Part shown: piece by piece, positions 1 through 64,000 of the stretch
How positions within the stretch are numbered: the stretch's first letter is position 1
How the letters are laid out: the number at the start of each line of letters is the position of its first letter
Origin: Planctomycetota bacterium
Lineage (GTDB): Bacteria > Planctomycetota > SZUA-567 > H5-PLA8
Direction of reading: 5' to 3'
Length of the DNA: 64,000 nt
NCBI GenBank assembly: GCA_015075375.1
Contig: JABTUM010000001.1
Location: 117,201 to 181,200, forward strand
Notes under the pieces: model-generated
Told to the model about the DNA's origin: nothing
Seen by the model: the letters and a program-made list of their open reading frames with translations, nothing else
Databases searched by the model: none
Program-made: the position numbers and the translations under genes

Positions 1-2309
<2,309 letters not shown>

Positions 2310-2732
2310 CTACTTTTCACGGACTTGCGGCTTCTTCCAGACCGGAAAAAGGGCTCTGGAACGAGTGCTTGCGAGCACCAGAATCGATCCCAAATGATAG
2401 CCGAAAAGAGCCCCCTCCGCCAGCCTGTGAAAACGCTTCAACTGTAATCCAGGTGCTCATTTATAAGGTTGTTCGAGCACTCGATCCCTCTTTCGGACCC
2501 GCCGCCTCTCCGTCCGGTCTCCCGGCTTAGCCGGACCGGCGTCCACAAGCGCTCCGTCCAGCCATTCCCGGCACCCCACCCGGTTGATTTATGGGTCTGT
2601 CTCGGGGCCGCATACGCTACTTGGTTGAAAGCTCCGGCGCGGCGTCGAGGCGCCGACTTATTGCGGCGGAGCATCGAAAACATGGTACAACCGCGCGCCG
2701 CCTTAATGGACGCGAACCGGGACGGGAATGTT

Positions 2733-3575
2733 ATGCGGGGCTTAAAAAACGTGCTGCTGTTCTTGCTGATCTTGAGTTCGGCAAGGGCCGCCTCGGGAGC
2801 CAGCGAAAGCGAAACCCCTCCGGTCGAGCAGCCCGGCACCTTCCGTCTGGATCGTTCGATCTTCGATACCGCCGGCGTTTTGACCTCCCTGGAAATCACG
2901 CGCCTGCAAGAACTCTGCGACGACTTTCAAATGCAGTCGGGTTACCCCGCCGGCGTGGTAATCCTAAAGCATCTCAGCGAGACCGGTTCGGCTCCAACGG
3001 ACGACAAATGGGCGGTCACCGAAAAGCTGCTAAACCAATGGAAGAGCGGGCGGAGTAATTCCGAGAACGCGGTGCTGGTCATTCTGGCAACCGAGGACCG
3101 CTACGTCTGCATTCGCTTGGGCCGGGCGTGGGGCGGCGGATACGATGCCTTGGTCAACGAAGTCATTGAGCGCGTGATGAAGCCGGCGCTCAGCAAATCG
3201 GACGCGGACGGAAAAACCAGGAAGCCCGATGTCATGGGAGCGATGATGGGCGCGCTCCAGGAGCTGATGCCTGCGATGGTGCGCGATCAGCAGTCCGCCG
3301 GCGGGGTGCTCGCTTCATCGTTACGCCGATTCTTGGCGGCCAGTTGGCTTTGGATTCTGGCCGCGCTGCATGGATTGGGCTTCGTGTACGTGCTCAGCAC
3401 CAAGGAGGACCCGCAGTGGTATCTGGCGGGGCTGCTGCTGGGATTGCCGATCTTTCTGGGCATGCTTGTGCTGGTGCTTCAGGGCGAACGATTGCGCGAC
3501 TCCGTGCTCTCGCTGCGGCGGCCGGCCGGAGCGCCCCCGTCCACGGATCGCGCCTATGCTGGCTTGAATTGGTGA
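2733..3575 (+). CDS. TPM-domain (TLP18.3/Psb32/MOLO-1 phosphatase-like) protein with signal peptide and a C-terminal TM region
   Basis: The N-terminus MRGLKNVLLFLLILSSARAASG looks like a signal peptide. The TPM core IFDTAGVLTS..AGVVILKHL..NAVLVILATEDRYVCIRLGRAWGGGYD follows. The C-terminal part is hydrophobic. The ATG at 2733 is an in-frame start inside the longer ORF 2469..3575. Confidence 0.7.
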   Translation: MRGLKNVLLFLLILSSARAASGASESETPPVEQPGTFRLDRSIFDTAGVLTSLEITRLQELCDDFQMQSGYPAGVVILKHLSETGSAPTDDKWAVTEKLLNQWKSGRSNSENAVLVILATEDRYVCIRLGRAWGGGYDALVNEVIERVMKPALSKSDADGKTRKPDVMGAMMGALQELMPAMVRDQQSAGGVLASSLRRFLAASWLWILAALHGLGFVYVLSTKEDPQWYLAGLLLGLPIFLGMLVLVLQGERLRDSVLSLRRPAGAPPSTDRAYAGLNW

Positions 3576-3612
3576 TCTTTGATCGCGTGAATACCTCAGA
3601 GGAGAAGCGCCG

Positions 3613-4224
3613 ATGACGGGCCCGGTGGCAAGCTACTTCACCGCGGCGGAACGGGAGCGGCTGCACGCGGCCGTTCGCGCGGCCGAATTGCGCACCTCCG
3701 TGACCGTGTGCCCCGTTCTGGTGTCCGAGAGCGATGCCTACGATCGCTCAGCCGATGTCATGGGCCTGTTTGGGGCGCTGCTGGCCGCGCTCCTGTTGAT
3801 GGCGCCGTACGGCGCAGATGCCGTTCCCCTGTACGTGCTGATTCCGGCGCAATTCGCGGGCTTTCTGGCCGGCGCACTAGGCTTGGGGCGCATCCCGGCA
3901 CTGCGCTACATCCTGGCCGGGCGCGCGCTGATGGAGCGCCGGGTTCGCCAAGCCGCGGAACGAGCGCTGGCCACGGCTTCACGGGACGAACGCCCCAGCA
4001 TATTGATTTACGTTTCGCTGTTCGAGCACCAGGTCGTGCTGCTCGCGGATCCTGAAGTCTCCGTGAAGGTTCGGCCGGAGGCCTGGAAGGAAGCCGTTAC
4101 GCTGGTCCGCGACGGCCTGCGGGAAGGCAAGGCCGCGGATGGCCTGTGCTTCGCCATCGAACGTTGCGCCGCAGCCACGGAAGCGTATTTCCCCGGCAGT
4201 GCGGCCCAGCAACCCGTTGCTTGA
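3613..4224 (+). CDS. TPM-domain-containing protein (short YgcG-like form), membrane-associated
   Basis: The ERERLHAAVRAAELRTSVTVCPVLV motif is typical of the TPM family. A central hydrophobic segment follows. The gene is co-oriented with, and 38 bp downstream of, the first TPM gene. Confidence 0.55.
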   Translation: MTGPVASYFTAAERERLHAAVRAAELRTSVTVCPVLVSESDAYDRSADVMGLFGALLAALLLMAPYGADAVPLYVLIPAQFAGFLAGALGLGRIPALRYILAGRALMERRVRQAAERALATASRDERPSILIYVSLFEHQVVLLADPEVSVKVRPEAWKEAVTLVRDGLREGKAADGLCFAIERCAAATEAYFPGSAAQQPVA

Positions 4225-4329
4225 GGTTAGGCTCAGTCCCGAAACGCTTCTTGGGCATCTGCTTGCGGGGACATACGCAGAGCTTCGTCCGCGCGGCGCA
4301 TAGGCTTTTTAAGCGTTTCGAGACAGCGC

Positions 4330-4827
4330 CTAGTGCGCCCGAGTGGCTTGGCGGTCGGGCTCGGACGGCGAACCGGAACCCTTGAACTCTTGGCGATTAT
4401 CCGGCGTAATCGGCTGCCGGCCCGTAAAGCCTGCCTGGATTTCGTGGTAGAAGCCGATGTGGTCACCTTCGCCCAGCATCCAGCACAGGTACACGTCGCG
4501 ACCTCGAAAGCGGCTGTGGAAATCGATCAGGCCCTTTCGCCAATCCTTTAGTTCCACCCCAAGCCGGTCCAGTTCGGCCAGATAGCGCCGCAAATCGTCT
4601 TCGTGGATCTCGATCTCTCTCTCCAGGCGAAAGGCTTCTTCTTCCGCGCGTGAGCCCGGATTTAACGGCGCGCCTAACGCTCGGCGGCGCTGTCCGGTCT
4701 GTTCGCGGCGCGTAAAAGTGGCCACGATGTCGGTCACGATCCGGCGTACCAAAAGCAGCGCACGTTCGGCCTCATCCACGGTATAGAACATTACGGCTGG
4801 CATCGTGCGTTCGTCTCCCGGCTGCAA
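4330..4827 (-). CDS. DUF2203 family protein
   Basis: The motifs FYTVDEA, ELKDWRKGLIDF and YLCWMLGE..IGFYH match DUF2203 signatures. The start could be 4827 or 4803. Confidence 0.55.
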   Translation of the reverse strand: MQPGDERTMPAVMFYTVDEAERALLLVRRIVTDIVATFTRREQTGQRRRALGAPLNPGSRAEEEAFRLEREIEIHEDDLRRYLAELDRLGVELKDWRKGLIDFHSRFRGRDVYLCWMLGEGDHIGFYHEIQAGFTGRQPITPDNRQEFKGSGSPSEPDRQATRAH

Positions 4828-4894
4828 GGCCCAAGTCCACTGGAGAGTTTCGCGGGGAATCCCCTTTTTCGCAAGGGGGCGCTTGAACTCGAGT

Positions 4895-5200
4895 TCAGCC
4901 GATCCGCTTGGCCATGCCGGAAGTCGGGGGCGTCGACCAGCGCTTACGGTCCTCTTCCGTGATCTCGAATTTGAACTGCCCCTTCGCGCAGCGGCGCATG
5001 ATCGTCTCCAGGTCCGGCCAGCAGGTATGGCAGCCGCACCCTGCGCGCGTAGCCTCGTTGATCTCTTCGACGTTCTTGAGACCCAGGATACGAATCGCCA
5101 TCTCGATCTCGCGCTCGGTCACGCTGAAGCAGTAGCAGACCTGCTGGTCCAGCGGCGGCGGCGGCGTGTGTCCGGGGGTAAACGGCTGGGCATCGCTCAT
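4895..5200 (-). CDS. bfd: BFD-like [2Fe-2S]-binding domain protein (bacterioferritin-associated ferredoxin-like)
   Basis: The CYCFSVTEREI..GCGCHTCWPD cysteine pattern indicates a BFD-like domain. The start is trimmed to the ATG at 5200 (MSDAQPF) because the longer ORF runs into feoB. The gene lies directly downstream of feoB. Confidence 0.6.
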   Translation of the reverse strand: MSDAQPFTPGHTPPPPLDQQVCYCFSVTEREIEMAIRILGLKNVEEINEATRAGCGCHTCWPDLETIMRRCAKGQFKFEITEEDRKRWSTPPTSGMAKRIG

Positions 5201-5247
5201 GGTGATATCGCGGGATCCTGGCTCCGATCCGGAAGTATACCCCACGC

Positions 5248-7434
5248 CTACAGCCAGAGGCGACCCACTTGGTAGGTAACGAACGAAGCCAAGTAGGCCA
5301 ATGCGGTCATGTAGAAGAAGGTGAACCCCGCCCATTTCCAGGAGTTTGTCTCGCGTTTGATGGTCGCCACGGTCGCGCCGCACTGGCAGCAGAGCGCAAA
5401 AAACACCATGATCGAAAGCGCTACAGGCAGGTTAAAGACGCGTTTACCGTCCGGCCACTCAGAGGCCTGCATGCGCTCGATCAGCGGCTTGCGGCTTTCT
5501 TCGTCGTCCACGTCCACATCGTCGCCCACGTCGTAAATGATGCCCAAGGTGGCCACGATCACTTCCCGCGCCGGAAAGCTTGCCAGCGCCGCCATCCCGA
5601 TGCGCCAATCCCAACCCAGCGGCTTGAATGCGGGTTCCAGCGCGTGCCCGATCCGCCCGAACCAACTTTGTCGCGCCAACGCGCCGCGCTCGCGCCGGTC
5701 CAGCGCTTCCAGTTCCGCGGTGCGATCGTCTTCGGACAGTTCCCGCGCCTCCAACGCTTCGCGCTCGGCCTGGAACTGCTCCCGCAAATCTTCACCACGC
5801 GGGTAGTAGCTCAGCGCCCAGATCACCACGGAAATCGCCAAAATAATCGTCCCGGCCCGGATCACGAAGGCGCGAACGGCATCCCACACGCGCAGGCCGA
5901 TATTTCGTAAGCGCGGCCGCTGGTAGGGAGGTAATTCCATCACGAACGGAGGCGTGGGGCCTTTCAGGATCGTATGCTTGAACAGGAAGGCCGCACCGAT
6001 GGCCGTTACGATTCCTAAAAAATACATCCCCGTAAAGACCAACCCCTGCAAGCTCAGCACACCGCCGACTCGCAGGTCGGGAACGAAGGCGACCGCCATC
6101 AGCGCGTACACGGGAATGCGCGCCGAACAGCTCATCAGCGGCGCCACCAGGATCGTCACCAGCCGGTCCCGCGAATTGGAGATAGTGCGCGCCGACATGA
6201 CCCCAGGAATCGCGCATGCGAAGGAACTCATCAGGGGGATGAAGCTGTGGCCGCTCAGGCCACAAAAGCGCAGCACGCGATCCATCAAGAACGCTGCACG
6301 CGCCATGTAGCCGCAGTCTTCGAGCAACGCAATGAACAGGAAAAGAAAAACGATCTGAGGCAGGAATATCAGCACACCGCCCACGCCGGCAACGATGCCG
6401 TCCACGAGCAGGCTTTCCAGCGCTCCGCCCGCCCAACGGGTATCTGCAAATGCGCCGGAAACGGCCTCGCCCAAGGTGCCAAAGCCACCATCGATCCAGT
6501 CCATCACCGGACCCGCCCATTCGAAGATGAGCATGAATACCGCGGTCATCAAGGCCAGGAAGACCAGGCTGCCCGCGAGCCGGTGGGTCAATACACGGTC
6601 CAGGCGATCGGTAAGCGAAGCGCCGACCGCTCTGCGGCTGACATGCGGCGCGACGGCTTGCGCGATCCAGCCGTAGCGCGCCTGGGCCTCGTACGCCGCC
6701 GGAACCTTCCCCGAGACGCGCAGGCGCTCCCGCGCCTCGCTCAGCGCTTGGCGCGCCTTTTCACCCCGGGATGCGACGAGATCCAACTCCACCGTGCCGC
6801 CGGCATCCACCAGCGCGCGCAACGCCATGCAGCGCTCTTGCCCCAATTCGCGTTCAAGCCCTTCCACTTCCCGCGCGAACGGCTCGGGAAAAGTCCAGGC
6901 GGGCTGGGCCGGCGCGGCGTCCAAATGGCTTTGTATCGCCGCACGCAAGTCCTCGATGCCTTCGCCGCGTGCGGCCACCAGCGGAACCACCGGAATGCCC
7001 AAGGAGCGGGACAGTCCGGCCGGATCGACCGACATGCCCGCCTTGGCGGCCATGTCGGTCATGTTCAATGCGACCACCACCGGCCGTCCAACTTCCATCA
7101 CTTGAGTTACGAGATAAAGATTGCGCTCCAAATTGCTGGCGTCGACGATCACCACCACCAGGTCGGGGCGCGGTTCGCCGTCCTGTTCGCCCAGCAAGAC
7201 GCGGACAGCCACCATTTCGTCGGGGCTGTGCGCCGCGAGGCTGTAGGTGCCCGGAAGGTCCAGCACCTCCACGCCTTCGGACATGCGCCCGACCTTCTTT
7301 TCCACCGTCACGCCCGGGTAATTGCCAACCCGCTGGGAAAGACCGGTCAGCGCGTTGAAGAGGGTCGTTTTTCCGGTATTGGGATTGCCGATCAGCGCCA
7401 CACGCCGCACGCGCGCCTGGGTCGTCGAACTCAT
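5248..7434 (-). CDS. feoB: ferrous iron transport protein B
   Basis: The N-terminal G-domain (VALIGNPNTGKTTLFNALTG, DLPGTYSL) is followed by a polytopic membrane domain. The protein is 728 aa. Confidence 0.95.
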   Translation of the reverse strand: MSSTTQARVRRVALIGNPNTGKTTLFNALTGLSQRVGNYPGVTVEKKVGRMSEGVEVLDLPGTYSLAAHSPDEMVAVRVLLGEQDGEPRPDLVVVIVDASNLERNLYLVTQVMEVGRPVVVALNMTDMAAKAGMSVDPAGLSRSLGIPVVPLVAARGEGIEDLRAAIQSHLDAAPAQPAWTFPEPFAREVEGLERELGQERCMALRALVDAGGTVELDLVASRGEKARQALSEARERLRVSGKVPAAYEAQARYGWIAQAVAPHVSRRAVGASLTDRLDRVLTHRLAGSLVFLALMTAVFMLIFEWAGPVMDWIDGGFGTLGEAVSGAFADTRWAGGALESLLVDGIVAGVGGVLIFLPQIVFLFLFIALLEDCGYMARAAFLMDRVLRFCGLSGHSFIPLMSSFACAIPGVMSARTISNSRDRLVTILVAPLMSCSARIPVYALMAVAFVPDLRVGGVLSLQGLVFTGMYFLGIVTAIGAAFLFKHTILKGPTPPFVMELPPYQRPRLRNIGLRVWDAVRAFVIRAGTIILAISVVIWALSYYPRGEDLREQFQAEREALEARELSEDDRTAELEALDRRERGALARQSWFGRIGHALEPAFKPLGWDWRIGMAALASFPAREVIVATLGIIYDVGDDVDVDDEESRKPLIERMQASEWPDGKRVFNLPVALSIMVFFALCCQCGATVATIKRETNSWKWAGFTFFYMTALAYLASFVTYQVGRLWL

Positions 7435-7652
7435 GGCTGAATTTCCACGCCTGCGGCTTCAGAACGGCGCAGCGAGAGCGCGTATCCGCCGACTTTGATC
7501 TCGATCGGATCGCCCAGCGGTGCGACGCGAATCACCTGAATCCGCGCGCCTTCGATCAGGCCCATCTCGAGCAAGCGCTGGCCGATCGGTCCGTCACCGG
7601 CCGTGCGTGTCACGACGCCGCCTTGTCCCGGTTGACACTCGCTCAAAAGCAT
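7431..7652 (-). CDS. feoA: ferrous iron transport protein A
   Basis: This 73-aa FeoA SH3-like domain (LSECQPGQGGVVTRT..GLIEGARIQVIRVAPLGDPIEIKV) has a stop that overlaps the feoB start (ATGA). Confidence 0.85.
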   Translation of the reverse strand: MLLSECQPGQGGVVTRTAGDGPIGQRLLEMGLIEGARIQVIRVAPLGDPIEIKVGGYALSLRRSEAAGVEIQP

Positions 7653-7664
7653 GACCGTATAATC

Positions 7665-7904
7665 CTAGCGAGCGTCGGAGGCCGTTGAAGCGGCTTCCGG
7701 CGGCTGGGCCGTCAAGTGTTCAATCTGGGAGACCGCCCGGGAAGTGCTCTTGGCGCATCCGGAAGTGCCGCAGCCACAGGAATTAGAAGGCTGAAATGCG
7801 CGGAACAGACTGCGGGCGCAGAAACCAGCGGCAACACATACGACCGCGCCGACCAGAACCGATTCTAACCACATATCCGGCCGCCCCATTCGCCCGCCGC
7901 TCAA
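7665..7904 (-). CDS. FeoB-associated Cys-rich small membrane protein (FeoC-like position)
   Basis: The sequence MWLESVLVGAVVCVAAGFCARS..CGCGTSGCAKS has one TM helix followed by a CGCG..C cluster. The true start is likely the internal ATG at about 7874. Confidence 0.5.
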   Translation of the reverse strand: MSGGRMGRPDMWLESVLVGAVVCVAAGFCARSLFRAFQPSNSCGCGTSGCAKSTSRAVSQIEHLTAQPPEAASTASDAR

Positions 7905-8185
7905 GCTTCGGCGACTACGAGTTCGCGTGCTTGGGCGGAACAGAGCGCCAGCTTGGAACCGCCAATGCGCAACACCACGTCGCCACCTTTATGGCCGCCC
8001 GCCACTTGAACGCAGGCCCCTGGAAACAAGCCCAGTTCTCCTAAGCGCCGCGCGCAAACCGGATCGCCGCATACTTCGAGCACCACCACGGTTCGCCCCA
8101 CGGTCACTTCGTTCAAAATCAGCCGTTCCGCAGGCGGCGCCACTTGGGCGCCATTCCCGCGTAGGTGCGTCACGGCCGCTTTCAT
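7901..8185 (-). CDS. second FeoA-family protein
   Basis: LNEVTVGRTVVVLEV..RLGELGLFPGACVQVAGGHKGGDVVLRIGGSKLAL is a FeoA fold. The start is trimmed to MKAAV at 8185. Confidence 0.6.
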   Translation of the reverse strand: MKAAVTHLRGNGAQVAPPAERLILNEVTVGRTVVVLEVCGDPVCARRLGELGLFPGACVQVAGGHKGGDVVLRIGGSKLALCSAQARELVVAEA

Positions 8186-8384
8186 GCGCGAAAGGACACG
8201 CGGAATCGCAGACCAGCCGTCGCGAGACGCGCCACCCAACCCTACCACCGCGCCGCGACCGGACTTTCTTGAGGCGCGAATGGAAGAGGAAGGCATGGGG
8301 CACTCCACAAGATCGGTTTGGACTGCATTACCACGAGTCTAGCTACAACTTACTTTCAACTCGAGATGCTGTCCACCGCCTCAC

Positions 8385-8401
8385 TTGAGAATAATTCTCA
8401 A
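8385..8401. promoter_or_regulatory. Fur-box-like 7-1-7 perfect palindrome upstream of the feo operon
   Basis: TTGAGAAT-A-ATTCTCAA is a perfect inverted repeat resembling the Fur consensus TGATAAT-N-ATTATCA. It lies 80-200 bp upstream of the first feo-cluster gene. Confidence 0.45.
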
Positions 8402-8596
8402 TGCAGTCCCATTAACTCTACGCTATGGAGAATCCGGGTCAAGGATATTCCCTGATCAATAGCCCTTTACCCAACCGTCGGAATCGACCTGCCCACCCTG
8501 CGGCATAAGGCCTTCCTCCTGCGGTCCATTGCGTCAGGCCGCCAGTCCGCTACCATACCGACCGGGTTCGCGGTCCTGAAGGCCTGCGGAGCCACT

Positions 8597-8673
8597 CGGG
8601 GCGTAGTTCAGCTTGGTAGAACGCCTGGTTTGGGACCAGGAGGTCGCAGGTTCGAATCCTGTCGCCCCGACCA
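8597..8673 (+). tRNA. tRNA-Pro (anticodon UGG)
   Basis: The acceptor stem CGGGGCG/CGCCCCG and the anticodon stem-loop CCTGG-TTTGGGA-CCAGG give anticodon TGG. The T-arm GGTTCGAATCC and an encoded CCA 3' end are present. Length is 77 nt. Confidence 0.9.
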
Positions 8674-8728
8674 CCCTCCCTGAAGGTAAGAGCGCCCGAC
8701 ACCGCGCCGTCTGCACCCAGCACTCCGA

Positions 8729-9859
8729 TTACTTGCCCTGAAACGAGAGCAGCTTCGTACGCGCCGGCGTATGCCATTCGGCGTTGAACCGGCCCGGAGC
8801 ATCGGGGGCAGGCAGCTTTTCTTGACTCAAGTCGCGCACAATGGCCACGGCCATGTCGCGATGATCGTATGAGATCAGTTGCGTGGGACTTCCCACTCCT
8901 TTGAGCGCCTGAGGCATCTCGCTTCGAAAAATCATGCAGCGCGCCGAGCGCATCACATTCGCAAGCCGTTCCGGTTGCCGGCGGCAGAGTTGCACGTACC
9001 AGTAGTCCCGTTCGAAAACGAGCCCCTCGTCCGGCCGCACGGCCAGCGTTTCGAGGTACGTCTCGGGCTTAACTCGGCCCCCAGGCGCGTATCGAACGCC
9101 GAATCCTTGTGCGCGGAGCAGGGTCTCCAATTCGTCCGGCTGGCGTGGAATATGTGCGGAACTGGGGCATGGCACCAACGCCAACGAGAGACCCGCTTCG
9201 CGCCACTCGCGCAGCCCCTGCGTCAAAGCGGCCGTTCGATCCAGCCGGTACAAGGCGGGAAAGGGCGACGCCAAGGCGTCGATCACCACGACCCGCAGGC
9301 CGGCATCTGAAATCATGCCGACCGTGTTGCGATCGGCTTCCGCGGGGCAGAACCAGATCAGGAAATCCAGACTGCGCCTTAATATGCCGCGCAGGAACGA
9401 ACGCCGAATCTCCTGCCCTTGAGAGTAGAAGATGAAATTCGCCACGAAGGATTGATGCCGAAGCTCCTCTTCCAGAGTCGTGAAAAAGGTGCGCCATTCG
9501 GAGTACAGCAAAAAACCCGGCAGCCAGATTGGAATGCCGACAATGCCGCGAACGGTCGAACGCGCTTGAGAGTGTCGCGAAGGGATTTCCGTGGAACTGC
9601 TGCGGATTGTGACCAAGCGCCCTTCGCCGCGCAAACGCTCGTACGCTCGAGCAACCGAACGAAGCGGCACGCGGAAAAATGCGGCCACATCGCGTAACGC
9701 GTAAAAGGTACGCGGGCGAGTGCGGCGCAATCGTCCCACCGCTGCGCGCAGGTGCTCCTCGAGCAGCGCCTGCCGGTTGGCTTCCGGCGGAAAGCCGGTG
9801 AAATCGGCGAAAGCCTGCGCAAGCGGAGGCAGGTCACGGGATACTCGTCTGCGCGCCAT
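8729..9859 (-). CDS. GntR-family transcriptional regulator with LacI-type periplasmic-binding-like effector domain
   Basis: The N-terminal winged helix-turn-helix FYALRDVAAFFRVPLRSVARAYERLRGEGRLVTIRSSST matches the GntR family. The remainder resembles a sugar-binding-fold domain. The gene is divergent from the large secreted-protein genes. Confidence 0.7.
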   Translation of the reverse strand: MARRRVSRDLPPLAQAFADFTGFPPEANRQALLEEHLRAAVGRLRRTRPRTFYALRDVAAFFRVPLRSVARAYERLRGEGRLVTIRSSSTEIPSRHSQARSTVRGIVGIPIWLPGFLLYSEWRTFFTTLEEELRHQSFVANFIFYSQGQEIRRSFLRGILRRSLDFLIWFCPAEADRNTVGMISDAGLRVVVIDALASPFPALYRLDRTAALTQGLREWREAGLSLALVPCPSSAHIPRQPDELETLLRAQGFGVRYAPGGRVKPETYLETLAVRPDEGLVFERDYWYVQLCRRQPERLANVMRSARCMIFRSEMPQALKGVGSPTQLISYDHRDMAVAIVRDLSQEKLPAPDAPGRFNAEWHTPARTKLLSFQGK

Positions 9860-9868
9860 GCAACCATT

Positions 9869-9878
9869 ATGTATACAT
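9869..9878. promoter_or_regulatory. perfect palindrome ATGTATACAT in the divergent promoter region (candidate GntR operator)
   Basis: This 10-bp perfect palindrome sits in the 106-bp intergenic region between the GntR gene start (9859) and the large-protein start (9966). It contains the GT-N-AC core typical of GntR operators. Confidence 0.4.
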
Positions 9879-9965
9879 TGTGTTTCTACCGCAAGCGTTC
9901 GCCGCTCGGACTATACAGTGGAACGCCGCGAGTCGGCAGGCGCGGTCATCCTGAAGGAGTCCACC

Positions 9966-12900
9966 ATGCGTACTCCAGTCCTGTGCTTCGTAGTGCTACT
10001 TCTTGCCCTGCCTACACTTGCGGCCGATAAGCCTAAACCGGAGGGCGGCAAGAAATCCAAAGAGCGCCGTGCTCAGGAAGCCGAACCGGCGCCTCCGCCC
10101 GGTCCGCAAGTTTTGCTCCCGCTGGGCCGAACTGCCTACCAGACCAACGAACGCGTCGATCTGGCCTACCTCCGCTACGGTACGGACGCGCTGCCCGCCG
10201 GCACGCTGGAACTCCAACTGGCCGGCCCTGCGGGCAGTGCGTTCGAGACCTCTTTCCCAGTGGAAGCCGTACCGGCCGCAAACGGTGCGGCGCAGCGGAC
10301 CGAACACTTTCGACTCGACGCACGCTTGCTTCGTCCGGGCTCGTACGTAGCGACGATACGTTGCGACGGTGCAACCCAACAGCTCGCCTTCGATATCCAC
10401 TCGCACATCCGCAAGACCAGCTTTCGCATCATCGATTGGGGCGGCAGCGGCAACGGAGCCGATCAGGTGCGCTGCGGCGAGGAAGGCACCGGCATCAACT
10501 TGATGCTCGCCTCGTCGGCGGGGCACGACCAGAGCGCCAACATCCGCGGCGGTATGGATTACATGCGCAACTGTACGATGGGCGGCGGGCACCAGATGGA
10601 TCTGAACCGGAACAACGACTGGTCAGACCCCAGTGTCCTGACCGGCGGAATGGCTCGCGTGGCGCGCCAAGCGCTGCGCGACCGGACCAGCGGGAATACC
10701 ATCGGCGTACACTTCTACGACGAACCGGGGCTGACTTGGCTCAAACATCACCGCACCGGGATCGACAGCCCCAACAACATCCCTTCCCAGGATTGGGCCT
10801 ATAAAGCCACCTTGGGCGAAGAGCCCGTTCAATACGACTCGATCGATCCCGTGAAGCCTGCCGACGTCGACGCTTGGGAACGAGTGCTGCGCCAGAAACA
10901 GGTCTACCTCGAAGCCGGGTGGCGCATGGGACGCTTCGCCGTCGAGTGGGTCGATCCGCGGCTGCTCTCGGCGACCCAGAGCATGTACGGCTGGCTGGCG
11001 TTCGGCGACGGCTATTACTTCAATGTCACTCGCTCGCTCCCGGTCAACAGCGGTCACGGCGGATACGACGATCTGGCTGGTGGATTCCTCGCCCCGGGAT
11101 TCTTTTATGAGTTCGGACGCATGCGCGACTACGCCAAGCCGGCGTGGTACCTCCCGCATTGGTGGGACCAGACGGCCTCCCCGCTCTTCCGGCTTGAACA
11201 GTACCTCACGTTCATGACCGGCGTACAGGGCATCGCCATCCCGCCGGGCACGCGCACCGAAGCGCCCGGTACCGGCAACCAGGATGACGGCATGCTGGAA
11301 TCCAACCGGCTGATGGCGCGGCTGGGCACCATCTTCCATGCGATGCCGCTCACACGCCCGCCCGTGGCGATCCTCTATTCCATGTCGCAGAACGCGCTGG
11401 CCAGCGTGCGCAGCGAAAACCTCCTGCTCACCCAGGACTTCCCCGGGCAGGTAGAGCGTCTGCTGATGACGTACGTTGCCGGCAAGATGGCGCATCAACC
11501 GCTTTTTCCTATCGTGGAAGAGGATGTCCTGGATGGGACCCTGACCGCGAACCATCGCGCCGTAATTTTGACGGGCATCGAACGCCTGGATTCCAAGGTG
11601 GTCACGGCATTAAGCGCCTATGCCGCAGCCGGCGGGCACGTTTGGCTCACCGACGATTGCAAGATGGACATCCCCGGCTCGCGACGCCTGGGTGCGGAGA
11701 CCCACACCAAGATTTACGAAGAAGCCCAACGCGTGTTCCGCGACGAGACTATTCACCCGCTCTTGCGCCGCAACTTGGGCTGCGCAGCGCGCAGCGCGCA
11801 AGCGTACTACCGTGCGTGCGGTCCGCTGGCCGAGGCGCTGAAGCAACGCTGCGCCGAAGCCGGCATCGCGCCGGTGCTCGAGTGCGATCATCCGCAGGTC
11901 TTCGCCACTCGCCACGCACAGGGCGACGTCGAATATTTCTTCCTGGCCAACGCCAACTCCGACGACGCCGAAGTGAAGGAAGGCCGCTTCAACGCGACAC
12001 GTCCGGCGCGCGCTCAAGTGGCGCTGCCTCATGCGCAGGGCGCGCTGTACGACGCCGTTCGCGGTGGGCCGGCTTCCGAGTTTACGCTGACCGATGGCAA
12101 ACTCACGGCCGATCTCCGCTTCGGCAGCGGACAGATGCGAGTCTTCGCGCGAACGGTCCGGCCGATCGCAGCCGTCCAGGTTTTTACCCCGCTTGTGCGA
12201 TCTGGCGACTACGCCTTCGACCATGTCCCGCCGGTGGCCCTGGAGCTGCAAGCCGTCGTCCTCGACGACCGCGGTCAGGTTTTGAATGGCGCGATTCCGC
12301 TCGCCGTGCGCGTAACCGATCCGCTCGGCGAAGTGCGCTTCGACCTGTTCCGAGCGACCGAGCAAGGGGTGCTTCGCGTTCAACTTCCCTTGGGCGTAAA
12401 CGACGCGCCCGGCACTTGGCGGGTGGCGGTCAAAGAGCTATTGAGTCAGAAGGAAGGCGAGCAGCACTTCGTCACCCAGGCGCCGGCGCAGTGCGGTGCG
12501 CTGCTGGGCGCCACCCGCCGAGCGGTTTACCTCCCGGCAGACGAGGCCAACATGTTCCGCTTTTTCCGGCTGCATCGGAACGTGGCGCTGGTCGTGGGCA
12601 ACGCCGAATTCCATAAAACACAAGCCGAGCGGCTCGCGGAAACACTGGCGCGCTGGAACATCGCCTGCACGGTGGTCCCGGCTGCTTCGTTGAAGAAGAA
12701 AGAACGCAATAAGGAGATGACGAAAAACTGGCCGGGCGCGCAGGGGCATCCGGATCTCGACATGCCTGGCGAAGCCGCGATTCTCTTCGGCGCACCGGAG
12801 GACGATGCGCTGATTGCGGCGATGTGCCCCACCGCCAAAGCGCCCAAAAACCTGGCGCCCTACACGCCCTTGCGGGATTGTTACCCTGGCCGAGGTCGCG

Positions 12901-14354
12901 GGATGCTGGCGTGGCAGGTCGAGGCGCTGGCCTATTCCAATTACGAAAGCATCGCCTGCATAGCCTACGACGCCGAGGGCATGGCCGAAGCTGTCGGCAC
13001 GCTCTGCGAAATCGCCAACGGCTACCGCGCCGCAACGGATACGATCCTGCCCGGCAAGGCGCTCTTGAAGCCGGCGCATGTGCCTGCGCAGCTTGCGCCC
13101 GCACCGCGCATCGAACTGCTCGCGGCACTGCCCGACCGCGCCGACTACTTGCAAACTCTGCCCGACGCGGCCTTGCTGGCGGCTTCGTGGAGCGGCTGGG
13201 TGCATAAGCTGAAAGCCGACGGATCGACGCTTAGCGAACACGTATTGCCCGGCGCGACAGAACCGCTCGTGGCGGCCAACGCCGAAGGTACGGTCTGGGC
13301 ATCCGCCCTATTCGACCGCTTGACGGTGTTTAAGAATGCGGGTGAAGTGGTCTTCGAGACTCCGTTGCGCTTCCTGGACCCGCGCTTGCGCCAAATCCGT
13401 CCGTCTCCGGCCAGTGTCGTGGCTGTTTCGCCCGACGGAAGTTTGATCGCGGCGGGCACCGAATCGGGTCACTTGCGGCTCTGGGCGTCCGACGGCCAGG
13501 AACGCTATGCCTACGGAGGCGCGACCCAGGACGAATTCGACAAGTATTCCGTCGAACGCAAAGCTTACCTGGCGATCAAGGCGGAACGCGACGAGAAGGT
13601 CAAACAGTATAAGGTGGATTTGGAAGCCTGGAGCAAGGCCGACGCCATGTGGCAGCAGGCTCCTGCCGAAACGCGCGGCGCTCGGCCTAGGAAGCCCGCT
13701 CCGGTTCCCAAAGGTCCGCAAGCGCCGCGTTTCGATTCACCCGAAGCGTGCCACCAGTTGATCTTTAGCGCCGACGGCTCGCGCCTGCTTGCCAGTTTCG
13801 AAAGCTACACGCTCATTATCGATACGGGGTCTGGAAAACTGCTGGCCGAGCTGGCAGATACGGCCCGTGCGCGCCCGGATCGCATCGGCAATGGGTTCGT
13901 CCTGCTCACGCAAGCCGGCGAACTGGCGCTGCTGACCGCAGACGGCGCCGTAACTTCGACCCTGCGTGTGCTGCCCGAGGGCGAAGGGCTGACCGCCAAA
14001 CCCGGCCAACCGCTGCCGGATACGCTGCTGGGCGTTTGGCCCATCGGCGACGGCGCGCTGGTGGCCAGCCATCAAGGACGCCTCTGGTGCTTCAAGAAGC
14101 CGGGCGGCGAAGGTTCGTCGGCGCCGCTTTGGGAAAACCGCTACCCCGATCGCTTGGTGAAATTCGTAGCGCCTGGTGCTTCGTGCGCGGCGGTAGCCTA
14201 TTGGGGCGGTACCGTGCGGCTGCTCGACGCCGAAACCGGCAGATTACTCGCGTCGCAAACCTTTGAGCAGGACGTGGCGGCCTTGACTGGCACGGGTTCG
14301 CGGTGGACCGTCGTCCTGGCGGACGGCCGCGTTTATGCGCTCAGCGCGCCGTGA
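9966..14354 (+). CDS. large secreted protein (about 1462 aa) with a class-I-glutamine-amidotransferase-like / GH42-trimerisation-like middle domain and C-terminal WD40/PQQ-like beta-propeller repeats
   Basis: The ATG at 9966 gives MRTPVLCFVVLLLALPTLAADKP, a signal peptide. The longer ORF from 9720 has no signal and overlaps the promoter. The C-terminus has repeats such as SPDGSLIAAGTESGHLRLWASDG and FSADGSRLLAS. The domain calls are tentative. Confidence 0.6.
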   Translation: MRTPVLCFVVLLLALPTLAADKPKPEGGKKSKERRAQEAEPAPPPGPQVLLPLGRTAYQTNERVDLAYLRYGTDALPAGTLELQLAGPAGSAFETSFPVEAVPAANGAAQRTEHFRLDARLLRPGSYVATIRCDGATQQLAFDIHSHIRKTSFRIIDWGGSGNGADQVRCGEEGTGINLMLASSAGHDQSANIRGGMDYMRNCTMGGGHQMDLNRNNDWSDPSVLTGGMARVARQALRDRTSGNTIGVHFYDEPGLTWLKHHRTGIDSPNNIPSQDWAYKATLGEEPVQYDSIDPVKPADVDAWERVLRQKQVYLEAGWRMGRFAVEWVDPRLLSATQSMYGWLAFGDGYYFNVTRSLPVNSGHGGYDDLAGGFLAPGFFYEFGRMRDYAKPAWYLPHWWDQTASPLFRLEQYLTFMTGVQGIAIPPGTRTEAPGTGNQDDGMLESNRLMARLGTIFHAMPLTRPPVAILYSMSQNALASVRSENLLLTQDFPGQVERLLMTYVAGKMAHQPLFPIVEEDVLDGTLTANHRAVILTGIERLDSKVVTALSAYAAAGGHVWLTDDCKMDIPGSRRLGAETHTKIYEEAQRVFRDETIHPLLRRNLGCAARSAQAYYRACGPLAEALKQRCAEAGIAPVLECDHPQVFATRHAQGDVEYFFLANANSDDAEVKEGRFNATRPARAQVALPHAQGALYDAVRGGPASEFTLTDGKLTADLRFGSGQMRVFARTVRPIAAVQVFTPLVRSGDYAFDHVPPVALELQAVVLDDRGQVLNGAIPLAVRVTDPLGEVRFDLFRATEQGVLRVQLPLGVNDAPGTWRVAVKELLSQKEGEQHFVTQAPAQCGALLGATRRAVYLPADEANMFRFFRLHRNVALVVGNAEFHKTQAERLAETLARWNIACTVVPAASLKKKERNKEMTKNWPGAQGHPDLDMPGEAAILFGAPEDDALIAAMCPTAKAPKNLAPYTPLRDCYPGRGRGMLAWQVEALAYSNYESIACIAYDAEGMAEAVGTLCEIANGYRAATDTILPGKALLKPAHVPAQLAPAPRIELLAALPDRADYLQTLPDAALLAASWSGWVHKLKADGSTLSEHVLPGATEPLVAANAEGTVWASALFDRLTVFKNAGEVVFETPLRFLDPRLRQIRPSPASVVAVSPDGSLIAAGTESGHLRLWASDGQERYAYGGATQDEFDKYSVERKAYLAIKAERDEKVKQYKVDLEAWSKADAMWQQAPAETRGARPRKPAPVPKGPQAPRFDSPEACHQLIFSADGSRLLASFESYTLIIDTGSGKLLAELADTARARPDRIGNGFVLLTQAGELALLTADGAVTSTLRVLPEGEGLTAKPGQPLPDTLLGVWPIGDGALVASHQGRLWCFKKPGGEGSSAPLWENRYPDRLVKFVAPGASCAAVAYWGGTVRLLDAETGRLLASQTFEQDVAALTGTGSRWTVVLADGRVYALSAP

Positions 14355-17300
14355 ACCGGGCATTCGAAGGGAGTTTCGCTTGATTCCGCGCGTGCGTCCT
14401 AACTGTCGGCTCGCCATGGTCTTGGGGGTATTCGCCTCGGCCGCGCTGGCGGGCGCGGAAATGGAGCGCATCGAATCGCTGGAGTCGCTCCAGTTCGACC
14501 CTGAGCGTGCGGTACTGCGAGTTGGACGGGACGGACGCGTCTGCTTGGCCTCGCCGAAGGAGCTTGAGCAAGGCTACGTATTGCTTATGGCGCCCGACGG
14601 ATCGAATCGCTCCGGACGCGAATTGGGCGCGTCCTTGCACATGGTCACGTCCAACGCGCGCGGGGAATTGGGGGCATGCCACCATTCCTGGCAGAATTCA
14701 GGACTGGCGACGTACGACGCCTCGGGCGAGCCGGTGGCGAAGAGTTCCGGAAAGTACACGCAGGTCGAAGCCGGGGAAGCGAGCGGCGACTTTTACTTCC
14801 GCAGGGAAAGCGAGATTGCGCGCGTTGCTCCGGACGGACAGGAAGTGCATGCCTACACGCCGCCGGGCGCGCTGTGGGGCCAGAAGCCCGCAGCCTTCCG
14901 GGTTCACGAAGGTTCCGAAGCGTTTTTCATCCTGGCGCAGGACCGCAAAATTCATTGCGTAGGTTTCGACGGCGCCGAACGCTGGAGCGTTCCCGCGCCC
15001 TTTAATCTGCATGCCGTACTTGCCCGCTGTGCGCTGGACCTGCCTTTCGATTTGAGTTCGGATGGCACGCTCTACGTGTACGACGCCAAGAGCTGCGCCG
15101 TTCAAGTCTATGCCAGCGGCAACGAAATCGGCGGGCCCGAGGCCCTGGGATCGGTCAAACTCCCCGCCGAGCAGCTGGGACCCAGCCCCGGCGCCGAGAA
15201 GCAAGGCGTCCTGCAACTCGCCGTTGCGGGCAGCGACATCCTTATCCGCCGGCGCTTGCGCACCGAACCCGGCGAACTTTTCCAGCGCTACGAACTGAAG
15301 TCAGGCAAGCTCCTGCAAACGGTCTGTTCACAGACCCTGCGCTTGAAAGCCGAGTACACCGAGAACGTCTGGCAAGCCGGACAAAGCGTACCCTTTACGA
15401 TACGCGCTATGCTCGGCGCCAATGCCTGCGCGCCGCGGTGGCGCGTCTACGCAGCGCCCTTCGGATCCACCGCGTGGCGGGAATTTCCCTGGTCCAACGA
15501 CCGGCTGGAACTTCCGGCCGATGCCAGCGGGCTGTATAGGCTTCGCGTCACCGCCTCCATCGCGCCGCGCCCCTTTTTCACCGTGGGGAAGGACATGCCC
15601 GCCGACCTGACGCTGGAAGGCGCCGTCGAGATTCGGCCGCCGCAGTCCAACGGATCGATCAGTGTGTACACACCGGCCAATCGCGAAGCCTATGCCCGCG
15701 GGGAATCCATTCCCTTCAAAGTCTTGGTGCGTGCCGCGGATCCCAAACCGCGCAAAGCAAGCGTGGTCCTGCAAGCCGGAGCGCAAACGCTGCACTCGTG
15801 GTCGCTCGATGCGCGGCCCGGCGAAGCGGCCGCACTCGAACTATCCTCTGCTTTCACGCGGGTGCTGGCCCCTGGGCGCTACGTACTGTCCGCGCGCGCG
15901 GAAGGATTGGCCCCATCCGATCAATGCCTCTGGATCGGTCCGGGGCCTTCCCGTCCGACTTTTCGCACCCTCGATTACCAGGACTACGGAGCGTTTCAGG
16001 ACCGTAAGTCTGCGGCCCATTTGTGGAACAGCGCCGACGCGGCCGCCGAAGAAGCCGCCGAACAGCGCCGGCTGGGCCGCTCGCTGCTGATCCAACGCCT
16101 GGGCGTGCCGCCCACCTCCGGCGATCCTTTTGTCTGGAAGCCCGACCACCTCGCACTCCTGGACGGCCTGCGCCAGCGCTTGGCCGCCGATCCACTGGCT
16201 GCCGCGCCCGAGAAAGCAGACCTTGCGCCGCCGCTTGCGCAGGCTTTGTCCCAGTTGGGCGCGCAAGGCGTCGAACATATGTCGATCCTGATGAACAACG
16301 ATGCCGGTCTGCCGCTCGGCACCGGATACGACAAGCGCAAGCCCGAGGAACTGCTGGCTCAACTCAAGGCCGTGACCGCATACGTGAAGGAGTTCCCCGC
16401 CTTCCGCGGCTGGACCTGGGCCGCCAACTGGTGGGTCTTTGCCAAGCGCGGAGCCAAGGCCGGGCGCACGCCCGAAGAACAAGCGGCTTACAAAGCCGCG
16501 TTGGAGCGCGCCCAAACCACCGGCGCGTGGGATCCTGTCCTCGATACGGTCTGCGACGTTCGCCTGAGTTTTGCCGTGGAGGCTCAGGATCTGTTCAACG
16601 CCGCGTTGCGCGAACTGGCGCCGAAGGCCGTGACCGCCGTCTCCGGTCCCTTTCGCAACGTGGAGTGTTACCCGCCCGTCACCTTTAACAATGTGGACGA
16701 AGTGGATTTGCAGGCGCAGTTCGAGCAGATTTCTTTGCCCTACCATGCAGCCTTCGCGGTCGACTTTTACAAACGGCCGGGCAAAGACGTGCTCTCCCAT
16801 CCCGAACTGGGCAACGACCTCGGCACCGGCGATCAATTCCTGCCCAACTCGTTCATGAGCATCGCGCGCGGTTCGAATTCCTCGGGATTCGCCAGCGGAT
16901 ACGGCTACCGGGAACCCGATCCACGCACGAATCAAGGCGGTTGTCCCAGCATCCAGCGCGCCTTTTTTCCTCTCATGGAAAGCTTGGGGCCTTGGCTTGC
17001 GACGCTCCGCGACGACGACCGCGTGGCCATCGTCGCCTCCGCACGCATGCTGAAGACCGATAAATGGCATCGCCTGACGGGGCTGCACTTCGGCCGGCTG
17101 TTCGAGGCCTGGGTCTCCTGCATGTTTGCGCACCACCCGGCCCGCATCGTTTTCGCGGAGGACGCGTCCGCCGATCTGCTGGCGCGATTCAAAGCCATCC
17201 TGGTGGTCGACCAGCGCTTCGAGTTGGAGCCGGCGTTGGCCGGCGCGCTGAAGGCCGCACAAGCGAAGGGCGTAAAGATCCTCCACGATTCCGGCTGCCT

Positions 17301-19782
17301 TGAGTCGGCGGTCAAAGGATTCACGCCGCTGGGTTTCGCATTCAATCGGTTCGAAAACGATCCCTCCCCCGCCGCCGACGATGCCGCGTATTGGCGCATG
17401 CCGCAGTGGGCCAAGGAGCATGCCCACGCACTTCGCAAAGCATTGGCGGGCGCCGTCGAACCCATCGCGGAACTGGATGCACCCGACGTATGGGTCACTG
17501 CGCGTGCAGCAGGCGATGCGCGCTTTCTGTATGTCGTCAATCACACCCATCCGCCGTTGCCTCCCGAGCAACTTTGGCGCATGAGTCTCTACCTCACGCA
17601 CCGGCTCCCGTTGACCATCCCGTTGCGCACGGATACGCAGGGCCGAGCCGTCTACGAGCTATTCGCTCAAGGCCAGATGCCGGCCGAAAACGGTACGCTG
17701 CAGGCCGATCTGCGCGGCGTTCCCGGCCGGATTTTCGCGTTGCTCCCGAAACCGGTCGGCGGCGTGCTGCTGCGCGGACCCGAGCGGGCGCGAGCGGGCC
17801 AAGCCATCGCCTGGAGCGCCCATGCCCGTGGTGAAGACGGTGAGCCGTTAAACGCAAGTCTGCCCCTCCTGCTTCGCCTGCTGGACGGCAACGGTCGGAC
17901 GATCGAAGAGCGCCCCGCCGTCTCTGGCCAGATGGACGCACAAGGCGAGTTCACGATTCCTTGGGGCTTCGAAGGCGCGTCGGTCACGCTGGAAGCCCTC
18001 GAGCGCTTCAGCGGCAAGGCCAGCCGGTTGGTAATCGCCGTGGAACCCGCGGCCGGCGCGTTTACGGAGCTTCCCGCGGCAGCCGCCGCGCGAGACGGAT
18101 CGCCCGACGCTTCGCCGCGGCCCGCGCCCGAAACGGCTTTCGGTCCGCACCTGCGAGACGTCGCTGTTTCCCGCGACGGCGCGACCGTGCTGATCAATGC
18201 TTTCAACTGGGATCGTAACGCGTACCTGATAGACGCGGCCACCGGAGCCACCAAGACGCAAGTTCGCCTGGGGCATTATTTCGCCTTTGAGCCCCAAGTT
18301 TTGGAGCGCGGATTTGCCGTACGCGGCTTCGATTTTCAATCGCCCGAAGGCTATCACTTGTACCTGCTCGGTTCCGACGGTGCGGCCGAGCGGCGTTTCG
18401 CGCTCCCCGCGTATCCCAAGCGTTTGCCATGGCGCCACCTGCCGACGTTGCTGCGCGACCGCATCGACAATTTCGCAACCGCACCGGACGGTTCTTGGGT
18501 CGCCGCCGCGGGCGACCTGGGACTGGCCGTTTGGAGCCGCGATGGCGCGTTGCTTTGGAGTCAGGAATGGTGGAAGACCGAACGGCGCGACGTCCGGCTA
18601 TTCGCGCCAGACGCCAAGCACCTGTACGTGATCGGTGCGTCCAAACTGGAATCGTATGAGGCGTCGAGCGGTAAGCCGCTCCATCCGCCGCTCGATCTGG
18701 GCGGAGTCGGAGAGGTAACGGAGGTGATCTCGAATCCAGACGGCCGAACGCTCGCGCTGGGCGCACCGGGAAACGGCGGGCAGATTTTGGTACTTCGCGA
18801 TCGCCAGATTATTCTGCGCTACCCGTCGCCCTTCAGCGAATTGGCACTCTCGCCCGATGGCACGGCCTTGGCCGTCACGCGCATGGACAGCCTGCAGTGG
18901 GTTGGCATCGACCAGGGGCTGCGCTGGACCTACCGCGGCGATGCCCCGCTGCGCGCTCCTCGCTTCAGCCCCGACGGCGTGCGGCTCGCCTGCGCGACGG
19001 ATCTCGGCACGCTTTGCGTCATGGAACGAGAAGGCCGCGTGCTGCTCGAACGCGACCTGGGCGCACTCTGCGTTCCTGCCTGGCTGCCTGATGGCGACTT
19101 GGTTCTGGCATCGTGGATGGGTTCCGTCCAGCGCCTGGACGGCGAGTACCGGCCGCGCTGGACCATGAATCTAAAGCCCGACACGATCGACCTGCGCACC
19201 CGCCTCCTTGAACCGGACTCCACTCCCACGGCACGCATCGAAACCTGGACCAACGCAGCCCCTTCCAACGCAGACCTCACGCCGAACCTCCTGGCCGCGC
19301 ACCCGGTAACCGTAAAATCGTCCTGGGGCAAGCCCCTGAACCACGAACCCGAACTGCTCTGGGACGGAAAAGCCGACCCCGCTTCCGATCCATGGGTCGA
19401 TTACTCGATTCTTTCGCACCTGGCCAAATCCGGCCCGCCGCCGCATATCACTCTGGCCTTCAACCAGGACAAGGTACGCGTGACCGGCATCGCCCTGTTC
19501 GAAGATCCAGCGCACCCCGCCTCATGGCTGCGCGACTGCTCGATCGAAGTGTGGGATCTGGAGAAAAACATCTGGGTGCGCGTGCAGGATTGTCTTTCGA
19601 ACGCGGCGCGGCATACCCATCTCTTTGCCAAGCCCGTGGAAACGAATCAGATCAGGCTGGTGCTGCCATCTTTGAGTTGCGGAAACGTGCGGCTGACTGA
19701 ATTGGTCTTGCTCGGCGAGCGCGTCGGGCCCTATGCGCCACCGGGCAAGAAACCCAAAAAGCGCGGCAAAAACGCGCCGTAG
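14335..19782 (+). CDS. large secreted protein (about 1790-1815 aa), paralogous in architecture to the upstream gene, with a C-terminal F5/8 type C (discoidin)-like domain
   Basis: A hydrophobic N-terminus LAMVLGVFASAALAGA is present. The start could be 14335 (20-nt overlap with the previous gene) or 14416. Beta-propeller-like repeats (SPDGTALAV, SPDGVRLACATDLGTLCV) are followed by a C-terminal jelly-roll segment WVDYSIL..IRLVLPSL. Domain calls are tentative. Confidence 0.6.
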   Translation: MRSARREPGIRREFRLIPRVRPNCRLAMVLGVFASAALAGAEMERIESLESLQFDPERAVLRVGRDGRVCLASPKELEQGYVLLMAPDGSNRSGRELGASLHMVTSNARGELGACHHSWQNSGLATYDASGEPVAKSSGKYTQVEAGEASGDFYFRRESEIARVAPDGQEVHAYTPPGALWGQKPAAFRVHEGSEAFFILAQDRKIHCVGFDGAERWSVPAPFNLHAVLARCALDLPFDLSSDGTLYVYDAKSCAVQVYASGNEIGGPEALGSVKLPAEQLGPSPGAEKQGVLQLAVAGSDILIRRRLRTEPGELFQRYELKSGKLLQTVCSQTLRLKAEYTENVWQAGQSVPFTIRAMLGANACAPRWRVYAAPFGSTAWREFPWSNDRLELPADASGLYRLRVTASIAPRPFFTVGKDMPADLTLEGAVEIRPPQSNGSISVYTPANREAYARGESIPFKVLVRAADPKPRKASVVLQAGAQTLHSWSLDARPGEAAALELSSAFTRVLAPGRYVLSARAEGLAPSDQCLWIGPGPSRPTFRTLDYQDYGAFQDRKSAAHLWNSADAAAEEAAEQRRLGRSLLIQRLGVPPTSGDPFVWKPDHLALLDGLRQRLAADPLAAAPEKADLAPPLAQALSQLGAQGVEHMSILMNNDAGLPLGTGYDKRKPEELLAQLKAVTAYVKEFPAFRGWTWAANWWVFAKRGAKAGRTPEEQAAYKAALERAQTTGAWDPVLDTVCDVRLSFAVEAQDLFNAALRELAPKAVTAVSGPFRNVECYPPVTFNNVDEVDLQAQFEQISLPYHAAFAVDFYKRPGKDVLSHPELGNDLGTGDQFLPNSFMSIARGSNSSGFASGYGYREPDPRTNQGGCPSIQRAFFPLMESLGPWLATLRDDDRVAIVASARMLKTDKWHRLTGLHFGRLFEAWVSCMFAHHPARIVFAEDASADLLARFKAILVVDQRFELEPALAGALKAAQAKGVKILHDSGCLESAVKGFTPLGFAFNRFENDPSPAADDAAYWRMPQWAKEHAHALRKALAGAVEPIAELDAPDVWVTARAAGDARFLYVVNHTHPPLPPEQLWRMSLYLTHRLPLTIPLRTDTQGRAVYELFAQGQMPAENGTLQADLRGVPGRIFALLPKPVGGVLLRGPERARAGQAIAWSAHARGEDGEPLNASLPLLLRLLDGNGRTIEERPAVSGQMDAQGEFTIPWGFEGASVTLEALERFSGKASRLVIAVEPAAGAFTELPAAAAARDGSPDASPRPAPETAFGPHLRDVAVSRDGATVLINAFNWDRNAYLIDAATGATKTQVRLGHYFAFEPQVLERGFAVRGFDFQSPEGYHLYLLGSDGAAERRFALPAYPKRLPWRHLPTLLRDRIDNFATAPDGSWVAAAGDLGLAVWSRDGALLWSQEWWKTERRDVRLFAPDAKHLYVIGASKLESYEASSGKPLHPPLDLGGVGEVTEVISNPDGRTLALGAPGNGGQILVLRDRQIILRYPSPFSELALSPDGTALAVTRMDSLQWVGIDQGLRWTYRGDAPLRAPRFSPDGVRLACATDLGTLCVMEREGRVLLERDLGALCVPAWLPDGDLVLASWMGSVQRLDGEYRPRWTMNLKPDTIDLRTRLLEPDSTPTARIETWTNAAPSNADLTPNLLAAHPVTVKSSWGKPLNHEPELLWDGKADPASDPWVDYSILSHLAKSGPPPHITLAFNQDKVRVTGIALFEDPAHPASWLRDCSIEVWDLEKNIWVRVQDCLSNAARHTHLFAKPVETNQIRLVLPSLSCGNVRLTELVLLGERVGPYAPPGKKPKKRGKNAP

Positions 19783-19812
19783 TCGGCACCGTAGCCCTAG
19801 TCCCGAAAATGA

Positions 19813-19845
19813 AAAAGCCGGCGGGTTGTAACCCGCCGGCTTTCG
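19813..19845. terminator. bidirectional rho-independent terminator between the convergent large-protein gene and cspA
   Basis: The hairpin AAGCCGGCGGG-ttgtaa-CCCGCCGGCTT has a T-tract (TTTTTCATTTT) on the minus strand downstream of cspA. Confidence 0.6.
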
Positions 19846-19872
19846 GCATAGTGCCCGTGAGTGATAGATGCG

Positions 19873-20082
19873 TTAGCCGGCGACGACGCGCACGCGAGCA
19901 GCCTTCGGACCCTTATCGGACTGGACGGTTTCGAACTCGACCGCCTGGCCCTCTTGGAGGCTCTTGAAACCCTCGCTCTGGACCTCGCTGAAATGAACGA
20001 AGAGATCCTTCCCGCCACCATCGGGCGTGATGAATCCGAACCCCTTCTGATCGTTGAACCACTTGACCTTACCGAGAGCCAT
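19873..20082 (-). CDS. cspA: cold-shock protein, CspA family
   Basis: The 69-aa protein [34 protein letters not shown].. contains the RNP1 and RNP2 motifs. A long 5' UTR lies upstream. Confidence 0.9.
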
Positions 20083-20513
20083 TGACTGGCCTCCAACTAA
20101 ATTCTTACGCTTCCTGGCTATCCATCACCACGGACAGATACTAGGCCTGAAGCATCGTCATTGACAATAGGGTACGCGGGGGCCAGACACAAACGATTTT
20201 CCAAATATTCGAAAGAGCAAAATTCGGGTCTATGTCCCGAACCGCGTCCGAAAATAGCCTGAGAATCGCGGAAAATTGCCCTTTTCAGGAGTCCGCCTTG
20301 CCCCCTCATTATCCACATCCGCCCCACGCAGAAGCGGCGCACCTGAAAAAATCACGCCCATTCCAGAGATGCCGACTGCCTTTAGACCCAATGGGCTATA
20401 GCCATTGCTCCATGCGCCCAACGGCCGTCCCGGAACCGCGCTTAAACGGGTACGATTTTTTGTACCCACCCACCCTCAAAAAAGCGGCTTGCATGAGACC
20501 TAGAATACGAATT

Positions 20514-21026
20514 TTACCCCAGACTCAGCAGCCAATTTAGACCCAAGGCTCCGGTTACAGCCCAGCCTGCGTAGTGCAGCGTCGCCGCGGCGCGGTTCAA
20601 GCGTGGATGGCTTGGCCAGCGGATCGCGCAAAGACGATACAAGGCGGCCACGGCAAAGAAGAAATAAAGCAAGGGCCCCATCCGGTGGGATTGAAGAGCG
20701 CCCAAGAGGTCGCCTTGAGTCAGACGCACGAAAGACCGGCTCAGTCCGCAGCCCGGACAATCGAGGCCCACCAACCGCTGGCTTAGGCATAGCGCAGGAA
20801 TGGAATGACCCGCGATCGACAGTCCACCGCCCCCGGCTTCGTATTTAAATAGTAATGGGGTCAGAAGCAGGACCAAGCAGAAGCAGAGTATCGTGAAATG
20901 ATCGGTGCGGCTCTCGCCGCCGCCCGAATAGCGAAGCGAAAGACCCCAGAACGCCGACCGGCGCGCAGGGAGGGAATCATCCGGCACGCGCGGCTCGAGC
21001 TTTCTCGATGCATCCGTGGCAGGCAA
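20514..21026 (-). CDS. DUF2752 domain membrane protein (last gene of the Ubl operon)
   Basis: The CPGCGLSRSF motif is diagnostic of DUF2752, and hydrophobic helices are present. The annotated 5' end overlaps the E2 gene by about 50 nt, so the true start is probably internal and non-ATG. Confidence 0.45.
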   Translation of the reverse strand: MPATDASRKLEPRVPDDSLPARRSAFWGLSLRYSGGGESRTDHFTILCFCLVLLLTPLLFKYEAGGGGLSIAGHSIPALCLSQRLVGLDCPGCGLSRSFVRLTQGDLLGALQSHRMGPLLYFFFAVAALYRLCAIRWPSHPRLNRAAATLHYAGWAVTGALGLNWLLSLG

Positions 21027-21888
21027 AATCTTCCTCTCCGCTCTTCATGCGAACTTTCTTGACGTGGTCCAGACACGCGCTGGCGCCGCAAACCCGGCAC
21101 GCCACCAAGCAATCGTGGCAGCGACCGGCTTCACAGACCGCACAATGTCCCGCGTGCTCGGAGCAGACCGCTTGTTGACATGCCGCGCAGCGATAGCCGC
21201 ATTTGGCGCAGACGGATCGTTTGCAGGTCGAACAGGTGACCAGATCGCACTTCAGGCAGGTTAAGCCTCCACAAACGGGACAGCTCATCACGCAATTTTC
21301 GCACGCCACATGCAGATTCGTACACGCCTGCATTTCGCTGGGATCGCCGCGCTTGCCGCAGTTCGCGCACGTGTCGCCCACCACCGCCGAACCGTCTTCG
21401 CGCCGCCCCGTCGCCTCGCCGACCGACAGCAGCGCGGAAAAATCCGTCGTGTCCAGCGGAAGACGATCCTTGTTCTCCACGGCCCATTTGGCGGCTTCGC
21501 CATTCAGAGGGCTCTTGATGTTATAGGACTGAAAACTCAGCATCTCCGCGATCCGCACGACCAGATTGGCCAGCGACTCGCCGGCCGCCCAGTGGTCACC
21601 GATACAGATGGCGTGCGGCGCGATATTGGGATGAAAGACCGGGGTCAGCATGCGGCATTGCGGCGCCATGCGCGGATAGCTGCCCGTCAGCGTAATCTCG
21701 ATCTGAAACTGATTGCGGATCTGGAAGCCGCCGTCGAGACGCTTCTCCATGCCCGTGACCAGATACTCGAGCTGGTACTTCTCCGGCGGATTGCCCAGCG
21801 TCTTCTTGATGCGAATGCGGGAATCCTTGGTGAAGAAACTGCTGAGCTTGTCGTAATCGGCCTTGAGGCGCCGCAGCCGGACACTCAT
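20977..21888 (-). CDS. ubiquitin-conjugating enzyme (UBC/E2)-fold protein with C-terminal Cys-rich multi-CxxC extension
   Basis: The N-terminus RLRRLKADYDKL is followed by the E2 active-site block PVFHPNIAPHAICIGDHW. This is the HPN motif with a Cys 7 residues downstream, as in eukaryotic E2s. LNGEAAKW matches the E2 LNxEAAxxY motif. The C-terminal roughly 130 aa carries at least 12 CxxC pairs. The start ATG overlaps the stop of the upstream protease gene. Confidence 0.8.
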   Translation of the reverse strand: MSVRLRRLKADYDKLSSFFTKDSRIRIKKTLGNPPEKYQLEYLVTGMEKRLDGGFQIRNQFQIEITLTGSYPRMAPQCRMLTPVFHPNIAPHAICIGDHWAAGESLANLVVRIAEMLSFQSYNIKSPLNGEAAKWAVENKDRLPLDTTDFSALLSVGEATGRREDGSAVVGDTCANCGKRGDPSEMQACTNLHVACENCVMSCPVCGGLTCLKCDLVTCSTCKRSVCAKCGYRCAACQQAVCSEHAGHCAVCEAGRCHDCLVACRVCGASACLDHVKKVRMKSGEEDFACHGCIEKARAARAG

Positions 21889-23183
21889 GGCGTCTCCTTT
21901 TCGGTGAGGCTCAGCCAGCGCTCCTGCTGCCCGGCGTCGAGCAATTTCAACAAGGTCATCGTACTGATCGCGAAGCTCAGACCTTCGGCCACCTGCTTAT
22001 CTTCCGTCAACGTGTTGATTCCCACCAAATCGCCCTGCTTCGTGTACAAACCGCCGCCGCTGTTCCCCGAATTGATCGGCGTCTGAGTCTGATACAGTTC
22101 GACGCCGTGCGGCCCCCCCTCCATGCGGCGCAGGCCGGAGATCGATCCCTGCGTGTAACTCCAGCTCAAGCCCATCGGATTGCCCACCGCAAACACGTCT
22201 TCACCGATCCCCACCGGTTCCCGGGAAACCTTGATCTGTGCATAGCGCTCGAGTGCGATCACGGGGCAACTTAAAATCACCAAATCGACGTCGCCTTCGG
22301 CTTTCCACTGAATCTCGGCCTTGCTCGATTCGCTCGTGTAGAAAATGACTTCGATCTCGCCCGACTTCGCTTCGCCGATGACATGCCGGTTGGTCAGAAT
22401 GTACGCGGTGTGATCGACATGCTTGAGGATCACGCCGGAACCGTAGCTCTGCACCTCGGCCGAACCGCCCACCGCAACCACCACATTCGCCCGCATCGCG
22501 TTGCCGATGGGCGCCGGCATGCGCGCCAGGTGGTCTTCGGACGGCATGCTCTCGTAAAAGTCGTTATTGATTTTCACCAATTGCTGCTGGCGGCTGAGCT
22601 GTCCGTACAGCACGACAAAGTAAGCGATCACCAAGGCAACCGGCACAAGCGTCGCACCGACGGCCGTAGCCAGCCCAGAAATGCGGTTCTTGGGATTGTT
22701 GATCCGCAATAACGCCACGACGCCGACGCCGATCGCAGCGAACGCCATGAACATGCCCAGGACCAGAAGCTGCATATTGGCTTGGATCGCGCCCACCAGG
22801 CCCGCCAGACTCAAAATCGCCAGCGCCACGCCGGTCCAGGCCATGCGGCTGTGGCGTTCGGGAGGAGGCGGAAGAAAAGCCGCGGCCGCCGCGGCTCCCC
22901 CGGGCGACCGAGGGCGCGGAGGCGCCAACGGCGCGCTAAGGACTTCCTGTTCCGAGAGCACGATATCCGCCGGACGAGCGGGGTTATCCATGCGCACCGC
23001 TTGGTCGCAATGGTACGACGAACAACCGCGCTTATGCGCCCAGCACGTCTCGTGATGAATGCTTCCGCAGGACGGGCAGGAAATGATCAACTGGCCGGCC
23101 GTAACCGTTTCCTGGCAAAATGGACACGTATTGCCCGCATGAAACAGGCTGGCCAAAACCGGATCGGGCGTGCTTGTGGCCAT
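21885..23183 (-). CDS. membrane-anchored trypsin-like (S1/DegP-type) serine protease with N-terminal C4HC3 RING/PHD-like zinc finger
   Basis: The N-terminal CPFC-x12-CPSC-x4-H-x2-C-x6-C-x4-C finger is followed by TM helices. The protease domain has His (TNRHVIG), Asp (DVDLVIL) and Ser (GNSGGGL). The start is trimmed to MATSTPD, which overlaps the previous stop by 1 nt. Confidence 0.8.
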   Translation of the reverse strand: MATSTPDPVLASLFHAGNTCPFCQETVTAGQLIISCPSCGSIHHETCWAHKRGCSSYHCDQAVRMDNPARPADIVLSEQEVLSAPLAPPRPRSPGGAAAAAAFLPPPPERHSRMAWTGVALAILSLAGLVGAIQANMQLLVLGMFMAFAAIGVGVVALLRINNPKNRISGLATAVGATLVPVALVIAYFVVLYGQLSRQQQLVKINNDFYESMPSEDHLARMPAPIGNAMRANVVVAVGGSAEVQSYGSGVILKHVDHTAYILTNRHVIGEAKSGEIEVIFYTSESSKAEIQWKAEGDVDLVILSCPVIALERYAQIKVSREPVGIGEDVFAVGNPMGLSWSYTQGSISGLRRMEGGPHGVELYQTQTPINSGNSGGGLYTKQGDLVGINTLTEDKQVAEGLSFAISTMTLLKLLDAGQQERWLSLTEKETP

Positions 23184-23809
23184 CAATCGAATACCGCCAA
23201 CAGGATCATGATCACGATCAGCAGGCTTGCGATGCCCACCCCGCACCACAACAACGCTCTAAGCGTAGTGGGCAAGCGCCGATAGTCGACTCCCATCAAG
23301 CTCCCGCTTTGGATCAGGATCAGGCACAATACCAACCCCAAGGGCGCCAAACAGGCCGCGGCACAAAGCAGGAAAAGCATCACGGATTTGTTGCGCGCCG
23401 CCGCGTACTCGGTGCCCTCGTACGAACGGCTGCGGTACTCGTCCTTCGATATCAGATCCCGCGAGGCGAATACGGCGCCGCAGAATCGGCACTTCAGCGC
23501 TTCGGAGCGAATCTTCCGTGCGCACGATGGACACGGCTTCTCGTCTCCCCAGGCATTGGAAACCGGTTGGTCCTGATGGGAGGGTTTGATCGTTGGCGGA
23601 GCGGACTTGCACCCGTAGGCCGAACAACCGCGATTCTCGGACCAGCAATCGGCGTGGAATACAAGCGAGCAGGACGGGCAATTCAAGACCTGCTCGCCGC
23701 CCAGAATGGACGACTGGCAGATCGAACATTGCTTACCTGCCACCTCCGCGTCAGCCGAATAGACCGGCGGCTGCGGAAAGGCGGAAGCGGCGTGCGGCGA
23801 TGCAGCCAT
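23183..23809 (-). CDS. membrane protein with C4HC3 RING/PHD-like zinc finger plus zinc ribbon (candidate E3-like)
   Basis: The finger is CSIC-x12-CPSC-x4-H-x2-CW-x5-C-x4-C. A zinc ribbon CPSC..(12)..CRFCG follows, then about 3 TM helices at the C-terminus. Confidence 0.7.
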   Translation of the reverse strand: MAASPHAASAFPQPPVYSADAEVAGKQCSICQSSILGGEQVLNCPSCSLVFHADCWSENRGCSAYGCKSAPPTIKPSHQDQPVSNAWGDEKPCPSCARKIRSEALKCRFCGAVFASRDLISKDEYRSRSYEGTEYAAARNKSVMLFLLCAAACLAPLGLVLCLILIQSGSLMGVDYRRLPTTLRALLWCGVGIASLLIVIMILLAVFD

Positions 23810-23819
23810 GCCCTGAATC

Positions 23820-24512
23820 CTACCTTTCGTTCAACAATGCCACGCGAATCAGGATATGAACCAGCGTGACGGCCACCGTAAGCAATACGAGTTTCACGCC
23901 TTTCTTTTTGCCTTGAATCATCCAGACAATTCCGCAAATGCAGGCGATCCAACCGCACAGGATTCCGAAAAGAATTTCCGAGCCGCTCAGCTTTTCGTCT
24001 TCGGCCGCCTGGCGCTTCATCCGGTCCTGCCGAAAGCGCGCGGCCTTGTCGAGCAACTCGCCGCAATAGCGGCACTTGCGCGCTTCTTTCAGCACGCTTT
24101 CGCCGCAGTAGGGGCACGGCTTCATGGCCGCGGTATTCGTGCCCCCGGGTGCGCCCTGCGGAACATTGGCCGCGGGGGCGGCGGCCATCTGCAGCGCACT
24201 GGGACAGTCGGCATTCCGGCACGCGCCGTGCGCTTCGTGGCAGGCTTGGTGCATGGTTCCTTGGCACTGCGGGCAGTTCCAGACATCCTGACCCAACTCG
24301 ATCCCCACGCTGCAACCTGGACAGATGCGGCCGGCGAGGACTTTGTTGGCTTTCATGCGTTCGGGAAAGGAGGGCAGGCCGGCATCCTGCGCGGCCGCAA
24401 ACCCCACGCCGAGATTCTCCATACCGCAATTAGGGCACTTCTTCTTCGGCCCTAAAGGTCTGGCCTCCTGTCCGCACTGAGGACACGTAAAGAAACCCGG
24501 TTGCGGCATCAA
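23820..24512 (-). CDS. membrane protein with two zinc ribbons and a C4HC3 RING/PHD-like zinc finger (candidate E3-like), paralogue of 23183..23809
   Basis: The order is CPQCG..CPNCG, then CPGC-x12-CPQC-x4-H-x2-C-x6-C-x4-C, then CPYCG..CRYCG, then a TM helix. Confidence 0.7.
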   Translation of the reverse strand: MMPQPGFFTCPQCGQEARPLGPKKKCPNCGMENLGVGFAAAQDAGLPSFPERMKANKVLAGRICPGCSVGIELGQDVWNCPQCQGTMHQACHEAHGACRNADCPSALQMAAAPAANVPQGAPGGTNTAAMKPCPYCGESVLKEARKCRYCGELLDKAARFRQDRMKRQAAEDEKLSGSEILFGILCGWIACICGIVWMIQGKKKGVKLVLLTVAVTLVHILIRVALLNER

Positions 24513-24552
24513 TAGATTCTCCTGAATCGTTCCATTAGGGCACCCGTCGCTC

Positions 24553-25653
24553 TCAGGCGCCTTGGCCCTTTTCGTGATAGCGCAATACGGTCTCCCCGAT
24601 GGATACCGTATCCCCGGGTTGGAGCAGGTACTTCTCGACCTTCTTCCCGTTCACGAACACGCCCTTCTCACTGCGTTCGTCCTCTATCATGTACCGCCGG
24701 CCGGTTCGCTTCACCGAGGCATGCAGCGGCGCCACATCGGGATCCTTAAAGAGGTAGATGTCGGACTTCGGCGCCGAGCCGATTCGCATCGACTGCTTGA
24801 AGAGCACAAAATGTTTCCCGGCCAGCGGCCCCTTGAGCATCTGGAACCAGGCTTCCTTGGAAATGTTCTCGAAGATGCCGATGAACAAGCCCACGAACAA
24901 ACCCACCGCCAGCACGCCCACGCAACGGCTCATCGACGCATCGCCGGACGCGAAGTCGATCCAGCGGCTGATCGGATCGAAGAAGAGTCCGCCCAACAAT
25001 CCACCGATCAACCCGCCGACGAATCCGTTTAGGGTCAGTTGTTTGGACTTCAGCGCGATGCCCAGACCCAAGCCCGCCCCCATGGAAATGATGGCCCATG
25101 CCAGACCGCGGCCGCACATGAAGATGAAGAAGTTAATGCCCTTGATCGGAAACTCGTCCGGCTTGAATCCGCCGGGCGGAACCTGGATGTTGCTGGTGGC
25201 CACGTTGGAGGTGATGCTGAAGACGATGTCCGCCACGACGGTGGTCAGGACCGTCACCCCCAAGCCAACCCCCAATCCAACGGCGCCGCAATAGGCCGCC
25301 TGCCGGACGTTGCGATTGGCGATGCCATACATGACCCCGATCGCCAGTCCCAGTACCCCGGCTACGGGGCCGAACAGGATGTAGTCGGATACGAAGGGAA
25401 TCGCGATCTGGTCGGTCTCGTCGTTAAAGTATGGCTCGAAGGCTGCCCAGACCGCCAATGCGCCCACGCTGCCCGCCACCGCGTAGTAAAAGATGGGATT
25501 GAAATAAAGCGGCGTCTTGATTTCTGCGATAGGTTCGTCGGACTGCGGCTGCAGCGAACGCTGCAGATTGATCATGTCGTCGATGCCCGGATCTTTCAGT
25601 TCGTCGTCGGTAATAATGATATCGGCCATCGGCCACCTTCCTTCTTGTACCAT
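24553..25653 (-). CDS. polytopic membrane protein with C-terminal FHA (phosphothreonine-binding) domain
   Basis: Multiple Gly-rich TM helices are followed by the FHA motif GSAPKSDIYLFKDPDVAPLHASV..DERSEKGVFVNGKKV..GDTVSIG. Confidence 0.7.
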   Translation of the reverse strand: MVQEGRWPMADIIITDDELKDPGIDDMINLQRSLQPQSDEPIAEIKTPLYFNPIFYYAVAGSVGALAVWAAFEPYFNDETDQIAIPFVSDYILFGPVAGVLGLAIGVMYGIANRNVRQAAYCGAVGLGVGLGVTVLTTVVADIVFSITSNVATSNIQVPPGGFKPDEFPIKGINFFIFMCGRGLAWAIISMGAGLGLGIALKSKQLTLNGFVGGLIGGLLGGLFFDPISRWIDFASGDASMSRCVGVLAVGLFVGLFIGIFENISKEAWFQMLKGPLAGKHFVLFKQSMRIGSAPKSDIYLFKDPDVAPLHASVKRTGRRYMIEDERSEKGVFVNGKKVEKYLLQPGDTVSIGETVLRYHEKGQGA

Positions 25654-25684
25654 CCCGGGATCCCGGCGCGTCCCGATTCGTCCA

Positions 25685-26992
25685 CTACGGAGACTTGGTT
25701 TCCGCTTCGGTCTTCGTCTTCTCGTCCGCGCTTTCCTTGCGCTCGGGGAAAAGCGCCTGGATCAAACCCGGATGCATGCGCGCCAGCGTCTCTTTGCATT
25801 CCGGATACAACCGCACTGCGGTCTCCACCAGTTGCTTCAAATGGCCCAGTTCGGCGGGCGAAAGCGATTCGAGATCGATGGGCCTTCCGCCCACGAGCAG
25901 CAACTCGCTCAAGCGCATGACGAAGAGCATGCCGACGTACGTCTCCAGGCGATCCTGCCGGTCGGCATTTTCGCGCACGCGTCCCGACAGCGTCTGCTTC
26001 ATGCTCATCGCTTCGGACATATCTTTTCGAAACGTCTTTCGAGGTTTGTCGTACGCCAACTTCAGCGTCGCCAACTGCGTGGAGAGATCCTTGATACCTT
26101 GCTCGGCCGCCGCGGGATCTTTCTTCGCCAACGCCTGCTCGACGGATTCCACCTTGTCGCCCAATGCGGCGAAATCCTTCGAGGCCATCGCGTTCATGCC
26201 CGCGAATTCAAGCACCGAGTAAATCTCGGACTCCAAGCCCTCCAGCGCCGTGGCGCGCAGGCTGTGCATCATCAAGTTCTGCCCGAGCAGGAATCCGCAC
26301 AGAAAGAAAACCACGAGAAAGAAGAGGTGGGACAGCCCCATCGGAACGCGCGGTTCTTCGGCCGGCCGCGAGGCCGCCGCGTCGGGCGAGCGGCGTTCCT
26401 CGGCCGCGCTCCCGCCCGAAGCCTCGTGCATCGAGAACGGCTCCGCCGCGCCCGTCACCAACTTCACTTCGTCGCTCCCCACCCAGTACCGCGCCAGCGG
26501 CAGGCAGTTCCCGCGGACCCAGGCGAAGCAGCCCTCTTCTTTGCGCTTCGTCTCGATCACCACCGCCACATGGAAGGGCGCATTGAAGTAATTTTCCTGG
26601 ATGAACATATCCATCTTGGAAAGAAAGACGCCGAAACCTGGGTGCGTGTGATACCAGCCGACGATCTTGCGGTCCGAATATTGCTTATCGAAAATGCCGT
26701 AAATATGTTGCCACGCCTGATGCGTAAGGGTCACCTGAGCGCCGTAGTTCTTGGTGTCTTCGCCTTCGATCACGGCGGTCACGTACAGGAATGGGCCTTG
26801 CGCATCGCGCTTCACGTCGCCCACCAGCACGCCCATGATCTCTACTTCGTCCGTCGTCGCCGCGTGCGCCTTCATGCGACGATAGGCTTCGGGCGAAAAG
26901 CAGACGCGATACTCGGTCTCGATTTTGGCCGGAAAGGCTCCTTCGGGAGCATCTTTCTTCTCGACCTGCCGATAGTCCAACGTGCCGGCCAT
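25685..26992 (-). CDS. JAB/MPN (JAMM) metalloprotease fused to a TM helix and long coiled-coil C-terminal region (candidate deubiquitinase/Ubl-processing peptidase)
   Basis: The conserved Glu (EVEIMGVLVGD) and the JAMM motif HTHPGFGVFLSKMD (H-x-H-x7-S-x2-D) are both present. The start is trimmed to MAGTLDYRQ, which overlaps the E1 3' end by about 20 nt. Confidence 0.8.
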   Translation of the reverse strand: MAGTLDYRQVEKKDAPEGAFPAKIETEYRVCFSPEAYRRMKAHAATTDEVEIMGVLVGDVKRDAQGPFLYVTAVIEGEDTKNYGAQVTLTHQAWQHIYGIFDKQYSDRKIVGWYHTHPGFGVFLSKMDMFIQENYFNAPFHVAVVIETKRKEEGCFAWVRGNCLPLARYWVGSDEVKLVTGAAEPFSMHEASGGSAAEERRSPDAAASRPAEEPRVPMGLSHLFFLVVFFLCGFLLGQNLMMHSLRATALEGLESEIYSVLEFAGMNAMASKDFAALGDKVESVEQALAKKDPAAAEQGIKDLSTQLATLKLAYDKPRKTFRKDMSEAMSMKQTLSGRVRENADRQDRLETYVGMLFVMRLSELLLVGGRPIDLESLSPAELGHLKQLVETAVRLYPECKETLARMHPGLIQALFPERKESADEKTKTEAETKSP

Positions 26993-27009
26993 ACCGCTGT
27001 TCCTTGCCG

Positions 27010-28182
27010 TTAGTTCGCCAAATCGCCCAAGACTTCGCCCGCATCCCCATCGAATAAGTACGAAATCGTGCGCTCCCCGTTGCGCGCGGTGACCACGTCG
27101 TACGGCGGAACGCCCCACGCGGCCATGCTCATGTCTTCATGCCCCGGCTCGAGGCCCAAGGTCGACGTGGTCTCCGGCGCGCGCATCTGGCCGCACTTGG
27201 GGCAACGCCCTTCCGCTTCGGTCACCTTACCCAACGAGCGAAAACACGCCTCCGTCTCGCCGCAAGCCGCGCAGCTAAGCCCGGTGACAAGATCGCGCGC
27301 AAGCTGCAGCACCGTCTCCGGCCCCAGCGCGCTGCGGGCGCGTTCGAGCAGCGCGCCGAGGGTCACCTCCGCCACGCCCCCGCCCAACGGTTCCAGTTCG
27401 GCAAAGCGCTCGTGCGCAAAGCACTCGGGCTTGCGCGTATACGTCACCAGGTAGGACTCGCCCGCCAGACCGTTGAACACGAAACCGCGACCGGCGATCG
27501 TCTCCAGTCCGTGGAGCAGCTTGACGGCCTCCTGCATCTGGAAGCCCGCGATGATGCTGGCCGTCGTCGGCGTGGTCGGTACTTTTCCTTCCTGAAGTTG
27601 TTCGCGCGTCAGCAGAGCGCACGAACGGCGGCTCTCGAGCATCTTCCAGTCGGTCTCGTTCATCGTGCACTCGTAGCACGGCCCATCCGGTGCAAAGACG
27701 CGCGCGACACCGTTCAGCACCTCGATCGCTCCGTCGATCCAGGTCTTGCCGGCAAAGAGGCTGGAACCGTTGATCGCGACTCGTGCTTCGCGGTTGTCGA
27801 GCCCGCCCAGGATCACATCGGCCCAAAAATAGACGCCCAGGCCCAGATCGTGGACCACGTTGCCTACGAACGGCTTCGCTTTGATGAGCGGATACAGTTC
27901 GCGCGCTGCGCGGCAGGCCACCTCGGCCTTGGGCTGCCCGCGGTCTGATTCTCTAAAGAGCGGCGAGCGCGTGAGATTGGAAAGCTCGATCCGGTCCATA
28001 TCCGCGACGAGGACGCGGCCGATGCCGAACAGCGCACAGTTCTTGACAAGCTCGTTGCCCAGCGCACCGGCGCCAATCACCAGCACCTTTGCGCGGCTCA
28101 GGCGCTCCTGCTCCCACCATGAAATGAGTTCGAAACGGCTGAAGCGGCTGTCGGCCGAGTCGTCCAGATTGACTTTGATCAA
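27010..28182 (-). CDS. E1-like ubiquitin-activating enzyme (ThiF/MoeB/HesA superfamily) with C-terminal zinc-ribbon extension
   Basis: The Rossmann/adenylation motif is RFSRFELISWWEQERLSRAKVLVIGAGALGNELVKNCALFGIGRVLVADMDRIELSNLTRSPLF. CxxC pairs (GPCYEC, CAACGE..CPKCG) are present. The gene apparently starts at a TTG. Confidence 0.8.
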   Translation of the reverse strand: MIKVNLDDSADSRFSRFELISWWEQERLSRAKVLVIGAGALGNELVKNCALFGIGRVLVADMDRIELSNLTRSPLFRESDRGQPKAEVACRAARELYPLIKAKPFVGNVVHDLGLGVYFWADVILGGLDNREARVAINGSSLFAGKTWIDGAIEVLNGVARVFAPDGPCYECTMNETDWKMLESRRSCALLTREQLQEGKVPTTPTTASIIAGFQMQEAVKLLHGLETIAGRGFVFNGLAGESYLVTYTRKPECFAHERFAELEPLGGGVAEVTLGALLERARSALGPETVLQLARDLVTGLSCAACGETEACFRSLGKVTEAEGRCPKCGQMRAPETTSTLGLEPGHEDMSMAAWGVPPYDVVTARNGERTISYLFDGDAGEVLGDLAN

Positions 28183-28206
28183 GCCGCCAGCCTCCCAAGG
28201 CCGCGC

Positions 28207-28497
28207 CTAGACGCGCGCGCCGCCCGCCGTAATCTCCGGCTGCAGACGCAACACATCTCCTTCACGGATGCCGGCCTGGGTCAGCGTCTCCTCATCGAGC
28301 AACTGCCGCCCGCTGGCTTTATGGTGAAACTTGTAACTCATCAACTGTCCGTCCGGACTGTGGCGCGGAAGGTTCATACGATCCACCAGCAGCACGATGA
28401 TGCGATTGACCGACGCTTGGCCCGGCAGGCTGACCACGGCCTTCTTGTTGCCGGTCGCGTCCCAGACTTCCACACTGATGTTGCCTGCATCGCTCAC
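28207..28497 (-). CDS. ubiquitin-like beta-grasp protein ending in GG followed by a 3-residue tail (precursor-like)
   Basis: The 96-aa protein ends ..DVLRLQPEITAGG-ARV-stop. Its length and hydrophobic periodicity (ISVEVWDATGNKKAVVSL..) fit a beta-grasp fold. It lies immediately upstream of the E1. Its start ATG overlaps the stop of the previous gene (ATGA). Confidence 0.65.
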   Translation of the reverse strand: MSDAGNISVEVWDATGNKKAVVSLPGQASVNRIIVLLVDRMNLPRHSPDGQLMSYKFHHKASGRQLLDEETLTQAGIREGDVLRLQPEITAGGARV

Positions 28498-29537
28498 GAA
28501 CCGACCTCCCGGCGCCTGGCCAGCGCCTTGTCCAGATCGCCTTCGATGGAACCGTCGAGCAGGTACCAGCGCCCTTCGTGGCGTATGAACGCCTTGCGTA
28601 CGACCACATCTTCCTTCTGCTGGAAAATCAGGATCAGGATTACCGCGATCCAGAGGCTCAGCAGGATGCTAAGCATCAGGAGGCTGTTGTAGGTGGTCAA
28701 TTTGAGGTTCGCCTCGACCACCGCCACCCCGTCGGTTTCCGGAAGAATGACGCGCACCTTATTGAGCTGGTAGTAGCGCACCCAATTGTTCTTACCCTGG
28801 AAGATCTCTTTCCAATAGGCGGCATACGATTTCACGTCCGAAAACGGTCTTCGCTGTGGGTGATTGGGAATCTTCGGATTCTTGAAGGCAATCGACGGCG
28901 GATGCTCCGCTTGTCGCGCCGGCGGAATCAACGCGGCGAACGCCTTTCCGGTACGACCCGTCTTTACCGCCATGAAGAAGCGCTTGTACGCCTGTATCGG
29001 GCCTTCGGACTCCTGCAGGTGCATCGCATTGCGGTCGTTGAAAAACGAAACGAGCGTCGGGATGCCGAAACAGAGTCCCAATATGATCCCAAATGCCAGC
29101 GCAGGCTCGCCGTTACGCGACATCGCTCCGAATGCCAGCAGCGCCAGGCTCGCAAGAGTCAGTACGCCCAGCGCGATGGTCTTGCCCGACCACATGCCGC
29201 CACGCAACACGTCGTCCTGAGCCGGAGAATGCCGAGCCAACTCGCCACGAATCAGATCCAGCGCCTTCGCCAGTTCCTCGTTCGACATGGCCGTCGAAGC
29301 CAGGGACTCGCCGCAATGAGGGCACCTGCGGGCGCCGGCGGGAATGGGCTCCGCGCAGGCAGGGCAGGAAATCGTGCCGGCGTTGGGCGGAGCGGTCGGT
29401 GCATGAATCGGCGGTACGACAGGAGCTTCCGTCGCCAGAATCTGCGCGCCGCAGACTTGGCAGGTAACCGGCAGCCCTGCCAGCTCATCCTTGACGCGAA
29501 ACGTTTTCCCGCACGTACATTGGACCGAAATAGGCAT
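28494..29537 (-). CDS. membrane protein with N-terminal tandem zinc ribbons (first gene of the Ubl operon)
   Basis: The N-terminus has CTCG..CQVCG and CPAC..CPHCG ribbons. The second resembles ribbons in the two RING-like membrane proteins. Two TM helices follow. The start is trimmed to the ATG at 29537 (MPISVQ). Confidence 0.55.
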   Translation of the reverse strand: MPISVQCTCGKTFRVKDELAGLPVTCQVCGAQILATEAPVVPPIHAPTAPPNAGTISCPACAEPIPAGARRCPHCGESLASTAMSNEELAKALDLIRGELARHSPAQDDVLRGGMWSGKTIALGVLTLASLALLAFGAMSRNGEPALAFGIILGLCFGIPTLVSFFNDRNAMHLQESEGPIQAYKRFFMAVKTGRTGKAFAALIPPARQAEHPPSIAFKNPKIPNHPQRRPFSDVKSYAAYWKEIFQGKNNWVRYYQLNKVRVILPETDGVAVVEANLKLTTYNSLLMLSILLSLWIAVILILIFQQKEDVVVRKAFIRHEGRWYLLDGSIEGDLDKALARRREVGS

Positions 29538-29898
29538 TCGCCGCCGTCCTGTATGGAATCCGTTCAAGCACTATAAAATTTGTGTGCGGCCATGCTATAG
29601 GACGTATAGGTAGTAGCAAGAGCATCCGACTTCACATGTAAGCAAAGCACCGTTTGCATCCAGCCTCGACTGCACACGTGAAGGCTTGCCGCAGCTTGAA
29701 GAAGTAGGTCCCGAATCAAGCCGTCGGCACAGCTCGCAAAATTATTATGGGATTGTCTCGCCCGCCGCGACAAGTATCTGCCTTTCGAACCGATTCGCGC
29801 ACGCAAGGCCCGCAGACGGTCATTTTCGCGCGTGAGCCCTTTCCTGTTTTTCAGGATGTGATAGGTTTCCGGAATCAAAAATTAAAAGGAGTTCCCTT

Positions 29899-32841
29899 AT
29901 GAGCGAATTGGAAGAATCGCCCAAGGATCGCTTGGAGCGGAAATTCCCGGATCTTGTTTTGGGCGGCGGCGCGCCGGCGCTTTTCACCTTCAACGGACTT
30001 GGAACGATGGTCTACGGACGGCGGGACTACGACGCCGAATCGGACACCTACGTCAAAACGCACTTCATCGTCTTTTTCTTTGTACCGGTGCTGGCCTTGG
30101 GCGCGTATCGCGTCGCCAATGCGGATAACGGGGGCTGGTACTTCATCGGTAAACAGCCGCTGTCGGGCGCCTGCAAAATGCTGAACCTGGCGGCTTTGGC
30201 GGCGGTTCTCTTTATCGCCGTGAGCATAGGCTGGACCTCCTACACCTCGACCCCCGAGTACAAGGCGACCGCCGCTCTGCAAAAGGCCCGTACGCAACGG
30301 GAAGAAGGGCAAACGCTCCTCGCCCTGCAAGCGTATGCGGAAGTCCAAGACAGCGGCACGCCCTCGAGCAAAGAAGCCGCGGAGGAGGCTAAGGCGCTTT
30401 TCGCCGAAGCGTTGCCCCAAGCGGCCCCCGCGGACGCGGAGCCGCTGATTCAGTTCGCCCTGAACCGCGCTTCGCTCAACCGGACGTTGATGACGCCCGA
30501 GGCGCTGCGCGCCGAAGTCCTCAAGCTGGCCGAAGCCCGCGGGCTGGAAAATCCGCGTGCCGGGCTGGCGTTGCTGAAATCTTCGGCATCTCTCGATCCG
30601 GACGGGACAGCCTTCATCAAGACTCGCGAGAAATTCCTGAGAGCCGCGATCGCAAAAGAGCCCAACGATCTGGACTTGGCCGCCGAGTTGGCCGATCTGC
30701 ACGTAATGCGTGAAGAGTGGGATGCCGCGCGGGCGCTATTGGAACCGCATGCCGGAAAGCTGGCCGGACAGGAAGGCGCGCGCGTACTGGGACAGCTTTA
30801 CGTCCGAGCCGGCGATTTCGAGAAAGCCCTTCCGCTCCTTAAAGGATACGCAACGAAGCGCTTGGAAGCCCTTCATTCCGCCCAGAAGCACTACGAAATG
30901 ATGCGCGAATCCGCCTACCAGCGGTTGCTCAAGCGGCTCAACGGCGGCGAAGCATCGAAAGAGTGGTACGAAGGGTACAAGCGATCCAACGAGGAAACCA
31001 AGGAGAAGATGTTCCAAGAATGGATCGCGCCCCGCATGGAGGCCGACACGAAGCTGAAAGCATCGGAAGCCGAACTGATGAACGTCTCGGGCGTGGTTCC
31101 GGTGGCCCTGGATCTGGGAATCGTGCTCTTGCGCCGCGCCCAAGAGCAGGCAGGCGCGGAGCGGCAGGCAAGTCTGGAGGAGGCGGAGAAAGTCTTCCTG
31201 GCCATCGGCGGAGTGGCCGGCGAAACCGACGCATACAGGCTGTTCTACGGACAGGTGCTGTACTGGCTGGGCAAGCACGAAGAAGGAGCGAAACTCTTCG
31301 ACGAATTCTTGGCATCCAAACAGCGCGACTCGGGCAGCCTGGGCCAAGTGGCCCAGGTTTTCCGCGCGGTGGGCGACGAGGTGCGCGCCCGTACGTTGTA
31401 CGAAGAAGCCTACGAAAAGGCCGACGAGAAGACGAAGCAGCAAATCGCCGGTGCGCGCGCAAGCCTCTCCTCCGAAGAGGCCGAACGATTGCTGTGGCTC
31501 GAACGCTGTGACGGCCGCGGCGTAACGGTGCAGGCCGAAATAGCCGGGGTCCGCGCGCGCATGTCGCTCAAAGCCGGCGACGAAACGGCGGCCGAACGCT
31601 ATTACCGAGAGGCCATTCGCGGATACGAATCGGTCCCCACCAACGACGTAGTCCTCAACAACACAGCCATTTTCTATCTGGAACTATTCTTCCTTTCGGG
31701 TGCGCGGTCGGATTACGAGAAGTACGCCTCGCTGGTAGAAGCCTCGCAGAAGCTGGACCCGGACGATTCCATCGTGCTGGGAAATGCGGCCAGCGCGCTG
31801 GAAAGTTCCGCGCGCCTGGCGGTGTACGGCGACCGCTTCGACCTGCGCGCCCTGCGCCGCGTGCCCAATTACGGAGACCTAAGCCTGCTTTACGCCGACG
31901 ATCCCGGATGGCATGCAACCGTTAAGCCGCTGATCGAGCACCCGCTCAGCTTGCGTTCCATGGAGTACTATCGCCGCCAAGCGCTCTTGGCGCCAAAATC
32001 GCACAGCGGGTACGGCGCGCTGGCCGGAATCCTGGTGGTGCGCGATGACTTGGCGGGCCTCAAGGAGTTGGAGGCGCAGGTGGAGCGCAGCGGGTATACG
32101 CCCGAGGAAGCCATCCGCGCCTCGCTCGACTACTACAAACCTGAGCGGGAGATCGAAACCCGAGCGACCTGCACGCAGTTTGCCACCATCATGAAGCGAC
32201 GCCTGGATGCGTTGCCGAAAGACGCCGCGCCCCTCACGCGCGCGGCCCTGCTGTGCGACTCCATCGAGCAAGGGGTGGCGCTGCATACGGCCGGGGGAAC
32301 TCCAGACTTGGACGAAATGGTTAACCTGGCGGAAGAGGTCGCTCGGTTATGCCCCTCGAGCAAGGCGAACAAAACGCTCCTCGCGGCTTATCGCACTCGG
32401 CTGCTGGCCGGCTTGGCGCAAAAGGATGCCGCCCTCAAGGACTACCTTGAGAAGCATCGGCGCGGCCTGCAAGGGAGTCAGGCGCTCGTCTTTCTGCTTC
32501 GCAATCCCACTTGGCGCGGCATCGTGTCAAGCCACCCCGATTTTTCCCGCGTCACAGAACTGATGCGCACTTCACTCCGAGCATTCCCCAGATCCGTTTC
32601 GTCAACCGAATGGGCCTTTTTCAAGTACGCAGGACTGCCCGAAGCCGCGGAAGTGGATGCGGCCTGGAAGGCCAACGAGATCCTCCAGATTGTCCATCGG
32701 ATAGAGCGACGCTTGAGTCCGCTTGCTTCGGAGCCGCTCCTGGAAGAGGTTCTTCGTTTGGAAGCCTTGGGCAAGAAGGAAGAAGCTTTGGCGCTCCTCC
32801 GCGAGGCCGTGGAGAAAGGGGTTCCGATTCCCAAGGAGTAA
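29899..32841 (+). CDS. membrane-anchored TPR-like repeat protein (980 aa), divergent from the Ubl operon
   Basis: Two N-terminal TM helices are followed by long helical TPR-like repeats (LGQLYVRAGDFEKALPLL, YRLFYGQVLYWLGKHEE). Confidence 0.55.
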   Translation: MSELEESPKDRLERKFPDLVLGGGAPALFTFNGLGTMVYGRRDYDAESDTYVKTHFIVFFFVPVLALGAYRVANADNGGWYFIGKQPLSGACKMLNLAALAAVLFIAVSIGWTSYTSTPEYKATAALQKARTQREEGQTLLALQAYAEVQDSGTPSSKEAAEEAKALFAEALPQAAPADAEPLIQFALNRASLNRTLMTPEALRAEVLKLAEARGLENPRAGLALLKSSASLDPDGTAFIKTREKFLRAAIAKEPNDLDLAAELADLHVMREEWDAARALLEPHAGKLAGQEGARVLGQLYVRAGDFEKALPLLKGYATKRLEALHSAQKHYEMMRESAYQRLLKRLNGGEASKEWYEGYKRSNEETKEKMFQEWIAPRMEADTKLKASEAELMNVSGVVPVALDLGIVLLRRAQEQAGAERQASLEEAEKVFLAIGGVAGETDAYRLFYGQVLYWLGKHEEGAKLFDEFLASKQRDSGSLGQVAQVFRAVGDEVRARTLYEEAYEKADEKTKQQIAGARASLSSEEAERLLWLERCDGRGVTVQAEIAGVRARMSLKAGDETAAERYYREAIRGYESVPTNDVVLNNTAIFYLELFFLSGARSDYEKYASLVEASQKLDPDDSIVLGNAASALESSARLAVYGDRFDLRALRRVPNYGDLSLLYADDPGWHATVKPLIEHPLSLRSMEYYRRQALLAPKSHSGYGALAGILVVRDDLAGLKELEAQVERSGYTPEEAIRASLDYYKPEREIETRATCTQFATIMKRRLDALPKDAAPLTRAALLCDSIEQGVALHTAGGTPDLDEMVNLAEEVARLCPSSKANKTLLAAYRTRLLAGLAQKDAALKDYLEKHRRGLQGSQALVFLLRNPTWRGIVSSHPDFSRVTELMRTSLRAFPRSVSSTEWAFFKYAGLPEAAEVDAAWKANEILQIVHRIERRLSPLASEPLLEEVLRLEALGKKEEALALLREAVEKGVPIPKE

Positions 32842-33111
32842 TCAAAGGAGGAAACCCAACCCTGGACCTATGCAGGGCGGGGTAGTTCGCCGGCCACCAC
32901 CTTGCCTGGCCGCGTGCGGTGGGATCGCGTCAGCGACGAACGATCCCGTCTACGCGTCACAGAAAATGAATCTGCAAATACTTGTACGCAATTAACTTAC
33001 GTGCATTTTACTCGAAAATCAACAACGCCGCCAGGCCCGGTGTATAACAAGTAGAATAAGTTGAACAAGCAGGATAACCACGTGGACAGGTGAAATAAGG
33101 ACGCGAATATC

Positions 33112-35301
33112 ATGACCAACCCATCCCTGAACCTCACCCGTCGCTCCTATGGCCACCCTTACTCGGCCCGAAGCCGTATGGCCTGCGCATTAATGGCCGC
33201 CGCAATCTCTTGGACGGGGCTCGCTCAAGCGGCCGAGACCTCGGATGAATTCCGCCGCATCGATAAGCCCTTGGAGGCGGCGGACACGTCCTGGGTGCCG
33301 CGGCAACTGAAAAAGGCGCCGGCGTTCAAGAGCGAGAAGGTCCGCTACAGTCTGTGGGTATTGGGCGATGGCCGCGATTCGGTCATGGCGATCGCCTGGG
33401 ACGAGTCCGGGGGCACCGGTTCCGGATACGACACGCTTTACGCCGACAAAAATCTGAACGGCGATTTGACCGAAGAAGCCGAGAAGTTCTTTTGCGAAAA
33501 CTACGACAAGGACAAGCACGCCAAGCGCCTGCGTGAGGAATACAACCTCGGCGCCGTCAAAACCGCCGACGGGTCGTGCACCGCCACCTTCGCGTTGAAA
33601 GCTGGATACAAGGACGATTGCATCGAGTACCCCTTCGGAATCTCGGTCGCTTCCGCCAAAGGGCATTTCGACGTCGGACCGCTGCCGGGCAACCTCAATC
33701 TATCTTGGTCCAACGACCTCAAGACCGCGCCGGTTTACCTGCTGGGCGGCGAAGCCATACCTGAGATCAATGGCAAGAAGCCGGGCACCTCATTGGGAAC
33801 TTGGTCGGCCGGCCTGACCTACGACGCTTGGTACACGGTCAAGCTCTACGGTGGCGATGCCGAAACTCACCTGCGCTTCATCAGCGCAAAGGCCGGAGAC
33901 AGTTCGCCGGCGACGCTCTTGCGCGTCAAGAACGCGCAGGGCGCGGTCGTCGAAGAAATCCCCTTTGTCGGCGGCTGCGTTTGCGGGGGCGGGTACGGTC
34001 AGCACCTGATGATCCCCAGCCGCGTGCCGCCGGGCGAGCATGAAGTGGTCGCCCACGCCAAGCGTTCCGCCATCCTGGGCGGGAACGCCGACTTCATCTT
34101 CCCGGTTACGATCGAAAATCCAGCCTACGGCAAGCCCATGGTCGATCCAGCCTACGCCGCGTTGAAGGCTGCGCACTCGTCCGCGCGCATCGTCACGCTG
34201 CGCCGAGCCGGGCCCGATCTGGCGCTCAGCAAAACCTTCCCCGAAGAGCCCTTGGTGCCCGCCGTCATCGGAGACACGTACCTCCTTCAGGACTGCATGC
34301 CCTACGCCGACGAAGGCAACGATCAGCGCATGATCGTAGGCTCCATGCAAGGCGACGGCCGCAAGCACACGACCTCCGCGCTGCTGCGCTTCGATCTGTC
34401 GGCGCTGCCCAAGGATGCCAAAATTCTGGGCGCGCAGATGCGCATTACGCTGCTCCGAACCGATCAGTACGCCGAATTGAAGGAAGGCGCCACGCTTGAA
34501 GCCTATGCCATGCGGCGCACTTGGATCGAAGCGCGACGCGGGCCGGTTTCCACGGTGCCCGCCACCAACTGGCAGGGGCCGGAAATGATCTACACCGGAC
34601 CGCAGGGCAAACCCACGGTCGTGCGTTGGGGCAAGCCCGGCGCCGAAGACACCACCCTCGATCGTTTTCCCGATCCGTTAGGCACGGCGGTGGCCGGACC
34701 GTTCCCTGCCCTGCTGGACCCCGGCGCAAATTCCAAGGACGCCAAAGCGCCGCGCGAACCGTGGCGCATGGTGGCGATCGATCTAACCTCGGCCGCGCAG
34801 CAATGGCATGCCGGGGCGCTGCCCAACCACGGCATCCTGTTAAAACTGAACGGCGCCGGAGCGGTCTACCTGTGCGCCAGCGAATTCCCCGATTATCCCT
34901 TCCGCCCCACGTTGGTGGTGGCCTACGAAGGCGGCGAACCCATCGCCGCGCCTGCCGCGCCGGAAGAAAATCTGGTGCTTGCGCGCAAACTGGCCGGCGA
35001 GCGCCGCGTACCGCTGGCCGTGGAATTCTACGGCAAACGCTGCGGCGCTTGTAAGCAAGCCGACCGGACGACCTTTGCCGATGAAGGCGTCAAGAAAGTG
35101 CTGCGCGAAAAGTACCAGTTCGTACGCCTGGACATTCAAGATTACGCGCAACTGGCGCAGGATCTGGACGTCGCCGCCACACCGGCGCTGGTGGTGCTCG
35201 ACGCCGGCAAGTCCGGTCCCGCCGCCAAACAGAAGTTGATTGAAGGCGAAACCATTCTGAACAAAGACGCGCTGCTCTCGGCGCTTAATGCCGGCAAATA
35301 G
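33112..35301 (+). CDS. secreted protein with DNRLRE domain and C-terminal thioredoxin-like domain
   Basis: A signal peptide is present. LLRFDLSALPKDAKILGAQMRITL is DNRLRE-like. The C-terminal VEFYGKRCGACKQ..ATPALVVLD segment is a thioredoxin fold with a CGAC active site. Confidence 0.55.
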   Translation: MTNPSLNLTRRSYGHPYSARSRMACALMAAAISWTGLAQAAETSDEFRRIDKPLEAADTSWVPRQLKKAPAFKSEKVRYSLWVLGDGRDSVMAIAWDESGGTGSGYDTLYADKNLNGDLTEEAEKFFCENYDKDKHAKRLREEYNLGAVKTADGSCTATFALKAGYKDDCIEYPFGISVASAKGHFDVGPLPGNLNLSWSNDLKTAPVYLLGGEAIPEINGKKPGTSLGTWSAGLTYDAWYTVKLYGGDAETHLRFISAKAGDSSPATLLRVKNAQGAVVEEIPFVGGCVCGGGYGQHLMIPSRVPPGEHEVVAHAKRSAILGGNADFIFPVTIENPAYGKPMVDPAYAALKAAHSSARIVTLRRAGPDLALSKTFPEEPLVPAVIGDTYLLQDCMPYADEGNDQRMIVGSMQGDGRKHTTSALLRFDLSALPKDAKILGAQMRITLLRTDQYAELKEGATLEAYAMRRTWIEARRGPVSTVPATNWQGPEMIYTGPQGKPTVVRWGKPGAEDTTLDRFPDPLGTAVAGPFPALLDPGANSKDAKAPREPWRMVAIDLTSAAQQWHAGALPNHGILLKLNGAGAVYLCASEFPDYPFRPTLVVAYEGGEPIAAPAAPEENLVLARKLAGERRVPLAVEFYGKRCGACKQADRTTFADEGVKKVLREKYQFVRLDIQDYAQLAQDLDVAATPALVVLDAGKSGPAAKQKLIEGETILNKDALLSALNAGK

Positions 35302-35444
35302 TCCGCCTTCGAAGCGGATGGCGCCCTGTTGGCGCCGGCGCGTCGTTGCGGCGGGGCGTATCGCTGCTTGAGGATCGATGCCGGAGAGATCCAACGGCTC
35401 CGCGGTCGAATCGTCAGGAGAACCGGCCGCACATCGTTTGGACT

Positions 35445-38400
35445 TCACCCACGAGTATGCCGCTCGTGGGAAGCAAGGAACGCCTTGCGATCCTTGCTGC
35501 CGCCCGTGTGCCGCGTGTTTTGTTGCAATCGCTCCACATGCTCCACGACGACCGTGACCACGCCGAACTCCTCCTCCGCTTTTCCGGACAGCAGAAACGG
35601 CCCGCCCAGACCCAGGCTGTCGCAGTACCGCGCATAGGCGCGCGGAAAAAAAGTGGTCTCGATCAGCCCCGTCTCGTCCTCGAAGGTGAGAAATTCCATC
35701 GGCTCGCCGCGCCGGGTGTGAACCACCTTGCCGGTAATCAGCCAACCGGCCAGGCAAACCCGCCGCCCGGCGCAGCGCTGCAGTGCGGCGGCCTTGACGA
35801 GATGGTCGGGAAGGAGTGCGCGGAACAGTTCCAGCGGATGTTGGTCGCACAGGAAACCGAGCACGTCGAACTCTCCGCGCAGCCGTTCCATCTCGGAAGT
35901 CGGCGTCAGGGCGGGTGGCGCGTTATCTTCCGCGGCATCGAAGAGGTTGGGGGCGGCCGCGCGCGCGGTGCGCTTGCGGCGCCCATGCCGCCAGGCGGCC
36001 AACTCCCAAAGCAGCGCGACGCGATCCCGCCCCGGCTCCAGGCCGTCGCACGCCCCCGCGCGTATCAAGGCGCGAGCCTCGGCTTCGTCGGGGCGCACGC
36101 GCTCCAGGAAATCCGCCAGCGTACGGTACGGACCTTCCGCGCGGCGCGCGACGATGCGCTCCATCGTTTCGGCGCCCAGACCCTTAACCGAGAGCAGTCC
36201 CGTGCGCACGGCGCGGTCCTTGCCATGCCAGCGTACGTGCGACTCGTTCGCGTCGGGCGGCTGCACGGCCACACCCCAGCGCCGCGTCTCCGAGACATAG
36301 GCGAAGGCGTTGTAGAAACCGCCTTGATTGCTGATGACGGCGGCCATGAACTCGGCGGGATGATGGACCTTCAGGTACGCCGCCTGAAAACTCACGCGAG
36401 CGTAGCTGGCGCTGTGCGGCTTGCAGAACGAGTAGCCCGCGAAGGACATGATCATGTCCCACACCGCCTCCACGGTCTCGTTGGTGACGCCACGCGCCTT
36501 TGCTCCGGAGGCGAAGCGCGCGCGGTAGTCGGCCAGTTCGCGCTCCTTGTCCTTCTTCGAGAGCACCTTTCGCAGACGGTCGGCCTCGGTGTGATCGAAG
36601 CCCGCCAAGGCCATGGCGGCCTGCGAAACATGCTCCTGGTAAACCATGATGCCATAGCTCTCGTCCAGCACGTCGTTGAGGAGCGGATGGAACGGTTCCC
36701 ACGCGCCGCCACGCAGGCGCCGGATGTATTCGCGGATGTACTCGTTGGCGGCGGGCCGGACAAGGCTGGAGTGGATGACGAGGTGCGCGTAGTCGCCGCG
36801 CCCTGTCTTCTGCTGAAGCAGCCGCATGGCCGGGCTCTCGATGTAAAAACAGCCCATGGTCAGGCCCCGCGCGACGGCATCCTGTGTCGTCGAATCGTCC
36901 TCGGGTTCCCAACGCGCTTCGTCCAACGGCGTGCCGTTGGCGCGCAGGTTGGCTAGCGCGTCGCGGATCACGCCCAGGCTGCGGTTACCGAGCAGGTCGA
37001 TCTTGACCAGCCCCAGTTCCTCCGCGCCGTCCTTCTCCCACTGGACGATGGGCACGCCTTTCGGAGCCGTCTGAAGGGGCACGTACTCGGCGCTGGACCG
37101 GGGGGTGACGACGACGCCGCCCGAATGAACGGATAGGTAGCGCGGCACGCCAAGAATGCGCTGGGCCAGACGCAGGATATCCGGCCACGGCTCGGGAAAC
37201 TCCACGCGCCGCATCTCGGCCAAAGCCGCGAGGCTCTCCTGCAAGCCGCCCGTAGCGTCGTCGTCCTGCCAGAACCACGGGATACGCCCGGTCACGCGTT
37301 GGATCTCGCGGTCGGGCAGGCCGAAGACCTTCGCCACTTCGCGGATCGCCATGCGCGGCTGAAAAAGCACGTGGTTGCAGACCATGGCCGCGTGACCGGC
37401 GTATCGCGCCAGCACCTGTTCCAGTACGCCATCGCGCTCGTCCCAGGCGAAATCCACGTCGATGTCCGGGGGGTCGGTGCGGCCCGGATTCAGGAAACGC
37501 TCGAAGTAGAGGTTAAACTTGAGCGGACAGACGTTGGTGATGCCCAGACAGTACGCGACGATGGAGGCCGCCCCGGAACCCCGGCCGCAGATGCGGGGGC
37601 TCAGCCCCACGATCTCTTGGACCACCAGAAAGTAGTCCGCGAAGCCCTTGGCTTCGATGCTGTGCAGTTCGTGCTCGATGCGTGCCGTCATGCTGGCGTT
37701 GAGCGGCGCGCCGTAACGCTTGAGCGCCCCGGCATACGCGCGCTCCCGCAAAACCGCCGCCGCCGGCTGCCCAGACGAGTCGCGCCATTCGGGAAAAATG
37801 GAGCGCGTTTCCGGCCCGCTGAACGCGCAGCGCTCGGCGATCTCGTGCGTGGCGGCGAGGGCTTCGGGGCAAACCTCGAAACGGCGGCGATACGCCTCCG
37901 GCGGGGCCAGCCAGGCGTCCGGCGGAGCCACGTCGCCGGGAACCAGGCGCGAGACGGCGCTGTTGCGTTCGATGGCGCGCAGAACACGATGGACCTCGTG
38001 ATCCTCCGGGCTCAGCAGGAAGCTCCCCGGCACGGCCACGAGCGGGAGGTCGAACCGTTGGGCCGTCGCGCGCAGGACGCCGAAGTTTCCGGCGGGTTTA
38101 CGCGGCACGCCGGCGGCGACGCGCACGCCCGCGCCGTGCCAGGTCTCCAGAGCGGCCGGATCGTTGCACAAGACCGTCAACCCCGCCGCATGGCGCGGCA
38201 GCGCCGAAGCCAACTCGAAGGCCGCGTCGCGGTGGCGCGCCGTCAGCATCCGGCACAGGTTGCGGTAGCCCTCGGCGTTTTCGACCAGGCAGACGGCTCG
38301 GAGAAGCGAGGCGCGATCCGTCAGTTCCGCGCCGACGATGGGCGTCAACCCTTCGCGGCGGCAACTCTTCAAGAAGACGGGCAACCCGTACAGGTTGTCG

Positions 38401-38525
38401 GTATCGGTCAGCGCAAGCCGCGTATAGCCCATGCGCCGCGCGGTCCGGCACAGTTCCTCGACGCCCGGTGTGCCCCATAGCAGGGAGAAGTACGAGCGGA
38501 CACACAGAGGGATCATCGGCGTCAT
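35445..38525 (-). CDS. dnaE2: error-prone DNA polymerase III alpha-like subunit DnaE2 (ImuC)
   Basis: The PHP domain N-terminus MTPMIPLCVRSYFSLLWGTPGVEEL..ALTDTDNLYG is followed by the polymerase core. At about 1027 aa it lacks the DnaE1 C-terminal extension. It lies downstream of an imuB-like gene and lexA. The start is trimmed from the 1302-aa ORF, whose Arg-rich N-terminus is an overlap artefact. Confidence 0.85.
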   Translation of the reverse strand: MTPMIPLCVRSYFSLLWGTPGVEELCRTARRMGYTRLALTDTDNLYGLPVFLKSCRREGLTPIVGAELTDRASLLRAVCLVENAEGYRNLCRMLTARHRDAAFELASALPRHAAGLTVLCNDPAALETWHGAGVRVAAGVPRKPAGNFGVLRATAQRFDLPLVAVPGSFLLSPEDHEVHRVLRAIERNSAVSRLVPGDVAPPDAWLAPPEAYRRRFEVCPEALAATHEIAERCAFSGPETRSIFPEWRDSSGQPAAAVLRERAYAGALKRYGAPLNASMTARIEHELHSIEAKGFADYFLVVQEIVGLSPRICGRGSGAASIVAYCLGITNVCPLKFNLYFERFLNPGRTDPPDIDVDFAWDERDGVLEQVLARYAGHAAMVCNHVLFQPRMAIREVAKVFGLPDREIQRVTGRIPWFWQDDDATGGLQESLAALAEMRRVEFPEPWPDILRLAQRILGVPRYLSVHSGGVVVTPRSSAEYVPLQTAPKGVPIVQWEKDGAEELGLVKIDLLGNRSLGVIRDALANLRANGTPLDEARWEPEDDSTTQDAVARGLTMGCFYIESPAMRLLQQKTGRGDYAHLVIHSSLVRPAANEYIREYIRRLRGGAWEPFHPLLNDVLDESYGIMVYQEHVSQAAMALAGFDHTEADRLRKVLSKKDKERELADYRARFASGAKARGVTNETVEAVWDMIMSFAGYSFCKPHSASYARVSFQAAYLKVHHPAEFMAAVISNQGGFYNAFAYVSETRRWGVAVQPPDANESHVRWHGKDRAVRTGLLSVKGLGAETMERIVARRAEGPYRTLADFLERVRPDEAEARALIRAGACDGLEPGRDRVALLWELAAWRHGRRKRTARAAAPNLFDAAEDNAPPALTPTSEMERLRGEFDVLGFLCDQHPLELFRALLPDHLVKAAALQRCAGRRVCLAGWLITGKVVHTRRGEPMEFLTFEDETGLIETTFFPRAYARYCDSLGLGGPFLLSGKAEEEFGVVTVVVEHVERLQQNTRHTGGSKDRKAFLASHERHTRG

Positions 38526-39712
38526 CCGGCAGCCAGCGTGCGGCCCATGCGAACGGCGCACGCCCCGAACTTGGCGCGAATGGCATCCAGCGCCGCACAA
38601 AGGTCCGCCTCGTGCCGGGACGCACCCGCTGCTTCGGGAAACAGATCCAACTGCGCGGGCGGGTAGACCAAGCGGTCGCAGAGGAGCCGCAGATGCCGTA
38701 CGCGCATCCTGCGCGTCCAGGCGCGTTCGAGCGCCGCGCGGGTCAGCTCGAAGAGCCGGATGTCGCCCGCCGTGGCTTCGGTCGTCGTGGCGTTGCGGGA
38801 TACGCGCGCGCCGTCGGAATAATCCAGCAGCACGCCGACGCGACGCGCGGCCAGACCGCGCGCGCGCAGTTCTCGACCGGCACGCTCGGCCAGCGCGCAC
38901 GCCGCGCCCAGAACCGCCGGAGCGTCGTTGGTATCCGACGGGAATACGTGGTCTCCGGCGACCACGGGGGGCTTGCGGTCCACTGCCAGAACCGGGGCGG
39001 TGTCCACGCCGCGAACCGTCGCGTGAAGCTGAGCGGCGCGCGCCGGACTGCCTACCGCGACTTCGAGCTGCCGCGGCGAGAGCGCCGCCACCTCGCCCGC
39101 GCGCCATAGATGGAACTCGCGCAAACGAAACAAGTCGTCGCGCTCGATGCCAGGCACAAGCTGGATGGGCACCGGTTTCAGGGCGGCTTCCTCGTCGCCG
39201 AAGGCGATGTGGCGTTCGCCGTACGGCTTGACGAGCCGCGAGGCAACTTTGGCGACCAACTTGTTGGAGGCCACCGACCAGATCGGATGGAAGCCCAGAT
39301 CCCAACGGAACGACCGGCGGATGCGTTCGGCTACGTCCGGCACAGGCCCCCATAGCCGTCCGGTTCCGGTCATGTCGAGGAACAGATGGCCGTTCTCGTC
39401 GGCGGCCTCGATAAGCGGAGTGTAAGGCCGCGCACGTTCGATAAGCGCCAGCATGGCGCGCTCGTACCGGTCGCGGCGCAGCGGGAGCACCTCGGCGTCG
39501 CGCTCGATCCGCCTCGCGTGGTCCAGGCGCATACCTTTGCGCACGCCCGCGAGGAACGCCTCGTCGCTCATGTCGAAAACGCAGGCCCGCGCCGCGCCTT
39601 CCGGTGCGACGATCACCGGCCGCCCGCGCAAGCCCGGCGCCAGCACCCGTTCCACCGCGACGGCAAAGTCAGCCACGTTGAAGTGAATGATCGTACGAGG
39701 TTCACAGGCCAT
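38522..39712 (-). CDS. imuB: ImuB-like catalytically inactive Y-family DNA polymerase
   Basis: This is a Y-family fold. The N-terminus MACEPRTIIHFNVADFAVAVE carries N and A at the positions of the catalytic D-x-D of DinB (HVDMDAF), the ImuB hallmark. The start is trimmed to MACEP. The stop overlaps the dnaE2 start. Confidence 0.8.
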   Translation of the reverse strand: MACEPRTIIHFNVADFAVAVERVLAPGLRGRPVIVAPEGAARACVFDMSDEAFLAGVRKGMRLDHARRIERDAEVLPLRRDRYERAMLALIERARPYTPLIEAADENGHLFLDMTGTGRLWGPVPDVAERIRRSFRWDLGFHPIWSVASNKLVAKVASRLVKPYGERHIAFGDEEAALKPVPIQLVPGIERDDLFRLREFHLWRAGEVAALSPRQLEVAVGSPARAAQLHATVRGVDTAPVLAVDRKPPVVAGDHVFPSDTNDAPAVLGAACALAERAGRELRARGLAARRVGVLLDYSDGARVSRNATTTEATAGDIRLFELTRAALERAWTRRMRVRHLRLLCDRLVYPPAQLDLFPEAAGASRHEADLCAALDAIRAKFGACAVRMGRTLAAG

Positions 39713-39714
39713 GG

Positions 39715-40590
39715 TTAACGCGCCTCCCAGCCGCGCGCGCGCAGCAGTCGCCGCAGCGTCCAGGCGTTCTTGACCGCCTGCCCCCGCACGTGGTTGTTGA
39801 AGAAGATCACGCCGCGCAGCGCGGCCTGCGCCATCGGCTCGAGATACCGCACGATCCACTCGCTGAGTTCCGCGTCGGAGTACGAATAGTCGAACTTCCG
39901 CTCCATGCGCCCGGAGCCCCAGCCCTTCGCGTTGCGGCCGTGGAAGCGTGCGTAAAAAAGCCGCGCGTCCGTCACGCGCGCCAGCGGCGGGAAAAGCCCC
40001 GGCAAGTCCGGCTCGTCCACGGCGGCCAGAGTCACGCGCCGGCGCGCCAGTTCCCGGAAAACCCGTTCGTGGTTCCACGAGGCGTGCCGGAACTCGACGG
40101 CCACGGGCAGGCCCTCCAACGCATCGAGCAGCGCGGCAAGGTGCTTGCGATTCGCGGCGCTCCGGCTGAACTCCGGCGGAAACTGCGCGAGCACTGCCGC
40201 CAATTGCCTGGACTGCGCAAGCGGCGCGATGCCGTCGCGGTACTGCGCCGCTTGCGCCTTCCAGCCGCCGTCCACTTGATGCGTCAGCGTGCGCGTAAGC
40301 TTCGCGGCGAAGAGAAAACCGTCGGGAGCCTCGCGGCGCTGGCGCTCCACGGCGTCGGCCTTGGGCAACTGGTACCACGTGTAGTTCAACTCGACGGTGG
40401 AGAACTTCGACGCGTAATGGCGCAGCATGCGCGCGGTGCTCAAGCCCTCGGGATAAACGCCCGCCGCGATCCACTCGGGGTAGGAGTAGCCGCTGGTGCC
40501 GATCCAAAGCTCGGCGTTCGAGCTTTGTTCGGTATGCGCGGCGGCAAACGCTCCAGACGTGGCCTTTGGCGGCAACACGGATTCTCCCAC
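39715..40590 (-). CDS. DUF72 (YecE/UPF0759) family protein in the imuA position of the mutagenesis cassette
   Basis: The N-terminal motif LWIGTSGYSYPEWIAAGVYPEGL..LRHYASKFSTVELNYTWYQLP matches DUF72. The gene is packed tightly between lexA and imuB. Confidence 0.75.
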   Translation of the reverse strand: MGESVLPPKATSGAFAAAHTEQSSNAELWIGTSGYSYPEWIAAGVYPEGLSTARMLRHYASKFSTVELNYTWYQLPKADAVERQRREAPDGFLFAAKLTRTLTHQVDGGWKAQAAQYRDGIAPLAQSRQLAAVLAQFPPEFSRSAANRKHLAALLDALEGLPVAVEFRHASWNHERVFRELARRRVTLAAVDEPDLPGLFPPLARVTDARLFYARFHGRNAKGWGSGRMERKFDYSYSDAELSEWIVRYLEPMAQAALRGVIFFNNHVRGQAVKNAWTLRRLLRARGWEAR

Positions 40591-40595
40591 GGCAG

Positions 40596-41213
40596 CTACG
40601 CAAGTGTTCGGCGAACTTCGATAACTCGGCCCAGAATGGAAAGGCGTTCCGGGTCGGGCCGCAGTACGGGAAAGGCGGGGTGAGCAGGCCGCAATTCGAC
40701 CCGGCTTCCGCGCCGGTGAAAAAACTTCACGGTGGCCTCGTCGTCCACGAGCGCGACGACGACATGGCCATGCTCGGCGCTGGGCTGCCGGCGCACGATC
40801 ACCACATCGCCGGGCAAAATATGCGCTCCGCTCATGCTTTCGCCCTGCACGCGCAAAGCGAACAGGTTCTCGGGCGCGACGCGCGAACGAACCGCCAAGT
40901 AGCCTTCCACATCTTCCAAGGCGGGCTGGAACGCCCCCGCCTGCACACGCCCGAGGATCGGCACCTGCACGGTCGCGCCCGGCAGCGCCGCTTCCCCCGG
41001 CAGGCGCAGCCCGCGCGAGCGGCCTTCGTCACGCGCGAGCAGCCCGTCGCGCACCAGCCGCTCAAGCTGCTCCTGCGCGCTCTTGACGTTCTTGAAGCCG
41101 AGATGCGCCTGGACCTCGCGTACGGTCGGCGGCATCCCAGCCAGGATGCGTTCGCGGACGAAGGCATGGATGCGCGTGCGCGTGTCTTGAGCCACGGTGA
41201 GTCTCCACCCCAA
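40596..41213 (-). CDS. lexA: LexA repressor
   Basis: The N-terminal HTH (MPPTVREVQAHLGFKNVKSAQEQLERLVRDGLL) is followed by the S24 peptidase domain with a Ser-Lys dyad (QGESMSGAHI ... ATVKFF). The start is a TTG at 41213 or a GTG at 41195. Confidence 0.85.
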   Translation of the reverse strand: MGWRLTVAQDTRTRIHAFVRERILAGMPPTVREVQAHLGFKNVKSAQEQLERLVRDGLLARDEGRSRGLRLPGEAALPGATVQVPILGRVQAGAFQPALEDVEGYLAVRSRVAPENLFALRVQGESMSGAHILPGDVVIVRRQPSAEHGHVVVALVDDEATVKFFHRRGSRVELRPAHPAFPVLRPDPERLSILGRVIEVRRTLA

Positions 41214-41218
41214 GTAAT

Positions 41219-41246
41219 ACCCAACAAATGTTGGGTGTCAAGACAC
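41219..41246. promoter_or_regulatory. two overlapping perfect palindromes immediately upstream of lexA (candidate LexA operator)
   Basis: ACCCAACA-AA-TGTTGGGT (41219..41236) and GTGTC-AA-GACAC (41235..41246) are both perfect inverted repeats. They lie 6-33 nt upstream of the lexA start. Confidence 0.45.
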
Positions 41247-41599
41247 TCGGGAGGTCTGCCCGCCACCGGTTCCGGCTGCGGGTACCGAACCGACCATTCA
41301 CTCCAGCCCGCGCATGGGCCTCCGATTTCGCTTCGCTCATCCGGAAGCCCATGCGCAAAGAGGTACCAACAGCACAAGAGCCGCATCCAAAGCGGACCTA
41401 ATGCGAGGAGCACCTCACCTAGCGAGTTTCTCTCGCTAAGCCTGGATCGGTTTTTGGGAGCAGGTCACGCTTGGTGGTTCGCTACGACCGCGACATAAGG
41501 AGCTATTAAGCGTTCTTTCAACGAGCGGGTCTGCCAATCGCTTTGAGGTACTTATGAAGCCCGCTTCTCGCTTGTAGAAATAGTTAGAGGCCGTTTGAC

Positions 41600-44500
41600 T
41601 CAAGGTTTCCAGGACGTTCCGGCCCGCCTTAGCCGTACGCGTTGTTCGCCGCCGGATGAGTCTGCTTCGATGCCGATAAGGAATTCGCTAACGACTCGTG
41701 GATCGCTGCGCGAATCGAGTACCGGAGCGATCCCAAAGCTGCCTGTGCCGGGTGTAGCAGGGAGCCAATTTGTAATAATCGTGAGCGTGGCGCGTCCGGC
41801 ATCCCATCGCAAGCTCGATACACCGGTCAGCGCCACGGTCTTGGGCCGCAGGTATTGTTGCAAACCTTCGCCAAGAATCACGAAACCCGTTGAGCCGACC
41901 GATCCGTCACCCACATCTTCTTCGTACTGACCCAGCCGAAGCGCCGCGCCGCCCGCACCCGCCGGATTAAATGGAGCACCGGCCATCGGCACGAACTGAA
42001 CCGTCGCCTGAACCCGCTGCTCCAAAACACCTTTTGAGGATCGTTGCGAAACGGCAGCCTTGGTTACGAAGAAAAGCCCGCCCGGAATCGGATGCTCGGG
42101 ACGAGCCAGGCGGAAAATTCCCTTACCCGAGGAGCCTACGCGTGAGCACGTGTATCGCGTGCCCAACAGCGCCAAACTCGACCAGCCTCCCGTGCCGCCA
42201 ATGCGCAGTGCTACCGGCACCATCACCAGTCGGTTCGAGATTCCCGCGGCATTCTCGGCACCCAATGCGTCAAGGCTCTCGGCCAAGTCTATGCCGCTAA
42301 GCGCCACACTCACCGCGCCCGTTTTCGGGCTGTACGTGACCTTTAGGTTCGGAATCGCTCCACGCGGCGACTGCCAGACGACCGAAGTGGATGACGATGA
42401 ACTGGGAGACGCCAGCGAAGCACTTGCCCCTCCTACGTCAACCTCGACCTGTTTCCCGGAAAGTTGCTCCGGATTCAGCCCAGCATCCAGCAAAGATTGG
42501 GCGTTAACCTTTCCGCTTAACGTGAACGAGTCCACATACGGGTGCGCGATCGTCTTCTTACCGAAGTTCAGCGTGTACTTCGTCTGGCTCACGAGCAACC
42601 CCGTGTGTTTGATCAGTCCCGTCACCTCCACGAACAGTTCCAACACGTCTTGCCCGCCCTCTTCGTCCGTCACCACCACCGTGACTCGGTACACCCCCGG
42701 CGCGGCGTAGATATGTTCGGGGTTCGGTTCCGTGGAAGTCTGCCCGTCTCCAAAGTCCCATAGCCAGGTGTGCGAATCGCCTGCGTCGGCGTCGGCCACT
42801 TCGGCAACGAAAGCAAACGGATCGCCGGGATCGGTGCCGAAGGGGCCGTCCGAGCCACCCATTACGGTCAGTTTCGGTAAGTCGTTCACGTTCCCCACGG
42901 TGATCGTGACCGCGGTGACGTTCGATTCCGCCCCCAGGGCGTCCACGGCGCGATACGTGAACCCATCGGATCCTTGGTAATCAGTGGCCGGCGTGTACGC
43001 AAAGGTGCCGTCCTCGTTCAGCGTAAAGGCCGCCGCGTGCGCGGGACTATCCACAAGCTCAGCGGTAATCGGCGTATTCGATTCGCCCGGCGCGCCGCCG
43101 TGCGCGTCGCTGTCGTTAGCGAGCACGGAAGTTCCTGTCAGCGCCGTGTCTTCACTCGTGCCATATAGGTCTGCCAACGTGACGGGCGCATCGTTGATTC
43201 CGTTGACGGTGAGCGTCACTATCGTATCGCTCGATGCCGAACCCAGCGCATCTACAGCGCGGTAACTGAAAACATCGGAGCCGTTGTACTCTGCGGCCGG
43301 CGTGTAGGTGAAGGTGCCATCCTCATTCAAGGTGAAGGCGGCCGCGTGCACGGGGCCATCCACAAGCTCAGCCGTAAGCGGCGTATTCGACTCGCCCGGC
43401 GCGCCGCCGTGCGCGTCGCTGTCGTTGGCGAGCACCGAACTTCCAGTCAGTAAGGTGTCCTCATTCGTGGTGTATGCGTCCGCTACGGTCACAGGAGAGT
43501 CGTTCAAACTCCCCACCGTGATCGTGACCGCGGTGACGTTCGATTCCGCCCCCAGGGCGTCCACGGCGCGATAGGTGAACCCATCGGAACCTTGGTAATC
43601 GGTGGCCGGCGTGTACGCAAAGGTGCCGTCCTCGTTCAGCGTAAAGGCCGCCGCGTGCGCGGGGCCATCCACAAGCTCAGCGGTAATCGGCGTATTCGAT
43701 TCGCCCGGTGCGCCGCCGTGCGCGTCGCTGTCGTTAGCGAGCACGGAGGTTCCAGTCAGCGCCGTGTCTTCATCCGTCGCGTAAGAGTCGGCGGTTGTGG
43801 CTGGCGCGCGATTGAGTTCGAAATCGAATTCCGCGTGCCCGCCCGCGTCGCCGTCCCCAGTCGGGAACGAATCGCCCCCACCGGAGTTTTCGCCGTCCAG
43901 CGCGTTACCGTCTAAGTCCTTCAGGCCTCCAGAAAGCAGGCGCAGACGGTACTTCCCCCGCGCCCATACGGTTGGGTTAAAGGTCGCACGTATGCGTTGT
44001 GGCGTTTCAAGGCTCAACGTTTCCAGGGGCACTGCGACGTCGTCGGCCGTGCCTAGCGCCTCGTCGTCGCCCGCGTACTGCAGCAGGATGCTCTCCGCGA
44101 TCGCACTATCCGCATCCAACGGTTCATCGAACTCAGCCACGACCTCCTGGGGCGGCGCGCCGAGCGGCCCCGGCGCCGGCAGCAGCGAGAGCACGCGCGG
44201 AGCCGGCGCAGCCACAGTAAAATCGGCCACAAAATCGCCGCCTTCTTCTCCGTCGCCCGATGGAAGACCGGAACCAAGATTGAATTCGCCATCGAGTGCG
44301 TAGCCCGACTCGCCGTAGATACTGTGGCTAGCTTCCACGATTTCCATCGAGGTGCTGGCCCCCGGCGTGTAGCCTTCCAAAAGCTCGATCGTATGGGTCC
44401 CAACGAACAGCCAGTCTAGATCCACTTGGCAGACCAGTCCCGTCGGCGTTAGCGTCAGCGTTCCCGTAGAAAAGATCCCCGGGCTCACGCGCACGCCAAA

Positions 44501-47500
44501 GCGCGCCGGAACGGATGAGGTTGCTCCCGTTCCGGACCACGTGGGAAGATGGGCGCCGGCGATGACGAGTTCTATGACGCTGCCTTTTGCGGCCGCGCGT
44601 GGCACCGCCGCATGCAGCACCGGAGGGGGCGTCACTTCGAACCCGCCGGGTAATAATGCTTCCACTCCGTCAGGATTGATCAGCACCACGTCCCATGTCC
44701 CGGGAAAGCACCCGGCGAGATTCAGATCGAATTCCAGGCTGCCCGCCCCGATTAGCCGTTCGTTCGTCGCGGCGATCTTTGGTTGTCCTTCCATCCTCAA
44801 CTCGACCTGCGGGGGTATGCGCTTCACATATTCGCAAACGTACGGGCGCGAAGAAGCGGTAGTGTCTTTCCAGGACAGCCCATGGGCGTAGGCGACATAT
44901 TGTTCGGATGTGCTGTTCGGCTCTCCATCGGCCCACGCCGTGTATCCGACTGCTTCCCCATTATCCCACACGTTCGTTTCGGTTGCCGTCGGGTCGTTCA
45001 GCCCGATCCATCCGTTGGCACGCCCGTTTAGCCGCCAAACAAACTCATTCTCGGCCGCGTCGCCCAGCGTGACCAAGTGGCCGCCTTGGCTTGCACACTG
45101 CGACCGCGCGCTCGTCCAGGAAACGCCCTCCTTGATGTAACGGTAATACCTTCCAGCATAGGGAACCGCGCCCGCCGTATACGCAATACGGCCTTCCTGG
45201 AAGCCCGTCCCTGAAAGCACGATTTTGTCTGGACTACTGCCCGTCCACGATCCGCTCAAATCCACGCCAATCACTGTCGGCGTGGAAAGCGCCGAAGTCA
45301 CACTGAACTGAAACGCGGCGGACGCCGGTAGGGCATTGCCGAATCGGTCGCGTGCGGACGGAGTCTGGATCGTCACGGTGTACGTCGCGCCTGAATCCCA
45401 TAAGCCTGCGGGCGTGAACGTCAGCGTTCGATGATCCGACCAGACCCAGGTTCCCGATACCGTGCCACCGGTGATGCTGGCCACGTCTCCCGCCGCGACA
45501 CTCGTGTCCATCGGTTCGCTGAAGGAGACTATCAGATCCTGCCAACGAGGCGCATGACCGGGTGAGTCCCCGCAATAGAAGGATTCGACGCTCGGGGGGA
45601 GCGGATCTTGAAGCATGAAGCGCAAGTCCGTCATGTCCGTGCCGTCAGGGTTGGCGAATGCGAGGCTGAAGCGGTCCCCTCCCGTATCTTCATGGTGTTT
45701 GAGGAGGACTGAGTGCCAACCGGCCGCGAGAGGAATAACCGTATCGAGATCGCCCTGCGCGGAAAGAGGGTTGGAGTTCTGATCCACGAAAATCTGCAAC
45801 TCCCGGTCCGCATGCGCCAGGACGCGTACATCGCGGGCAGTGGGCGCGTACAGATAGAGCGCGGCATAGCCGACATAGTTATCGCCGAGGTCTTCGTGCC
45901 AATCCCCGTCGTCGTCGGCATCGGTCAGGTCAGTCCAGACCATCTGCGTAGTCGACGGTAAGCCGCGCATGGGGTAGTGCTGTCCGACGCTGGGCTGGTG
46001 GCGCTCCTCCGCGACTTCGCCCGAATAGATCATGTAGTCCCAAAGGATGTCCACGCCATCGGCGGGCGAACCGGTCATACGTCCGGTGCTTGGGCCCAGA
46101 TGCAGCAGGCGCTTTACCTTGCCCGCCGGGAGAGGGAAACCGTTCACGTTCAGCGTCACCGTGGCGATGGCGCTGTCGCCGTCGGAATCGCGCGCCACGT
46201 ACGTGAATGCGTCGGGGCCTTCGTATCCAGGCTCGGGCGTGTACGTAAAGGAGCCGTCAGGGCGTAGATCTAGCGTCCCGTGCGCGGGATCGCTCTGCTT
46301 AACGGCCTCGATGGGCCCGCCGTTGAAATCATCGTCGTTAGCTAGCACACCGCGGTACGAAGCGATCTCGTGGACCGGCGCGCCGGGCAAGTCGTAACGG
46401 TCGTTCTGAGTTACCGGCGGCGGATGAGCCAGATTAAGGATTTCCAGCGCGCTCAGCGCCCGCCCATACAAACGCGCATCGTCTATCCGTCCGGGCGTGC
46501 GGTTGGTTGCCGTACTGGTGCCTCCAATGAAGACGTTGTCGCTGCCGTACTCCAGCAAGCCGAAAAGGTGCGTTGCCTTGGCGCGCTCCTGGCCGTCTAC
46601 GTAGAGGATTGCGGCGCCCGATTCGGAATCGTATGTCGCGGCGAAGTGATGCCATTCGTTCAGATAGGCCGCGTTGAGCTGCGTATCGAACACGTATATA
46701 TCGGGCGCATTGACGCGATCGATTCGGAATTGGAGACGCCCGTCAGCGTGGCTCCAGCGCAGGAACGGACCAAGCGAGGATGAGCCGTTGCGCATCAGAT
46801 CCGAATGCTGTCCACTGCCGCTACGAGTCTGCGTCATACGCGCCCACAACGCGAAGGTGATCGCGTTGGCGGGTTTCAAACTGGGCGTGCTAAAGACCTG
46901 TACGTAGCCTAAGGTGTCCGGATAACTGGCTGCGAAACCCTCTGGGCTGGGCCCCCAGGTCGCACCGCTGGAAAGGATTGCCGTTCGACCCTTGCCCGAA
47001 CTGTCAGCCGACGATGAGCCAACACCCTCATTGAACTTCCAATGGCCCAGCGTATAGGTGTTTCCCGCCGGTGCGACGACGATCCGGACCGTGACTGCCT
47101 CCGAATACAAGCCTCCCGCCAGCACGCGGTAGGTGAAGGAGTCCTCGCCCGTGAAAAGGGCATGGGGCGTGTACTGCAGCGAGCCGTCGGCGTTCAGCGT
47201 CACGCTGCCGTTCGTGGGATCGCTCAACTTCTCGGCGTTCAGTTCGTCGCCGTTGACGTCCAAGTCGTTGACCAACACCCCGGGCGCCGGCTGGTTGAGC
47301 GGCATGTCTCGAGCCGTATACAACACGTCATTCTTGGCCATCGGCCCGACAGGCGCGAAGTCCGCTCTCAGATCCTCTTCGTTGATGGTACGGCCGTAGA
47401 TGCGTATATCGTCAAGTTGGCAGTGCGGCGGAAATACGGCGCTGCCGAATTGCGTGATGTGCGGCAGAGATGACCCGCTACCGGAGGTAAGAGCGGAATG

Positions 47501-48892
47501 GTAGCGGCCATTAATATAAAGCCGGTAGGGCCCCAAGCCCGGGTTGACAATCGCGATATGGACCCACTTATTTAGTGGCACCGTGTAATTGAAATAGTTC
47601 TTGATGTCGGCGTTTAGGTAGTCGGAAATGTACAGCTTACCCAGATCGTTCACGCCGATGCTCTGAAAATTCGGCGAAGAGGTGAAGTTCCCGAATGTCT
47701 GCTCGACCGAAATCTCGGCCAAGCGGTTGACCCAAAAGCTCACGGCTTGAGGCTGCGCGATCTCGCGCTCCAGCGTCACGACACGATGGGCGGCATCCAA
47801 CTGCAAAGCACCGGCAGCGATGCCGGGTATCCAGGCCGTATCGTCGGAAAGCGTGCCGGGATTGGGCAACGCGCCTAAGTCCGCGACCGCCGTACCCGTC
47901 ATCTCGTCGAACGGGTAATGCGATATCTGCCCGCCCAGGATCAGATAAACCGTCGCGGGTGCCGTAGTAAACGTGCCATCGCTGGCCGAGTAAGTGAACG
48001 AATCCAGTCCCCGATAGCCTCCGAAAGGCGTATACGAAAATTGACCGTTGGAGTTAACGCTCAGCGTACCGTGTTGCGGATCGCTCTCCTTTTGAGCCGT
48101 AATCGCGTCGCCGTTGGGATCGTACGCTCGATTGAGCACCCCGGGCAAAGTGGCCTGGAAGACCTCCTCGGAAGGCACCGAGAAATATCGATCCTTGATA
48201 ATCTGCGGCGGGAGCGGAGGAATCAGGTCCGCGACTTCCGTGCTGCCGAGCGCGCGGCTGTACAGCCGGAAGTCGTCGAGCGTACCTTTCAGAGTTCCTT
48301 CGCCGCCGCCGCCCAGATTCTGAATACTCAGGGCCATGCTTTTGCTCAGAGTGCTCTTAAGAGAACCGTCCACGTATAGCTGCGTAGTACTCCCGTTGCA
48401 GACGAATGCCAGATGCACCCATCTCCCGTCGATTGGCGCCGAATAAACGAAGCTGGAGAGAAAGTCGCCGGCGGTGCCGGTCGTACGCGTGATCCCGACA
48501 TTCATGTTCCAAGAAGGCCACTGCTCCAGCAGAATCTCGGAGGTAGGCGAGTAGACGATCTTGCTGTTCGAACCACCGCTGAATTCGCGACGCACCCACA
48601 CCGCCGCCGTCCACGGCGCAGGGATTTCCGGCACGTTCAAGCTCACGTGGTCGTCCACGCCGTCGAACTTCAGCCCGCCGCCCAAGAGGCCGGGCACCCA
48701 TTGCGGATTCTGAACCAAAGTCCCGTGGTAGGCGTTGGCGCTCTCGTCGAAGGCCGTCGGGCCGGACCCTTCGTCGAAGGTCAGGTGGACAACGAGATCG
48801 TCCTGCGCGGAAGCTGGAATACAGGCGAAACAGATGCAGGCCAGCAGCGCCAACCGCTGGAGCCATCCGTTTTCGATACCGTTTGCTTGCAT
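41600..48892 (-). CDS. giant secreted adhesin-like protein (2430 aa) with LamG/concanavalin-like, C-type lectin, PKD and tandem cadherin/Ig-like repeat domains
   Basis: A signal peptide MQANGIENGWLQRLALLACICFACIPASA is present. LamG-like regions (LDDFRLYSRAL, LDDIRIYGR) are interspersed. The C-type lectin segment is WTSARSQCASQGGHLVTLGDAAENEFV..WIGLND..YVCEY. The PKD segment is WDFGDGQTSTEPNPEHIYAAPGVYRVTVVVTDEEGG. Three to four near-identical roughly 100-aa repeats (TADSYATDEDTALTGTSVLANDSDAHGGAPGESNTPITAELVDGP..) also occur. Confidence 0.8.
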   Translation of the reverse strand: MQANGIENGWLQRLALLACICFACIPASAQDDLVVHLTFDEGSGPTAFDESANAYHGTLVQNPQWVPGLLGGGLKFDGVDDHVSLNVPEIPAPWTAAVWVRREFSGGSNSKIVYSPTSEILLEQWPSWNMNVGITRTTGTAGDFLSSFVYSAPIDGRWVHLAFVCNGSTTQLYVDGSLKSTLSKSMALSIQNLGGGGEGTLKGTLDDFRLYSRALGSTEVADLIPPLPPQIIKDRYFSVPSEEVFQATLPGVLNRAYDPNGDAITAQKESDPQHGTLSVNSNGQFSYTPFGGYRGLDSFTYSASDGTFTTAPATVYLILGGQISHYPFDEMTGTAVADLGALPNPGTLSDDTAWIPGIAAGALQLDAAHRVVTLEREIAQPQAVSFWVNRLAEISVEQTFGNFTSSPNFQSIGVNDLGKLYISDYLNADIKNYFNYTVPLNKWVHIAIVNPGLGPYRLYINGRYHSALTSGSGSSLPHITQFGSAVFPPHCQLDDIRIYGRTINEEDLRADFAPVGPMAKNDVLYTARDMPLNQPAPGVLVNDLDVNGDELNAEKLSDPTNGSVTLNADGSLQYTPHALFTGEDSFTYRVLAGGLYSEAVTVRIVVAPAGNTYTLGHWKFNEGVGSSSADSSGKGRTAILSSGATWGPSPEGFAASYPDTLGYVQVFSTPSLKPANAITFALWARMTQTRSGSGQHSDLMRNGSSSLGPFLRWSHADGRLQFRIDRVNAPDIYVFDTQLNAAYLNEWHHFAATYDSESGAAILYVDGQERAKATHLFGLLEYGSDNVFIGGTSTATNRTPGRIDDARLYGRALSALEILNLAHPPPVTQNDRYDLPGAPVHEIASYRGVLANDDDFNGGPIEAVKQSDPAHGTLDLRPDGSFTYTPEPGYEGPDAFTYVARDSDGDSAIATVTLNVNGFPLPAGKVKRLLHLGPSTGRMTGSPADGVDILWDYMIYSGEVAEERHQPSVGQHYPMRGLPSTTQMVWTDLTDADDDGDWHEDLGDNYVGYAALYLYAPTARDVRVLAHADRELQIFVDQNSNPLSAQGDLDTVIPLAAGWHSVLLKHHEDTGGDRFSLAFANPDGTDMTDLRFMLQDPLPPSVESFYCGDSPGHAPRWQDLIVSFSEPMDTSVAAGDVASITGGTVSGTWVWSDHRTLTFTPAGLWDSGATYTVTIQTPSARDRFGNALPASAAFQFSVTSALSTPTVIGVDLSGSWTGSSPDKIVLSGTGFQEGRIAYTAGAVPYAGRYYRYIKEGVSWTSARSQCASQGGHLVTLGDAAENEFVWRLNGRANGWIGLNDPTATETNVWDNGEAVGYTAWADGEPNSTSEQYVAYAHGLSWKDTTASSRPYVCEYVKRIPPQVELRMEGQPKIAATNERLIGAGSLEFDLNLAGCFPGTWDVVLINPDGVEALLPGGFEVTPPPVLHAAVPRAAAKGSVIELVIAGAHLPTWSGTGATSSVPARFGVRVSPGIFSTGTLTLTPTGLVCQVDLDWLFVGTHTIELLEGYTPGASTSMEIVEASHSIYGESGYALDGEFNLGSGLPSGDGEEGGDFVADFTVAAPAPRVLSLLPAPGPLGAPPQEVVAEFDEPLDADSAIAESILLQYAGDDEALGTADDVAVPLETLSLETPQRIRATFNPTVWARGKYRLRLLSGGLKDLDGNALDGENSGGGDSFPTGDGDAGGHAEFDFELNRAPATTADSYATDEDTALTGTSVLANDSDAHGGAPGESNTPITAELVDGPAHAAAFTLNEDGTFAYTPATDYQGSDGFTYRAVDALGAESNVTAVTITVGSLNDSPVTVADAYTTNEDTLLTGSSVLANDSDAHGGAPGESNTPLTAELVDGPVHAAAFTLNEDGTFTYTPAAEYNGSDVFSYRAVDALGSASSDTIVTLTVNGINDAPVTLADLYGTSEDTALTGTSVLANDSDAHGGAPGESNTPITAELVDSPAHAAAFTLNEDGTFAYTPATDYQGSDGFTYRAVDALGAESNVTAVTITVGNVNDLPKLTVMGGSDGPFGTDPGDPFAFVAEVADADAGDSHTWLWDFGDGQTSTEPNPEHIYAAPGVYRVTVVVTDEEGGQDVLELFVEVTGLIKHTGLLVSQTKYTLNFGKKTIAHPYVDSFTLSGKVNAQSLLDAGLNPEQLSGKQVEVDVGGASASLASPSSSSSTSVVWQSPRGAIPNLKVTYSPKTGAVSVALSGIDLAESLDALGAENAAGISNRLVMVPVALRIGGTGGWSSLALLGTRYTCSRVGSSGKGIFRLARPEHPIPGGLFFVTKAAVSQRSSKGVLEQRVQATVQFVPMAGAPFNPAGAGGAALRLGQYEEDVGDGSVGSTGFVILGEGLQQYLRPKTVALTGVSSLRWDAGRATLTIITNWLPATPGTGSFGIAPVLDSRSDPRVVSEFLIGIEADSSGGEQRVRLRRAGTSWKP
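42870..43810. repeat. roughly 300-bp near-identical tandem DNA repeats (3-4 copies) inside the adhesin gene
   Basis: The same protein block appears in overlapping plus-strand ORFs 42984.., 43308.. and 43592... The minus-strand product shows the repeats ..VLANDSDAHGGAPGESNTP.TAELVD.P.HAAAFTLNEDGTF.YTPA.. Confidence 0.7.
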
Positions 48893-48937
48893 CGTACCCG
48901 AGTGCTCTCGCCGTTCCGTCGTCAGGTTTAAGTCCGG

Positions 48938-49909
48938 CTAGTAATGCCCGTCTCCGCTGCTGGTGCCGCCGCCGCCGCTGGTGCTGGTGCTGGTAGTGGT
49001 ACTGGTACTGGCGCTGGAATTGGTGCTGGAACTGGTGTTCGTGCTGCTGCCAACTCCTGAGGTAGTCGCCGTAGTCGAACCTTGCCCCGTGCTGGTGCTG
49101 CTGGTTGACGCCGTGGCCGTGCTGGAAGCCGTGGAACTTGCGCCTGTACCGGCCGTCGAGGATGTAGAAGTTGAACTCGCATTCGAAGTCGCGCTCGTGG
49201 ACGCCGTGCCCGTGGACGACGTGCTGCTGTTCGAACTATTACTGCTTGTGGAGTTGGCCGTGCTTGCGGCGGTCGTGCTCATGCTCCCTGAAGTAGTGGT
49301 AGAAGCCGAAGTACTTCCACCAGTTGAGCTGCTCGTACTTGAAGTTGAAGTCGAAGGATCGGACTCCCTACCCAGCAGGTAAACCCGATACTTGTCATTG
49401 GGTAGCTTCTTGCCCGCCAAATCAACGCGTGCAGTCGTCGAACTCGTTAATGTTACCGAAGTGGGTACCACGGGTACTTCGTTCCCCTCCCCAAAGCTCC
49501 CATCGCCGCCACTGCGTACCAAAAGCACCGTTTGAGTATTCACGCTGGCAGCCAGGACCGGCTCGCTGAACGTCACAATCAGTTCCGCGGGCACACCGTC
49601 AACCGTACTGCCTGGCGCAGGCGATACGGAGATGACACGAGGTGGAGCCTGCTCGGGCATGCCCGAAGTGGAGGCCGTCGCCGTGCTGGCCGTTGAAGTG
49701 GAGTTGCTTACGGGCTGCGGCCCCGGCACGTACGAACGCACCGTAGGCGGCGCGCCATCGGCCTGGACCCAGGAAGTCGTCAGCCCCATCAGCAGCACAA
49801 GCACCACCAGGAACCCAGCAATAACCAGCAATTCGATCATGCCGTGCGGAGTGGCGGAAGCGCTGCCGTTCGTGCAATTTCTTGGAGGCATGAAATGGAA
49901 ATTTCCCAA
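48938..49909 (-). CDS. Ser/Thr-rich low-complexity protein with N-terminal prepilin-like TM segment and Ig-like (Big) domain
   Basis: The segment HGMIELLVIAGFLVVLVLLMG resembles the prepilin N-terminal methylation/TM motif. SVSPAPGSTVDGVPAELIVTFSEPV is Ig-like. The C-terminal roughly 150 aa are almost pure S/T/G/A. The DNA at 48960..49330 consists of GTGCTGGTG-type repeats. Confidence 0.5.
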   Translation of the reverse strand: MGNFHFMPPRNCTNGSASATPHGMIELLVIAGFLVVLVLLMGLTTSWVQADGAPPTVRSYVPGPQPVSNSTSTASTATASTSGMPEQAPPRVISVSPAPGSTVDGVPAELIVTFSEPVLAASVNTQTVLLVRSGGDGSFGEGNEVPVVPTSVTLTSSTTARVDLAGKKLPNDKYRVYLLGRESDPSTSTSSTSSSTGGSTSASTTTSGSMSTTAASTANSTSSNSSNSSTSSTGTASTSATSNASSTSTSSTAGTGASSTASSTATASTSSTSTGQGSTTATTSGVGSSTNTSSSTNSSASTSTTTSTSTSGGGGTSSGDGHY

Positions 49910-50267
49910 GCAGAAAGAGCGTTCAAGGCGTCCAACACGAAGTTAGAAAATTGTATGCTGTAATAGGATAAAATACCAAGGATTTTCGTGATATCCCCTC
50001 CCCCTTTCGAGGGCAGTCATAAGGGCGTAACGTTGCTCATGCACCTGAGCATGGCAACGGCCATCGGTCTTCGATACATGGGTAAGAGAATATGGCGGCA
50101 CCAAGCCGACCCCCGGTTTAGGAATGCCGGGAGCCGTAAGTTGTAAGCCTTTTCGGTCTTGAGGTTTGCGCGTTCGTCGGAAAACTTTGGGCGGCTACTT
50201 GGCCGAAGGCGTTGCGCTGCTTTGCACTGATCTGCACGGACCACGCCAAACCCGATACTCCTTCAAC

Positions 50268-50342
50268 CCTACTCTTCATATTTTTTCTTTGACGGTCCCT
50301 TCACTCTCTGTTCCGCCACGCGATGAGTTTTCACGTAGCACG
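50268..50342. repeat. degenerate copy of the 70-bp 'tail' repeat module at the 3' boundary of cassette ORF 50351..50749
   Basis: CTACTCTTCATATTTTTTCTTTGACGGTCCCTTCACTCTCTGTTCCGCCACGCGATGAGTTTTCACGTAGCACG aligns to the consensus CTATTCTACTTTTTCTTCGACGGCTTCTTCATCCCCTGTTCCGCCACGCGATGAGTTTTTGCGTAGGACG. Confidence 0.65.
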
Positions 50343-50350
50343 CACAGCAG

Positions 50351-50749
50351 CTACACAGGTTTGTCTTCAATTGTAACATCTATAGAGTCAAGCTTGGCCT
50401 TCTGAGCCAACAACTCGGCATGTCCTCGATACATCTCACCAAGGGAAAGCCTGCCTTTAATCCTCGCTTCCAAAAGGAGTTCCTTAATGGAGACACTTTG
50501 TAATCGAGTGAACCCTTTTCGCACCCAATGAACTATCTTTGCTATATCCCCAGACGATTTTGACACGGCATACACTTCCACACGGTCTGCCCCACCAGCC
50601 TCACGTGGAACCTTCATTTCGCGAACGCTTCCAATTTCAATCCCACACTGATTACACTTGCTTATTACTAGCGCCCCTAAATCGGCAACTATGTCCATAG
50701 CACCACCGCATTTAGGACACGGGTTAAGAATTTCCATGTTATTCGCCAA
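50351..50749 (-). CDS. cassette ORF 1: hypothetical protein with N-terminal zinc ribbon (CPKCG..CNQCG)
   Basis: This is a 132-aa ORF in the lower-GC island. It ends 9 bp from a tail-repeat copy. Confidence 0.4.
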   Translation of the reverse strand: MANNMEILNPCPKCGGAMDIVADLGALVISKCNQCGIEIGSVREMKVPREAGGADRVEVYAVSKSSGDIAKIVHWVRKGFTRLQSVSIKELLLEARIKGRLSLGEMYRGHAELLAQKAKLDSIDVTIEDKPV

Positions 50750-50811
50750 TCATATTTCAGGTAAGTGCTTGTAAAGGGGGTGAGACCGAATCCGGTCAAA
50801 AATTTCCCGGT

Positions 50812-51265
50812 ACCACGCAGCAAGCGCCGCGAGATTGCTCCGCGCCTCACCGGCCGCGCACGCGCAAGCCTCCACCCATTCGTCCATCGCCACGGGCGCG
50901 CCCTTGCCCGCAGCCCCGCAGGGGCGACATACTAAAGCGAGGGGCGCGAGCCCCTCGACCCAAGCACCCCTCTCCATCAGGAGCCCTGAAAGGGCGACCT
51001 AAAGCCACCCCGAACCGAAGAACTCCGAGCGCCTCACCGAGATCCTCCGCCGAACAGCCACGAGCGGATGCCGGAGAATGGAGGGCGCGGTAGCCGAACC
51101 GATCCACACATCACGCGCGGCCGATTCCCGCGCTCCCCGTCGTCGCACGCAGCGCTTCGCGCCCCTCCCACCCGCCTGCGTTCGTCTCTGCTATTCTACT
51201 TTTTCTTCGACGGCTTCTTCATCCCCTGTTCCGCCATGCGAAGAGTTTTTGCGTAGGACGGCGGG
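50812..51265. repeat. mosaic repeat unit (B-module + 3' half of A-module + linker + tail)
   Basis: Modules recur at 51580, 52274, 53505, 54403, 55345 and 56934. The unit contains GC hairpins GAGGGGC-gcga-GCCCCTC and GCCCC-tgc-GGGGC. Confidence 0.7.
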
Positions 51266-51271
51266 GCTACG

Positions 51272-51532
51272 CTACTCTGTTGCAAGACCAATCATGTCCG
51301 GCAATTCCTTAACAAAGTTTCTATATGCGTGGTCCTGCGCTTCAGAGGCTATCTGTTCCAGTTCCTTGCGGAGGGCCACTTGATCAGAAGGTTGCAGCGC
51401 AAGGAGGCTTGAAGCAATATTCTCCATGCCGCGTACCGCAGTATCTGGATTTATTTCATCTGGCCCAGAAGACTCAAGCAACAAGATAGCATCGATCAAG
51501 CCGTGAATGAGGGGAAGGTTGTTTTTTATCAA
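51272..51532 (-). CDS. cassette ORF 2: small hypothetical protein (86 aa)
   Basis: This ORF has low GC. Its stop lies 7 bp from the tail-repeat end. Confidence 0.35.
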   Translation of the reverse strand: MIKNNLPLIHGLIDAILLLESSGPDEINPDTAVRGMENIASSLLALQPSDQVALRKELEQIASEAQDHAYRNFVKELPDMIGLATE

Positions 51533-51579
51533 TGTGCGAGCCTCACTTTTATTCCGTTAATGTTATATGTTTGAAGGAA

Positions 51580-51864
51580 GCGGGTAGCCCACACCAATCT
51601 CCGATTTGTGTGGGTGAGGTTGCGAACAAGAGGCACACAGCAGGCCCCACGAAGTCACCTCTTGACACGACTTCCGCCGAACAGCCACGAGCGGATGCTG
51701 GAGGATGGAGGGCGCGGTAGCCGAACCGATCCGCACTTCACGCGCGGCCGATTCCCGCGCTTCGCGCCCCTCCCACCCGCTTGCGTTCGTCTAGACTATT
51801 CTACCTTTTCTTCGGCGGGACCTTCATCCCTGCTCCGCCACGCGATGAGTTTTTGCGGAGGACG
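51580..51864. repeat. repeat unit (A-module + short linker + tail)
   Basis: The unit begins GCGGGTAGCCCACACCAATCTCCGATTTGTGTGGGTGAGG, which contains the hairpin CCCACAC-13nt-GTGTGGG. It ends ..GAGTTTTTGCGGAGGACG. Confidence 0.75.
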
Positions 51865-52163
51865 GGACGACTCTTTGAACGGCGATTAAGGCACCATTCG
51901 CAAACAGCAGCGGTCAATATTAGGAATCCAAGCCTAGTTAGAATATCTAAAATCGCTCTATTTCCCACCCAGTCGTGATGTCGATGTCCAATATACCGAA
52001 GCTCCGGCCAACGAATGATAAATGTGGGCATAAAGAGCCCAAGTTCAATAACGACAAGACAAAGAGTCAGCAAATGCATCTGAAGTAGTGATCTCTTGCC
52101 CACTATCACCATGCCTCCACGACAAGGGCTTCTACGGCATGCGGACAAACCCCATATCTTCAC
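51801..52163 (-). CDS. cassette ORF 3: small hydrophobic hypothetical protein. Its 3' end reads into a frameshifted copy of the tail.
   Basis: The ORF ends ..VLRKNSSRGGAGMKVPPKKR, which is encoded by a variant tail. The true 5' start is probably internal (MVIVGKRS..). Confidence 0.3.
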   Translation of the reverse strand: MKIWGLSACRRSPCRGGMVIVGKRSLLQMHLLTLCLVVIELGLFMPTFIIRWPELRYIGHRHHDWVGNRAILDILTRLGFLILTAAVCEWCLNRRSKSRPVLRKNSSRGGAGMKVPPKKR

Positions 52164-52273
52164 CGCAGCACTTAAGATCTCCTCTCCATTTCTCCTTTTG
52201 TCCCACTGCTTCTAAAACTCCTCACTAGCCTCTTGGGGCCGATTCGCATCAGGAATTGGTGCACCATCTCCGG

Positions 52274-52835
52274 CACCCTTAAAGCGGGTAGCCCGCACAA
52301 ATCTCCGATTTGTGTGGGTGAGCTTGCGAACAAGAGGCACACCGCAGGCCCCACGAAGTCACCTCTTGACACGATTTCCGCCGAACAGCCACGAGCGGAT
52401 GCTGGAGGATGGAGGGCGCGGTAACCGAACCAATCCGCACTTCACGCGCGGCCGATTCCCGCGCCGGGTGCCGCGGAGCAAGCGCCGTGAGCTTGCTCCG
52501 CGCCTCACCTCACCGGCCGCGCACGCTCAAACCTAGCGCCCATCATCCACCGCCACGGGCGCGCCCTTGCCCGCAGCCCCGCAGGGGCGACATACTAAAG
52601 CGAGGGGCGCGAGCCCCTCGACCCAAGCACCCCTTTCCATCAAGAGCCCTGAAAGGGCGACCTAAAGCCACCCCGACCCGAAGAGCACCGAGCGCCTCGC
52701 CGGCCGCGCACGCACAAGCATCCACCCCTTCGTCCACCGCCACGCGCTCGCCCTCTGCCGCCCGCCTACTCTACTTTTTCTTCGGCGGCTTCTTCATCCC
52801 CTGTTCCGCCACGCGAAGACGGTATGCGTAAGACC
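52274..52835. repeat. full-length repeat unit (A + linker + B + tail), about 560 bp
   Basis: This is the longest copy. It shows that the A and B modules found separately elsewhere can be contiguous. Confidence 0.75.
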
Positions 52836-53422
52836 GGTTTGGGCAGGATGCTGACGTTTGCGTCCTCATCAATTGTCATTTGGAATGGCCCCATACCTGT
52901 AAATCTAGACTTAGTTTGCCTAAAAAGTTCACCCGTGAAAATGCCCGCCCCTGAGGTAAAGAACTCGCCTTCGTCTATGTAAATATAGCCATTACAGCAC
53001 TGCGCTATATCCGCAACAACCAGGGGCAATATATTTGCTTCCACGTGAGTTCGACTGGCAAAGCATAGTACGACAATCTCGTAACCAGCCTCAGTCATGG
53101 CCTTCATGATACTCGACCTACTCTCAGGAGGAATGGTATTCCCAAGACCCGCAAATACAGCCTTTATCGCTGACTCTTCAGACTCACAAATATAAAAGTG
53201 AATGCTCTTTAGCCTCGCGTCCTCAAATCCATACACCGCTGTTTTTTCCAGGATTCCATTAGCATCAATTTTTGCATTACGCTTCAGATCAATAAGATCA
53301 AACTTTGGAAGTTCTTTGGAAATAGAACGAGCAAGTTCACAGTCCTTCGACAGAGCATCAATTACGTCTTTAGCGCAAAGTGGCCCACTCCGAGTGGGTA
53401 AGATTGTCAGATCAACGCTCAT
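52766..53422 (-). CDS. cassette ORF 4: hypothetical protein (218 aa). Its last roughly 20 aa (..PSSRGGTGDEEAAEEKVE) are encoded by the tail repeat.
   Basis: The unique body shows no recognisable domain. The C-terminus is in frame with the tail consensus peptide. Confidence 0.45.
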   Translation of the reverse strand: MSVDLTILPTRSGPLCAKDVIDALSKDCELARSISKELPKFDLIDLKRNAKIDANGILEKTAVYGFEDARLKSIHFYICESEESAIKAVFAGLGNTIPPESRSSIMKAMTEAGYEIVVLCFASRTHVEANILPLVVADIAQCCNGYIYIDEGEFFTSGAGIFTGELFRQTKSRFTGMGPFQMTIDEDANVSILPKPVLRIPSSRGGTGDEEAAEEKVE

Positions 53423-53504
53423 GACTCCCCCTGAGCTTACAGTGAGATACTATGGGGCAACTGGCTCTGCTATAAGCACTTCGCCAGTGGGCGTGTGGCC
53501 GGTA

Positions 53505-53842
53505 CCGGGTGCCGCGGAGCAAGCGCCGTGGGCCTGCTCCGCGCCTAACCGACCACCGCCACGGGCGCGCCCTTGCCCGAAGCCCCGCAGGGGCGACATG
53601 CTAAAGCGAGGGGCGCGAGCCCCTCGACCCAAGCACCCCTCTCCATCAAGAGCCCTGAAAGGGCGACCTAAAGCCACCCCGACCCGAAGAACACCGAGCG
53701 CCTCGCCGGCCGCGCACGCGCAAGCCTCCACCCCTTCGTCCCCCGCCACGCGTTCGCCCTCTGCCGCCCGCCTATTCTACTTTTTCTTCGACGGCTCCTT
53801 CATCCCCTGTTCCGCCACGCGATGAGGGTTTGCGCAGGACGG
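53505..53842. repeat. repeat unit (linker + B-module + tail)
   Basis: The sequence matches the 52480..52835 portion of the full unit. Confidence 0.75.
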
Positions 53843-54359
53843 GCTTATCAGTCTCCTTGGCCGGTACACCGGTACAGAATTCAATGCGCTCTTCTAAAAT
53901 ATATAGGTCGTCTCCAGCAGAAAGCCTTTCCGATATGACGGAAACAAATTTGCAGAGGGCTTGGTAGCCGGAGGCTGCCTCCTTTTGCAATATGTCGCGT
54001 CGAATTACCCGCTCTTCAACGGGTATATCCCCAAAAGGCTCATTAATGGAATGTGTACTCCAGGCGAGAATATATGATCCCGGATTAGCAGCTGCGCTTT
54101 TTAGGACATTTCTTAGTTTGGGATTCAATTTATAAAGAGTTGTCCTATGGGAAGTTCCGTTGGGTAGAGACGAAGATTCCCGTTCAATTCGGATTAGCCA
54201 CCCTGTCCCGTCTTCGGGCTCATAAATCGCACAAAGACTATACTTGGATAGTTTGAGGTCACTTAGATTCAATGAGAACCCGGAAGTTCTCCAACTGCCT
54301 ATTCCTGAACGCGCCTCATCCTCAGATAACAGAATTAGATGCTCCGTTGTGGTTATCAT
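53772..54359 (-). CDS. cassette ORF 5: hypothetical protein (195 aa). Its C-terminus (..LRKPSSRGGTGDEGAVEEKVE) is encoded by the tail repeat.
   Basis: The body is unique. It carries the same tail peptide as ORF 52766..53422. Confidence 0.45.
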   Translation of the reverse strand: MITTTEHLILLSEDEARSGIGSWRTSGFSLNLSDLKLSKYSLCAIYEPEDGTGWLIRIERESSSLPNGTSHRTTLYKLNPKLRNVLKSAAANPGSYILAWSTHSINEPFGDIPVEERVIRRDILQKEAASGYQALCKFVSVISERLSAGDDLYILEERIEFCTGVPAKETDKPVLRKPSSRGGTGDEGAVEEKVE

Positions 54360-54402
54360 GGCTCAACCTCAAAAACTTGCATTCCTTTTACATTAATTAG
54401 AC

Positions 54403-54709
54403 GCGGGTAGCCCACCCAAATCCCCGATTTGTGTGGGTGAGCTTGCGAACAAGAGGCACACCGCAGGCCCCACGAAGTCACCCCTTGACACGATTTCCGC
54501 CGAACAGCCACGAGCGGATACTGGAGGATGGACGGCGCGGTAGCCGAACCGATCCGCACTTCACGCGCGGCCGATTCCCGCGCTCCCCGTCTTCGCACGC
54601 CGCGCGTCGCGCCCCTCCCACCCGCTTGCGTTCGTCTCGGCTATTCTACTTTTTCTTCGACGGCTCCTTCATCCCCTGTTCCGCCACGCGATGAGTTTTG
54701 CGTAGGACG
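54403..54709. repeat. repeat unit (A-module + linker + tail)
   Basis: The architecture is the same as the 51580 copy. Confidence 0.75.
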
Positions 54710-54724
54710 CCCCCGCCGCACTTT

Positions 54725-55330
54725 TCAAGCGCCCTTCACATCCCAACCAGGATTGTTACAATACTGGCGGTCTATGCATACTGGCAATTCACTCAACTCC
54801 ATATCGGTCCAGACCACACTAATATTGCATTTATTACCGTTTGGCATTTCGCTCTCAAGTATCCGTCGTCCTCCAATCTCCGGAAAGCGATCCTCAAAGT
54901 AGTCAGGGGGATCGTCGACAACAATGACATGAGCTGCGTTGCAATAACTCGCACACTTCTTAATCATATTCCAGTACTTTCGCTTCCTCGATTCGTTAAG
55001 CTCATGAAACAGCCGTTTCGACCATCCGAACTCCATATACGGATTGGAGTATCCCGTTGCAAAGCCACAGACAAAGAACAACTCAGAATTGCGGCATTCA
55101 ACCAAGAACTGCTCATGCTTCGATAACCGCTTTATTAGATCTGCTTTGATGGGTTGAGCCACTCGAACCTCTTCGCCATGTTCAAGATGACCCAACTCGT
55201 CAATCGGGTTTGCGGGTCGGATTAAATCGTCAAATTCGAGCCCAAAGTCGGCAAGCACGCTAACCGCACCTGCGGGCTTGAGCGCCAGCCTAGGGCCTGG
55301 AAAAAAGAAAGCATAATGCCAGGATGCCAT
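54725..55330 (-). CDS. cassette ORF 6: hypothetical protein (201 aa)
   Basis: This ORF has lower GC. Its stop lies 16 bp from the tail end. Confidence 0.4.
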   Translation of the reverse strand: MASWHYAFFFPGPRLALKPAGAVSVLADFGLEFDDLIRPANPIDELGHLEHGEEVRVAQPIKADLIKRLSKHEQFLVECRNSELFFVCGFATGYSNPYMEFGWSKRLFHELNESRKRKYWNMIKKCASYCNAAHVIVVDDPPDYFEDRFPEIGGRRILESEMPNGNKCNISVVWTDMELSELPVCIDRQYCNNPGWDVKGA

Positions 55331-55344
55331 GATTATCCCTTACT

Positions 55345-55761
55345 CTTACGGAATGGCGGGTGCCGGGACCGGGCGCCACGCAACAAGCGCCGTGGGCTTG
55401 CTCCGCGCCTCACCGGCCGCGCACGCGCAACCCTCCACCTACGCATCCACCGCCACGCGCTCGCCCTTGCCCGCAGCCCCGCAGGGGCGACATACTAAAG
55501 CGAGGGGCGCGAGCCCCTCGACCCAAGCACCCCTCTCCATCAAGAGCCCTGAAAGGGCGACATAAAGCCACCCCGACCCGAAGAACACCGAGCGCCTCAC
55601 CGGCCGCGCACGCGCAAGCCTCCACCCCTTCGTCCACCGCCACGCGCTCGCCCTCTGCCACCCGCCTATTCTACTATTCCTTCGGCGGCTCCTTCATCCC
55701 CAGTTGCGCCACGCGAAGAGTTTTTGCGGAGGACGCACGCGATGAGTTTTTGAGTAGGACG
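55345..55761. repeat. repeat unit (linker + B-module + tail, with a partially duplicated tail end)
   Basis: The sequence ends ..GCGAAGAGTTTTTGCGGAGGACGCACGCGATGAGTTTTTGAGTAGGACG, which is two tandem tail ends. Confidence 0.7.
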
Positions 55762-55764
55762 CGG

Positions 55765-56385
55765 TTACAGACGCCATACTTCCTTGTTACTTCCATTCAG
55801 TACTGAAATTATCTCTGCGCCCTTAATCACCACAAGGAATTTACTTGGCAAGAAGAGAGCACAGAGAACAATGGGCCGCAGCTTTAAGAACTCATATACA
55901 TAAGCAGCCTTCAATTTGTCCGGAGGCGGCTTGACGCCGTTACCTAAAACTGGACCGATATACCAACCAGAATCATGAACCTTGGCATTGGGGACATTTC
56001 TCTCAAGATATATTTCGTCATCCTCAATGCAGCCTGCATCAAATATAACCTTCTCGCTAAACAAGCACTCCGTACCTTCTACGCCACATCGGTTTAGAAC
56101 ATCAACTTGCATACTTAAAATACGGAGGGTTGATGTAACACTCTCGCGATACTCTAAAAACGGGTTTCTATCAAAATCGGGCTCACAAACAACAAAGCCA
56201 AACGAACGCTCATACAGGACAAAGTGTGACCACCCGACTTGAATACGACATCCATCAAAAAGCCCCTTACTAGTTAAAGCAATGTTAGATAGGACGCTAA
56301 ACAACCACTCGACTTGCGCGTCAAGCCCTTCAGCACAGAATAGCCTAACCTCAAACTTCCCATCAATCTTTCTTGCGAAGACCAC
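55765..56385 (-). CDS. cassette ORF 7: hypothetical protein (206 aa)
   Basis: This ORF has lower GC. Its stop abuts the tail end (about 4 bp). Confidence 0.4.
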   Translation of the reverse strand: MVFARKIDGKFEVRLFCAEGLDAQVEWLFSVLSNIALTSKGLFDGCRIQVGWSHFVLYERSFGFVVCEPDFDRNPFLEYRESVTSTLRILSMQVDVLNRCGVEGTECLFSEKVIFDAGCIEDDEIYLERNVPNAKVHDSGWYIGPVLGNGVKPPPDKLKAAYVYEFLKLRPIVLCALFLPSKFLVVIKGAEIISVLNGSNKEVWRL

Positions 56386-56400
56386 GCTAGTCCCCTTTGA

Positions 56401-56452
56401 GGTGTGAGTCTATCCCCAGTTCCGTCACGCGACGAGTTTATGCAGAGGACAG
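56401..56452. repeat. tail-only repeat remnant
   Basis: ..CCCCAGTTCCGTCACGCGACGAGTTTATGCAGAGGACAG aligns to the 3' half of the tail. Confidence 0.55.
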
Positions 56453-56896
56453 TCAGCCCTCTGGACTTCTGACATATTCAGCTACTTTCAGGCCGTCTCT
56501 CTGATAGATTCTCCGCAAGAATGGCACGAAGACTGCACTTTCCTTCGAGTTTATGCGAACAACATATCTCTCAACTTGGGAGCCATAGTCACACGCAATC
56601 CAAACAAGGTCAATGCAACCATCACCTGTCGGAATTTCCTGATCCGGCATCCCTAGTATATCAATTAAACGGCCCTTGCTAATTCCTAAGTACAGCGCAC
56701 CATCCGCAATTAATGCACAAATGTATTCGTCGGTTCCATTTCGAGGAAGGCTAGTTGTCGCAGATCGTAAATCCTTAAGTCGCCAACTGGTGTAGGCTAC
56801 TCGTATGGGACGCAAATAGGTGATGGCTGCAAATGTGCCGGCACAACTCAGCAGAAGTAGCCCGCCTATTAAAGTTTTTCTGAATTGCAGTCGCAT
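56453..56896 (-). CDS. cassette ORF 8: hypothetical secreted/lipoprotein-like protein (147 aa)
   Basis: The N-terminus MRLQFRKTLIGGLLLLSCAGTFAA is a signal peptide. The stop directly abuts the tail remnant. Confidence 0.4.
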   Translation of the reverse strand: MRLQFRKTLIGGLLLLSCAGTFAAITYLRPIRVAYTSWRLKDLRSATTSLPRNGTDEYICALIADGALYLGISKGRLIDILGMPDQEIPTGDGCIDLVWIACDYGSQVERYVVRINSKESAVFVPFLRRIYQRDGLKVAEYVRSPEG

Positions 56897-56933
56897 TACA
56901 CTCTCGAATTATGGAAAGGTTAGATGGACCGCA

Positions 56934-56990
56934 GCGGGTAGCCCACACAAATCCCCGATTTGTGTGGGTGAGCTTGCGAACAAAAGGCGC
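56934..56990. repeat. A-module 5' fragment (hairpin end only)
   Basis: GCGGGTAGCCCACACAAATCCCCGATTTGTGTGGGTGAGCTTGCGAACAA is followed by sequence that diverges from the other copies. Confidence 0.6.
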
Positions 56991-57507
56991 TCACGACGGC
57001 ATCCGCACGGATTCATCCACTGATTTTCCAACTCCCAGCATGCGCCCGCGCCGTCTTCGGCTGCGCTGGAGCGTCCGGTCCAAGGAAGCCGTACCTTCAA
57101 CATCCACCCCACCCCACGCATGCTAGGCACTCACCCCGCGCGCCGAAACTAGAAAACCCCAAACAACCGCACCCACCTACCCACACGCGTAACCGCCCTG
57201 CGTCGCCGAGCGCCGAAGGCCACGGAAGGCCGCGCTTATTTGGCCTCCAAGCCGCCTGCACCCGTTCAGCCCCGCGCGCATAGCGCGCAAAGCGCTAAGC
57301 ACCTGCGTGCAAATATACGCTTTGCAGTAGCGATTTATAGCAGTTTTATGGCAGGATCGAATTTTTGCTCGACGTGCGCGAGGTGGTATAGACCGCCTTT
57401 TTGTTCTTATAACCCCTTAAAACACGTCCGAAATTCCGCCGCACAAGAGCACCACCCGCCACGGCGTTCATGCTTCATTCATGCTATATTTCATGCCGTT
57501 CTGAGCA

Positions 57508-57540
57508 CAAAAAAAGCGCCCGAAATGGGCGCTTTTTCCG
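57508..57540. terminator. rho-independent terminator downstream of the Gly/Tyr-rich protein gene
   Basis: AAAAAAAGCGCCCgaaatGGGCGCTTTTT is a perfect 7-bp GC stem flanked by an A-tract and a T-tract. It is bidirectional. Confidence 0.75.
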
Positions 57541-57575
57541 CTCTTATCCAGCGCTCGAAATCGGGGCCATTCCGC

Positions 57576-59054
57576 TTAAAATCCGAACCCAAATCCACCG
57601 CTGCGGTACCCGCTGAAACCGCCGAAGCCGACCGAGTAGCGGAAGTTCTTGCTCCCGCCTTGGATATAGAAATTAGAACCGCCGTAGTACCCGTTCCCGT
57701 AGGACGGATACCCGTAGCCGCCGCTGAAATTCGTCCCGAATGCGAACCCGAATTTCTTGTTCCCGTACACGATCCCGGGCGAATACCCGTACTGCCGCTG
57801 GAAGCTCCGGCTCAACGCCGCGTTGCTCGTCCCGCCGCTGTAATACGGTTGGTAGTAATAACTTCCCAGCGTCGCAAAGGTCGCCGTCTGCCCCGGCCCA
57901 AACGGTCCAATCGTCGTCGTGTGCGCCGGCAGCGGCCGCGCCGTGCGATTGAAACTCCCGTCCGGATACCCCACGCCACTCACCCCGCGCGCCGGATCGG
58001 TCAGCTTCGGGTAGCTCGAAAACAGCGTCCCGCCCGTCGCCGAAACGCTTCCCGTGCCAGCATTTACGCCCGGATAGTAACCGTACGTCCGATAGAACTC
58101 CTGCGCCCGGAACGACTCCGCCGAACCCGTCCGCGGCCCGCCTTGCAGCGTGTAATGCGGATCGGCGTAAGCATAAGGCCCGTAGCCGTAACCGTATCCA
58201 ACCGGATAGCCCACAAGAGGATAGCCGTAGCCGACCGTCCCGAAGAACGCGCTCGAATCGCCGTAGCCGATCCCCACGCCGTCGGCGTAGTACGGCGCAT
58301 ACGCATTGCCGATGTACAGCCCGTCGTCGAAACCGAAGTAGCCGTAACGGGATAGCAGATCCTCGCCGGCCTGGAGCCGCGCCTGCCGCTGAGCGAACCG
58401 TTCGGCTTCGCGCATCTCTTCAAGCCGCCGCAGCACTTCATCTTGCGTGAACGCTTCCGCGCTCCGCGGCCCGATCCGCAATTCTTCCGTCTCTTCTTCG
58501 TGCCGCCGGTCGATGATCCAGGCGCGTTCCGCCGGCTTCACCCAAGCCTCGCCCAGCGGCACCAGCCCGCGCTCGCGCCGTTCGGCATCCAAAGCTTCCC
58601 AGCCCGTTGCGGTCTTCGTGTAACCCAACGCCTTGCGAGCGGTTGCGTGATCCGGATGAGCTTCGATCGCGCGTTCGTACGCCGCGCGCGCTTGCACCGA
58701 ATAGCCCGTCCGTTCGGCGTAGAAATCGCCCAGCGCCACCCACGCATCGCCCGCGCCGGCGCCGGTCAGCGCTTCCGCCGCCGCGCGCAGCTTCGCCGCT
58801 TGCGCTTCGACTAAGTCTTCCGCCGGAGCCGACTTACGGATCGCCGCCACTTCGTGCCGCGGAATCGTGACGCGCCCGCGCATCCCGCCGACGCGCACTT
58901 CCAGCGTCACGTGATCCGCATCTTCTTTCACCACCGTACCTTCGCGCACCGATCCGTCCGTAAGCGTGACCGTATCGGCATACGCAATGCCGCATACGCC
59001 CGCCAGCAGCGCCGCGATTCCGAAGCTCAACCCGCGCATCATGCGATTCCCCAA
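57576..59054 (-). CDS. secreted protein with N-terminal globular domain, TPR-like helical region and long Gly/Tyr-rich low-complexity C-terminus
   Basis: A signal peptide MGNRMMRGLSFGIAALLAGVCGIAYA is present. The C-terminal 250 aa consist of GYGYGYGPYAY / GGYGYPSYGNGYYGG / GFGFGF repeats. Confidence 0.6.
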   Translation of the reverse strand: MGNRMMRGLSFGIAALLAGVCGIAYADTVTLTDGSVREGTVVKEDADHVTLEVRVGGMRGRVTIPRHEVAAIRKSAPAEDLVEAQAAKLRAAAEALTGAGAGDAWVALGDFYAERTGYSVQARAAYERAIEAHPDHATARKALGYTKTATGWEALDAERRERGLVPLGEAWVKPAERAWIIDRRHEEETEELRIGPRSAEAFTQDEVLRRLEEMREAERFAQRQARLQAGEDLLSRYGYFGFDDGLYIGNAYAPYYADGVGIGYGDSSAFFGTVGYGYPLVGYPVGYGYGYGPYAYADPHYTLQGGPRTGSAESFRAQEFYRTYGYYPGVNAGTGSVSATGGTLFSSYPKLTDPARGVSGVGYPDGSFNRTARPLPAHTTTIGPFGPGQTATFATLGSYYYQPYYSGGTSNAALSRSFQRQYGYSPGIVYGNKKFGFAFGTNFSGGYGYPSYGNGYYGGSNFYIQGGSKNFRYSVGFGGFSGYRSGGFGFGF

Positions 59055-59461
59055 AGCAACCCCACGCCAATGCCATCGTACCCTTCTAATGGTAAGGACG
59101 CACCCACGAGAATCCGCTTAGTATCGAATGCGGCACGAAGGGCTGAACGTGTGCAGCGCGCCCGAAGGCTTCCGGCTTCGCCGCGGATTTGACGGCATCA
59201 GGCCAATCGTTTGCTCCGACTAAACTTAGGAGGTCGAAATGGTTGGAATCTCTACACGCTCAGGAGTCTTCTAAAGGTGGAGTTCGACCGGCGCTGCACA
59301 TGAGCGCCACAAAGTTCGATTTCTCGCCCTTTGGAGCATTCGCTTTAACACAACCGGCTGCTCTAAGCGTAAAATTAGTGAGGAGTTCCTTTGACTCTGG
59401 GGGCCTTTCTTTGTTCTAGAAGTACCGAGCTTTTCACGGTGGCGTAAGTGCTGTCTTCAAC

Positions 59462-62446
59462 ATGAGTTCGGCAATCACGCATGAGGTGCGTATGACACGA
59501 GCGGCACGAGGCGGAGCGGCGGGACTGTTAGCGGTGGCCGCGGCGGTAAGCGGGATCGCCTTCAGCGGCGCATGGCGCGGGCAAGTCACGGGACAGGAAA
59601 AGGTTACGCCGGCCAGCGTAAACCTGCAGCTCGAACCGACCCCGCTCCAGGCCGACCCCGGCCCGATGGTCGTCGTCGGCGCCGAAGCCGGTAAAGACGG
59701 CGGCACGCACTACTTCTGGGCCGATTTCACGGTCGGCGGCGATTCCTCCAAGTGGCGCCTTTACTTCGACCGCAAGGATAACGAGAACTACCACTTCCTG
59801 GATCGCGCGGGCACGCAGTTGTCGCTCGGCTTGCGCGAAGGCGGCGTCGAGCAGTCGCTCGTCCAAGCCACGCTGCCGGCGGGAGTTCCAGGCGCGATTC
59901 GCGTCGCGCGGCACGGCTCGCTGTGCGGGCTTTTCGTCGCGAACCATTTGCTCGCTTCGGCCTTCGACGATCGCCTCCTGGGTGGCACCGTCGGCCTGCG
60001 CAACCAGGACGAAGGCGCGGTGCTCACCATCGACGCCAAGGCGCGCGACGAGATCCATTTCACCGACGACTTCATGCGCGAGGACAACACCTCCTCGGTC
60101 TGGGCCAAAGTCCGCTGCGGCGAAGGGCGCGGCGACTTCTACATCAAGTCCTTGCGCCATCCGCTCTTAAGCGCCAACGCGTTCGCCTGCATGGGCGCCG
60201 GTCAGGGCGCGATGTACGTCAGCGGGCACGACTGGTGGAGCAACTACCGCTTCCAGAGCGCGATCCGCGGCCCGGAAAACGCGCGCATCGGACTTGTCAT
60301 CGCCTACCAGGACGAACTGAACTACGGGCTCTTCCGCTGGACGGCGCGCCCGGTGCATGCCGACGGGACGCCGTCCGGCCCGGGGCAGCGCGAACTGGTC
60401 CGCGTGCGCAACGGGCAGGAAGAAGTCGTCGCCCAAGCGGCCGGCGGCTACTTGCCTAACCAGTGGTACAAGACCGACTTGCTGGTCACGCACGCGCGCG
60501 TGCAGGTCAATATCGACGGGCATACGCTGATCGAAGCCAGCGATCCGTTCCTGGCCGCAGGAGGCGTGGGGCTTTGGTGCGACGTGCGCTTGCCCGAACA
60601 GGTCGCCGCCGATCCCAAAGCCGCGCCGTTTGCGATCAACAGCTTGTGGGATCTGATGAGCCAGCATGCCGCCTTCGACGACATAAAGGTAAGCACCGTC
60701 AGCAGCTTCGAGGACGACTTCCGCCACTCGGGCGCGCTGGCGCGCGGCTGGCTGGTGGGCACCGGGAGCTGGCACGTCGAGACGGCGCAGGACGGCCGTC
60801 CCGGCGATCTGGTGGTCGATCCGGGCTCGTGGTCGACCAAGAGCCTGATCGGGAACCGCTCCTGGTCGCAGTACAATCTGCAAGCCTCGGTACAACCCGG
60901 ACTTGGGCAAGCGGGGCTGGTCTTCCTGTACCGCGACGAGTCCAACCACTTCATCGCCCGGACCGACGGCCGGCAGCTCGAACTCGTCCGCGTCGCCAAC
61001 GGGCAAGTCCAGTCGCTCGACCGCGCCAAGCTCAAGGAGGCCGCGGCGCGCGACGGCTTTATCCCGCTCAACGCCACCATTAAAGACGACCACATCCGCG
61101 TCACGGCCGCCGACGGGACGACGGTGGAAGGCTTTGAGACGCAAGACGTTCTGCGCGGCCGAGCGGGCTTGTGGGCCGCGCCCGGCGACGGCTCGGGCAC
61201 GCAGCCCGTGCGCTTCCGCGGCTTCCGCCTCACCTTCCTCGAACCGGCGCAGAACCTCGTCACCACCAACGCGATCTTCGAAGACGAGTACACGATGCAG
61301 GCGTGGACGAGTTCGCAGGAAGAATGGATGCGCCCGGCGCGCCCGCTGATCGTCGACGGCCGCCCGGTCAACCTGTACTGGCATTCCAACCAGTTCCCCG
61401 GCGACGTGGAACTGGTGATCGAACCGCGCGAGATCCTCGAAGAAGAGCACGAAGCGGCGCTCTCCGTCGGCAAGGACGGTTCGGGCCGCAACAACGGCTA
61501 CGTCTTCCGTTACCGCGCGGGCATGACCACCGCCGAAGGCAAGAAAGGAACCGTCCTTTCGCTCGTCCGCCAAGGCGAGACGGTCTCCGAACGCATCCTG
61601 GCCGACGGCGAGGTGCGTGAGCTTTCGACGCTCTCGTTGCGCCACGCCGGCTCGTTCCTGATCGGTAAGATCAACGGCAAGCCGTACTTAACCTGGCGCG
61701 ATCCGCAGCCCCTGGAAGGCTCCAAGGTGGCGTACTACACCAAGGGCTTGCTGGCCAAGATCGAGGCGTCCAAGATCATCAGCGAACGCTTCCACGACGA
61801 GTTCTTCAGCAGCGCGCCAACCTCCTGGCGCACGGCCGGTTACGCGATCGCCGAAGTCGCCAACCGCTGGCAGTGCGACCCGCGCTGGTCCTTCTTCTCG
61901 CTCAAGAACGACCGCGCCAAGGGCAAGCCGGCGGTGCTGTGGAGCAAAAAGCTGTACGACGGCGACGTGACGGCGGAGTTCTTCGTCGGCTGCAAGATGG
62001 AAGGCGAGCGCGGCCGGCCGTACACGTACGCGCGCGACATCAACCTCACCATCTGCAGCGACGGCCAGGACTTAACCAAAGGCTACACGTTCATGTTCGG
62101 CGGCCAGGAAAACCAGGCCACGATGATTCTGCGCAACGGCGTCGAAGTGAAGCGCGAGAACGTGACCATCCCGACGAGCATGAAGATTCACCGGCACTGG
62201 TTTTACATCCGCGTCGAGAAGCGCGGCGATAAACTCAGCTACCGCGTGGACAAGTACTTCAACAACATGCCCCAAGGCGCCTTGGAGTACGAAGATCCCA
62301 ACCCGCTCACCGGCAAGCACATCGCGATCTGGACCTACGACAACGCGGTGATGCTCAGCCGCATCCGCATCTCCGGCCAAGGCGGGACCGAGATGGAAGA
62401 TCCGGACCAGGAACTTGCGCCGCTGAAGACGATCTACGATCAATAA
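59462..62446 (+). CDS. large secreted protein (about 990 aa) built of repeated LamG/DUF1080-like beta-sandwich modules
   Basis: A signal-like N-terminus AAGLLAVAAAVSGIAFSGA is present. Roughly 200-aa blocks recur with W..Y..F, LELVRV.NGQ and G..GLW motifs. The domain call is tentative. Confidence 0.55.
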   Translation: MSSAITHEVRMTRAARGGAAGLLAVAAAVSGIAFSGAWRGQVTGQEKVTPASVNLQLEPTPLQADPGPMVVVGAEAGKDGGTHYFWADFTVGGDSSKWRLYFDRKDNENYHFLDRAGTQLSLGLREGGVEQSLVQATLPAGVPGAIRVARHGSLCGLFVANHLLASAFDDRLLGGTVGLRNQDEGAVLTIDAKARDEIHFTDDFMREDNTSSVWAKVRCGEGRGDFYIKSLRHPLLSANAFACMGAGQGAMYVSGHDWWSNYRFQSAIRGPENARIGLVIAYQDELNYGLFRWTARPVHADGTPSGPGQRELVRVRNGQEEVVAQAAGGYLPNQWYKTDLLVTHARVQVNIDGHTLIEASDPFLAAGGVGLWCDVRLPEQVAADPKAAPFAINSLWDLMSQHAAFDDIKVSTVSSFEDDFRHSGALARGWLVGTGSWHVETAQDGRPGDLVVDPGSWSTKSLIGNRSWSQYNLQASVQPGLGQAGLVFLYRDESNHFIARTDGRQLELVRVANGQVQSLDRAKLKEAAARDGFIPLNATIKDDHIRVTAADGTTVEGFETQDVLRGRAGLWAAPGDGSGTQPVRFRGFRLTFLEPAQNLVTTNAIFEDEYTMQAWTSSQEEWMRPARPLIVDGRPVNLYWHSNQFPGDVELVIEPREILEEEHEAALSVGKDGSGRNNGYVFRYRAGMTTAEGKKGTVLSLVRQGETVSERILADGEVRELSTLSLRHAGSFLIGKINGKPYLTWRDPQPLEGSKVAYYTKGLLAKIEASKIISERFHDEFFSSAPTSWRTAGYAIAEVANRWQCDPRWSFFSLKNDRAKGKPAVLWSKKLYDGDVTAEFFVGCKMEGERGRPYTYARDINLTICSDGQDLTKGYTFMFGGQENQATMILRNGVEVKRENVTIPTSMKIHRHWFYIRVEKRGDKLSYRVDKYFNNMPQGALEYEDPNPLTGKHIAIWTYDNAVMLSRIRISGQGGTEMEDPDQELAPLKTIYDQ

Positions 62447-62451
62447 GGAAC

Positions 62452-64000
62452 GATGACCGAACCGACCGCTCCCCCGCCCGCGCAGCCGAAAGCGCGCCTC
62501 ACCCGGATCTTCCTGATCCTGGGCGGGGTGGCGTTGATCGGGTTACTCTGGGGCGCTTTGCACGATTCCAGCGCGCCCGGCGATCCTTCAAGTGCCGGCG
62601 AGGCCGGCGATTCCGCGAACGAACCGGACGGGAACGAACCGTCCCGAGCCGTGCGCATCGAGAGCGACCCGGCCGGCGCGAGCGTGTTCGTCAGCGGGCG
62701 GCTGGTGGGCGCCACGCCCCTTGCCTTGGACCGTTTGGCGCCCGGACGCTACGGGCTGCGCCTGGAAAAAGCCGGGCGCGAACCGCTGGTGGGGCTCCTG
62801 GAATGCACCGGGAAGGCCCAGACCGCGCGCTTCGAGTTGCCGCCGCTGGCTAAAGGCAAGCTGGAGGTAGACATCCAGCCGCGCGGAGCCGAAGTCCTGC
62901 TCAACGGCGAACTCGTCGGACATGCGCCGCTTGCGCTCGATGCGGTCCCGGTGGGGCAGTACGAACTCCTGATCCGCAAAACGAATTTCGAACCTTTCGC
63001 CACGCGCCTGGAAATTCACGCCGGACAAACCCAGCGCTACCACGGCTTTGAGTTGCGCGACAAGATTTTAGGCATGCTCGAGAACATGATCCGGGCCGAG
63101 CCGCAGCGGGTGGCTCACTACATCGACCTGGGGCATTATCAGTTCGTCAACCTGCGCATGGACGAGGCGGTCGATGCCTTCATGCGCGGGCAGGAAATGG
63201 CCGAGAAGCCCCTCGAACTGCCTCCGGACGTCGATCCGGAGGAGCGCGGGCTGCAGGTGCGGCTGCGCTACGAAGACCGCGCCCGGCTGCAGAAGGAACT
63301 CGACAAGCACAAGCGTTGGACCGGCCCGCAGACCGCCGAATTCCGCGATAAGCTCCAGAAGGCCGAGGAGATTTACAGCCGCCGCAACATCGTCTCCTGG
63401 AACTGGGTCGAACTGGCGGCGAACAACCTGCTTGAAAACGGCCAGCATGCCGCCGCCGAACAGCTTTATCTGCAACACCTTGCGAAAGTTCCCGACGGTC
63501 CAAACGCGGTCGAAGCCTACATGGCGCTGCTGGACGTGCGCCTGCAGCAGCGCAATCTTTCCACCGCCGAAGAGCCGTTCGCCAAGATCCTCGAACTGGC
63601 CAAGACTCGCCCCGAGCAGTTGATCAACACCGGTAAACTCTTGCAGCGCTTCCAGAACCGCGTGCGCTTCAACGATCAGGCCGAACTGCTCGAACTGGCC
63701 GAAAAGGCCTACCGCCAAGCCTACGACGCGGCCCAAGCAGGCTTGCAGCGCGGCGAGGCGGCCCTGCTTTTGGGCAACGTCTTGACCACGCAGAAGCATC
63801 CGGTCGAAGCGATCGCCTACTATAAGGAGGCGGCGGCCAATGCGCCGGATACAGGCGAGCGCGAAAATCGCGAGGTCCGTCTGGCCGAGGCGCTGCGGCA
63901 GTCCGAACGCTTCACCGAAGCCAAGGCGCTGTACGAGAAGCTAACCCAGAGCGAAAGCGTTTCGATCCGCGAGAAAGCCAAGACAGGCCTCATCTTAGTC
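62452..64000 (+). CDS. PEGA-domain protein with C-terminal TPR-like repeats (3' end beyond the window)
   Basis: The ATG at 62452 gives MTEPTAPPP.., followed by a TM helix (IFLILGGVALIGLLWGAL). Two PEGA repeats follow (VRIESDPAGASVFVSGRLVGATPLALDRLAPGRYGLRLEKAGREP and LEVDIQPRGAEVLLNGELVGHAPLALDAVPVGQYELLIRK). The frame is open to the window end. It is absent from the ORF track because no stop falls inside the window. Confidence 0.6.

Follow-up and report, generated by a model that had tools for sequence, protein, structure and literature searches.

A DUF72 protein as a co-inherited component of an ImuA-less, LexA-linked iPolY–DnaE2 operon

The window analysed here, a 64-kb stretch of a 3.26-Mb contig, carries four genes arranged on the minus strand in the order lexA, DUF72, inactive Y-family polymerase (PolY) and dnaE2. 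All four were found where an earlier note on this DNA had placed them, and Pfam and NCBIfam profiles bear out the identities assigned there (lexA, DUF72, a Y-family protein and dnaE2). The features of the locus are as follows:

41214–41241, minus strand: putative promoter, with a −35 element TTGACA (41241–41236) and a −10-like element TATTAC (41219–41214)
41219–41236, minus strand: candidate LexA operator, a perfect 18-bp palindrome, ACCCAACA-TT-TGTTGGGT
40596–41213, minus strand: lexA, self-cleaving SOS repressor (Pfam and NCBIfam profiles, motifs)
39715–40590, minus strand: DUF72 (PF01904) TIM-barrel protein (Pfam PF01904, E = 5e-57)
38522–39712, minus strand: iPolY, gbDinB2-like, 396 amino acids (Pfam IMS and IMS_C)
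38639–38653, minus strand: predicted β-clamp-binding motif QLDLF, PolY residues 354–358 (motif consensus)
38540–38608, minus strand: RecA-NT-like motif ADLCAALDAIRAKFGACAVRMGR, PolY residues 369–391 (likeness to tabulated motifs)
35445–38525, minus strand: dnaE2-type C-family error-prone polymerase, 1026 amino acids (PHP, DNA_pol3_alpha, finger, HHH_6 and OB domains)

The junctions between the genes are tight, with Shine–Dalgarno sequences placed within the upstream genes. Read directly, 5 nt separate the lexA stop codon (TAG) from GTG 40590 of the DUF72 open reading frame. GTG 40578 or TTG 40575 is the more likely DUF72 start, because a GGGAG Shine–Dalgarno sequence precedes these codons, and the lexA–DUF72 gap would then be 17–20 nt; the NCBI annotation gives a 286-amino-acid form. 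The DUF72 stop codon (TAA) is separated by 2 nt from the PolY ATG, and the PolY stop and dnaE2 start share ATGA, a 4-nt overlap. The lexA–PolY interval holds DUF72 alone, imuA being absent from the operon, and an alternative frame over the DUF72 DNA (39713–40603) gave no Pfam match. More than 100 independent loci, with differing flanking genes, have these four genes in the same order, and the arrangement is therefore not due to chance.

The lexA product matches Peptidase_S24 (E = 9e-28) and LexA_DNA_bind (E = 2e-11) in Pfam and reaches equivalog level in NCBIfam (TIGR00498, 157 bits; cut-off 111). It contains the Ala-Gly cleavage site (VQAGAF, 40929–40946) and the Ser-Lys dyad, with Ser in GESMSG and Lys in ATVKFF. 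Its longest open reading frame begins at TTG 41213, but the true start is probably GTG 41195, which has GGAG just before it. The core of the candidate operator, CCAAC-N4-GTTGG, is a symmetric variant of the GAAC-N4-GTTC class, and the operator is the sole match at two or fewer mismatches within the window. Palindrome arms of 8 nt were reached in 56 of 2,000 dinucleotide shuffles of the 386-nt intergenic region, which alone is of modest significance; three relatives (L091, L001 and L004) have palindromes at the same promoter-spacer position and share the TTGxxx-palindrome-TATxxx layout. The putative promoter, whose spacer is filled by the candidate operator, was not reported by a consensus promoter scan, because its −10 hexamer lacks the final T. 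From the sequence we infer a promoter with an operator in its spacer, a palindrome through which the autocleavable LexA is predicted to repress the operon.

The Y-family protein is, by its residues, catalytically inactive, as the earlier note had stated, with its catalytic carboxylates lost: N12 stands where DinB has D8, and H109 where DinB has E104, and neither residue varies among 68 relatives. At the position of DinB F13 there is an alanine, which likewise does not vary in the 68 family members; D103 is a variable position. Relatives keep a Q-x-x-L-F-type motif at the place of the predicted clamp motif, where P351, Q354 and F358 are nearly or fully invariant. The motif ADLCAALDAIRAKFGACAVRMGR is kept in relatives and is close to RecA-NT strings tabulated for gbDinB2-like PolYs (for example, ...LSLALDAIRAKFGERAVLWGK); RecA binding through such a motif is a proposal of Timinskas & Venclovas 2019 (PMC6511836). 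The protein ends 5 residues past this motif and lacks an ImuB-C domain, a tail tabulated at 120–140 amino acids for canonical ImuBs (Timinskas & Venclovas 2019, PMC6511836). In a neighbour-joining tree, D. oleovorans ABW66046.1, which is classed as ‘gbDinB2-like (other_inactive)’ in Table S4, nests in the PolY clade of the window. By these features, PolY is assigned to the gbDinB2-like inactive group of the iPolY–DnaE2 variant, and would be ImuB-like in role, yet without ImuB-C. It would serve as an adaptor rather than a polymerase, because the catalytic carboxylates are lost and the QLDLF clamp motif and the RecA-NT-like motif are kept.

In roughly a third of bacteria, damage-induced mutagenesis and evolving drug resistance are driven by mutasomes of the DnaE2 type, whose accessory factors are still poorly defined. 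In the DnaE2 of the window, the palm aspartate motifs PDIDVDF (37449–37469) and LVKIDLLG (36987–37010) align with the catalytic motifs of Taq Pol III α, and the histidine motifs of the PHP domain are degenerate. The polymerase stops after its OB domain, without the τ-binding C-terminal domain, and scores under both NCBIfam cut-offs (578 against 939 for the error-prone model and 630 against 1002 for the Pol III α model); as a C-family enzyme with an intact palm and no τ-binding C-terminal domain, it is classed as a DnaE2.

The locus resembles the iPolY–DnaE2 mutasome (Timinskas & Venclovas, NAR 2019, PMC6511836) in having an inactive PolY of the same lineage with a RecA-NT-like motif and no ImuB-C, in an operon without imuA that has lexA upstream and dnaE2 downstream. 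In that study, D. oleovorans and Desulfocapsa are iPolY–DnaE2, gbDinB2-like members with the order ‘LexA->{1}->iPolY->DnaE2’, in genomes without imuA and with RecA-NT present. The Desulfobacterales gene {1} was neither identified nor discussed there; here it is DUF72, conserved in more than 100 loci. Unlike the window, most members tabulated in the study (Geobacter, Nitrospira, Pelobacter and Syntrophobacter) have an empty {1} position, and in the sister groups Geobacter and Nitrospira lexA is followed directly by iPolY, with no DUF72. In literature searches, no paper turned up that names DUF72 as part of DnaE2 cassettes.

Canonical ImuA–ImuB–DnaE2 (ImuABC) and mycobacterial ImuA′–ImuB–DnaE2 systems share with the locus a link to SOS and LexA and an inactive Y-family adaptor with a β-clamp motif beside DnaE2, and damage-induced mutagenesis would be the expected output. 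By contrast, the window has no ImuA or ImuA′ in the operon, a 396-amino-acid PolY without the approximately 120–140-amino-acid ImuB-C, and an extra DUF72. The earlier note had described a classic cassette with ImuB and with DUF72 in the imuA slot. Neither description held, since the lineage is an ImuA-less iPolY–DnaE2 variant and the supposed slot is empty in its other members; annotating the Y-family gene as imuB and DUF72 as an ‘ImuA replacement’ would be wrong, an error that the present assignment averts. Implicit in that note was a DUF72 that serves as a structural or regulatory mutasome subunit, doing the job of ImuA and/or ImuB-C and bridging iPolY, DnaE2 and RecA. The gene does lie between lexA and iPolY, the position of imuA in classic cassettes, its 2-nt gap to PolY is a layout of the translational-coupling type, and a missing DnaE2-binding module is conceivable in a PolY lineage that has neither ImuA nor ImuB-C.

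Conservation of the arrangement was assessed in genomes and metagenomes. Of 60 genome loci, 59 have PolY downstream of DUF72, and among the genome loci of the cassette DUF72, DnaE2 was present in 40 of 43 and LexA in 65 of 67. Of 48 metagenome loci, 45 have DUF72 ahead of PolY, and first look-ups of relatives gave the arrangement in 6 of 6. Pairwise distances correlate with r = 0.86 for both DUF72–PolY and DUF72–DnaE2, compared with 0.91 for PolY–DnaE2; co-inheritance nearly as tight as that between PolY and DnaE2 would also suit a mutasome subunit. DUF72 is thus a genuine, co-inherited component of one large iPolY–DnaE2 sub-clade, which comprises Desulfobacterales, Planctomycetota and Myxococcota, plus one Desulfosarcina plasmid, and its membership of the cassette, argued in the earlier note from the tight embedding of the gene, stands on these loci and correlations.

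Three isolated losses of DUF72 are nested in the PolY tree, and DUF72 is therefore dispensable for keeping the cassette. One loss is in the closest available relative of the window's cassette, L091 (LexA 71%, PolY 67% and DnaE2 69% identity). Absence from close relatives had been named beforehand as evidence against membership: the closest relative does lack DUF72, but its loss is isolated and one of three. That other cassettes in the window's PolY clade have survived without DUF72 speaks against a structural subunit. The losses would also suit a passenger, SOS-regulated or merely co-transcribed, that has a function outside translesion synthesis and has been carried along with the cassette through inheritance and horizontal transfer; sister iPolY–DnaE2 lineages without DUF72 and the unrelated contexts of most Burkholderiaceae-type DUF72 genes point the same way, and a single origin followed by inheritance could account for 59 of 60 loci. 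Such a passenger is nonetheless very unlikely, given the strong constraint on DUF72 (mean pairwise identity of 65%, above the 59% of PolY) and at least three independent cases in which DUF72 lies beside mutagenic-polymerase operons of different mechanism, at differing operon positions.

The DUF72 protein matches PF01904 above the gathering score and has a TM1631-like fold, a xylose-isomerase-like TIM barrel. The label DUF72/YecE-family, used in the earlier note, is right as to PF01904 membership, but YecE orthology fails, with 45.6 bits against a cut-off of 412 for the NCBIfam equivalog NF007637. The conserved putative active-site residues are E67, N69, W72, Y73, K97, H104, Q136 and E166 in the first half of the protein and R168, D192, R215, H217, R219, N220, N265 and N266 in the second. 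Residues N44, Y47/Y48, K72, H79, Q114, R145 and R191 of the TM1631 pocket were predicted to bind DNA phosphate (Konc et al.), and this pocket is invariant here as N69, W72/Y73, K97, H104, Q136, R168 and R215/R219. The solved DUF72s TM1631 (PDB 1VPQ) and EF0366 (1VPY, 1ZTV) are 35% and 28% identical to the window's DUF72; solved DUF72 structures contain no metal, according to the paper on TM1631, and the proposal that TM1631 is a DNA endonuclease is computational only (Konc et al.). Together the invariant residues make up a pocket of enzyme-like character, one that non-cassette DUF72s such as TM1631 have as well. This pocket, a fold unrelated to that of the RecA/SulA-like ImuA, and the lack of any clamp-binding or RecA-NT motif seen in the DUF72 sequence all argue against the subunit role.

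Endonuclease IV and UVDE are members of the xylose-isomerase-like superfamily. DUF72 lies outside their sequence families (no AP_endonuc_2 or UvdE Pfam match, even at E ≤ 1), the trinuclear metal site has no counterpart in DUF72 crystal structures, and DUF72 matches Endonuclease IV and UVDE no better than it does sugar isomerases, with no specific structural closeness relative to other TIM barrels. A lesion-processing role for DUF72 is therefore one that we only infer. To our knowledge, DUF72, a large family with solved structures, has no known function, and no biochemical activity is known for any of its members. Literature searches found no established role for DUF72 in translesion synthesis, in agreement with the earlier note.

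DUF72 recurs beside three unrelated types of mutagenic-polymerase operon. The order imuA-imuB-imuC-DUF72 is found in four Burkholderiaceae plasmids and a Trinickia chromosome, where a DUF72 of a clade distant from the cassette DUF72 is placed straight after the canonical genes; only 5–6 of the 17 Burkholderiaceae-clade DUF72 loci examined adjoin imuABC. The DnaE2 of the window is approximately 30% identical to Paraburkholderia ImuC. Because DUF72 co-occurs with ImuA in Burkholderiaceae, it is an add-on and no substitute for ImuA; and since it lies there after the polymerase gene, beside a full ImuA, an ImuB with its C-terminal extension and ImuC, we consider a DUF72 that does the job of ImuA or ImuB-C quite unlikely. 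PolB2 mutasome operons (Timinskas et al., CSBJ 2025, PMC11791011) encode a damage-inducible mutagenic polymerase, in bacteria often have lexA nearby, and can carry DUF72 directly ahead of the genes for the accessory proteins and the polymerase. They differ in encoding the B-family PolB2 with iRadA and PPB2, and DUF72 is present in 119 of about 1,885 PolB2 neighbourhoods (~6%; for example, SRAP-DUF72-iRadA-PPB2-PolB2), as against more than 90% in the clade of the window. On two plasmids, DUF72 lies near Ku/LigD. The substrate of DUF72 might instead be a nucleotide or small phosphorylated metabolite, as in sanitizing or adjusting the dNTP pool during SOS, which would help or restrain mutagenic synthesis indirectly. 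No nucleotide-metabolism genes lie alongside DUF72 in the loci examined, and its repeated placement by DNA-handling genes (three mutasome types, SRAP and Ku/LigD) is a simpler fit to a DNA substrate, which makes a metabolite substrate unlikely.

Our preferred reading, to which we give a probability of roughly 60%, is that the locus is a four-gene LexA-controlled SOS operon encoding an ImuA-less iPolY–DnaE2 mutasome together with DUF72 as an accessory enzyme that likely processes damaged DNA. DnaE2, its catalytic aspartates intact, would be the polymerase that copies past lesions, and RecA, drawn in through the RecA-NT motif, may stand in for ImuA, as the literature on relatives suggests. DUF72, a TIM barrel of enzyme-like character whose phosphate-binding, acidic pocket is conserved across the family, would have joined the cassette lineage and then been co-inherited. 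Most likely it would recognize lesions or abasic sites, incise DNA there or clean up the ends, and so make or tidy a primer-gap substrate that clamp-bound iPolY–DnaE2 fills mutagenically.

More tentatively, DUF72 may represent an unrecognized class of damage-processing enzyme, a lesion- or abasic-site-specific endonuclease or an end-cleaner, that serves iPolY–DnaE2, ImuABC and PolB2. If so, DUF72 would link the incision or processing of ends at a lesion to error-prone filling of the gap, adding an ‘incise-then-mutate’ step to bacterial SOS mutagenesis, and a very large orphan family, with E. coli YecE among its members, would gain a function. Inheritance within the DnaE2 lineage and recurrence beside ImuABC and PolB2 make DUF72 a testable candidate for a damage-processing partner of mutagenic polymerases. 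In the one DnaE2 operon lineage in which it is stably inherited, DUF72 extends over several phyla and is found also on a mobilizable plasmid.

Four co-directional minus-strand genes occupy positions 35445-41213 of the window, with a candidate operator beside the first of them.

35445-38525, minus strand: DnaE-type polymerase (DnaE2), 1026 aa, with PHP, Pol3-alpha, finger, HHH_6 and OB domains
38522-39712, minus strand: Y-family polymerase homologue (PolY), 396 aa, with IMS and IMS_C domains
39715-40590, minus strand: DUF72 protein, PF01904 (E = 5e-57)
40596-41213, minus strand: lexA, S24 and LexA DNA-binding domains, TIGR00498 at 157 bits (cut-off 111)
41219-41236: candidate LexA operator, a perfect palindrome of 18 bp, ACCCAACA-TT-TGTTGGGT, with core CCAAC-N4-GTTGG

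The gene junctions reported in the earlier note were confirmed by direct reading of the sequence. The lexA stop codon TAG is followed by 5 nt and a GTG, the DUF72 stop codon TAA by 2 nt and the ATG of PolY (GGGAGG upstream), and PolY and dnaE2 share an ATGA overlap. A DUF72 start at 40578 or 40575, behind a GGGAG Shine–Dalgarno sequence, is more likely than one at the first GTG; the NCBI annotation has a 286-aa form, and the alternative frame overlapping the gene gave no Pfam match. The lexA reading frame probably begins at the GTG at 41195 rather than at 41213, with GGAG upstream and an N-terminal length equal to that of E. coli LexA. The source record is annotated "MAG: Planctomycetes bacterium" and is a 3.26-Mb contig. 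The G+C content of the cassette (0.67-0.69, versus 0.60-0.62 in both flanks), together with a plasmid-borne copy and cross-phylum identities of 60-65%, is compatible with horizontal acquisition.

The earlier note had read these genes as the classic SOS mutagenesis cassette, with PolY as an inactive ImuB and DUF72 in the slot normally occupied by imuA. Two readings of the PolY active site agree, one from an HMMER comparison of PolY with DinB proteins of solved structure and one from an alignment of 69 sequences. N12 replaces D8 of DinB, alanine replaces the steric-gate F13, and G108-H109 stand where DinB has D103-E104; the residue at the D103 position varies, whereas the asparagine and histidine at the D8 and E104 positions are invariant in 68 of 68 relatives. 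These replacements at the catalytic site bear out the view that PolY is catalytically inactive. Its identification as canonical ImuB did not hold, as the C terminus consists of a QLDLF β-clamp-type motif followed by ADLCAALDAIRAKFGACAVRMGR, and the chain ends five residues further on. PolY instead matches the description of the "gbDinB2-like (other_inactive)" class, members of which carry a RecA-NT-like motif and form "iPolY-DnaE2" operons without ImuB-C; imuA is absent from both operon and genome, and RecA has been proposed to replace ImuA (Timinskas & Venclovas, PMC6511836). Table S4 of that study lists "LexA->iPolY->DnaE2" for Geobacter, Pelobacter, Syntrophobacter and Nitrospira, and "LexA->{1}->iPolY->DnaE2" for Desulfococcus oleovorans and Desulfocapsa sulfexigens. 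Because the D. oleovorans PolY nests inside the window's clade in a neighbour-joining tree, we identify the unnamed {1} as the DUF72 gene. In this lineage there is no imuA slot to be filled, and DUF72 stands as an extra gene rather than as a substitute.

The palm motifs of the polymerase itself, PDIDVDF and LVKIDLLG, line up with the motifs that hold the catalytic aspartates in Taq Pol III alpha. Its PHP histidine motifs are degenerate, and the chain ends past the OB fold with no tau-binding domain. Its score falls under both NCBIfam cut-offs and it is only ~30% identical to Paraburkholderia ImuC; its orthologues are named DnaE2 in Table S4 of PMC6511836.

DUF72 homologues with 60-73% identity are abundant, and all six that were looked up lie in lexA-DUF72-IMS-DnaE operons whose flanking genes are unrelated. 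A genome scan limited to a single genome for each species yielded 80 loci, mostly from Desulfobacterales but also from Planctomycetota, Myxococcota and Thermodesulfobacteriota. Among loci with sufficient flank, PolY lies downstream of DUF72 in 59 of 60, DnaE2 downstream in 40 of 43 and LexA upstream in 65 of 67. When a metagenome scan was seeded with PolY, DUF72 was found immediately upstream in 45 of 48 loci, LexA in 36 of 38 and DnaE2 in 53 of 53. This neighbourhood comparison upholds DUF72 as a genuine member of the cassette. In pairwise distance, DUF72 tracks both PolY and DnaE2 (r = 0.86 for each) nearly as closely as those two track each other (0.91); the correlation for LexA is looser (0.66-0.70). 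Desulfosarcina ovata 28bB2T, a cultured strain, also carries the cassette, on its mobilisable plasmid Do28_1 (L173, NZ_AP021877.1, 57258-72076), where RefSeq labels PolY as "hypothetical protein" and DnaE2 as "DNA polymerase III subunit alpha"; present pipelines therefore miss this iPolY-DnaE2 mutasome variant. A full bacterial-type cassette occurs on a contig binned in a 'Promethearchaeota archaeon' MAG (L028, JAIWHJ010000056.1), which indicates a binning error or transfer. In a Desulfobacterales MAG (L002, 5380-6177, minus strand), an AP_endonuc_2 gene, encoding a xylose-isomerase-like TIM barrel, is divergent from the cassette lexA.

Three PolY loci (L091, L119 and L165) lack DUF72. One of them, L091, is the nearest relative of the window cassette (identity of 71% for LexA, 67% for PolY and 69% for DnaE2), and its PolY follows lexA after a few tens of nucleotides with no DUF72 between. 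The absence from close relatives that the earlier note had held would count against its reading therefore does occur, in L091, although DUF72 is kept in the other 45 of the 48 PolY loci. Each of the three loci nests singly among DUF72-bearing cassettes in the neighbour-joining tree, marking three separate losses of DUF72 and not an ancestral absence. DUF72 occurs alone at a further locus (L050), and three loci (L037, L060 and L080) have no adjacent dnaE2. DUF72 is frequent and stably inherited, yet dispensable for retention of the cassette.

A tblastn search of plasmids revealed a distant DUF72 clade, ~30% identical to the window protein. DUF72 comes 10-30 nt after a canonical imuA-imuB-imuC in Paraburkholderia sp. 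D15 and P. acidisoli, and ~360 nt after imuC in Caballeronia grimmiae and Burkholderia sp. YI23; in Caballeronia sp. SBC2 it is divergent and near imuC. The order imuA-imuB-imuC-DUF72 recurs on the Trinickia violacea chromosome. DUF72 thus accompanies imuA in Burkholderiaceae, and we rejected the idea that it substitutes for ImuA. Only one of five Burkholderiaceae chromosomes looked up has imuABC beside DUF72, the other four showing unrelated contexts, so that this association is occasional and not obligatory. Burkholderiaceae-type DUF72 genes also lie near a PAPS-reductase-family gene (L177 and L179) and ~2 kb from Ku on P. graminis pPHS1_P (L176) and P. aromaticivorans pBN3 (L182), the latter also ~5 kb from LigD; Ku and LigD are non-homologous end-joining genes. 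In addition, Timinskas et al. (2025, PMC11791011) report that 119 of ~1885 PolB2 neighbourhoods contain DUF72, one such arrangement being SRAP-DUF72-iRadA-PPB2-PolB2. With the iPolY-DnaE2 and imuABC contexts counted in, DUF72 has thus joined mechanistically different damage-inducible mutagenic polymerases at least three times. Its operon position varies among polymerase types, and in one type it occurs together with ImuA.

The fold of DUF72 gives generic matches to xylose-isomerase-like TIM barrels: sugar epimerases at ~14, Endonuclease IV at 13.1 and 12.0, and UVDE at 11.5. A permissive Pfam scan (E ≤ 1) detected neither AP_endonuc_2 nor UvdE in the protein, and the close kinship to Endonuclease IV and UVDE stated in print extends no further than the superfamily. 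An invariant pocket (E67, N69, W72-Y73, K97, H104, Q136, E166, R168, D192, R215, H217, R219, N220 and N265-N266) is common to the window's clade, the Burkholderiaceae clade and the solved DUF72 structure TM1631, and within it fall the TM1631 residues that Konc et al. modelled to bind a DNA phosphate and flip two bases. Such family-wide invariance argues for DUF72 being an enzyme with family-wide chemistry rather than a scaffold. Because its genomic neighbours are mutasomes, SRAP and Ku/LigD, we infer that a DNA lesion is its substrate, as the simplest reading of these genes. A defence-system reading was dropped: PADLOC gave no matches for LexA, DUF72 or PolY, and PHROGs gave only an unannotated family.

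TTGACA and TATTAC, immediately upstream of lexA, flank the candidate operator (ACCCAACATTTGTTGGGT), which takes up the whole spacer; the operator core is a variant, symmetric in itself, of the LexA boxes of the GAAC-N4-GTTC class. The palindrome was found by script and was not reported by the repeat finder at the settings used; visual inspection, together with the sequences of relatives, gave the putative promoter. A sigma-70 consensus scan of 35.2-41.7 kb gave no promoter, and terminator-like sites there were at chance level. Alone, the palindrome is modestly unlikely, being reached in 56 of 2000 shuffles, and no second copy above chance was found in the 64-kb window. The TTGxxx-palindrome-TATxxx layout recurs in relatives with lineage-specific cores, as in L091 (ACCCGTAATATTACGGGT), L001 (CCGAACATGATGTACGG) and L004 (CGAACATTCGTTAG). 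LexA control of the cassette is likely, judging from these sequences. Three Desulfobacterales loci (L002, L008 and L013) have several TTTACAT direct repeats with a period of ~11-12 nt, and no palindrome, upstream of lexA; these could represent another kind of LexA operator, particular to that lineage.

A literature search linked DUF72 to none of imuB, dnaE2 or imuA, the one co-occurrence being DUF721, in agreement with the earlier statement that DUF72 has no established role in translesion synthesis. The iPolY-DnaE2 system is already known, with DUF72 printed only as the unnamed "{1}", and the sole published hint of a connection to translesion synthesis is the 2025 PolB2 note (PMC11791011). 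The orphan DUF72 family thereby gains a specific hypothesis that is experimentally approachable in a cultured host.

Elsewhere in the window, a 2430-aa open reading frame (41600-48892, minus strand) ends ~390 nt upstream of lexA. Repeats of ~100 aa within its product are almost identical to one another (VLANDSDAHGGAPGESNTP...), a pattern characteristic of giant surface or adhesin-like proteins. Four minus-strand matches to the Acido-Lenti-1 RNA (Rfam RF01687; 50912-50957, 52575-52620, 53581-53626 and 55475-55520; 43-46 bits, gathering score 37) sit in a ~7-kb stretch (49.9-57.2 kb) with no ORF ≥250 aa, a lower G+C content (0.53-0.57) and strongly negative GC skew. Finally, genes at 24553-29567 (minus strand) encode an FHA/YscD-like protein, a JAB/MPN peptidase, a ThiF/E1-like enzyme and a zinc-ribbon protein, and resemble a bacterial ubiquitin-like conjugation cluster.

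Follow-up and report, generated by a model that had tools for sequence, protein, structure and literature searches.

On the minus strand of the window, by which we mean the whole 64-kb stretch of Planctomycetota DNA that was analysed, a lexA gene leads a compact group of four genes (Table 1). Its product scores 156.8 bits against the NCBIfam lexA equivalog model TIGR00498 (cutoff 110.95) and aligns to the E. coli LexA structures. Besides the DNA-binding and peptidase domains it contains the Ala-Gly cleavage site (A87-G88) and the Ser/Lys dyad (S121 and K158), and these residues are invariant among 26 relatives. With all of these features, by which a LexA repressor is recognized, the protein can be regarded, as judged from its sequence, as a bona fide LexA.

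Translation of lexA likely begins at the GTG at position 41195. This start is favoured because the Shine-Dalgarno sequence GGAG lies 7 nt upstream and because an equivalent start is called in the 99% identical protein P0001 and aligned in the other relatives. The TTG at 41213 given by the ORF finder is probably too far upstream, since the relatives support the GTG.

The genes downstream of lexA follow with a 5-nt gap, a 2-nt gap and finally a 4-nt overlap in which the start of the dnaE2-like gene covers the stop of the Y-family polymerase gene. The DUF72 gene is found at the same position in the relatives L003, L087, L088 and L089, and the dnaE2-like gene is syntenic in relatives as well. The Y-family polymerase homologue matches NCBIfam DNA polymerase IV models below their thresholds, and the DnaE2-like protein reaches 579 bits with NF004225 ('error-prone DNA polymerase'), which is also below the cutoff. 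The arrangement lexA-DUF72-Y-polymerase-dnaE2 is, by its gene content, predicted to be a lexA-led mutagenesis operon. [quoted passage not shown] As in the Deinococcus imuY type, imuA is missing and a DinB-like Y-family gene is present. In contrast to both cassettes, lexA and the Y-family gene are separated by a DUF72 gene, and a stand-alone imuB-C is not visible.

Table 1. Genes and sequence elements of the lexA locus in the window
Feature	Position	Strand	Remarks
lexA, 199 aa	40596..41195	minus	winged-helix DNA-binding domain and S24 self-cleaving peptidase domain; Pfam PF01726 and PF00717
DUF72 protein gene, 291 aa	39715..40590	minus	PF01904, E 5e-57; second in the operon; 5-nt gap to lexA
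Y-family polymerase homologue gene, ~396 aa	38522..39712	minus	DinB/ImuY-like; PF00817 and PF11799; third gene
DnaE2/ImuC-like error-prone C-family polymerase gene, ~1026 aa	35445..38525	minus	PHP, DNA_pol3_alpha, finger, HHH_6 and OB domains
Candidate LexA operator, 20 bp	41218..41237	minus	minus-strand reading CACCCAACATTTGTTGGGTA; centre TT, flanks C and A
Larger inverted repeat	41219..41236		ACCCAACAAATGTTGGGT; 8+2+8, ACCCAACA-AA-TGTTGGGT
Smaller inverted repeat	41235..41246		GTGTCAAGACAC; 5+2+5, GTGTC-AA-GACAC
-35-like hexamer TTGACA (predicted)	41236..41241	minus	6/6 to consensus; shares its last base with the start of the palindrome
-10-like hexamer TATTAC (predicted)	41214..41219	minus	4/6; its T closes the 18-nt palindrome and its TA the 20-mer
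Shine-Dalgarno sequence GGAG	41203..41206	minus	7 nt before GTG; read off the sequence
12-nt inverted repeat around the promoter	41179..41190 / 41238..41249		
Stem-loop	41310..41356		z = -3.8

The promoter region of lexA and its inverted repeats

On the minus strand, the sequence upstream of lexA is GTGTC-TTGACA-CCCAACATTTGTTGGG-TATTAC-TTGGGGT-GGAG-ACTCACC-GTG, the final GTG being the lexA start. The hexamers TTGACA and TATTAC would form a sigma-70-like promoter, and transcription would then be expected to start near 41207. A promoter and terminator scanner that was run over positions 40900-41700 reported nothing, because its rule asks for a T at position 6 of the -10 element, where TATTAC has a C. 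The assignment was kept because TTGAC and TA are conserved in the relatives. The 16-nt spacer between the two hexamers is occupied by the larger of two inverted repeats, so that a protein bound to it would overlap contact elements of RNA polymerase in the predicted lexA promoter.

In the sequence-only reading these repeats had been described as two overlapping perfect palindromes at 41219-41246, lying 6-33 nt upstream of lexA. The bases and coordinates were reproduced, and the two repeats indeed share two bases (41235-41236). Neither of them is perfect, however, since the AA at both centres is not self-complementary; the 18-mer differs at 2 positions from its own reverse complement, and the symmetry is 8+2+8 and 5+2+5, respectively. 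The distance also had to be corrected, because with the GTG at 41195 on the minus strand the repeats start 24 nt and end 51 nt upstream of lexA, the larger one alone spanning 24-41 nt. With perfect 8-bp arms, a 2-bp centre and a frame of 20 bp, this larger repeat has the dimensions of an operator dyad that fits a LexA dimer (about 14-20 bp).

The number of such repeats in the window was compared with mononucleotide shuffles. Palindromes of the 8+2+8 type occur 5 times as compared to 1.33 in the shuffles. Thus, the bare palindrome is unremarkable, and its weight rests on position and conservation. For the 5+2+5 type, 94 copies were counted where 82 were expected from the shuffles, which places the second repeat at chance level. 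Furthermore, it is non-palindromic in every relative. The smaller repeat is no element in its own right but the -35 hexamer, around which the bases happen to be symmetric.

A separate 12-nt inverted repeat brackets the promoter (Table 1). It was considered as a second site or a looping element and rejected because it is missing from the relatives.

The window was also searched for further copies of the site, using the 18-mer with up to 3 mismatches, the frame ACCNNACANNTGTNNGGT with up to 2 and the 16-mer core with up to 3. In the 64 kb searched only the lexA site was conspicuous; a few further matches, no more frequent than expected by chance, are located within giant ORFs. No other recognizable SOS gene was found in the window.

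Conservation of the site in close and distant relatives

Five closer relatives, whose LexA proteins are 67-99% identical to that of the window, were compared at the lexA promoter (Table 2). In all five the site lies directly 3' of TTGAC(T/A), and the dyad is kept via changes in both arms. The cores found are CAACA/TGTTG, CGACA/TGTCG and CGTAA/TTACG. CAACA-N2-TGTTG, suggested as the box of this lineage, is therefore not the core kept in the wider lineage, as relatives with 67-71% LexA identity have CGACA/TGTCG or CGTAA/TTACG instead. Two more remote sequences have diverged versions. When the promoters of the window, L001, L003, L004, L086 and L087 were aligned (L089 being left aside), the invariant columns of this six-promoter alignment were the TTGA of the -35 element, AC and GTA at the ends of the operator and one inner A. 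Between these columns the sequence varies, but it does so symmetrically.

Table 2. lexA promoter sites in relatives of the window
Locus	LexA identity	Site	Promoter
L089	99%	identical to window	
L004	73%	TACCCAACAAACGTTGGGTA	TTGACT-ACCCAACAAACGTTGGGT-AT
L001	71%	TACCCGTAATATTACGGGTA	TTGACT-ACCCGTAATATTACGGGT-AT
L086	68%	TACTCAACAAATGTTGAGTA	TTGACT-ACTCAACAAATGTTGAGT-AT
L087	67%	TACCCGACATTTGTCGGGTA	TTGACT-ACCCGACATTTGTCGGGT-AG
L003 (Planctomycetota MAG)	65%	diverged 21-nt version TACCGAACATGATGTACGGTA	
L088	61%	diverged, different dyad ACACTCATCTGAGTGT	

For a wider view, one genome per GTDB species was taken, and 80 loci were fetched, 79 of which could be analysed. Their LexA proteins are 50-62% identical to that of the window, the best match reaching 62%, and the hosts belong to more than 10 phyla, among them Acidobacteriota, Binatia, Planctomycetota, Spirochaetia, Hydrogenedentota, Verrucomicrobiota, Desulfobacterota, Chromatiaceae and others. 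A homologous 20-mer, TACCAGACAWWTGTCTGGTA, is present in the lexA promoter at 74 of the 79 distant loci (consensus TACCAGACAAATGTCTGGTA). Written out by position, the consensus of the 74 sites is T-A-(C/A)-C-A-(G/T)-A-C-A-W-W-T-G-T-(C/A)-T-G-G-T-A. The gap between the 20-mer and the start of the LexA tblastn match has a median of 37.5 nt. The distant 20-mers are usually preceded by a hexamer of the TTGACA/TTGCAT type and end in the TA of a TAnnnT hexamer, so that TATACT, TATCAT, TATTGT and similar sequences are found at the -10 position in this wide clade. Taken with the five closer relatives, the 74 sites amount to a phylogenetic footprint at orthologous lexA promoters.

These data bear on the simplest alternative, namely that the repeat is a chance palindrome without function. 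Five 8+2+8 palindromes in the window, with 1.3 expected, show that such symmetry does arise there. Position and symmetry are nevertheless kept in relatives whose flanks have diverged, a homologous site is present at those 74 distant lexA promoters, and very recent common ancestry as the cause of the similarity is excluded by LexA identities of 67-73%. A mere chance origin is very improbable on this basis.

A position weight matrix (PWM) was built from the 74 sites and used to scan 915 kb of loci, corresponding to about 12 kb around each lexA. At 14 bits or more it gave 73 matches, about 70 of which are located at lexA promoters. At L025, where a PIN-domain gene parts lexA from imuA-imuB-dnaE2, a near-identical second copy precedes imuA. 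The motif would thereby mark two core SOS promoters in one genome, as expected of a LexA box. At L030 a strong copy (27.8 bits) stands before a 242-aa ORF that follows lexA in the position of imuA, and a weaker partial second copy before the same ORF was seen by eye; no Pfam match was obtained for this ORF. At L010 the lexA gene is parted from the DUF72 cassette by a low-GC insert of 2 kb, and a second operator between the two was not found.

The window site can be aligned in register with the clade motif (c-A-C-C-C-A-A-C-A-T-T-T-G-T-T-G-G-G-T-A), the two having the frame TACC-NN-ACA-WW-TGT-NN-GGTA in common. The window site keeps the ACC, ACA, TGT, GGT and terminal A of the clade, and its half-site is TACCC-A-ACA. 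At the symmetric positions 5-6/15-16 it has CA/TG, whereas the clade has AG/CT or AT/AT; a C at position 5 or a G at position 16 occurs in none of the 74 clade sites. On the clade PWM the window site reaches 0.7 bits (training median 29.7) and does not count as a match, and nothing in the whole window scores above 8.1 bits. Homology to the clade motif therefore rests on position and frame. The site of L087 (TACCCGACA) is intermediate, with 16.8 bits on the clade PWM, and closely spaced intermediates of this kind connect the window variant with the clade motif. Taken together, the window half-site can be read as a lineage-specific retuning of the 20-bp operator TACCAGACA-WW-TGTCTGGTA that is used by the LexA clade linked to dnaE2 cassettes.

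Arm covariation and the recognition helix of LexA

Among 69 distinct operators, double-sided changes that preserve the dyad were found at 9 of the 9 arm positions. The number of double-sided cells was 59 as compared to 22.8 +/- 3.4 in shuffles (none of 500 shuffles was as high), and the signal collapses in slid registers; the test fits a protein dyad and a hairpin alike, and the sequences compared are phylogenetically related.

As covariation of the arms is equally expected for a nucleic-acid hairpin, the repeat could act as a terminator, an attenuator or an mRNA-stability element rather than as a protein site. As a transcript, a 71-nt region would fold at -27.5 kcal/mol (z = -2.5), with the repeat forming a stem of 7 bp. 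In addition, a metagenome search with ACCCRACAWWTGTYGGGTA returned exact copies on 42 contigs, several of which are flanked by A- and T-runs in the manner of bidirectional terminators. These contigs are unrelated and most of them are low in GC; eight represent one conserved locus with an A-run and a T-run as flanks, and no homologue of LexA, DUF72, ImuB or DnaE2 was detected near the copies on any of the 42. In the window itself, however, no T-run follows the repeat and a terminator scan was empty. The repeat lies between the conserved -35 and -10 hexamers and hence upstream of the predicted transcription start, and the much stronger stem-loop listed in Table 1 is better placed to terminate the giant gene upstream. 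A hairpin also leaves the near-invariant ACA/TGT and TACC/GGTA and their association with helix alpha3 of LexA unexplained. We therefore regard a function as a hairpin as very improbable.

The association with alpha3, the recognition helix of LexA, became apparent when helix and operator sequences were tabulated qualitatively for about 85 loci: operator variants go with the alpha3 sequence. LexA proteins with (S/T)AR(E/A/Q)HL in this helix mostly have the half-site CAGACA or CATACA, and those with RTAQQHL have CAT(A/T)CA. The helix KNV(K/R)(S/A)AQEQ(L/I), to which the window LexA belongs, is found with C(C/T)CAACA, GHVKSAQEQI with CCCGACA, and KHISSAQEQL with CCCGTAA. The residues that change align to Asn41, Glu44 and His46 of E. 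coli LexA. In the LexA-DNA structure of 2010 the base contacts are reportedly made by alpha3, and the changed residues would thus sit where this helix contacts bases.

The same observation weakens the view that the repeat serves as binding site for another dimeric regulator, one that would control the lexA operon together with LexA. Co-regulators of the damage response are known, such as DdiA in Myxococcus xanthus (PMC12288472) and DdrO in Deinococcus (PMC8072749). Nonetheless, the operator shifts in step with the recognition helix of LexA, no other regulator gene is conserved beside these operons, and LexA proteins as a rule control their own gene via a dyad in its promoter (PMC4951493, PMC8565304). 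A foreign factor as the ligand of the repeat is thus very unlikely.

In our assessment the 18/20-bp repeat at 41218-41237 is very probably the operator at which a LexA dimer represses the promoter of its own four-gene operon. The earlier suggestion that the palindromes form lexA's own operator thereby gains ground for the larger repeat, which is located in the promoter spacer and recurs in the close and distant relatives, and it is dropped for the smaller one. LexA binding, repression and induction by DNA damage are all predicted for this operator. A LexA dimer on the dyad between -35 and -10 would exclude RNA polymerase. After DNA damage, RecA-ssDNA filaments would stimulate self-cleavage of LexA at the Ala-Gly bond via the Ser/Lys dyad, and the occupancy of the operator would drop, so that LexA, the DUF72 protein and the two translesion-type polymerases could be expressed. 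Newly made LexA would then reset the repression.

A more far-reaching scenario is possible, though we propose it tentatively and with somewhat less than even confidence. According to this scenario, the window LexA is a member of a clade that spans many phyla and is linked to dnaE2 cassettes, within which a Planctomycetota subclade retuned its recognition helix (SAREHL to SAQEQL/I) and its operator (CAGACA to CCGACA, CCAACA and CCGTAA) jointly over about 25-35% protein divergence, while the cassette swapped imuA-imuB for DUF72 and an ImuY-like gene. As far as the cassettes are concerned, a DnaE2-type gene follows lexA at a distance of about 2.2 kb in nearly all clade loci, in the classical lexA-imuA-imuB-dnaE2 layout, from which the layout lexA-(DUF72)-Y-polymerase-DnaE2 of the window subclade differs. 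If true, this would provide a natural stepwise series in which a new specificity arises by co-evolution of LexA and its own operator. How the repressor and its sites change together while mutagenic polymerases are under their control is still debated (PMC4951493, PMC8565304).

Regulatory reach and relation to known LexA boxes

LexA is a textbook example of repeated evolutionary change in the binding motif of a transcription factor, and an autoregulated lexA gene with a palindromic operator is expected biology. The reach of the box is a different matter. Our LexA may be dedicated to its cassette, the box serving the operon of lexA itself and not an SOS regulon of the lineage, a reading that is compatible with the operator function proposed above. 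In this case recA, uvrA and ruvAB would lack the box and would be under another LexA, another regulator or none. Several observations point in this direction. The LexA proteins of the clade are almost always encoded directly upstream of a dnaE2-type cassette, and in the 915 kb scanned (about 12 kb around each lexA) the motif is almost confined to lexA and imuA promoters. Furthermore, relatives with 55-62% identity are scattered over more than 10 phyla including Chromatiaceae, which were reported in 2011 to be without LexA (PMC3108266), and this scatter suggests a mobile, self-regulated module. Precedents exist in LexA2 of P. putida, which controls essentially only lexA2-imuA-imuB-imuC (PMC3901139, PMC5261740), and in the small regulons without recA control of Acidobacteria, Deltaproteobacteria and Opitutae (PMC4951493). 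We consider the chances of such a dedicated LexA to be close to even, tipping slightly against it.

By 2021 the number of known LexA motifs had reached about 17 (PMC8565304). The SOS response in the PVC superphylum was called undocumented in 2016 (PMC4951493), and the LexA of Planctomycetes has been described as not using the E. coli motif (PMC3108266). In a literature search with motif-style and literal-sequence queries, by which the older LexA-motif literature was incompletely covered, no published LexA box of Planctomycetota and no report of the window motif was found; among the papers retrieved, the Verrucomicrobia box was the sole LexA motif from the PVC superphylum. Thus, neither the sequence variant of the window nor its parent motif across phyla nor the joint stepwise shift of operator and alpha3 appears to have been described. 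The locus and its relatives offer a testable operator for a Planctomycetota LexA as well as a conserved one for the LexA clade that occurs in many phyla together with a dnaE2 mutagenesis cassette. In genome annotation, the motif should make it possible to predict genes under SOS control in uncultivated PVC bacteria.

The statement in the sequence-only reading that the core is neither the E. coli nor the Gram-positive box is borne out, as searches for both motifs near lexA with up to 1 mismatch were negative. The Gram-positive LexA/DinR (Cheo) box CGAAC-N4-GTTCG of B. subtilis, S. aureus and Actinobacteria (PMC9578287, PMC4951493) comes close in its dyad spacing, because xxACA-N2-TGTxx equals xAAC-N4-GTTx and the CAACA-TT-TGTTG of the window shares AAC-N4-GTT with it; in both cases, moreover, the LexA operator overlaps the promoter, which is a predicted one in the window. 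The CAAC-ATTT-GTTG of the window site deviates from GAAC-N4-GTTC at 2 positions, one in each half-site, and no match with up to 1 mismatch was present near lexA. Unlike the Gram-positive box, the window site has C/G instead of G/C as the outer half-site base and, with its conserved TACC/GGTA flanks, forms a dyad of 20 bp. In addition, the window LexA is nearer to LexA of the proteobacterial type, its alpha3 KNVKSAQEQLERL aligning with RSPNAAEEHLKAL of E. coli.

The E. coli SOS box, TACTG(TA)5CAGTA or CTGT-N8-ACAG (PMC9578287), is likewise a 20-bp dyad of the form TAC...GTA that is recognized by a LexA of the same family and mediates autoregulation of lexA, as is predicted here. In contrast to it, the window site has no CTGT/ACAG (no match with up to 1 mismatch to CTGT-N8-ACAG in 41196-41600), and the information-rich bases are shifted 1-3 bp further inward (CA-K-ACA). 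The cyanobacterial box TAGTACA-N2-TGTACTA of Prochlorococcus (PMC2921402) has the same ACA-N2-TGT core and TA at both ends, and some members of the wide clade read TACCGTACATTTGTACGGTA. Outside the core it has GT, whereas the window has CCCA, and it measures 16 bp as compared to 20 bp here.

The Verrucomicrobia box TGTTC-N4-GAACA, found at lexA and lexA-imuA-imuB-dnaE2 promoters (PMC4951493), stems from the same PVC superphylum and also contains TGTT/AACA elements. Its half-sites have the opposite orientation, however, i.e. TGTTC...GAACA versus CAACA...TGTTG in the window, and no match with up to 2 mismatches was found near lexA. Counted over the whole window, boxes of the E. coli, Gram-positive and Verrucomicrobia types occur at chance level.

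The DUF72 gene of the lexA cassette

The gene that separates lexA from the Y-family polymerase gene encodes a DUF72 protein, and this placement is kept in the Planctomycetota-type cassettes of five related loci (L003, L087, L088, L089 and L010). In classical cassettes, by contrast, the same slot is occupied by imuA. The conserved position therefore suggests a role in DNA damage for the cassette-linked DUF72 subfamily. The cassette of another relative, L001, is devoid of a DUF72 gene and contains an SRAP-domain gene after dnaE2.

In L010, which is a Planctomycetota MAG, lexA is split from the DUF72, Y-polymerase and dnaE2 genes by a low-GC segment of about 2 kb (positions 6640-8560 of that locus) with two genes on the same strand as the operon. 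A second operator was not found between lexA and the three separated genes. The segment appears to have been inserted into the operon recently.

Cassette-type LexA together with the wide-clade operator, the 20-mer found in lexA promoters of distant relatives, was also found in Chromatiaceae, namely in the loci L026, L034 and L060 and with the LexA homologue P0061 of Thiococcus pfennigii. A paper from 2011 had described the Chromatiaceae as being without LexA homologues (PMC3108266). Their occurrence there is consistent with a horizontal spread of the lexA-cassette module.

Structures around the lexA promoter

A strong, GC-rich stem-loop lies within the 385-nt stretch that separates the lexA promoter from the giant gene, whose end at 41600 is just upstream of lexA. 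Its arms comprise 15 nt according to the repeat finder and about 19 bp in the predicted fold (-42 kcal/mol over 91 nt, z = -3.8). The structure is not accompanied by a T-run and is possibly a terminator or an insulator. Furthermore, one arm of a 12-nt inverted repeat (CGCGTGTCTTGA / TCAAGACACTCG, 92%) is located in the first lexA codons and the other over the -35 hexamer, so that promoter and operator are enclosed between them. This repeat is absent from the relatives compared.

The palindrome regarded as the candidate LexA operator is matched exactly in eight low-GC metagenome contigs (L092, L101, L106, L113, L114, L125, L128 and L130), which have one locus in common with AACCCAACATTTGTTGGGTA between an A-run and TTGGTA. 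Conserved and hairpin-like, this element has no connection with LexA, and its match to the palindrome is coincidental.

Further features of the window

Features located in the window
Feature	Position	Strand
E2-like (UQ_con)	20977-21888	minus
Prokaryotic RING finger + trypsin-like protease	21885-23249	minus
FHA/YscD-like	24553-25653	minus
JAB deubiquitinase-like	25685-27118	minus
ThiF/E1-like	27010-28182	minus
DUF72 gene	39715-40590	minus
12-nt inverted repeat	41179-41190 / 41238-41249	
Stem-loop	41310-41356	
Acido-Lenti-1 sRNA (RF01687)	50912-50957, 52575-52620, 53581-53626, 55475-55520	minus
Giant ORF, 1544 aa	9720-14354	plus
Giant ORF, 1815 aa	14335-19782	plus
Giant ORF, 2430 aa, long internal repeats	41600-48892	minus

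The gene cluster at 20977-28182 on the minus strand resembles a bacterial ubiquitin-like conjugation system. For the two giant ORFs on the plus strand, the only ones of the three that were compared with Pfam, no match was obtained at E<=1e-5.

The four Acido-Lenti-1 copies score 43-46 bits in Rfam (gathering score 37). Other short repeats are present in the same region, e.g. TGAGCTTGCGAACA at 52319, 54438 and 56969, as well as CACAAATC(T/C)CCGATTTGTG at 52296 and 56946. Taken together, the sRNA copies and these repeats suggest a tandemly repeated module in this Planctomycetota genome.

Follow-up and report, generated by a model that had tools for sequence, protein, structure and literature searches.

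Results

The window analysed here, a 64-kb stretch of a contig from a Planctomycetota bacterium, contains between 50.1 and 57.0 kb an array of eight co-oriented low-GC ORFs of 86-218 aa on the minus strand (Table 1). GC content is 0.47-0.58 across 50-57 kb and 0.60-0.70 in the surroundings, and both this drop and the set of eight ORFs are as described in a first-pass annotation of the sequence. The ORFs have a GC content of 0.44-0.49 and a GC3 of 0.42-0.52 (n = 8), against 0.60-0.64 and 0.66-0.76 in the three neighbouring genes that were measured, while the junctions between the ORFs range from 0.50 to 0.67 and those bearing repeat module A or B from 0.59 to 0.67. By composition, the ORFs are foreign and the A- or B-bearing repeats are host-like. 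The array lies between two conserved chromosomal genes. Upstream of it is the gene for a TPR/Gly-Tyr-rich protein, and downstream a giant gene whose product is an adhesin with Ig, cadherin and lectin domains. No polymorphism of the array was seen, the gene order being identical in all assemblies found.

Table 1. Cassette ORFs and junctions (J) of the array, listed from the array head; positions are those of the window, T is the tail, and A, a1, B and Z are further repeat segments.
Feature	Position	Strand	Description
J0 (array head)	56934..57038	-	RAYT-gene relic (last ~49 nt) + right inverted repeat, REP: hairpin + GGGCTACCCGC
ORF1	56453..56896	-	147 aa; GC 0.468
J1	56412..56450	-	5' half of T only; cassette 2 begins within T after GGGGAT
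ORF2	55765..56385	-	206 aa; Imm33-like immunity protein; Pfam PF24719
J2	55355..55761	-	Duplicated T 5' part 55761-55736, T 55735-55663, B 55662-55355; Acido-Lenti-1 at 55520-55475
ORF3	54725..55330	-	201 aa; orphan immunity gene
J3	54400..54710	-	T 54710-54638 + a1 + A, REP hairpin at end (54457-54400)
ORF4	53772..54359	-	195 aa; runs into T, stop codon supplied by T
J4	53490..53846	-	T 53846-53772 + B; Acido-Lenti-1 at 53626-53581
ORF5	52766..53422	-	218 aa; T encodes last ~23 aa
J5	52282..52840	-	T + B (Acido-Lenti-1 at 52620-52575) + A core with REP end
ORF6	51801..52163	-	Up to 120 aa, start uncertain; hydrophobic segments; runs into T
J6	51577..51866	-	T + a1 (23 nt shorter than that of J3) + A with REP end
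ORF7	51272..51532	-	86 aa; GC 0.475
J7	50806..51261	-	Hybrid: T + a1 + A 5' half (to 51046) joined to B 3' part (51039-50806); Acido-Lenti-1 at 50957-50912
ORF8	50351..50749	-	132 aa; N-terminal zinc-ribbon, weak matches only
J8	50107..50345	-	Last T 50345-50266 + terminal segment Z 50265-50107

Two of the cassettes could be tied to immunity functions. The product of ORF2 matches the Pfam model PF24719 with an E-value of 3.7e-12 (46.5 bits, cut-off 27). Three contigs (L007, L009 and L013, which comprise a MAG of the Pirellulaceae, one of the Desulfobacterales and an ENA metagenome contig) each carry a homologue of ORF3 that begins 2-6 nt past one and the same toxin C-terminal domain, and this domain, of about 106-112 aa, is 71-90% identical among the three. 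The 5' end of cassette 3 aligns with the final codons of the L007 toxin gene, the alignment starting exactly where module B ends. Because ORF2 is Imm33-like and the ORF3 homologues stand directly behind a toxin C-terminal domain, the array appears to hold orphan polymorphic-toxin immunity genes, and at least some cassettes would, judging from these matches, have been cut out of polymorphic toxin-immunity modules. The first-pass suggestion of toxin/immunity cassettes thus stands for at least these two ORFs, while the other six have no direct evidence of immunity function, and a search for informative homologues or models for them found none. ORF1, which gave no family match, has a hydrophobic N-terminal segment ending in LLLLSC and is possibly a lipoprotein; ORF8 matches Lar_restr_allev at an E-value of 2.8e-4, under the cut-off; and ORF5 has ten distant homologues, with the alignment confined to residues 1-197 and so short of the part encoded by T. 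No toxin domain was found adjoining any cassette.

The 3' end of each ORF abuts a 75-nt tail, T, which is followed by a mosaic of modules consisting of A, B, B and A together, or an A/B hybrid. Stop codons fall 0-16 nt from the tail in ORF1, ORF2, ORF3, ORF7 and ORF8 and inside it in ORF4, ORF5 and ORF6, the same five-to-three division that had been reported before. The latter three ORFs are trimmed, having lost their own stop and ending in T, and ORF5 shares its T-encoded C-terminus with ORF4. The earlier statement that the ORFs lack mutual similarity accordingly holds except for the last 22-26 aa of these three, which the tail encodes. Repeat copies are 74-98% identical over 26-382 nt, where shuffled sequence is expected to give no matches, and they are absent from the rest of the window, about 57 kb outside the array. 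Both A and B start with GCGGG(T/C)GG and finish with a hairpin followed by GGC(T)ACCCGC, the terminus of A is a GTAG-tagged palindrome, B contains an internal 187-nt direct repeat, and each end of T bears a GTAG/CTAC-type tag. Within the 64 kb the REP head is confined to the array, which has four copies of it. A segment of about 160 nt, Z, follows the last tail. No covariation supports a hairpin in T, copies of the A hairpin bear uncompensated mismatches, and whole-junction folding was not better than that of shuffles.

The junctions carry different subsets of these modules, much as first described: T and A in J3 and J6, T and B in J2 and J4, T, B and A in J5, T only in J1 (half) and J8, and only the 3' end of A in J0, to which we add T with the 5' half of A and the 3' part of B in J7. 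The description of a cassette-like array with a footprint of recombination was also sound, as seen in the sharp boundaries between repeat and unique sequence, the hybrids J5 and J7, the tandem half-tail in J2 and the half-tail in J1, which is 87% identical to the T of J2 over 39 nt. Unique sequence starts exactly at the head motif in 7/8 cassettes and stops exactly at the start of T in all eight.

Unrelated, co-oriented and promoterless-looking small ORFs with a repeat at each 3' end, and with immunity genes among them, could in principle represent an integron array without an integrase (CALIN), or the orphan tail of a polymorphic toxin locus, with former immunity genes shifted to positions downstream of a large toxin gene. 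We regard this explanation as very improbable. Among the sizeable ORFs of the window none was found to encode a tyrosine recombinase, and the junctions all lack an attC R''/R' pair, in agreement with the absence of an integrase and of core sites recorded at first pass, and the repeats are mosaics of 300-560 nt rather than single imperfect palindromes. The upstream gene is the TPR/Gly-Tyr-rich one, the downstream adhesin gene contains no toxin domain, and there are no toxin fragments between the cassettes. With no recombinase among the sizeable ORFs and no attC pair in the junctions, membership among the integrons was rejected; the likeness to an integron noted earlier does not extend to membership, the repeats being assigned to other families.

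These families are Acido-Lenti-1 and the REP/TIR family of a RAYT (REP-associated tyrosine transposase, a Y1 HUH transposase); the repeats are thus of known kinds and not anonymous recombination sites. Acido-Lenti-1 (Rfam RF01687) has four matches in module B, at 43-46 bits with a gathering score of 37, and three more on contig L014. An intact RAYT on L014 is flanked by inverted repeats of 56 nt, to which the final 55-59 nt of A show 87-94% identity; the A end of J3 is 93% identical to the right one. J0 gives a REP pattern match and aligns over 106 nt, at 85% identity, with L014 6465-6570, a segment made up of the 3' end of the RAYT and its right repeat. J8 aligns over 237 nt, at 82% identity, with L014 7393-7626; there, T and Z come after another low-GC ORF. 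The order on L014 is a SUKH-like ORF, REP-RAYT-REP, an ankyrin ORF, and then T, Z and B, a small island in which T, Z and B lie beside two low-GC ORFs and T begins at the base following the ankyrin stop codon. Both contigs occur in assembly ERZ27309503 and their proteins share one NCBI accession block; the array and the L014 RAYT are probably from the same genome. The syntenic site in a relative (L004) contains a low-GC insertion bounded by related repeats and including a RAYT, and the head motif is present at the ends of A, of B, of the L004 repeats R1 and R2 and of both RAYT-flanking repeats.

In one alternative, the transposase itself would have built the array, by cutting single-stranded DNA at GCGGGTRG heads and at T and joining gene-sized foreign fragments, with arrays growing downstream of the RAYT as integrons do at attI. 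Both arrays begin at a RAYT right repeat (intact in L014, a relic in the window), the relative's island also contains a RAYT, T is tagged at both ends, and the boundaries are exact at the head motif and at the start of T, the latter once in L014 as well. Against this, the more distant RAYT homologues lie between housekeeping genes with no array, the RAYT at the array in the window has been deleted, the first L014 cassette abuts the left repeat without a T, and the association between RAYT and arrays was found partly by a RAYT-based search and is biased to that extent. To our knowledge there is no biochemical precedent for gene capture by a RAYT, and a brief look at the literature gave none. 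We think RAYT-driven capture quite unlikely.

A passive role for the repeats is less easily set aside, but we still consider it rather unlikely. A low-GC block of small genes would have been acquired once, its AT-richer spacers later being invaded by RAYT-mobilised REPIN/MITE-type T-A and T-B elements, selfish or neutral, with the mosaic arising from BIME-like decay and recombination. Since the two RAYT copies of the relative are located in low-GC patches with ORFs that do not resemble immunity genes, the repeats may be colonists of foreign DNA and not agents of capture. The L014 RAYT element looks simply inserted, without a T, between two adjacent low-GC ORFs, and its removal would leave a normal spacer of about 70 nt. 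All repeats are in one orientation, as expected for insertion by a Y1 transposase, which in the IS200/IS605 elements inserts into one DNA strand. The similar GC content of all eight cassettes also fits a single en-bloc acquisition, and the seed alignment of Acido-Lenti-1 shows a multi-copy intergenic repeat that is often tandem. However, colonisation calls for a separate insertion into each spacer of the block, eight in all, with none across the remaining 57 kb, and three of the eight would have struck within ORF 3' ends. Elsewhere the ORF3 family is preceded by a toxin gene, which is absent here and whose stub stops exactly at the repeat boundary, and the repeat flanks show no conserved target sequence. 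The first-pass annotation had set its cassette reading against modules dispersed without variable ORFs; the modules do recur at a second locus, L014, but there too they lie beside low-GC ORFs, together with the intact RAYT.

Discussion

The cassettes are tightly trimmed immunity or immunity-like genes without cognate toxins, and a RAYT relic stands at the head of the array. The explanation that we favour, with moderate confidence, is a poly-immunity island like the rAID-1 clusters of Bacteroidales, built on a scaffold of REP/BIME type and with no recombinase gene beside the array. Sequence comparison suggests that this scaffold is lineage-specific, T being followed by REPIN/BIME-like A, B or both, with the head-plus-hairpin design of the L014 RAYT inverted repeats. 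Cassettes may have joined singly, in events that used an exact site on the repeat side (the start of T or a REP head) but cut the foreign DNA imprecisely, and the array could later have been reshuffled by recombination among scaffold copies, both internally and with the sister island. It may be transcribed from its own start, downstream of the terminator of the upstream gene, and the GC-rich hairpins after each ORF could serve as 3' stabilisers or attenuators. The role proposed for the products is defence of the cell against toxins that its neighbours deliver; at least two of the eight cassettes appear to be antidotes to toxins used between bacteria.

The closest parallel to a poly-immunity island of this kind is rAID-1, the recombinase-associated acquired interbacterial defence clusters of Bacteroidales (Ross et al. 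2019, bioRxiv 10.1101/471110), which are likewise co-directional arrays of orphan immunity genes with sub-host GC content, repetitive intergenic sequence and an integron-like look. The array described here is from another phylum, its repeats are long REP/RAYT-family mosaics with Acido-Lenti-1, and no enzyme is linked to them other than a Y1 HUH transposase, which is a relic at the array and intact at the sister locus.

RAYT genes flanked by their own repeats are known as REPtrons or TIRtrons (Di Nocera et al. 2013, PMC3733652). The repeats share with REP, BIME and REPIN elements (PMC3733652) a tagged palindrome (GCGGGTAG and an 11-bp stem), its presence as inverted repeats flanking a RAYT, a location downstream of ORFs, mosaic multi-motif clusters and outward-facing heads. 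In contrast to those elements, the copies seen so far cluster in two low-GC gene arrays instead of being scattered through extragenic space. They share a single orientation instead of forming inverted doublets, and they are linked to a 75-nt tail that is not palindromic and that invariably adjoins the end of an ORF. Acido-Lenti-1 has been described as a probable trans-acting sRNA (Weinberg et al. 2010, PMC2864571), and its Lentisphaera seed sequences also lie in tandem or mosaic repeats of about 70-200 nt. Here it forms one part of a DNA repeat of REP/BIME-like type that separates immunity genes, and the phylum is one that contributes only two sequences to the seed.

Integron arrays and CALINs resemble the array in their unrelated, trimmed and co-oriented ORFs, in the host-specific repeat after each, in ORFs that enter the repeat and in a cassette GC content unlike that of the host, but the array has no IntI, no attI and no attC, that is, neither an R''/R' pair nor a single imperfect palindrome. 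The cassette proteins stem from the pool of orphan toxin/immunity modules found in polymorphic toxin loci (Rhs, CDI, PT-HINT; for example L007). Such loci differ from the array, which contains neither a main toxin gene nor C-terminal toxin fragments, and in which the homology between units lies in a non-coding scaffold rather than in a conserved pre-toxin coding region.

Composition and boundaries of the cassette genes

The first-pass annotation had described a fall in GC content and eight minus-strand ORFs of 86-218 aa at this site, and both are present. In the window GC profile the value is 0.47-0.58 at 50-57 kb as against 0.60-0.70 on both sides. The eight cassette genes, ORF1-ORF8, have a GC of 0.44-0.49 and a GC3 of 0.42-0.52, compared with 0.60-0.64 and 0.66-0.76 in the three neighbouring genes that were measured, and the intervening junctions that bear repeat module A or B are host-like, at 0.59-0.67. 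Most of the eight ORFs have a plausible ribosome-binding site within their own unique leader. They had been called mutually dissimilar, which holds except that ORF4, ORF5 and ORF6 have their C-terminal 22-26 residues in common, a stretch encoded by the repeat tail, T. These three ORFs have no stop codon of their own and their translation terminates inside T; in the other five the stop codon lies 0-16 nt before T, the division that the annotation had given. At the other end, seven of the cassettes have unique sequence that begins exactly after a GCGGG-type head, whereas that of cassette 2 begins inside T.

Cassette genes of the array and the repeat content of its junctions (T, tail; A and B, mosaic modules; a1, the segment before A; Z, a terminal segment of ~160 nt)
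Feature	Position in the window	Strand	Length	Repeat content
ORF1	56896-56453	-	147 aa	
ORF2	56385-55765	-	206 aa	
ORF3	55330-54725	-	201 aa	
ORF4	54359-53772	-	195 aa	
ORF5	53422-52766	-	218 aa	
ORF6	52163-51801	-	up to 120 aa	
ORF7	51532-51272	-	86 aa	
ORF8	50749-50351	-	132 aa	
J0	upstream of ORF1			last ~56 nt of A only
J1				first half of T only
J2				5' part of T duplicated, then T, B
J3				T, a1 + A
J4				T, B
J5				T, B + A core
J6				T, a1 + A
J7				T, a1 + 5' half of A fused to 3' part of B
J8				T, then Z

Immunity genes among the cassettes

Direct evidence for immunity was obtained for two of the eight cassettes. ORF2 belongs to the Imm33-like family of Pfam (PF24719), with a match above the curated cut-off. 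ORF3 has homologues of 40-66% identity, and its family occurs at only three loci in the genome contig collection. The homologue begins 2-6 nt behind another gene in three contigs, L007 (from a Pirellulaceae MAG), L009 (ENA metagenome) and L013 (from a Desulfobacterales MAG). The last ~106-112 residues encoded by that gene form one conserved domain, 71-90% identical between the three, which in L007 is joined to a PT-HINT pre-toxin domain and in L013 has another N-terminal part. At the level of sequence, this arrangement reads as the signature of a polymorphic toxin and its cognate immunity gene. No toxin is encoded in the window. The 24 nt before the ORF3 ATG match the final codons of the toxin gene in L007, and this homology ends exactly where module B ends.

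The Pirellulaceae locus (L007 8909-18314) combines a PT-HINT toxin and the immunity gene of the ORF3 family with another PT-HINT fragment and additional small ORFs. The toxin domain covers residues ~249-361 of the protein encoded at 8909-9994. None of the window's repeat modules is present in 8909-18314. L007 is a classical orphan toxin/immunity array, probably of the type that donates cassettes, and its toxin domain together with ORF3 provides a testable toxin-immunity pair.

The earlier suggestion of a toxin/immunity cassette array is accordingly borne out for ORF2, through PF24719, and for ORF3, through its three toxin-adjacent homologues. For ORF1 and ORF4-8, Pfam, NCBIfam, PADLOC and PDB sequence searches gave nothing usable (the PDB searches with the cassette proteins were empty). 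For ORF4 and ORF5, the AlphaFold models built from the single sequence had pLDDT values of 37 and 35 and could not be used. ORF5 has only ten distant homologues, and the alignment falls within residues 1-197 and leaves the T-encoded end unmatched. ORF1 has a possible lipoprotein signal, ORF6 hydrophobic segments and ORF8 a zinc ribbon with weak matches, features that would be typical of small immunity-like proteins.

Anatomy of the repeats

Read along the minus strand, the junctions carry different subsets of modules, and the mosaic that had been described is confirmed. T (cCGTCCTACGCAAAAACTCATCGCGTGGCGGAACAGGGGATGAAGGAGCCGTCGAAGAAAAAGTAGAATAG) is 75 nt long, closes every cassette, is best conserved in its first ~35 nt and is a piece separate from the A and B elements. 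A and B both start with GCGGG(T/C)GG and both finish with a hairpin and GGC(T)ACCCGC, so that they have outward-facing heads, as in REPIN or MITE-type elements; B also contains an internal 187-nt direct repeat. Footprints of recombination are visible in the hybrids of J5 and J7, in the duplicated half-T of J2 and in the half-T of J1. Searches of the whole 64 kb found none of the modules elsewhere in the window.

Module B contains the Acido-Lenti-1 motif (RF01687); the four hits score 45.7, 45.7, 45.7 and 43.4 bits with the covariance model, whose gathering score is 37. The motif was published in 2010 (PMC2864571) as one of Acidobacteria and Lentisphaerae with no known function. In its published seed alignment there are many copies per genome, often in tandem at 70-200-nt spacing, and two copies come from the Planctomycete Rhodopirellula. 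Our results place Acido-Lenti-1 in a concrete context, as a submodule of REP/BIME-like repeats tied to a REP-associated tyrosine transposase (RAYT), which argues for a role at the DNA level or in a 3'-UTR and not as a free-standing sRNA.

Several other readings of the repeats were considered and set aside. A hairpin proposed for T is 88% paired, yet shuffled columns do at least as well. T has stop codons in every one of its three frames, which would happen by chance in about 1 case in 3. ORFs within the modules look spurious, and the copies are distinguished by indels. A mini-ORF in T (MKEPSKKK, MKKPPKKK or MKEPSKEK; for example window 54670-54644 and, on the related contig L014, 7428-7454) keeps its frame but is probably not meaningful, because its substitutions are mostly non-synonymous and it has no spaced ribosome-binding site. 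Neither the 5' part of A nor the sequence upstream of J0 proved to be decayed RAYT coding sequence. RNA folding of whole junctions was no better than that of shuffles (z 0.28 and -0.72), and a promoter/terminator scan gave no enrichment, save for the terminator-like score of the first Acido-Lenti-1 hairpin.

Relationship of the repeats to REP sequences and a RAYT

On the plus strand the end of A reads GCGGGTAG-CCCACACAAAT-CCCCG-ATTTGTGTGGG, a palindrome tagged on one side with a conserved sequence of the GTAG type; REP sequences have this design of a GTAG-type tag followed by a palindrome (Di Nocera et al., PMC3733652). The array has four copies and the remaining 57 kb of the window has none; two are present in L014, a contig with an intact RAYT of the Y1 HUH type. 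By exact-pattern scan T is absent from the genome and metagenome contig collections, and the A hairpin from the metagenome contig collection, all of which lack this lineage.

A gene adjacent to the array has a 52%-identical homologue in the Planctomycetota MAG GCA_027493525.1, where the syntenic site (L004) carries a low-GC insertion bounded by two ~200-nt repeats whose ends (a hairpin and CGGCCACCCGCC) resemble the end of B. Adjoining this insertion is a Y1_Tnp gene within 59-nt inverted repeats of the same head-plus-hairpin design. A search with this transposase found a 170-aa RAYT, P0070, on contig k141_77277 (L014) of ENA ERZ27309503, an assembly that also contains the array (L018). P0070 is MBE7466614.1 and ORF3 is MBE7461973.1, both named 'Planctomycetes bacterium'; since both contigs are in ERZ27309503 and the two proteins fall in the same NCBI accession block, we infer that L014 and the array come from one genome. 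The Y1_Tnp ORF of L014 (24.6 bits, cut-off 23) is flanked by 56-nt inverted repeats (5910-5965 and 6516-6571) that match the final 55-59 nt of each A module with 87-94% identity. Provided that the genome is the same, the repeat of the array therefore flanks a RAYT in inverted orientation, as in a REPtron.

Positions 57038-56934 of the window are 85% identical over 106 nt to the 3' end of the RAYT coding sequence, ~49 nt of it, together with the right repeat; a RAYT relic heads the array. Only this 49-nt DNA relic is left, as comparison of a RAYT profile with the six-frame translation detected no RAYT protein signal in the window. An autonomous IS200/IS605-type element was rejected, no intact Y1 transposase ORF lying between the ends.

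In GCA_027493525.1 the repeat-RAYT-repeat unit is a 789-nt element present in at least two copies of 96% identity (L004 14415-15199 and, on a second contig, L019 7871-8659), both within low-GC patches; its protein cluster has nine members, and the unit behaves like an active IS and not like a single-copy domesticated RAYT. L004 also contains a tandem heptanucleotide repeat, AGTCCTC, of ~17 copies (17433-17565).

A sister island on L014

T, Z, B and REP recur jointly at a second site, on L014, again adjoining low-GC ORFs. This island consists of the remnant of another type of RAYT; a low-GC ORF that weakly resembles SUKH/SMI1_KNR4 and ends 4 nt before the left repeat; REP-RAYT-REP; a low-GC ankyrin-repeat ORF, with T beginning at the base directly after the stop codon; Z; a B-like module with three tandem 68-nt Acido-Lenti-1 units; and further REPIN-like hairpins. 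SUKH is a classical immunity family, and immunity proteins with ankyrin repeats have been described as well.

At L014 7560-7660, Z runs into a sequence shaped like the 3' half of a tRNA (GGAGGTCGCAGGTTCGAATCCTGCCGGGGACGCCA; variable loop, T arm, acceptor strand and CCA), which was not called by ARAGORN or Rfam and may be what is left of an old att site of an integrative element; the Z of the window ceases to match that of L014 just before this sequence. Beside the B-like module lie further repeat families (L014 8480-8890): CCGGCGTTGAAACGCCGGGCTATTTTC, in two copies, matches Acido-Lenti-1 weakly at 29.9 bits, and GCCGGGTGCCACTGGCC...GGCCAGTGGCACCCGGC is a perfect inverted doublet of 29 nt that bears the same CGGGTGCC head. 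This suggests one tag common to several REP families.

Formation of the array

The locus consists of orphan immunity or immunity-like genes of foreign composition, trimmed within tens of bases and set on a scaffold of T and REP/RAYT-family repeats. We lean towards the interpretation that it is a poly-immunity island in which cassettes were joined singly onto the REP/RAYT scaffold and then reshuffled. Cassettes would have been added one at a time, in joints that are precise towards the repeat and imprecise towards the foreign DNA; at joining, three ORFs would have lost their 3' ends and the toxin gene would have been cut off, so that just a few of its codons remain as a stub. The cassettes may then have been reshuffled as copies of the scaffold recombined with one another inside the array and with those of the sister island. 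The same cassette order was found in all assemblies recovered, among which no turnover was seen; a strain whose flanking protein is 95% identical is represented in Logan DRR491769 and SRR24144931. A role in the transcript is probable for the hairpins that follow each ORF: the first Acido-Lenti-1 hairpin scores as terminator-like, and the classical role of REP is the stabilisation of upstream mRNA.

The main alternative is that the block arrived whole and was colonised by the repeats later. The RAYT element of L014 looks simply inserted between two low-GC ORFs, the two RAYT copies of GCA_027493525.1 lie in patches with non-immunity ORFs, and GC is similar across all cassettes, as this explanation would have it. 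Against it, all eight spacers would have to have been hit, three of them inside coding ends, with the other 57 kb spared, and the toxin stub stops exactly at the repeat boundary; we consider this alternative rather unlikely. A bolder proposal, which we regard as a long shot, is that RAYT and REP-like repeats constitute a single-strand-hairpin gene-capture platform, an integron analogue that arrays orphan immunity genes downstream of the transposase gene, with T as the cassette-side joint and Acido-Lenti-1 as part of the recombination scaffold. Both arrays do start at the right repeat of a RAYT, but the more distant RAYT homologues at L015 and L016 stand alone between housekeeping genes with no array beside them, and we know of no biochemical precedent for gene capture by a RAYT. 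If true, capture would supply a long-sought function of RAYT/REP systems and would give domesticated RAYTs and REP/BIME clusters a role in adaptive gene acquisition.

An orphan tail of a toxin locus was also rejected on account of the flanking genes. The gene upstream encodes a TPR and Gly/Tyr-rich protein and has a canonical terminator, AAAAAGCGCCC-ATTTC-GGGCGCTTTTTTT, at its end; downstream, on the array's minus strand (41600-49909), are an S/T-rich Big_5 protein and then a 2430-aa adhesin-like protein with Ig, cadherin and lectin domains (Big_9, cadherin-like, Laminin_G_3, PKD, C-type lectin). Further along the same strand, 8 kb from the array, an SOS mutagenesis cassette (35445-41213) encodes LexA (40596-41213), an ImuB-like Y-family polymerase and DnaE2. 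The minus-strand genes at 20977-28182 (E2-like UQ_con, Prok-RING with a trypsin-like peptidase, FHA/YscD-like, JAB/MPN peptidase and ThiF E1-like) are a bacterial ubiquitin-like conjugation cluster; clusters of this kind have recently been linked to phage defence.

Comparison with integrons and rAID-1

The likeness to an integron array that had been proposed is real as regards the cassettes, which are co-oriented, unrelated and tightly bounded, and does not amount to membership. Pfam scans of the sizeable ORFs of the 64-kb window detected no Phage_integrase or other recombinase domain, so there is no IntI tyrosine recombinase. A regex scan for attC sites (R'' RYYYAAC ... R' GTTRRRY, imperfect palindrome of 55-150 nt) found no such pair in any junction, the sole pair in 49.9-57.3 kb being inside ORF3. 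The first-pass annotation was therefore right that the window has no integrase and the junctions no R'/R'' core sites.

Orphan immunity arrays marked by a tyrosine recombinase are known from gut Bacteroidales (rAID-1, bioRxiv 10.1101/471110). They are recognised by a 5' XerD-like recombinase at least 44% identical to BF9343_RS08045, followed by at least two co-directional lower-GC genes, immunity homologues and repetitive intergenic sequence (Ross 2019, bioRxiv 10.1101/471110). This is the closest system in function and architecture, as our array likewise has eight co-directional low-GC ORFs, among them the Imm33-like ORF2 and the ORF3 immunity family, separated by intergenic repeats. The 41% GC cut-off of rAID-1, above which the array lies, is specific to Bacteroidales. 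In contrast to rAID-1, the window holds no tyrosine recombinase domain, and because the defining XerD-like recombinase is absent the array is not a member. Its occurrence in a Planctomycete, with a sole candidate driver from a different enzyme family, suggests a wide distribution of consolidated poly-immunity islands, perhaps with more than one origin. The repeats themselves are of known kinds, the REP/TIR of RAYT and Acido-Lenti-1; what is new here is their concentration in immunity arrays, in a single orientation and coupled to T.

Follow-up and report, generated by a model that had tools for sequence, protein, structure and literature searches.

The attC sites of integrons are defined by complementary R'' (RYYYAAC) and R' (GTTRRRY) boxes that lie 40–150 nt apart and flank an imperfect palindrome; in a CALIN, which is a cluster of attC sites, intI is absent by definition. 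REP, BIME, and REPIN elements are short, GC-rich imperfect palindromes that are extragenic, clustered, often of alternating orientation, and dispersed genome-wide in high copy number, with an associated RAYT transposase. In Bacteroidales, the rAID-1 clusters comprise co-oriented small genes, including orphan immunity genes, with skewed GC content and repetitive, integron-like intergenic sequences, and begin with a conserved tyrosine recombinase of the XerD family (Ross et al., bioRxiv 10.1101/471110). The T6SS orphan immunity arrays of Vibrio cholerae, which adjoin an active effector locus on its downstream side and retain effector remnants, have been ascribed to homologous or homology-facilitated recombination (PMC5361080), and fused cassettes have been described in integrons (PMC4670013). 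In Tannerella forsythia, the unrelated genes of the KLIKK proteases share a nearly identical 3' end, such that every member carries a large extension at the C-terminus, the end of which is a domain of 86 residues similar to the classical secretion CTDs found on proteins of P. gingivalis and T. forsythia (PMC4404884); the Rfam motif Acido-Lenti-1 has been reported downstream of two of these genes (bioRxiv 10.64898/2026.02.09.704811). Acido-Lenti-1 is highly multicopy in Lentisphaera araneosa, where it is often found in tandem at a spacing of 69–200 nt, and occurs also in Koribacter, Rhodopirellula baltica, and Geobacter uraniireducens (Weinberg 2010 supplement, PMC2864571).

The array analyzed here spans ~7 kb (about 50.3–57.0 kb) of the window, by which we mean the whole 64,000-nt stretch of DNA that was analyzed, and belongs to a Planctomycetota MAG (NCBI proteins MBE7461970-74, locus tags HS116_00635-00655). 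Its features are collected in Table 1. The cassette ORFs encode proteins of 86–218 aa that are mutually dissimilar except in their tails, and have a GC content of 44–49% and a GC3 of 42–52%, as compared with a GC3 of 71–86% in host genes. Every low-GC segment is bracketed by a conserved element upstream (the head) and another downstream (the tail), and the host-like, GC-rich spacers (GC 59–70%) extend from each tail to the next head. Upstream, the array is adjoined by a gene for a TPR protein, with a terminator-like hairpin after it, and no toxin or secretion locus adjoins it. The larger ORFs of the window were assigned by Pfam to gyrB, dnaE, feoB, a ubiquitination-like cluster, giant adhesin-like proteins, and TPR/PEGA proteins; a Pfam scan of the ORFs of ≥150 aa across the 64-kb window detected no recombinase, integrase (Phage_integrase), transposase, or HUH enzyme. 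The array is identical in three assemblies, namely the NCBI MAG and two from ENA, and is also matched by a short Logan contig; identity across independent assemblies indicates that it is not an assembly artefact. Among the ENA and Logan contigs that carry cassettes we found no polymorphism in cassette content, all being identical to the window, so mobility is inferred solely from architecture and composition.

Table 1 Features of the cassette array, given as positions in the window.
Feature	Position	Strand	Description
Whole array	50351..56896	-	eight co-oriented, mutually unrelated low-GC ORFs
Cassette ORFs	56453..56896, 55765..56385, 54725..55330, 53772..54359, 52766..53422, 51801..52163, 51272..51532, 50351..50749	-	
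Cassette ORF, 206 aa	55765..56385	-	Imm33-like domain, E = 3.7e-12
Cassette ORF, 218 aa	52766..53422	-	uncharacterized family (MSVDxxILPT.., 170-228 aa); native C-terminus replaced by tail
Tail copy t52772	52766..52835	-	read through by ORF 52766..53422; gives its last 23 codons and stop
Tail copy t53778	53772..53841	-	read through by ORF 53772..54359 in the frame used by ORF 52766..53422
Tail copy t51801	51796..51864	-	1-nt deletion in GGGG run; ORF 51801..52163 enters peptide frame, then is shifted
Tail copy t51197	51191..51260	-	stop of ORF 51272..51532 lies 13 nt upstream
Tail copy t54647	54641..54709	-	1-nt deletion in A run; stop of ORF 54725..55330 lies 17 nt upstream
Tail copy t55672	55666..55735	-	26-nt partial tail directly before it (55736-55761)
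Truncated tail	56412..56451	-	first 39-40 nt, ending ..GGGGAT; joined without spacer to the 26-nt 5' leader of the next ORF
Terminal tail copy	50272..50343	-	unique DNA beyond tail end
First head	56939..56993	-	last 55 nt of spacer type A, alone upstream of first cassette
Heads closing type-A spacers	54402-54456, 52283-52337, 51579-51633		same head as 56939..56993
Type-A spacer	51533..51795	-	linker, A body, head; second copy 54360-54640
Type-B spacer	53423..53771	-	two 70-nt sub-repeats 187 nt apart, Acido-Lenti-1 motif, 12-7-12 hairpin head; second copy 55331-55665
Mixed spacers	52164-52765, 50750-51190	-	B+A composite and A/B hybrid, respectively
Acido-Lenti-1 match (Rfam RF01687)	53581..53626	-	inside type-B spacer DNA
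Further Acido-Lenti-1 matches	50912-50957, 52575-52620, 55475-55520	-	one per stretch of B-type DNA

Repeat finding, alignment, and a degenerate core pattern identified the tail as a repeat of ~70 nt with nine copies in the window (seven full, one truncated, and one partial copy of 26 nt), all of them on the minus strand within 50272-56451; the core pattern matched seven times in the window and not once in 100 shuffles. An earlier, sequence-only reading of this DNA had described the repeat at 52766-52835, its nine copies, and its consensus, and in these respects was essentially right. The six internal full copies have a mean identity of 87.6%, and the terminal copy, at ~76% identity to the others, is the most diverged. 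With 51% GC, the tail is A-rich, and is the A-richest part of the repeat. Two copies contain a 1-nt deletion (Table 1). The partial copy differs from the adjacent t55672 at 3 of 25 positions, which indicates that it derives from another lineage of tails and did not arise by recent slippage duplication. The 5' edge of the tail is sharp in every copy. On the repeat side, the junction with cassette DNA is fixed, always at CGTCCTAC, whereas its position relative to the cargo ORF varies from 31 nt past the stop codon to inside the 3' end of the ORF. The same 70-nt tail precedes two different types of linker and spacer, and in A-type units 15 extra bases directly follow GAATAG. Downstream of the last gene, homology to the unit extends exactly to the last base of the tail and no further, and at the upstream end the first gene is preceded only by the head, with both flanks otherwise devoid of similarity to the unit (at both array ends the scores were 65–100, compared with a shuffle maximum of 23–30). 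The tail is thus a portable, discrete module at the 3' edge of each of these otherwise unrelated genes.

The inter-gene repeats are 260–600 nt in length and contain two GC-rich types of spacer that are related to each other. Type A is ~190 nt long and ends with a 12-bp hairpin, CCCACACAAATC-GGR-GATTTGTGTGGG, and CTACCCGC; in the lone head upstream of the first cassette the hairpin reads CCCACACAAATC-GGG-GATTTGTGTGGG and is likewise followed by CTACCCGC. Type B is ~350 nt long, and its terminal 12-7-12 hairpin is followed by GCACCCGG. The heads of types A and B share a significant 10-mer, GCAAGCTCAC (p = 0.002), and the head hairpins contain uncompensated mismatches. Head and tail were also considered as terminal inverted repeats, and this was rejected: the similarity of CCTCTTGTTCGC to the reverse complement of GCGGAACAGGGG is at the level of chance (p = 0.5–0.99, local alignment versus shuffles). 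The four Acido-Lenti-1 matches within B-type DNA score 43.4–45.7 bits, above the gathering score of 37, and the tail lies outside the motif.

Among the cargo, a recognizable function could be assigned to only one cassette of the eight, the seven others having no significant match in Pfam, NCBIfam, or PADLOC. The 206-aa Imm33-like protein is full length as compared with its homologues and reaches its stop before the tail. Two of these homologues (41–43% identity) overlap the stop codons of upstream RHS-repeat toxin genes, whose products, of >4,700 and >6,000 aa, both run off the locus. The position directly after an RHS toxin gene is the classic one for a cognate immunity gene. Another homologue lies in a small-ORF island with a weak match to SUKH_5, an immunity family, and with transposases nearby; no repeats were found around it. 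By homology, this cassette appears to encode a relative of Rhs-type immunity proteins, and the array would accordingly carry at least one immunity-type gene.

As judged from these features, rAID-1 appears to be the closest published analogue of the array. Both consist of small, co-oriented genes whose GC content departs from that of the host, both have repetitive sequences between the genes, and both include predicted immunity cargo. The present array differs in its Planctomycete host, in having no recombinase in the window, in its 260–600-nt repeats with a discrete head and tail, and in that a single gene of eight is recognizably of the immunity type. Integrons and CALINs resemble it in that a conserved, host-specific element, about as long as an attC site, comes after each of the unrelated foreign ORFs, and that ORFs can run into this element and use its stops; moreover, the truncated tail at 56412 recalls the fused integron cassettes that are missing part of their site (cf. 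PMC4670013). In contrast to those systems, the array has neither R''/R' boxes nor an imperfect palindrome nor intI, and several hundred extra bases of repeat separate its cassettes. The V. cholerae arrays are comparable in their tandem accumulation of immunity genes and in the short conserved segments between members, but the present array adjoins no toxin or secretion locus. The KLIKK genes are similar in having a 3' module common to unrelated genes and an association with Acido-Lenti-1, whereas the tail described here comprises 23 codons, is used by two of eight genes, and shows no sign of coding constraint.

Taken together, we consider that the tail is probably a non-coding, ~70-nt 3' boundary module of cassettes in an integron-like or rAID-like chromosomal array of ~7 kb, made up of low-GC genes that were acquired horizontally and include at least one of the immunity type. 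Heads and tails would be the recombination substrates for gain, loss, and swapping of cassettes, and the exchange could proceed by homologous recombination between the repeats or through a recombinase encoded elsewhere. An ORF that has lost its own stop codon at the junction is closed by the tail within 13–22 codons and gains a junk extension, and such read-through is the origin of the common ..SSRGGTGDEEAxEEKVE on two proteins. The type-B spacers are built in part from Acido-Lenti-1 hairpins of REP-like appearance. The array may no longer be active, as its repeats are drifting, with identities of 76–96%, uncompensated mismatches in the hairpins, and indels. The uncompensated head mismatches and the near absence of covariation in the fold of the tail give no evidence of selection on the repeats. 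A simple model of cassettes consisting of head, ORF, and tail leaves the origin of the spacer between tail and head unaccounted for.

The spacers are where the main rival explanation, possible if unlikely, begins: the GC-rich units (tail, spacer, and head) could be host repeats of the REP/BIME or MITE type that colonized the gaps of an earlier acquired low-GC island, in which case the tail would be the left end of the repeat and would sometimes have clipped the 3' ends of genes. The bona fide Acido-Lenti-1 matches in the type-B spacers, a motif that is multicopy and often tandem in L. araneosa, and the mosaics of GC-rich hairpins just downstream of genes, whose arrangements (T-a-A, T-B, T-B-A, and an A/B hybrid) are like those of BIME clusters, agree with such colonization, as do the decay of hairpins without compensation and the lack of a recombinase in the window scan. 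In JGI metagenomes, at least 120 loci matched a pattern for the Acido-Lenti-1 subfamily closest to the window copies; among the matches listed, 18 of 22 adjacent pairs were inverted doublets at a distance of 133–209 nt, and the second hairpin was present in additional inner copies, a layout like that of REPINs. From its sequence arrangement, the metagenomic motif looks more like a REP/REPIN element than like an sRNA gene. Within the 120 listed loci, however, no homology to the tail or to the A and B modules was found beyond the 46-nt motif itself, and the tail has neither a match to the motif nor a convincing hairpin. In the remaining 57 kb of the window, the tail, head, and spacer repeats are absent. 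Unlike REP-type elements, they occur here as single copies that, within the window, are restricted to the array and are all of one orientation, with exactly one unit per gene pair. The ends of the array weaken this explanation the most, followed by the layout of one unit per gap and the common orientation: a lone head before gene 1 and a lone tail after gene 8 are better accommodated by units of head, ORF, and tail than by two independently truncated insertions.

A more ambitious version of the cassette explanation, which we regard as rather doubtful, is that units of head, ORF, and tail were moved by an enzyme encoded in trans, such as a tyrosine recombinase or one of the HUH/RAYT type, and inserted into Acido-Lenti-1/REP-like repeat DNA, so that the locus would represent a previously undescribed cassette system.

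It is quite improbable that the tail acts at the RNA level, as a 3'-UTR or intercistronic element that affects the stability or translation of the upstream cistron, be it a processing site rich in A or a structure close to the stop codon, although such a role would be compatible with that of a boundary. The constant position of the tail directly 3' of each ORF is in line with it, as is a possible 9-bp stem, TCGCGTGGC / GCCGTCGA, which includes G-U pairs and one compensated pair; in addition, the Acido-Lenti-1 hairpin ~250 nt downstream of the tail was flagged as terminator-like in three of its four copies. Against it, the covariation term of the consensus fold is unfavorable (+0.48), double changes occur in 2 of 24 pairs, and the tail has no Rfam match even at E ≤ 1. 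A structured RNA extending across the inter-ORF region was also considered and rejected, in that the folding z-scores (-1.2 and -0.7) are no better than those of shuffles and the covariation term for tail plus linker is unfavorable. The tail contains no terminator-like hairpin with a T-run and its consensus fold has almost no covariation, so the terminator function that the sequence-only reading had ascribed to it is not borne out.

That reading had gone further and proposed a coding module that provides captured genes with an acidic C-terminal sorting or degradation tag in addition to a terminator, which we now consider very improbable. Its underlying observations hold. In every full copy of the tail there is a stop in each of the three frames within 13–22 codons, at the 13th, 20–21st, and 22nd codon (TGA, TAG/TAA, and TAG). 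These stops follow from the composition of the tail and are therefore statistically unremarkable by themselves: they appear in 27% of mononucleotide shuffles of the 69-nt tail consensus, and in only ~2–3% of random 69-mers from GC-rich host or spacer DNA. The ORFs 52766..53422 and 53772..54359 do acquire the acidic tail, their C-termini reading PVLR(I/K)PSSRGGTGDE(E/G)A(A/V)EEKVE, and ORF 51801..52163, which enters the tail in the same frame and is then shifted by the 1-nt deletion, acquires a frameshifted version of it. The last 23 residues of two unrelated proteins are thereby nearly the same, the three ORFs that read into the tail all use one frame, and the KLIKK proteases are an earlier example of unrelated genes with a common 3' module (PMC4404884); all of these speak for a tag. 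The probability that three ORFs enter the tail in a single frame by chance is, however, ~1/9.

As a general property of the array, the shared peptide does not hold up. In five of the eight ORFs (56453.., 55765.., 54725.., 51272.., and 50351..) translation ends at the gene's own stop codon before the tail, at distances that in ascending order are 3, 10, 13, 17, and 31 nt, and only two of the eight cassette proteins carry the peptide. What survives of the proposed universal 3' gene end is a portable, non-coding gene-end module that terminates three ORFs lacking a stop of their own; the tag and the terminator do not survive. The variable columns of the tail are spread over codon positions 1, 2, and 3 of the peptide frame in a ratio of 11:13:9, and 12 of 37 changes are synonymous (0.32, compared with 0.25 expected from random change, p = 0.18), with similar values in the other two frames; the purifying selection that had been suggested as a check was thus not detected, and substitutions are random with respect to the frame. 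A frame kept in all copies, an excess of synonymous changes, and a tail in homologues, which would mark a coding tag, were all absent. The earlier stops in five of eight ORFs, the 1-nt deletions in two copies, the lack of codon-position bias, the tail-less homologues, and the low model confidence over the tail residues instead indicate that the tail is non-coding. Its peptide, present in two of the eight gene products, is best read as an accident of read-through, without a functional role as a tag.

The homologues in question are those of the 218-aa protein. A HMMER search of 1.84 billion representative proteins identified ten distant relatives, nine of them of 170–228 aa, that belong to an unannotated family. 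All ten align from residue 1 to residues 163–197 of the query and none carries the tail. The native C-termini of the two longest relatives continue as ..ILEDGTEFTV and ..ELPDGSLYII.., whereas the window protein switches to ..ILPKPVLRIPSSRGG.., which indicates by alignment that the tail replaced the last part of the native gene. An AlphaFold2 model of this protein has a mean pLDDT of 80.5, with high confidence for residues 1–170 and pLDDT <50 for residues 179–218, which include the tail; the model had no PDB match at E ≤ 0.001. For the 195-aa ORF, no homologue was identified among 5.8 billion proteins in a search that also missed the 218-aa protein despite the common tail.

The tail, or its peptide, was also sought elsewhere. 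In 185,579 species genomes the tail pattern yielded no true match, the two matches being due to chance and located in unrelated coding sequence, and it yielded none in JGI metagenomes or IMG/VR; these scans were for exact matches to a degenerate pattern, which would overlook diverged relatives. In IMG/VR, no match was obtained with a codon-aware pattern for SSRGGTGDEE. When a padded 44-column profile of the tail peptide was searched against 5.8 billion proteins, nothing was returned at E ≤ 10 and the window's own two carriers were missed, so this test was powerless. Beyond chance matches, the pattern was thus not found in the public genome, metagenome, and virus collections scanned; together with the frame-random substitutions, this goes against the tag by the sequence-only reading's own criteria. 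No related arrays were found by way of the tail pattern in the species genomes, JGI metagenomes, or IMG/VR.

Finally, it is highly unlikely that the tail represents all or part of a canonical integron attC site and that the array is a CALIN: the co-oriented, promoterless-looking foreign ORFs, with a conserved element of ~70 nt, the size of an attC site, after each of them, and a loose likeness of GTCCTAC...GTAGAAT to R''/R' (6 of 7 positions each) recall such a site, but between 49900 and 57500 on both strands there are no RYYYAAC..GTTRRRY pairs with complementarity of at least 6/7, the triplet of the candidate R'' varies (TAC, TCC, TGC, TCT) without compensating change, there is no long imperfect palindrome, the inter-ORF folding z-scores are only -0.7 to -1.2, and the scanned ORFs of the window include no intI, so this reading of the tail was rejected.

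With the tail as a probable non-coding boundary module, the array is a variant, apparently not reported before, of the integron-like cassette array. Had captured genes turned out to share a universal peptide tag, the principle would have been new, whereas the evidence points to a read-through accident. The interest that remains lies in compositionally foreign genes with sharp head and tail boundaries, with no attC sites and no nearby recombinase, and with a long-orphan Rfam motif in the spacers between them. If units were indeed moved by an enzyme encoded in trans, the orphan motif Acido-Lenti-1 would gain a genomic role, and Planctomycetota would possess an attC-independent analogue of the integron. 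If similar arrays exist elsewhere, they would add to the known ways in which bacteria stockpile immunity and accessory genes, and would indicate that cassette-boundary repeats can remodel the C-termini of proteins.

Only two copies of the 12-bp head hairpin upstream of the cassettes are perfect: the first A copy and, among the four B copies, the one at 52472-52502. In each remaining A head, and in one other B copy, one arm position is mismatched without compensation; the other two B hairpins carry several mismatches. This pattern suggests neutral decay of the head hairpins rather than maintained pairing. Two junctions of the ~70-nt tails, which lie at the 3' edges of the cassettes, are irregular. 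The partial tail, which differs from the adjoining full tail in lineage, has 3 mismatches in 25 positions; the Imm33-like gene's leader directly follows the cut tail, with no spacer in between. These junctions, which resemble fused integron cassettes, show that tails can be broken internally.

Features of the array, of its surroundings and of metagenomic Acido-Lenti-1 loci
Feature	Position	Strand	Remarks
218-aa cassette protein ORF	52766-53422	minus	relatives P0014-P0023
Last cassette ORF, 132 aa	50351-50749	minus	N-terminal zinc ribbon
A head hairpins	51579-51633, 52283-52337, 54402-54456, 56939-56993		
B head hairpins	50792-50857, 55355-55420		further B copy hairpin, 52472-52502
Partial tail, 26 nt	55736-55761		abuts full tail
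Cut tail	56412-56451		breaks off after GGGGAT
Ubiquitination-like cluster, whole	20514-29567	minus	
ThiF-family E1	27010-28182	minus	in cluster
UQ_con E2-like protein	20977-21888	minus	in cluster
Prok-RING + trypsin-like protease, one protein	21885-23249	minus	in cluster
FHA/YscD-like protein	24553-25653	minus	in cluster
LamG/cadherin/Big_9 giant protein, 2430 aa	41600-48892	minus	
Ser/Thr-rich Big_5 protein, 323 aa	48938-49909	minus	
Acido-Lenti-1 examples	L023:11256-11446, L032:1592-1794, L071:6418-6644		

Proteins of 170-228 aa with the N-terminus MSVDxxILPT make up an unannotated family, of which the 218-aa cassette protein is a member; the AlphaFold model of the cassette protein is confident over residues 1-170, and no PDB match to the model was found at E <= 0.001. 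The last-cassette protein shows a weak resemblance to Lar restriction-alleviation proteins: the Pfam match has E = 2.8e-4, which is under the gathering score, and the match to NCBIfam TIGR03655 has E = 1.7e-3. Immediately downstream of the array lie the Big_5 gene and the giant LamG/cadherin/Big_9 gene, the latter containing three 309-nt tandem repeats (42880-43797). Elsewhere in the window, the minus-strand cluster, which also encodes DUF2752 and one zinc-ribbon protein, looks like a bacterial ubiquitination-like system.

Among the metagenome matches listed (L011-L130), Acido-Lenti-1, the motif held by the type B spacers, occurs mostly as inverted doublets at a spacing of 133-209 nt, which also contain additional inner copies of the motif's second hairpin; in Lentisphaera araneosa it is present as tandem runs. 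This layout is REP/REPIN-like behaviour, which the Rfam annotation does not mention, in a family that Rfam classes as 'sRNA'.
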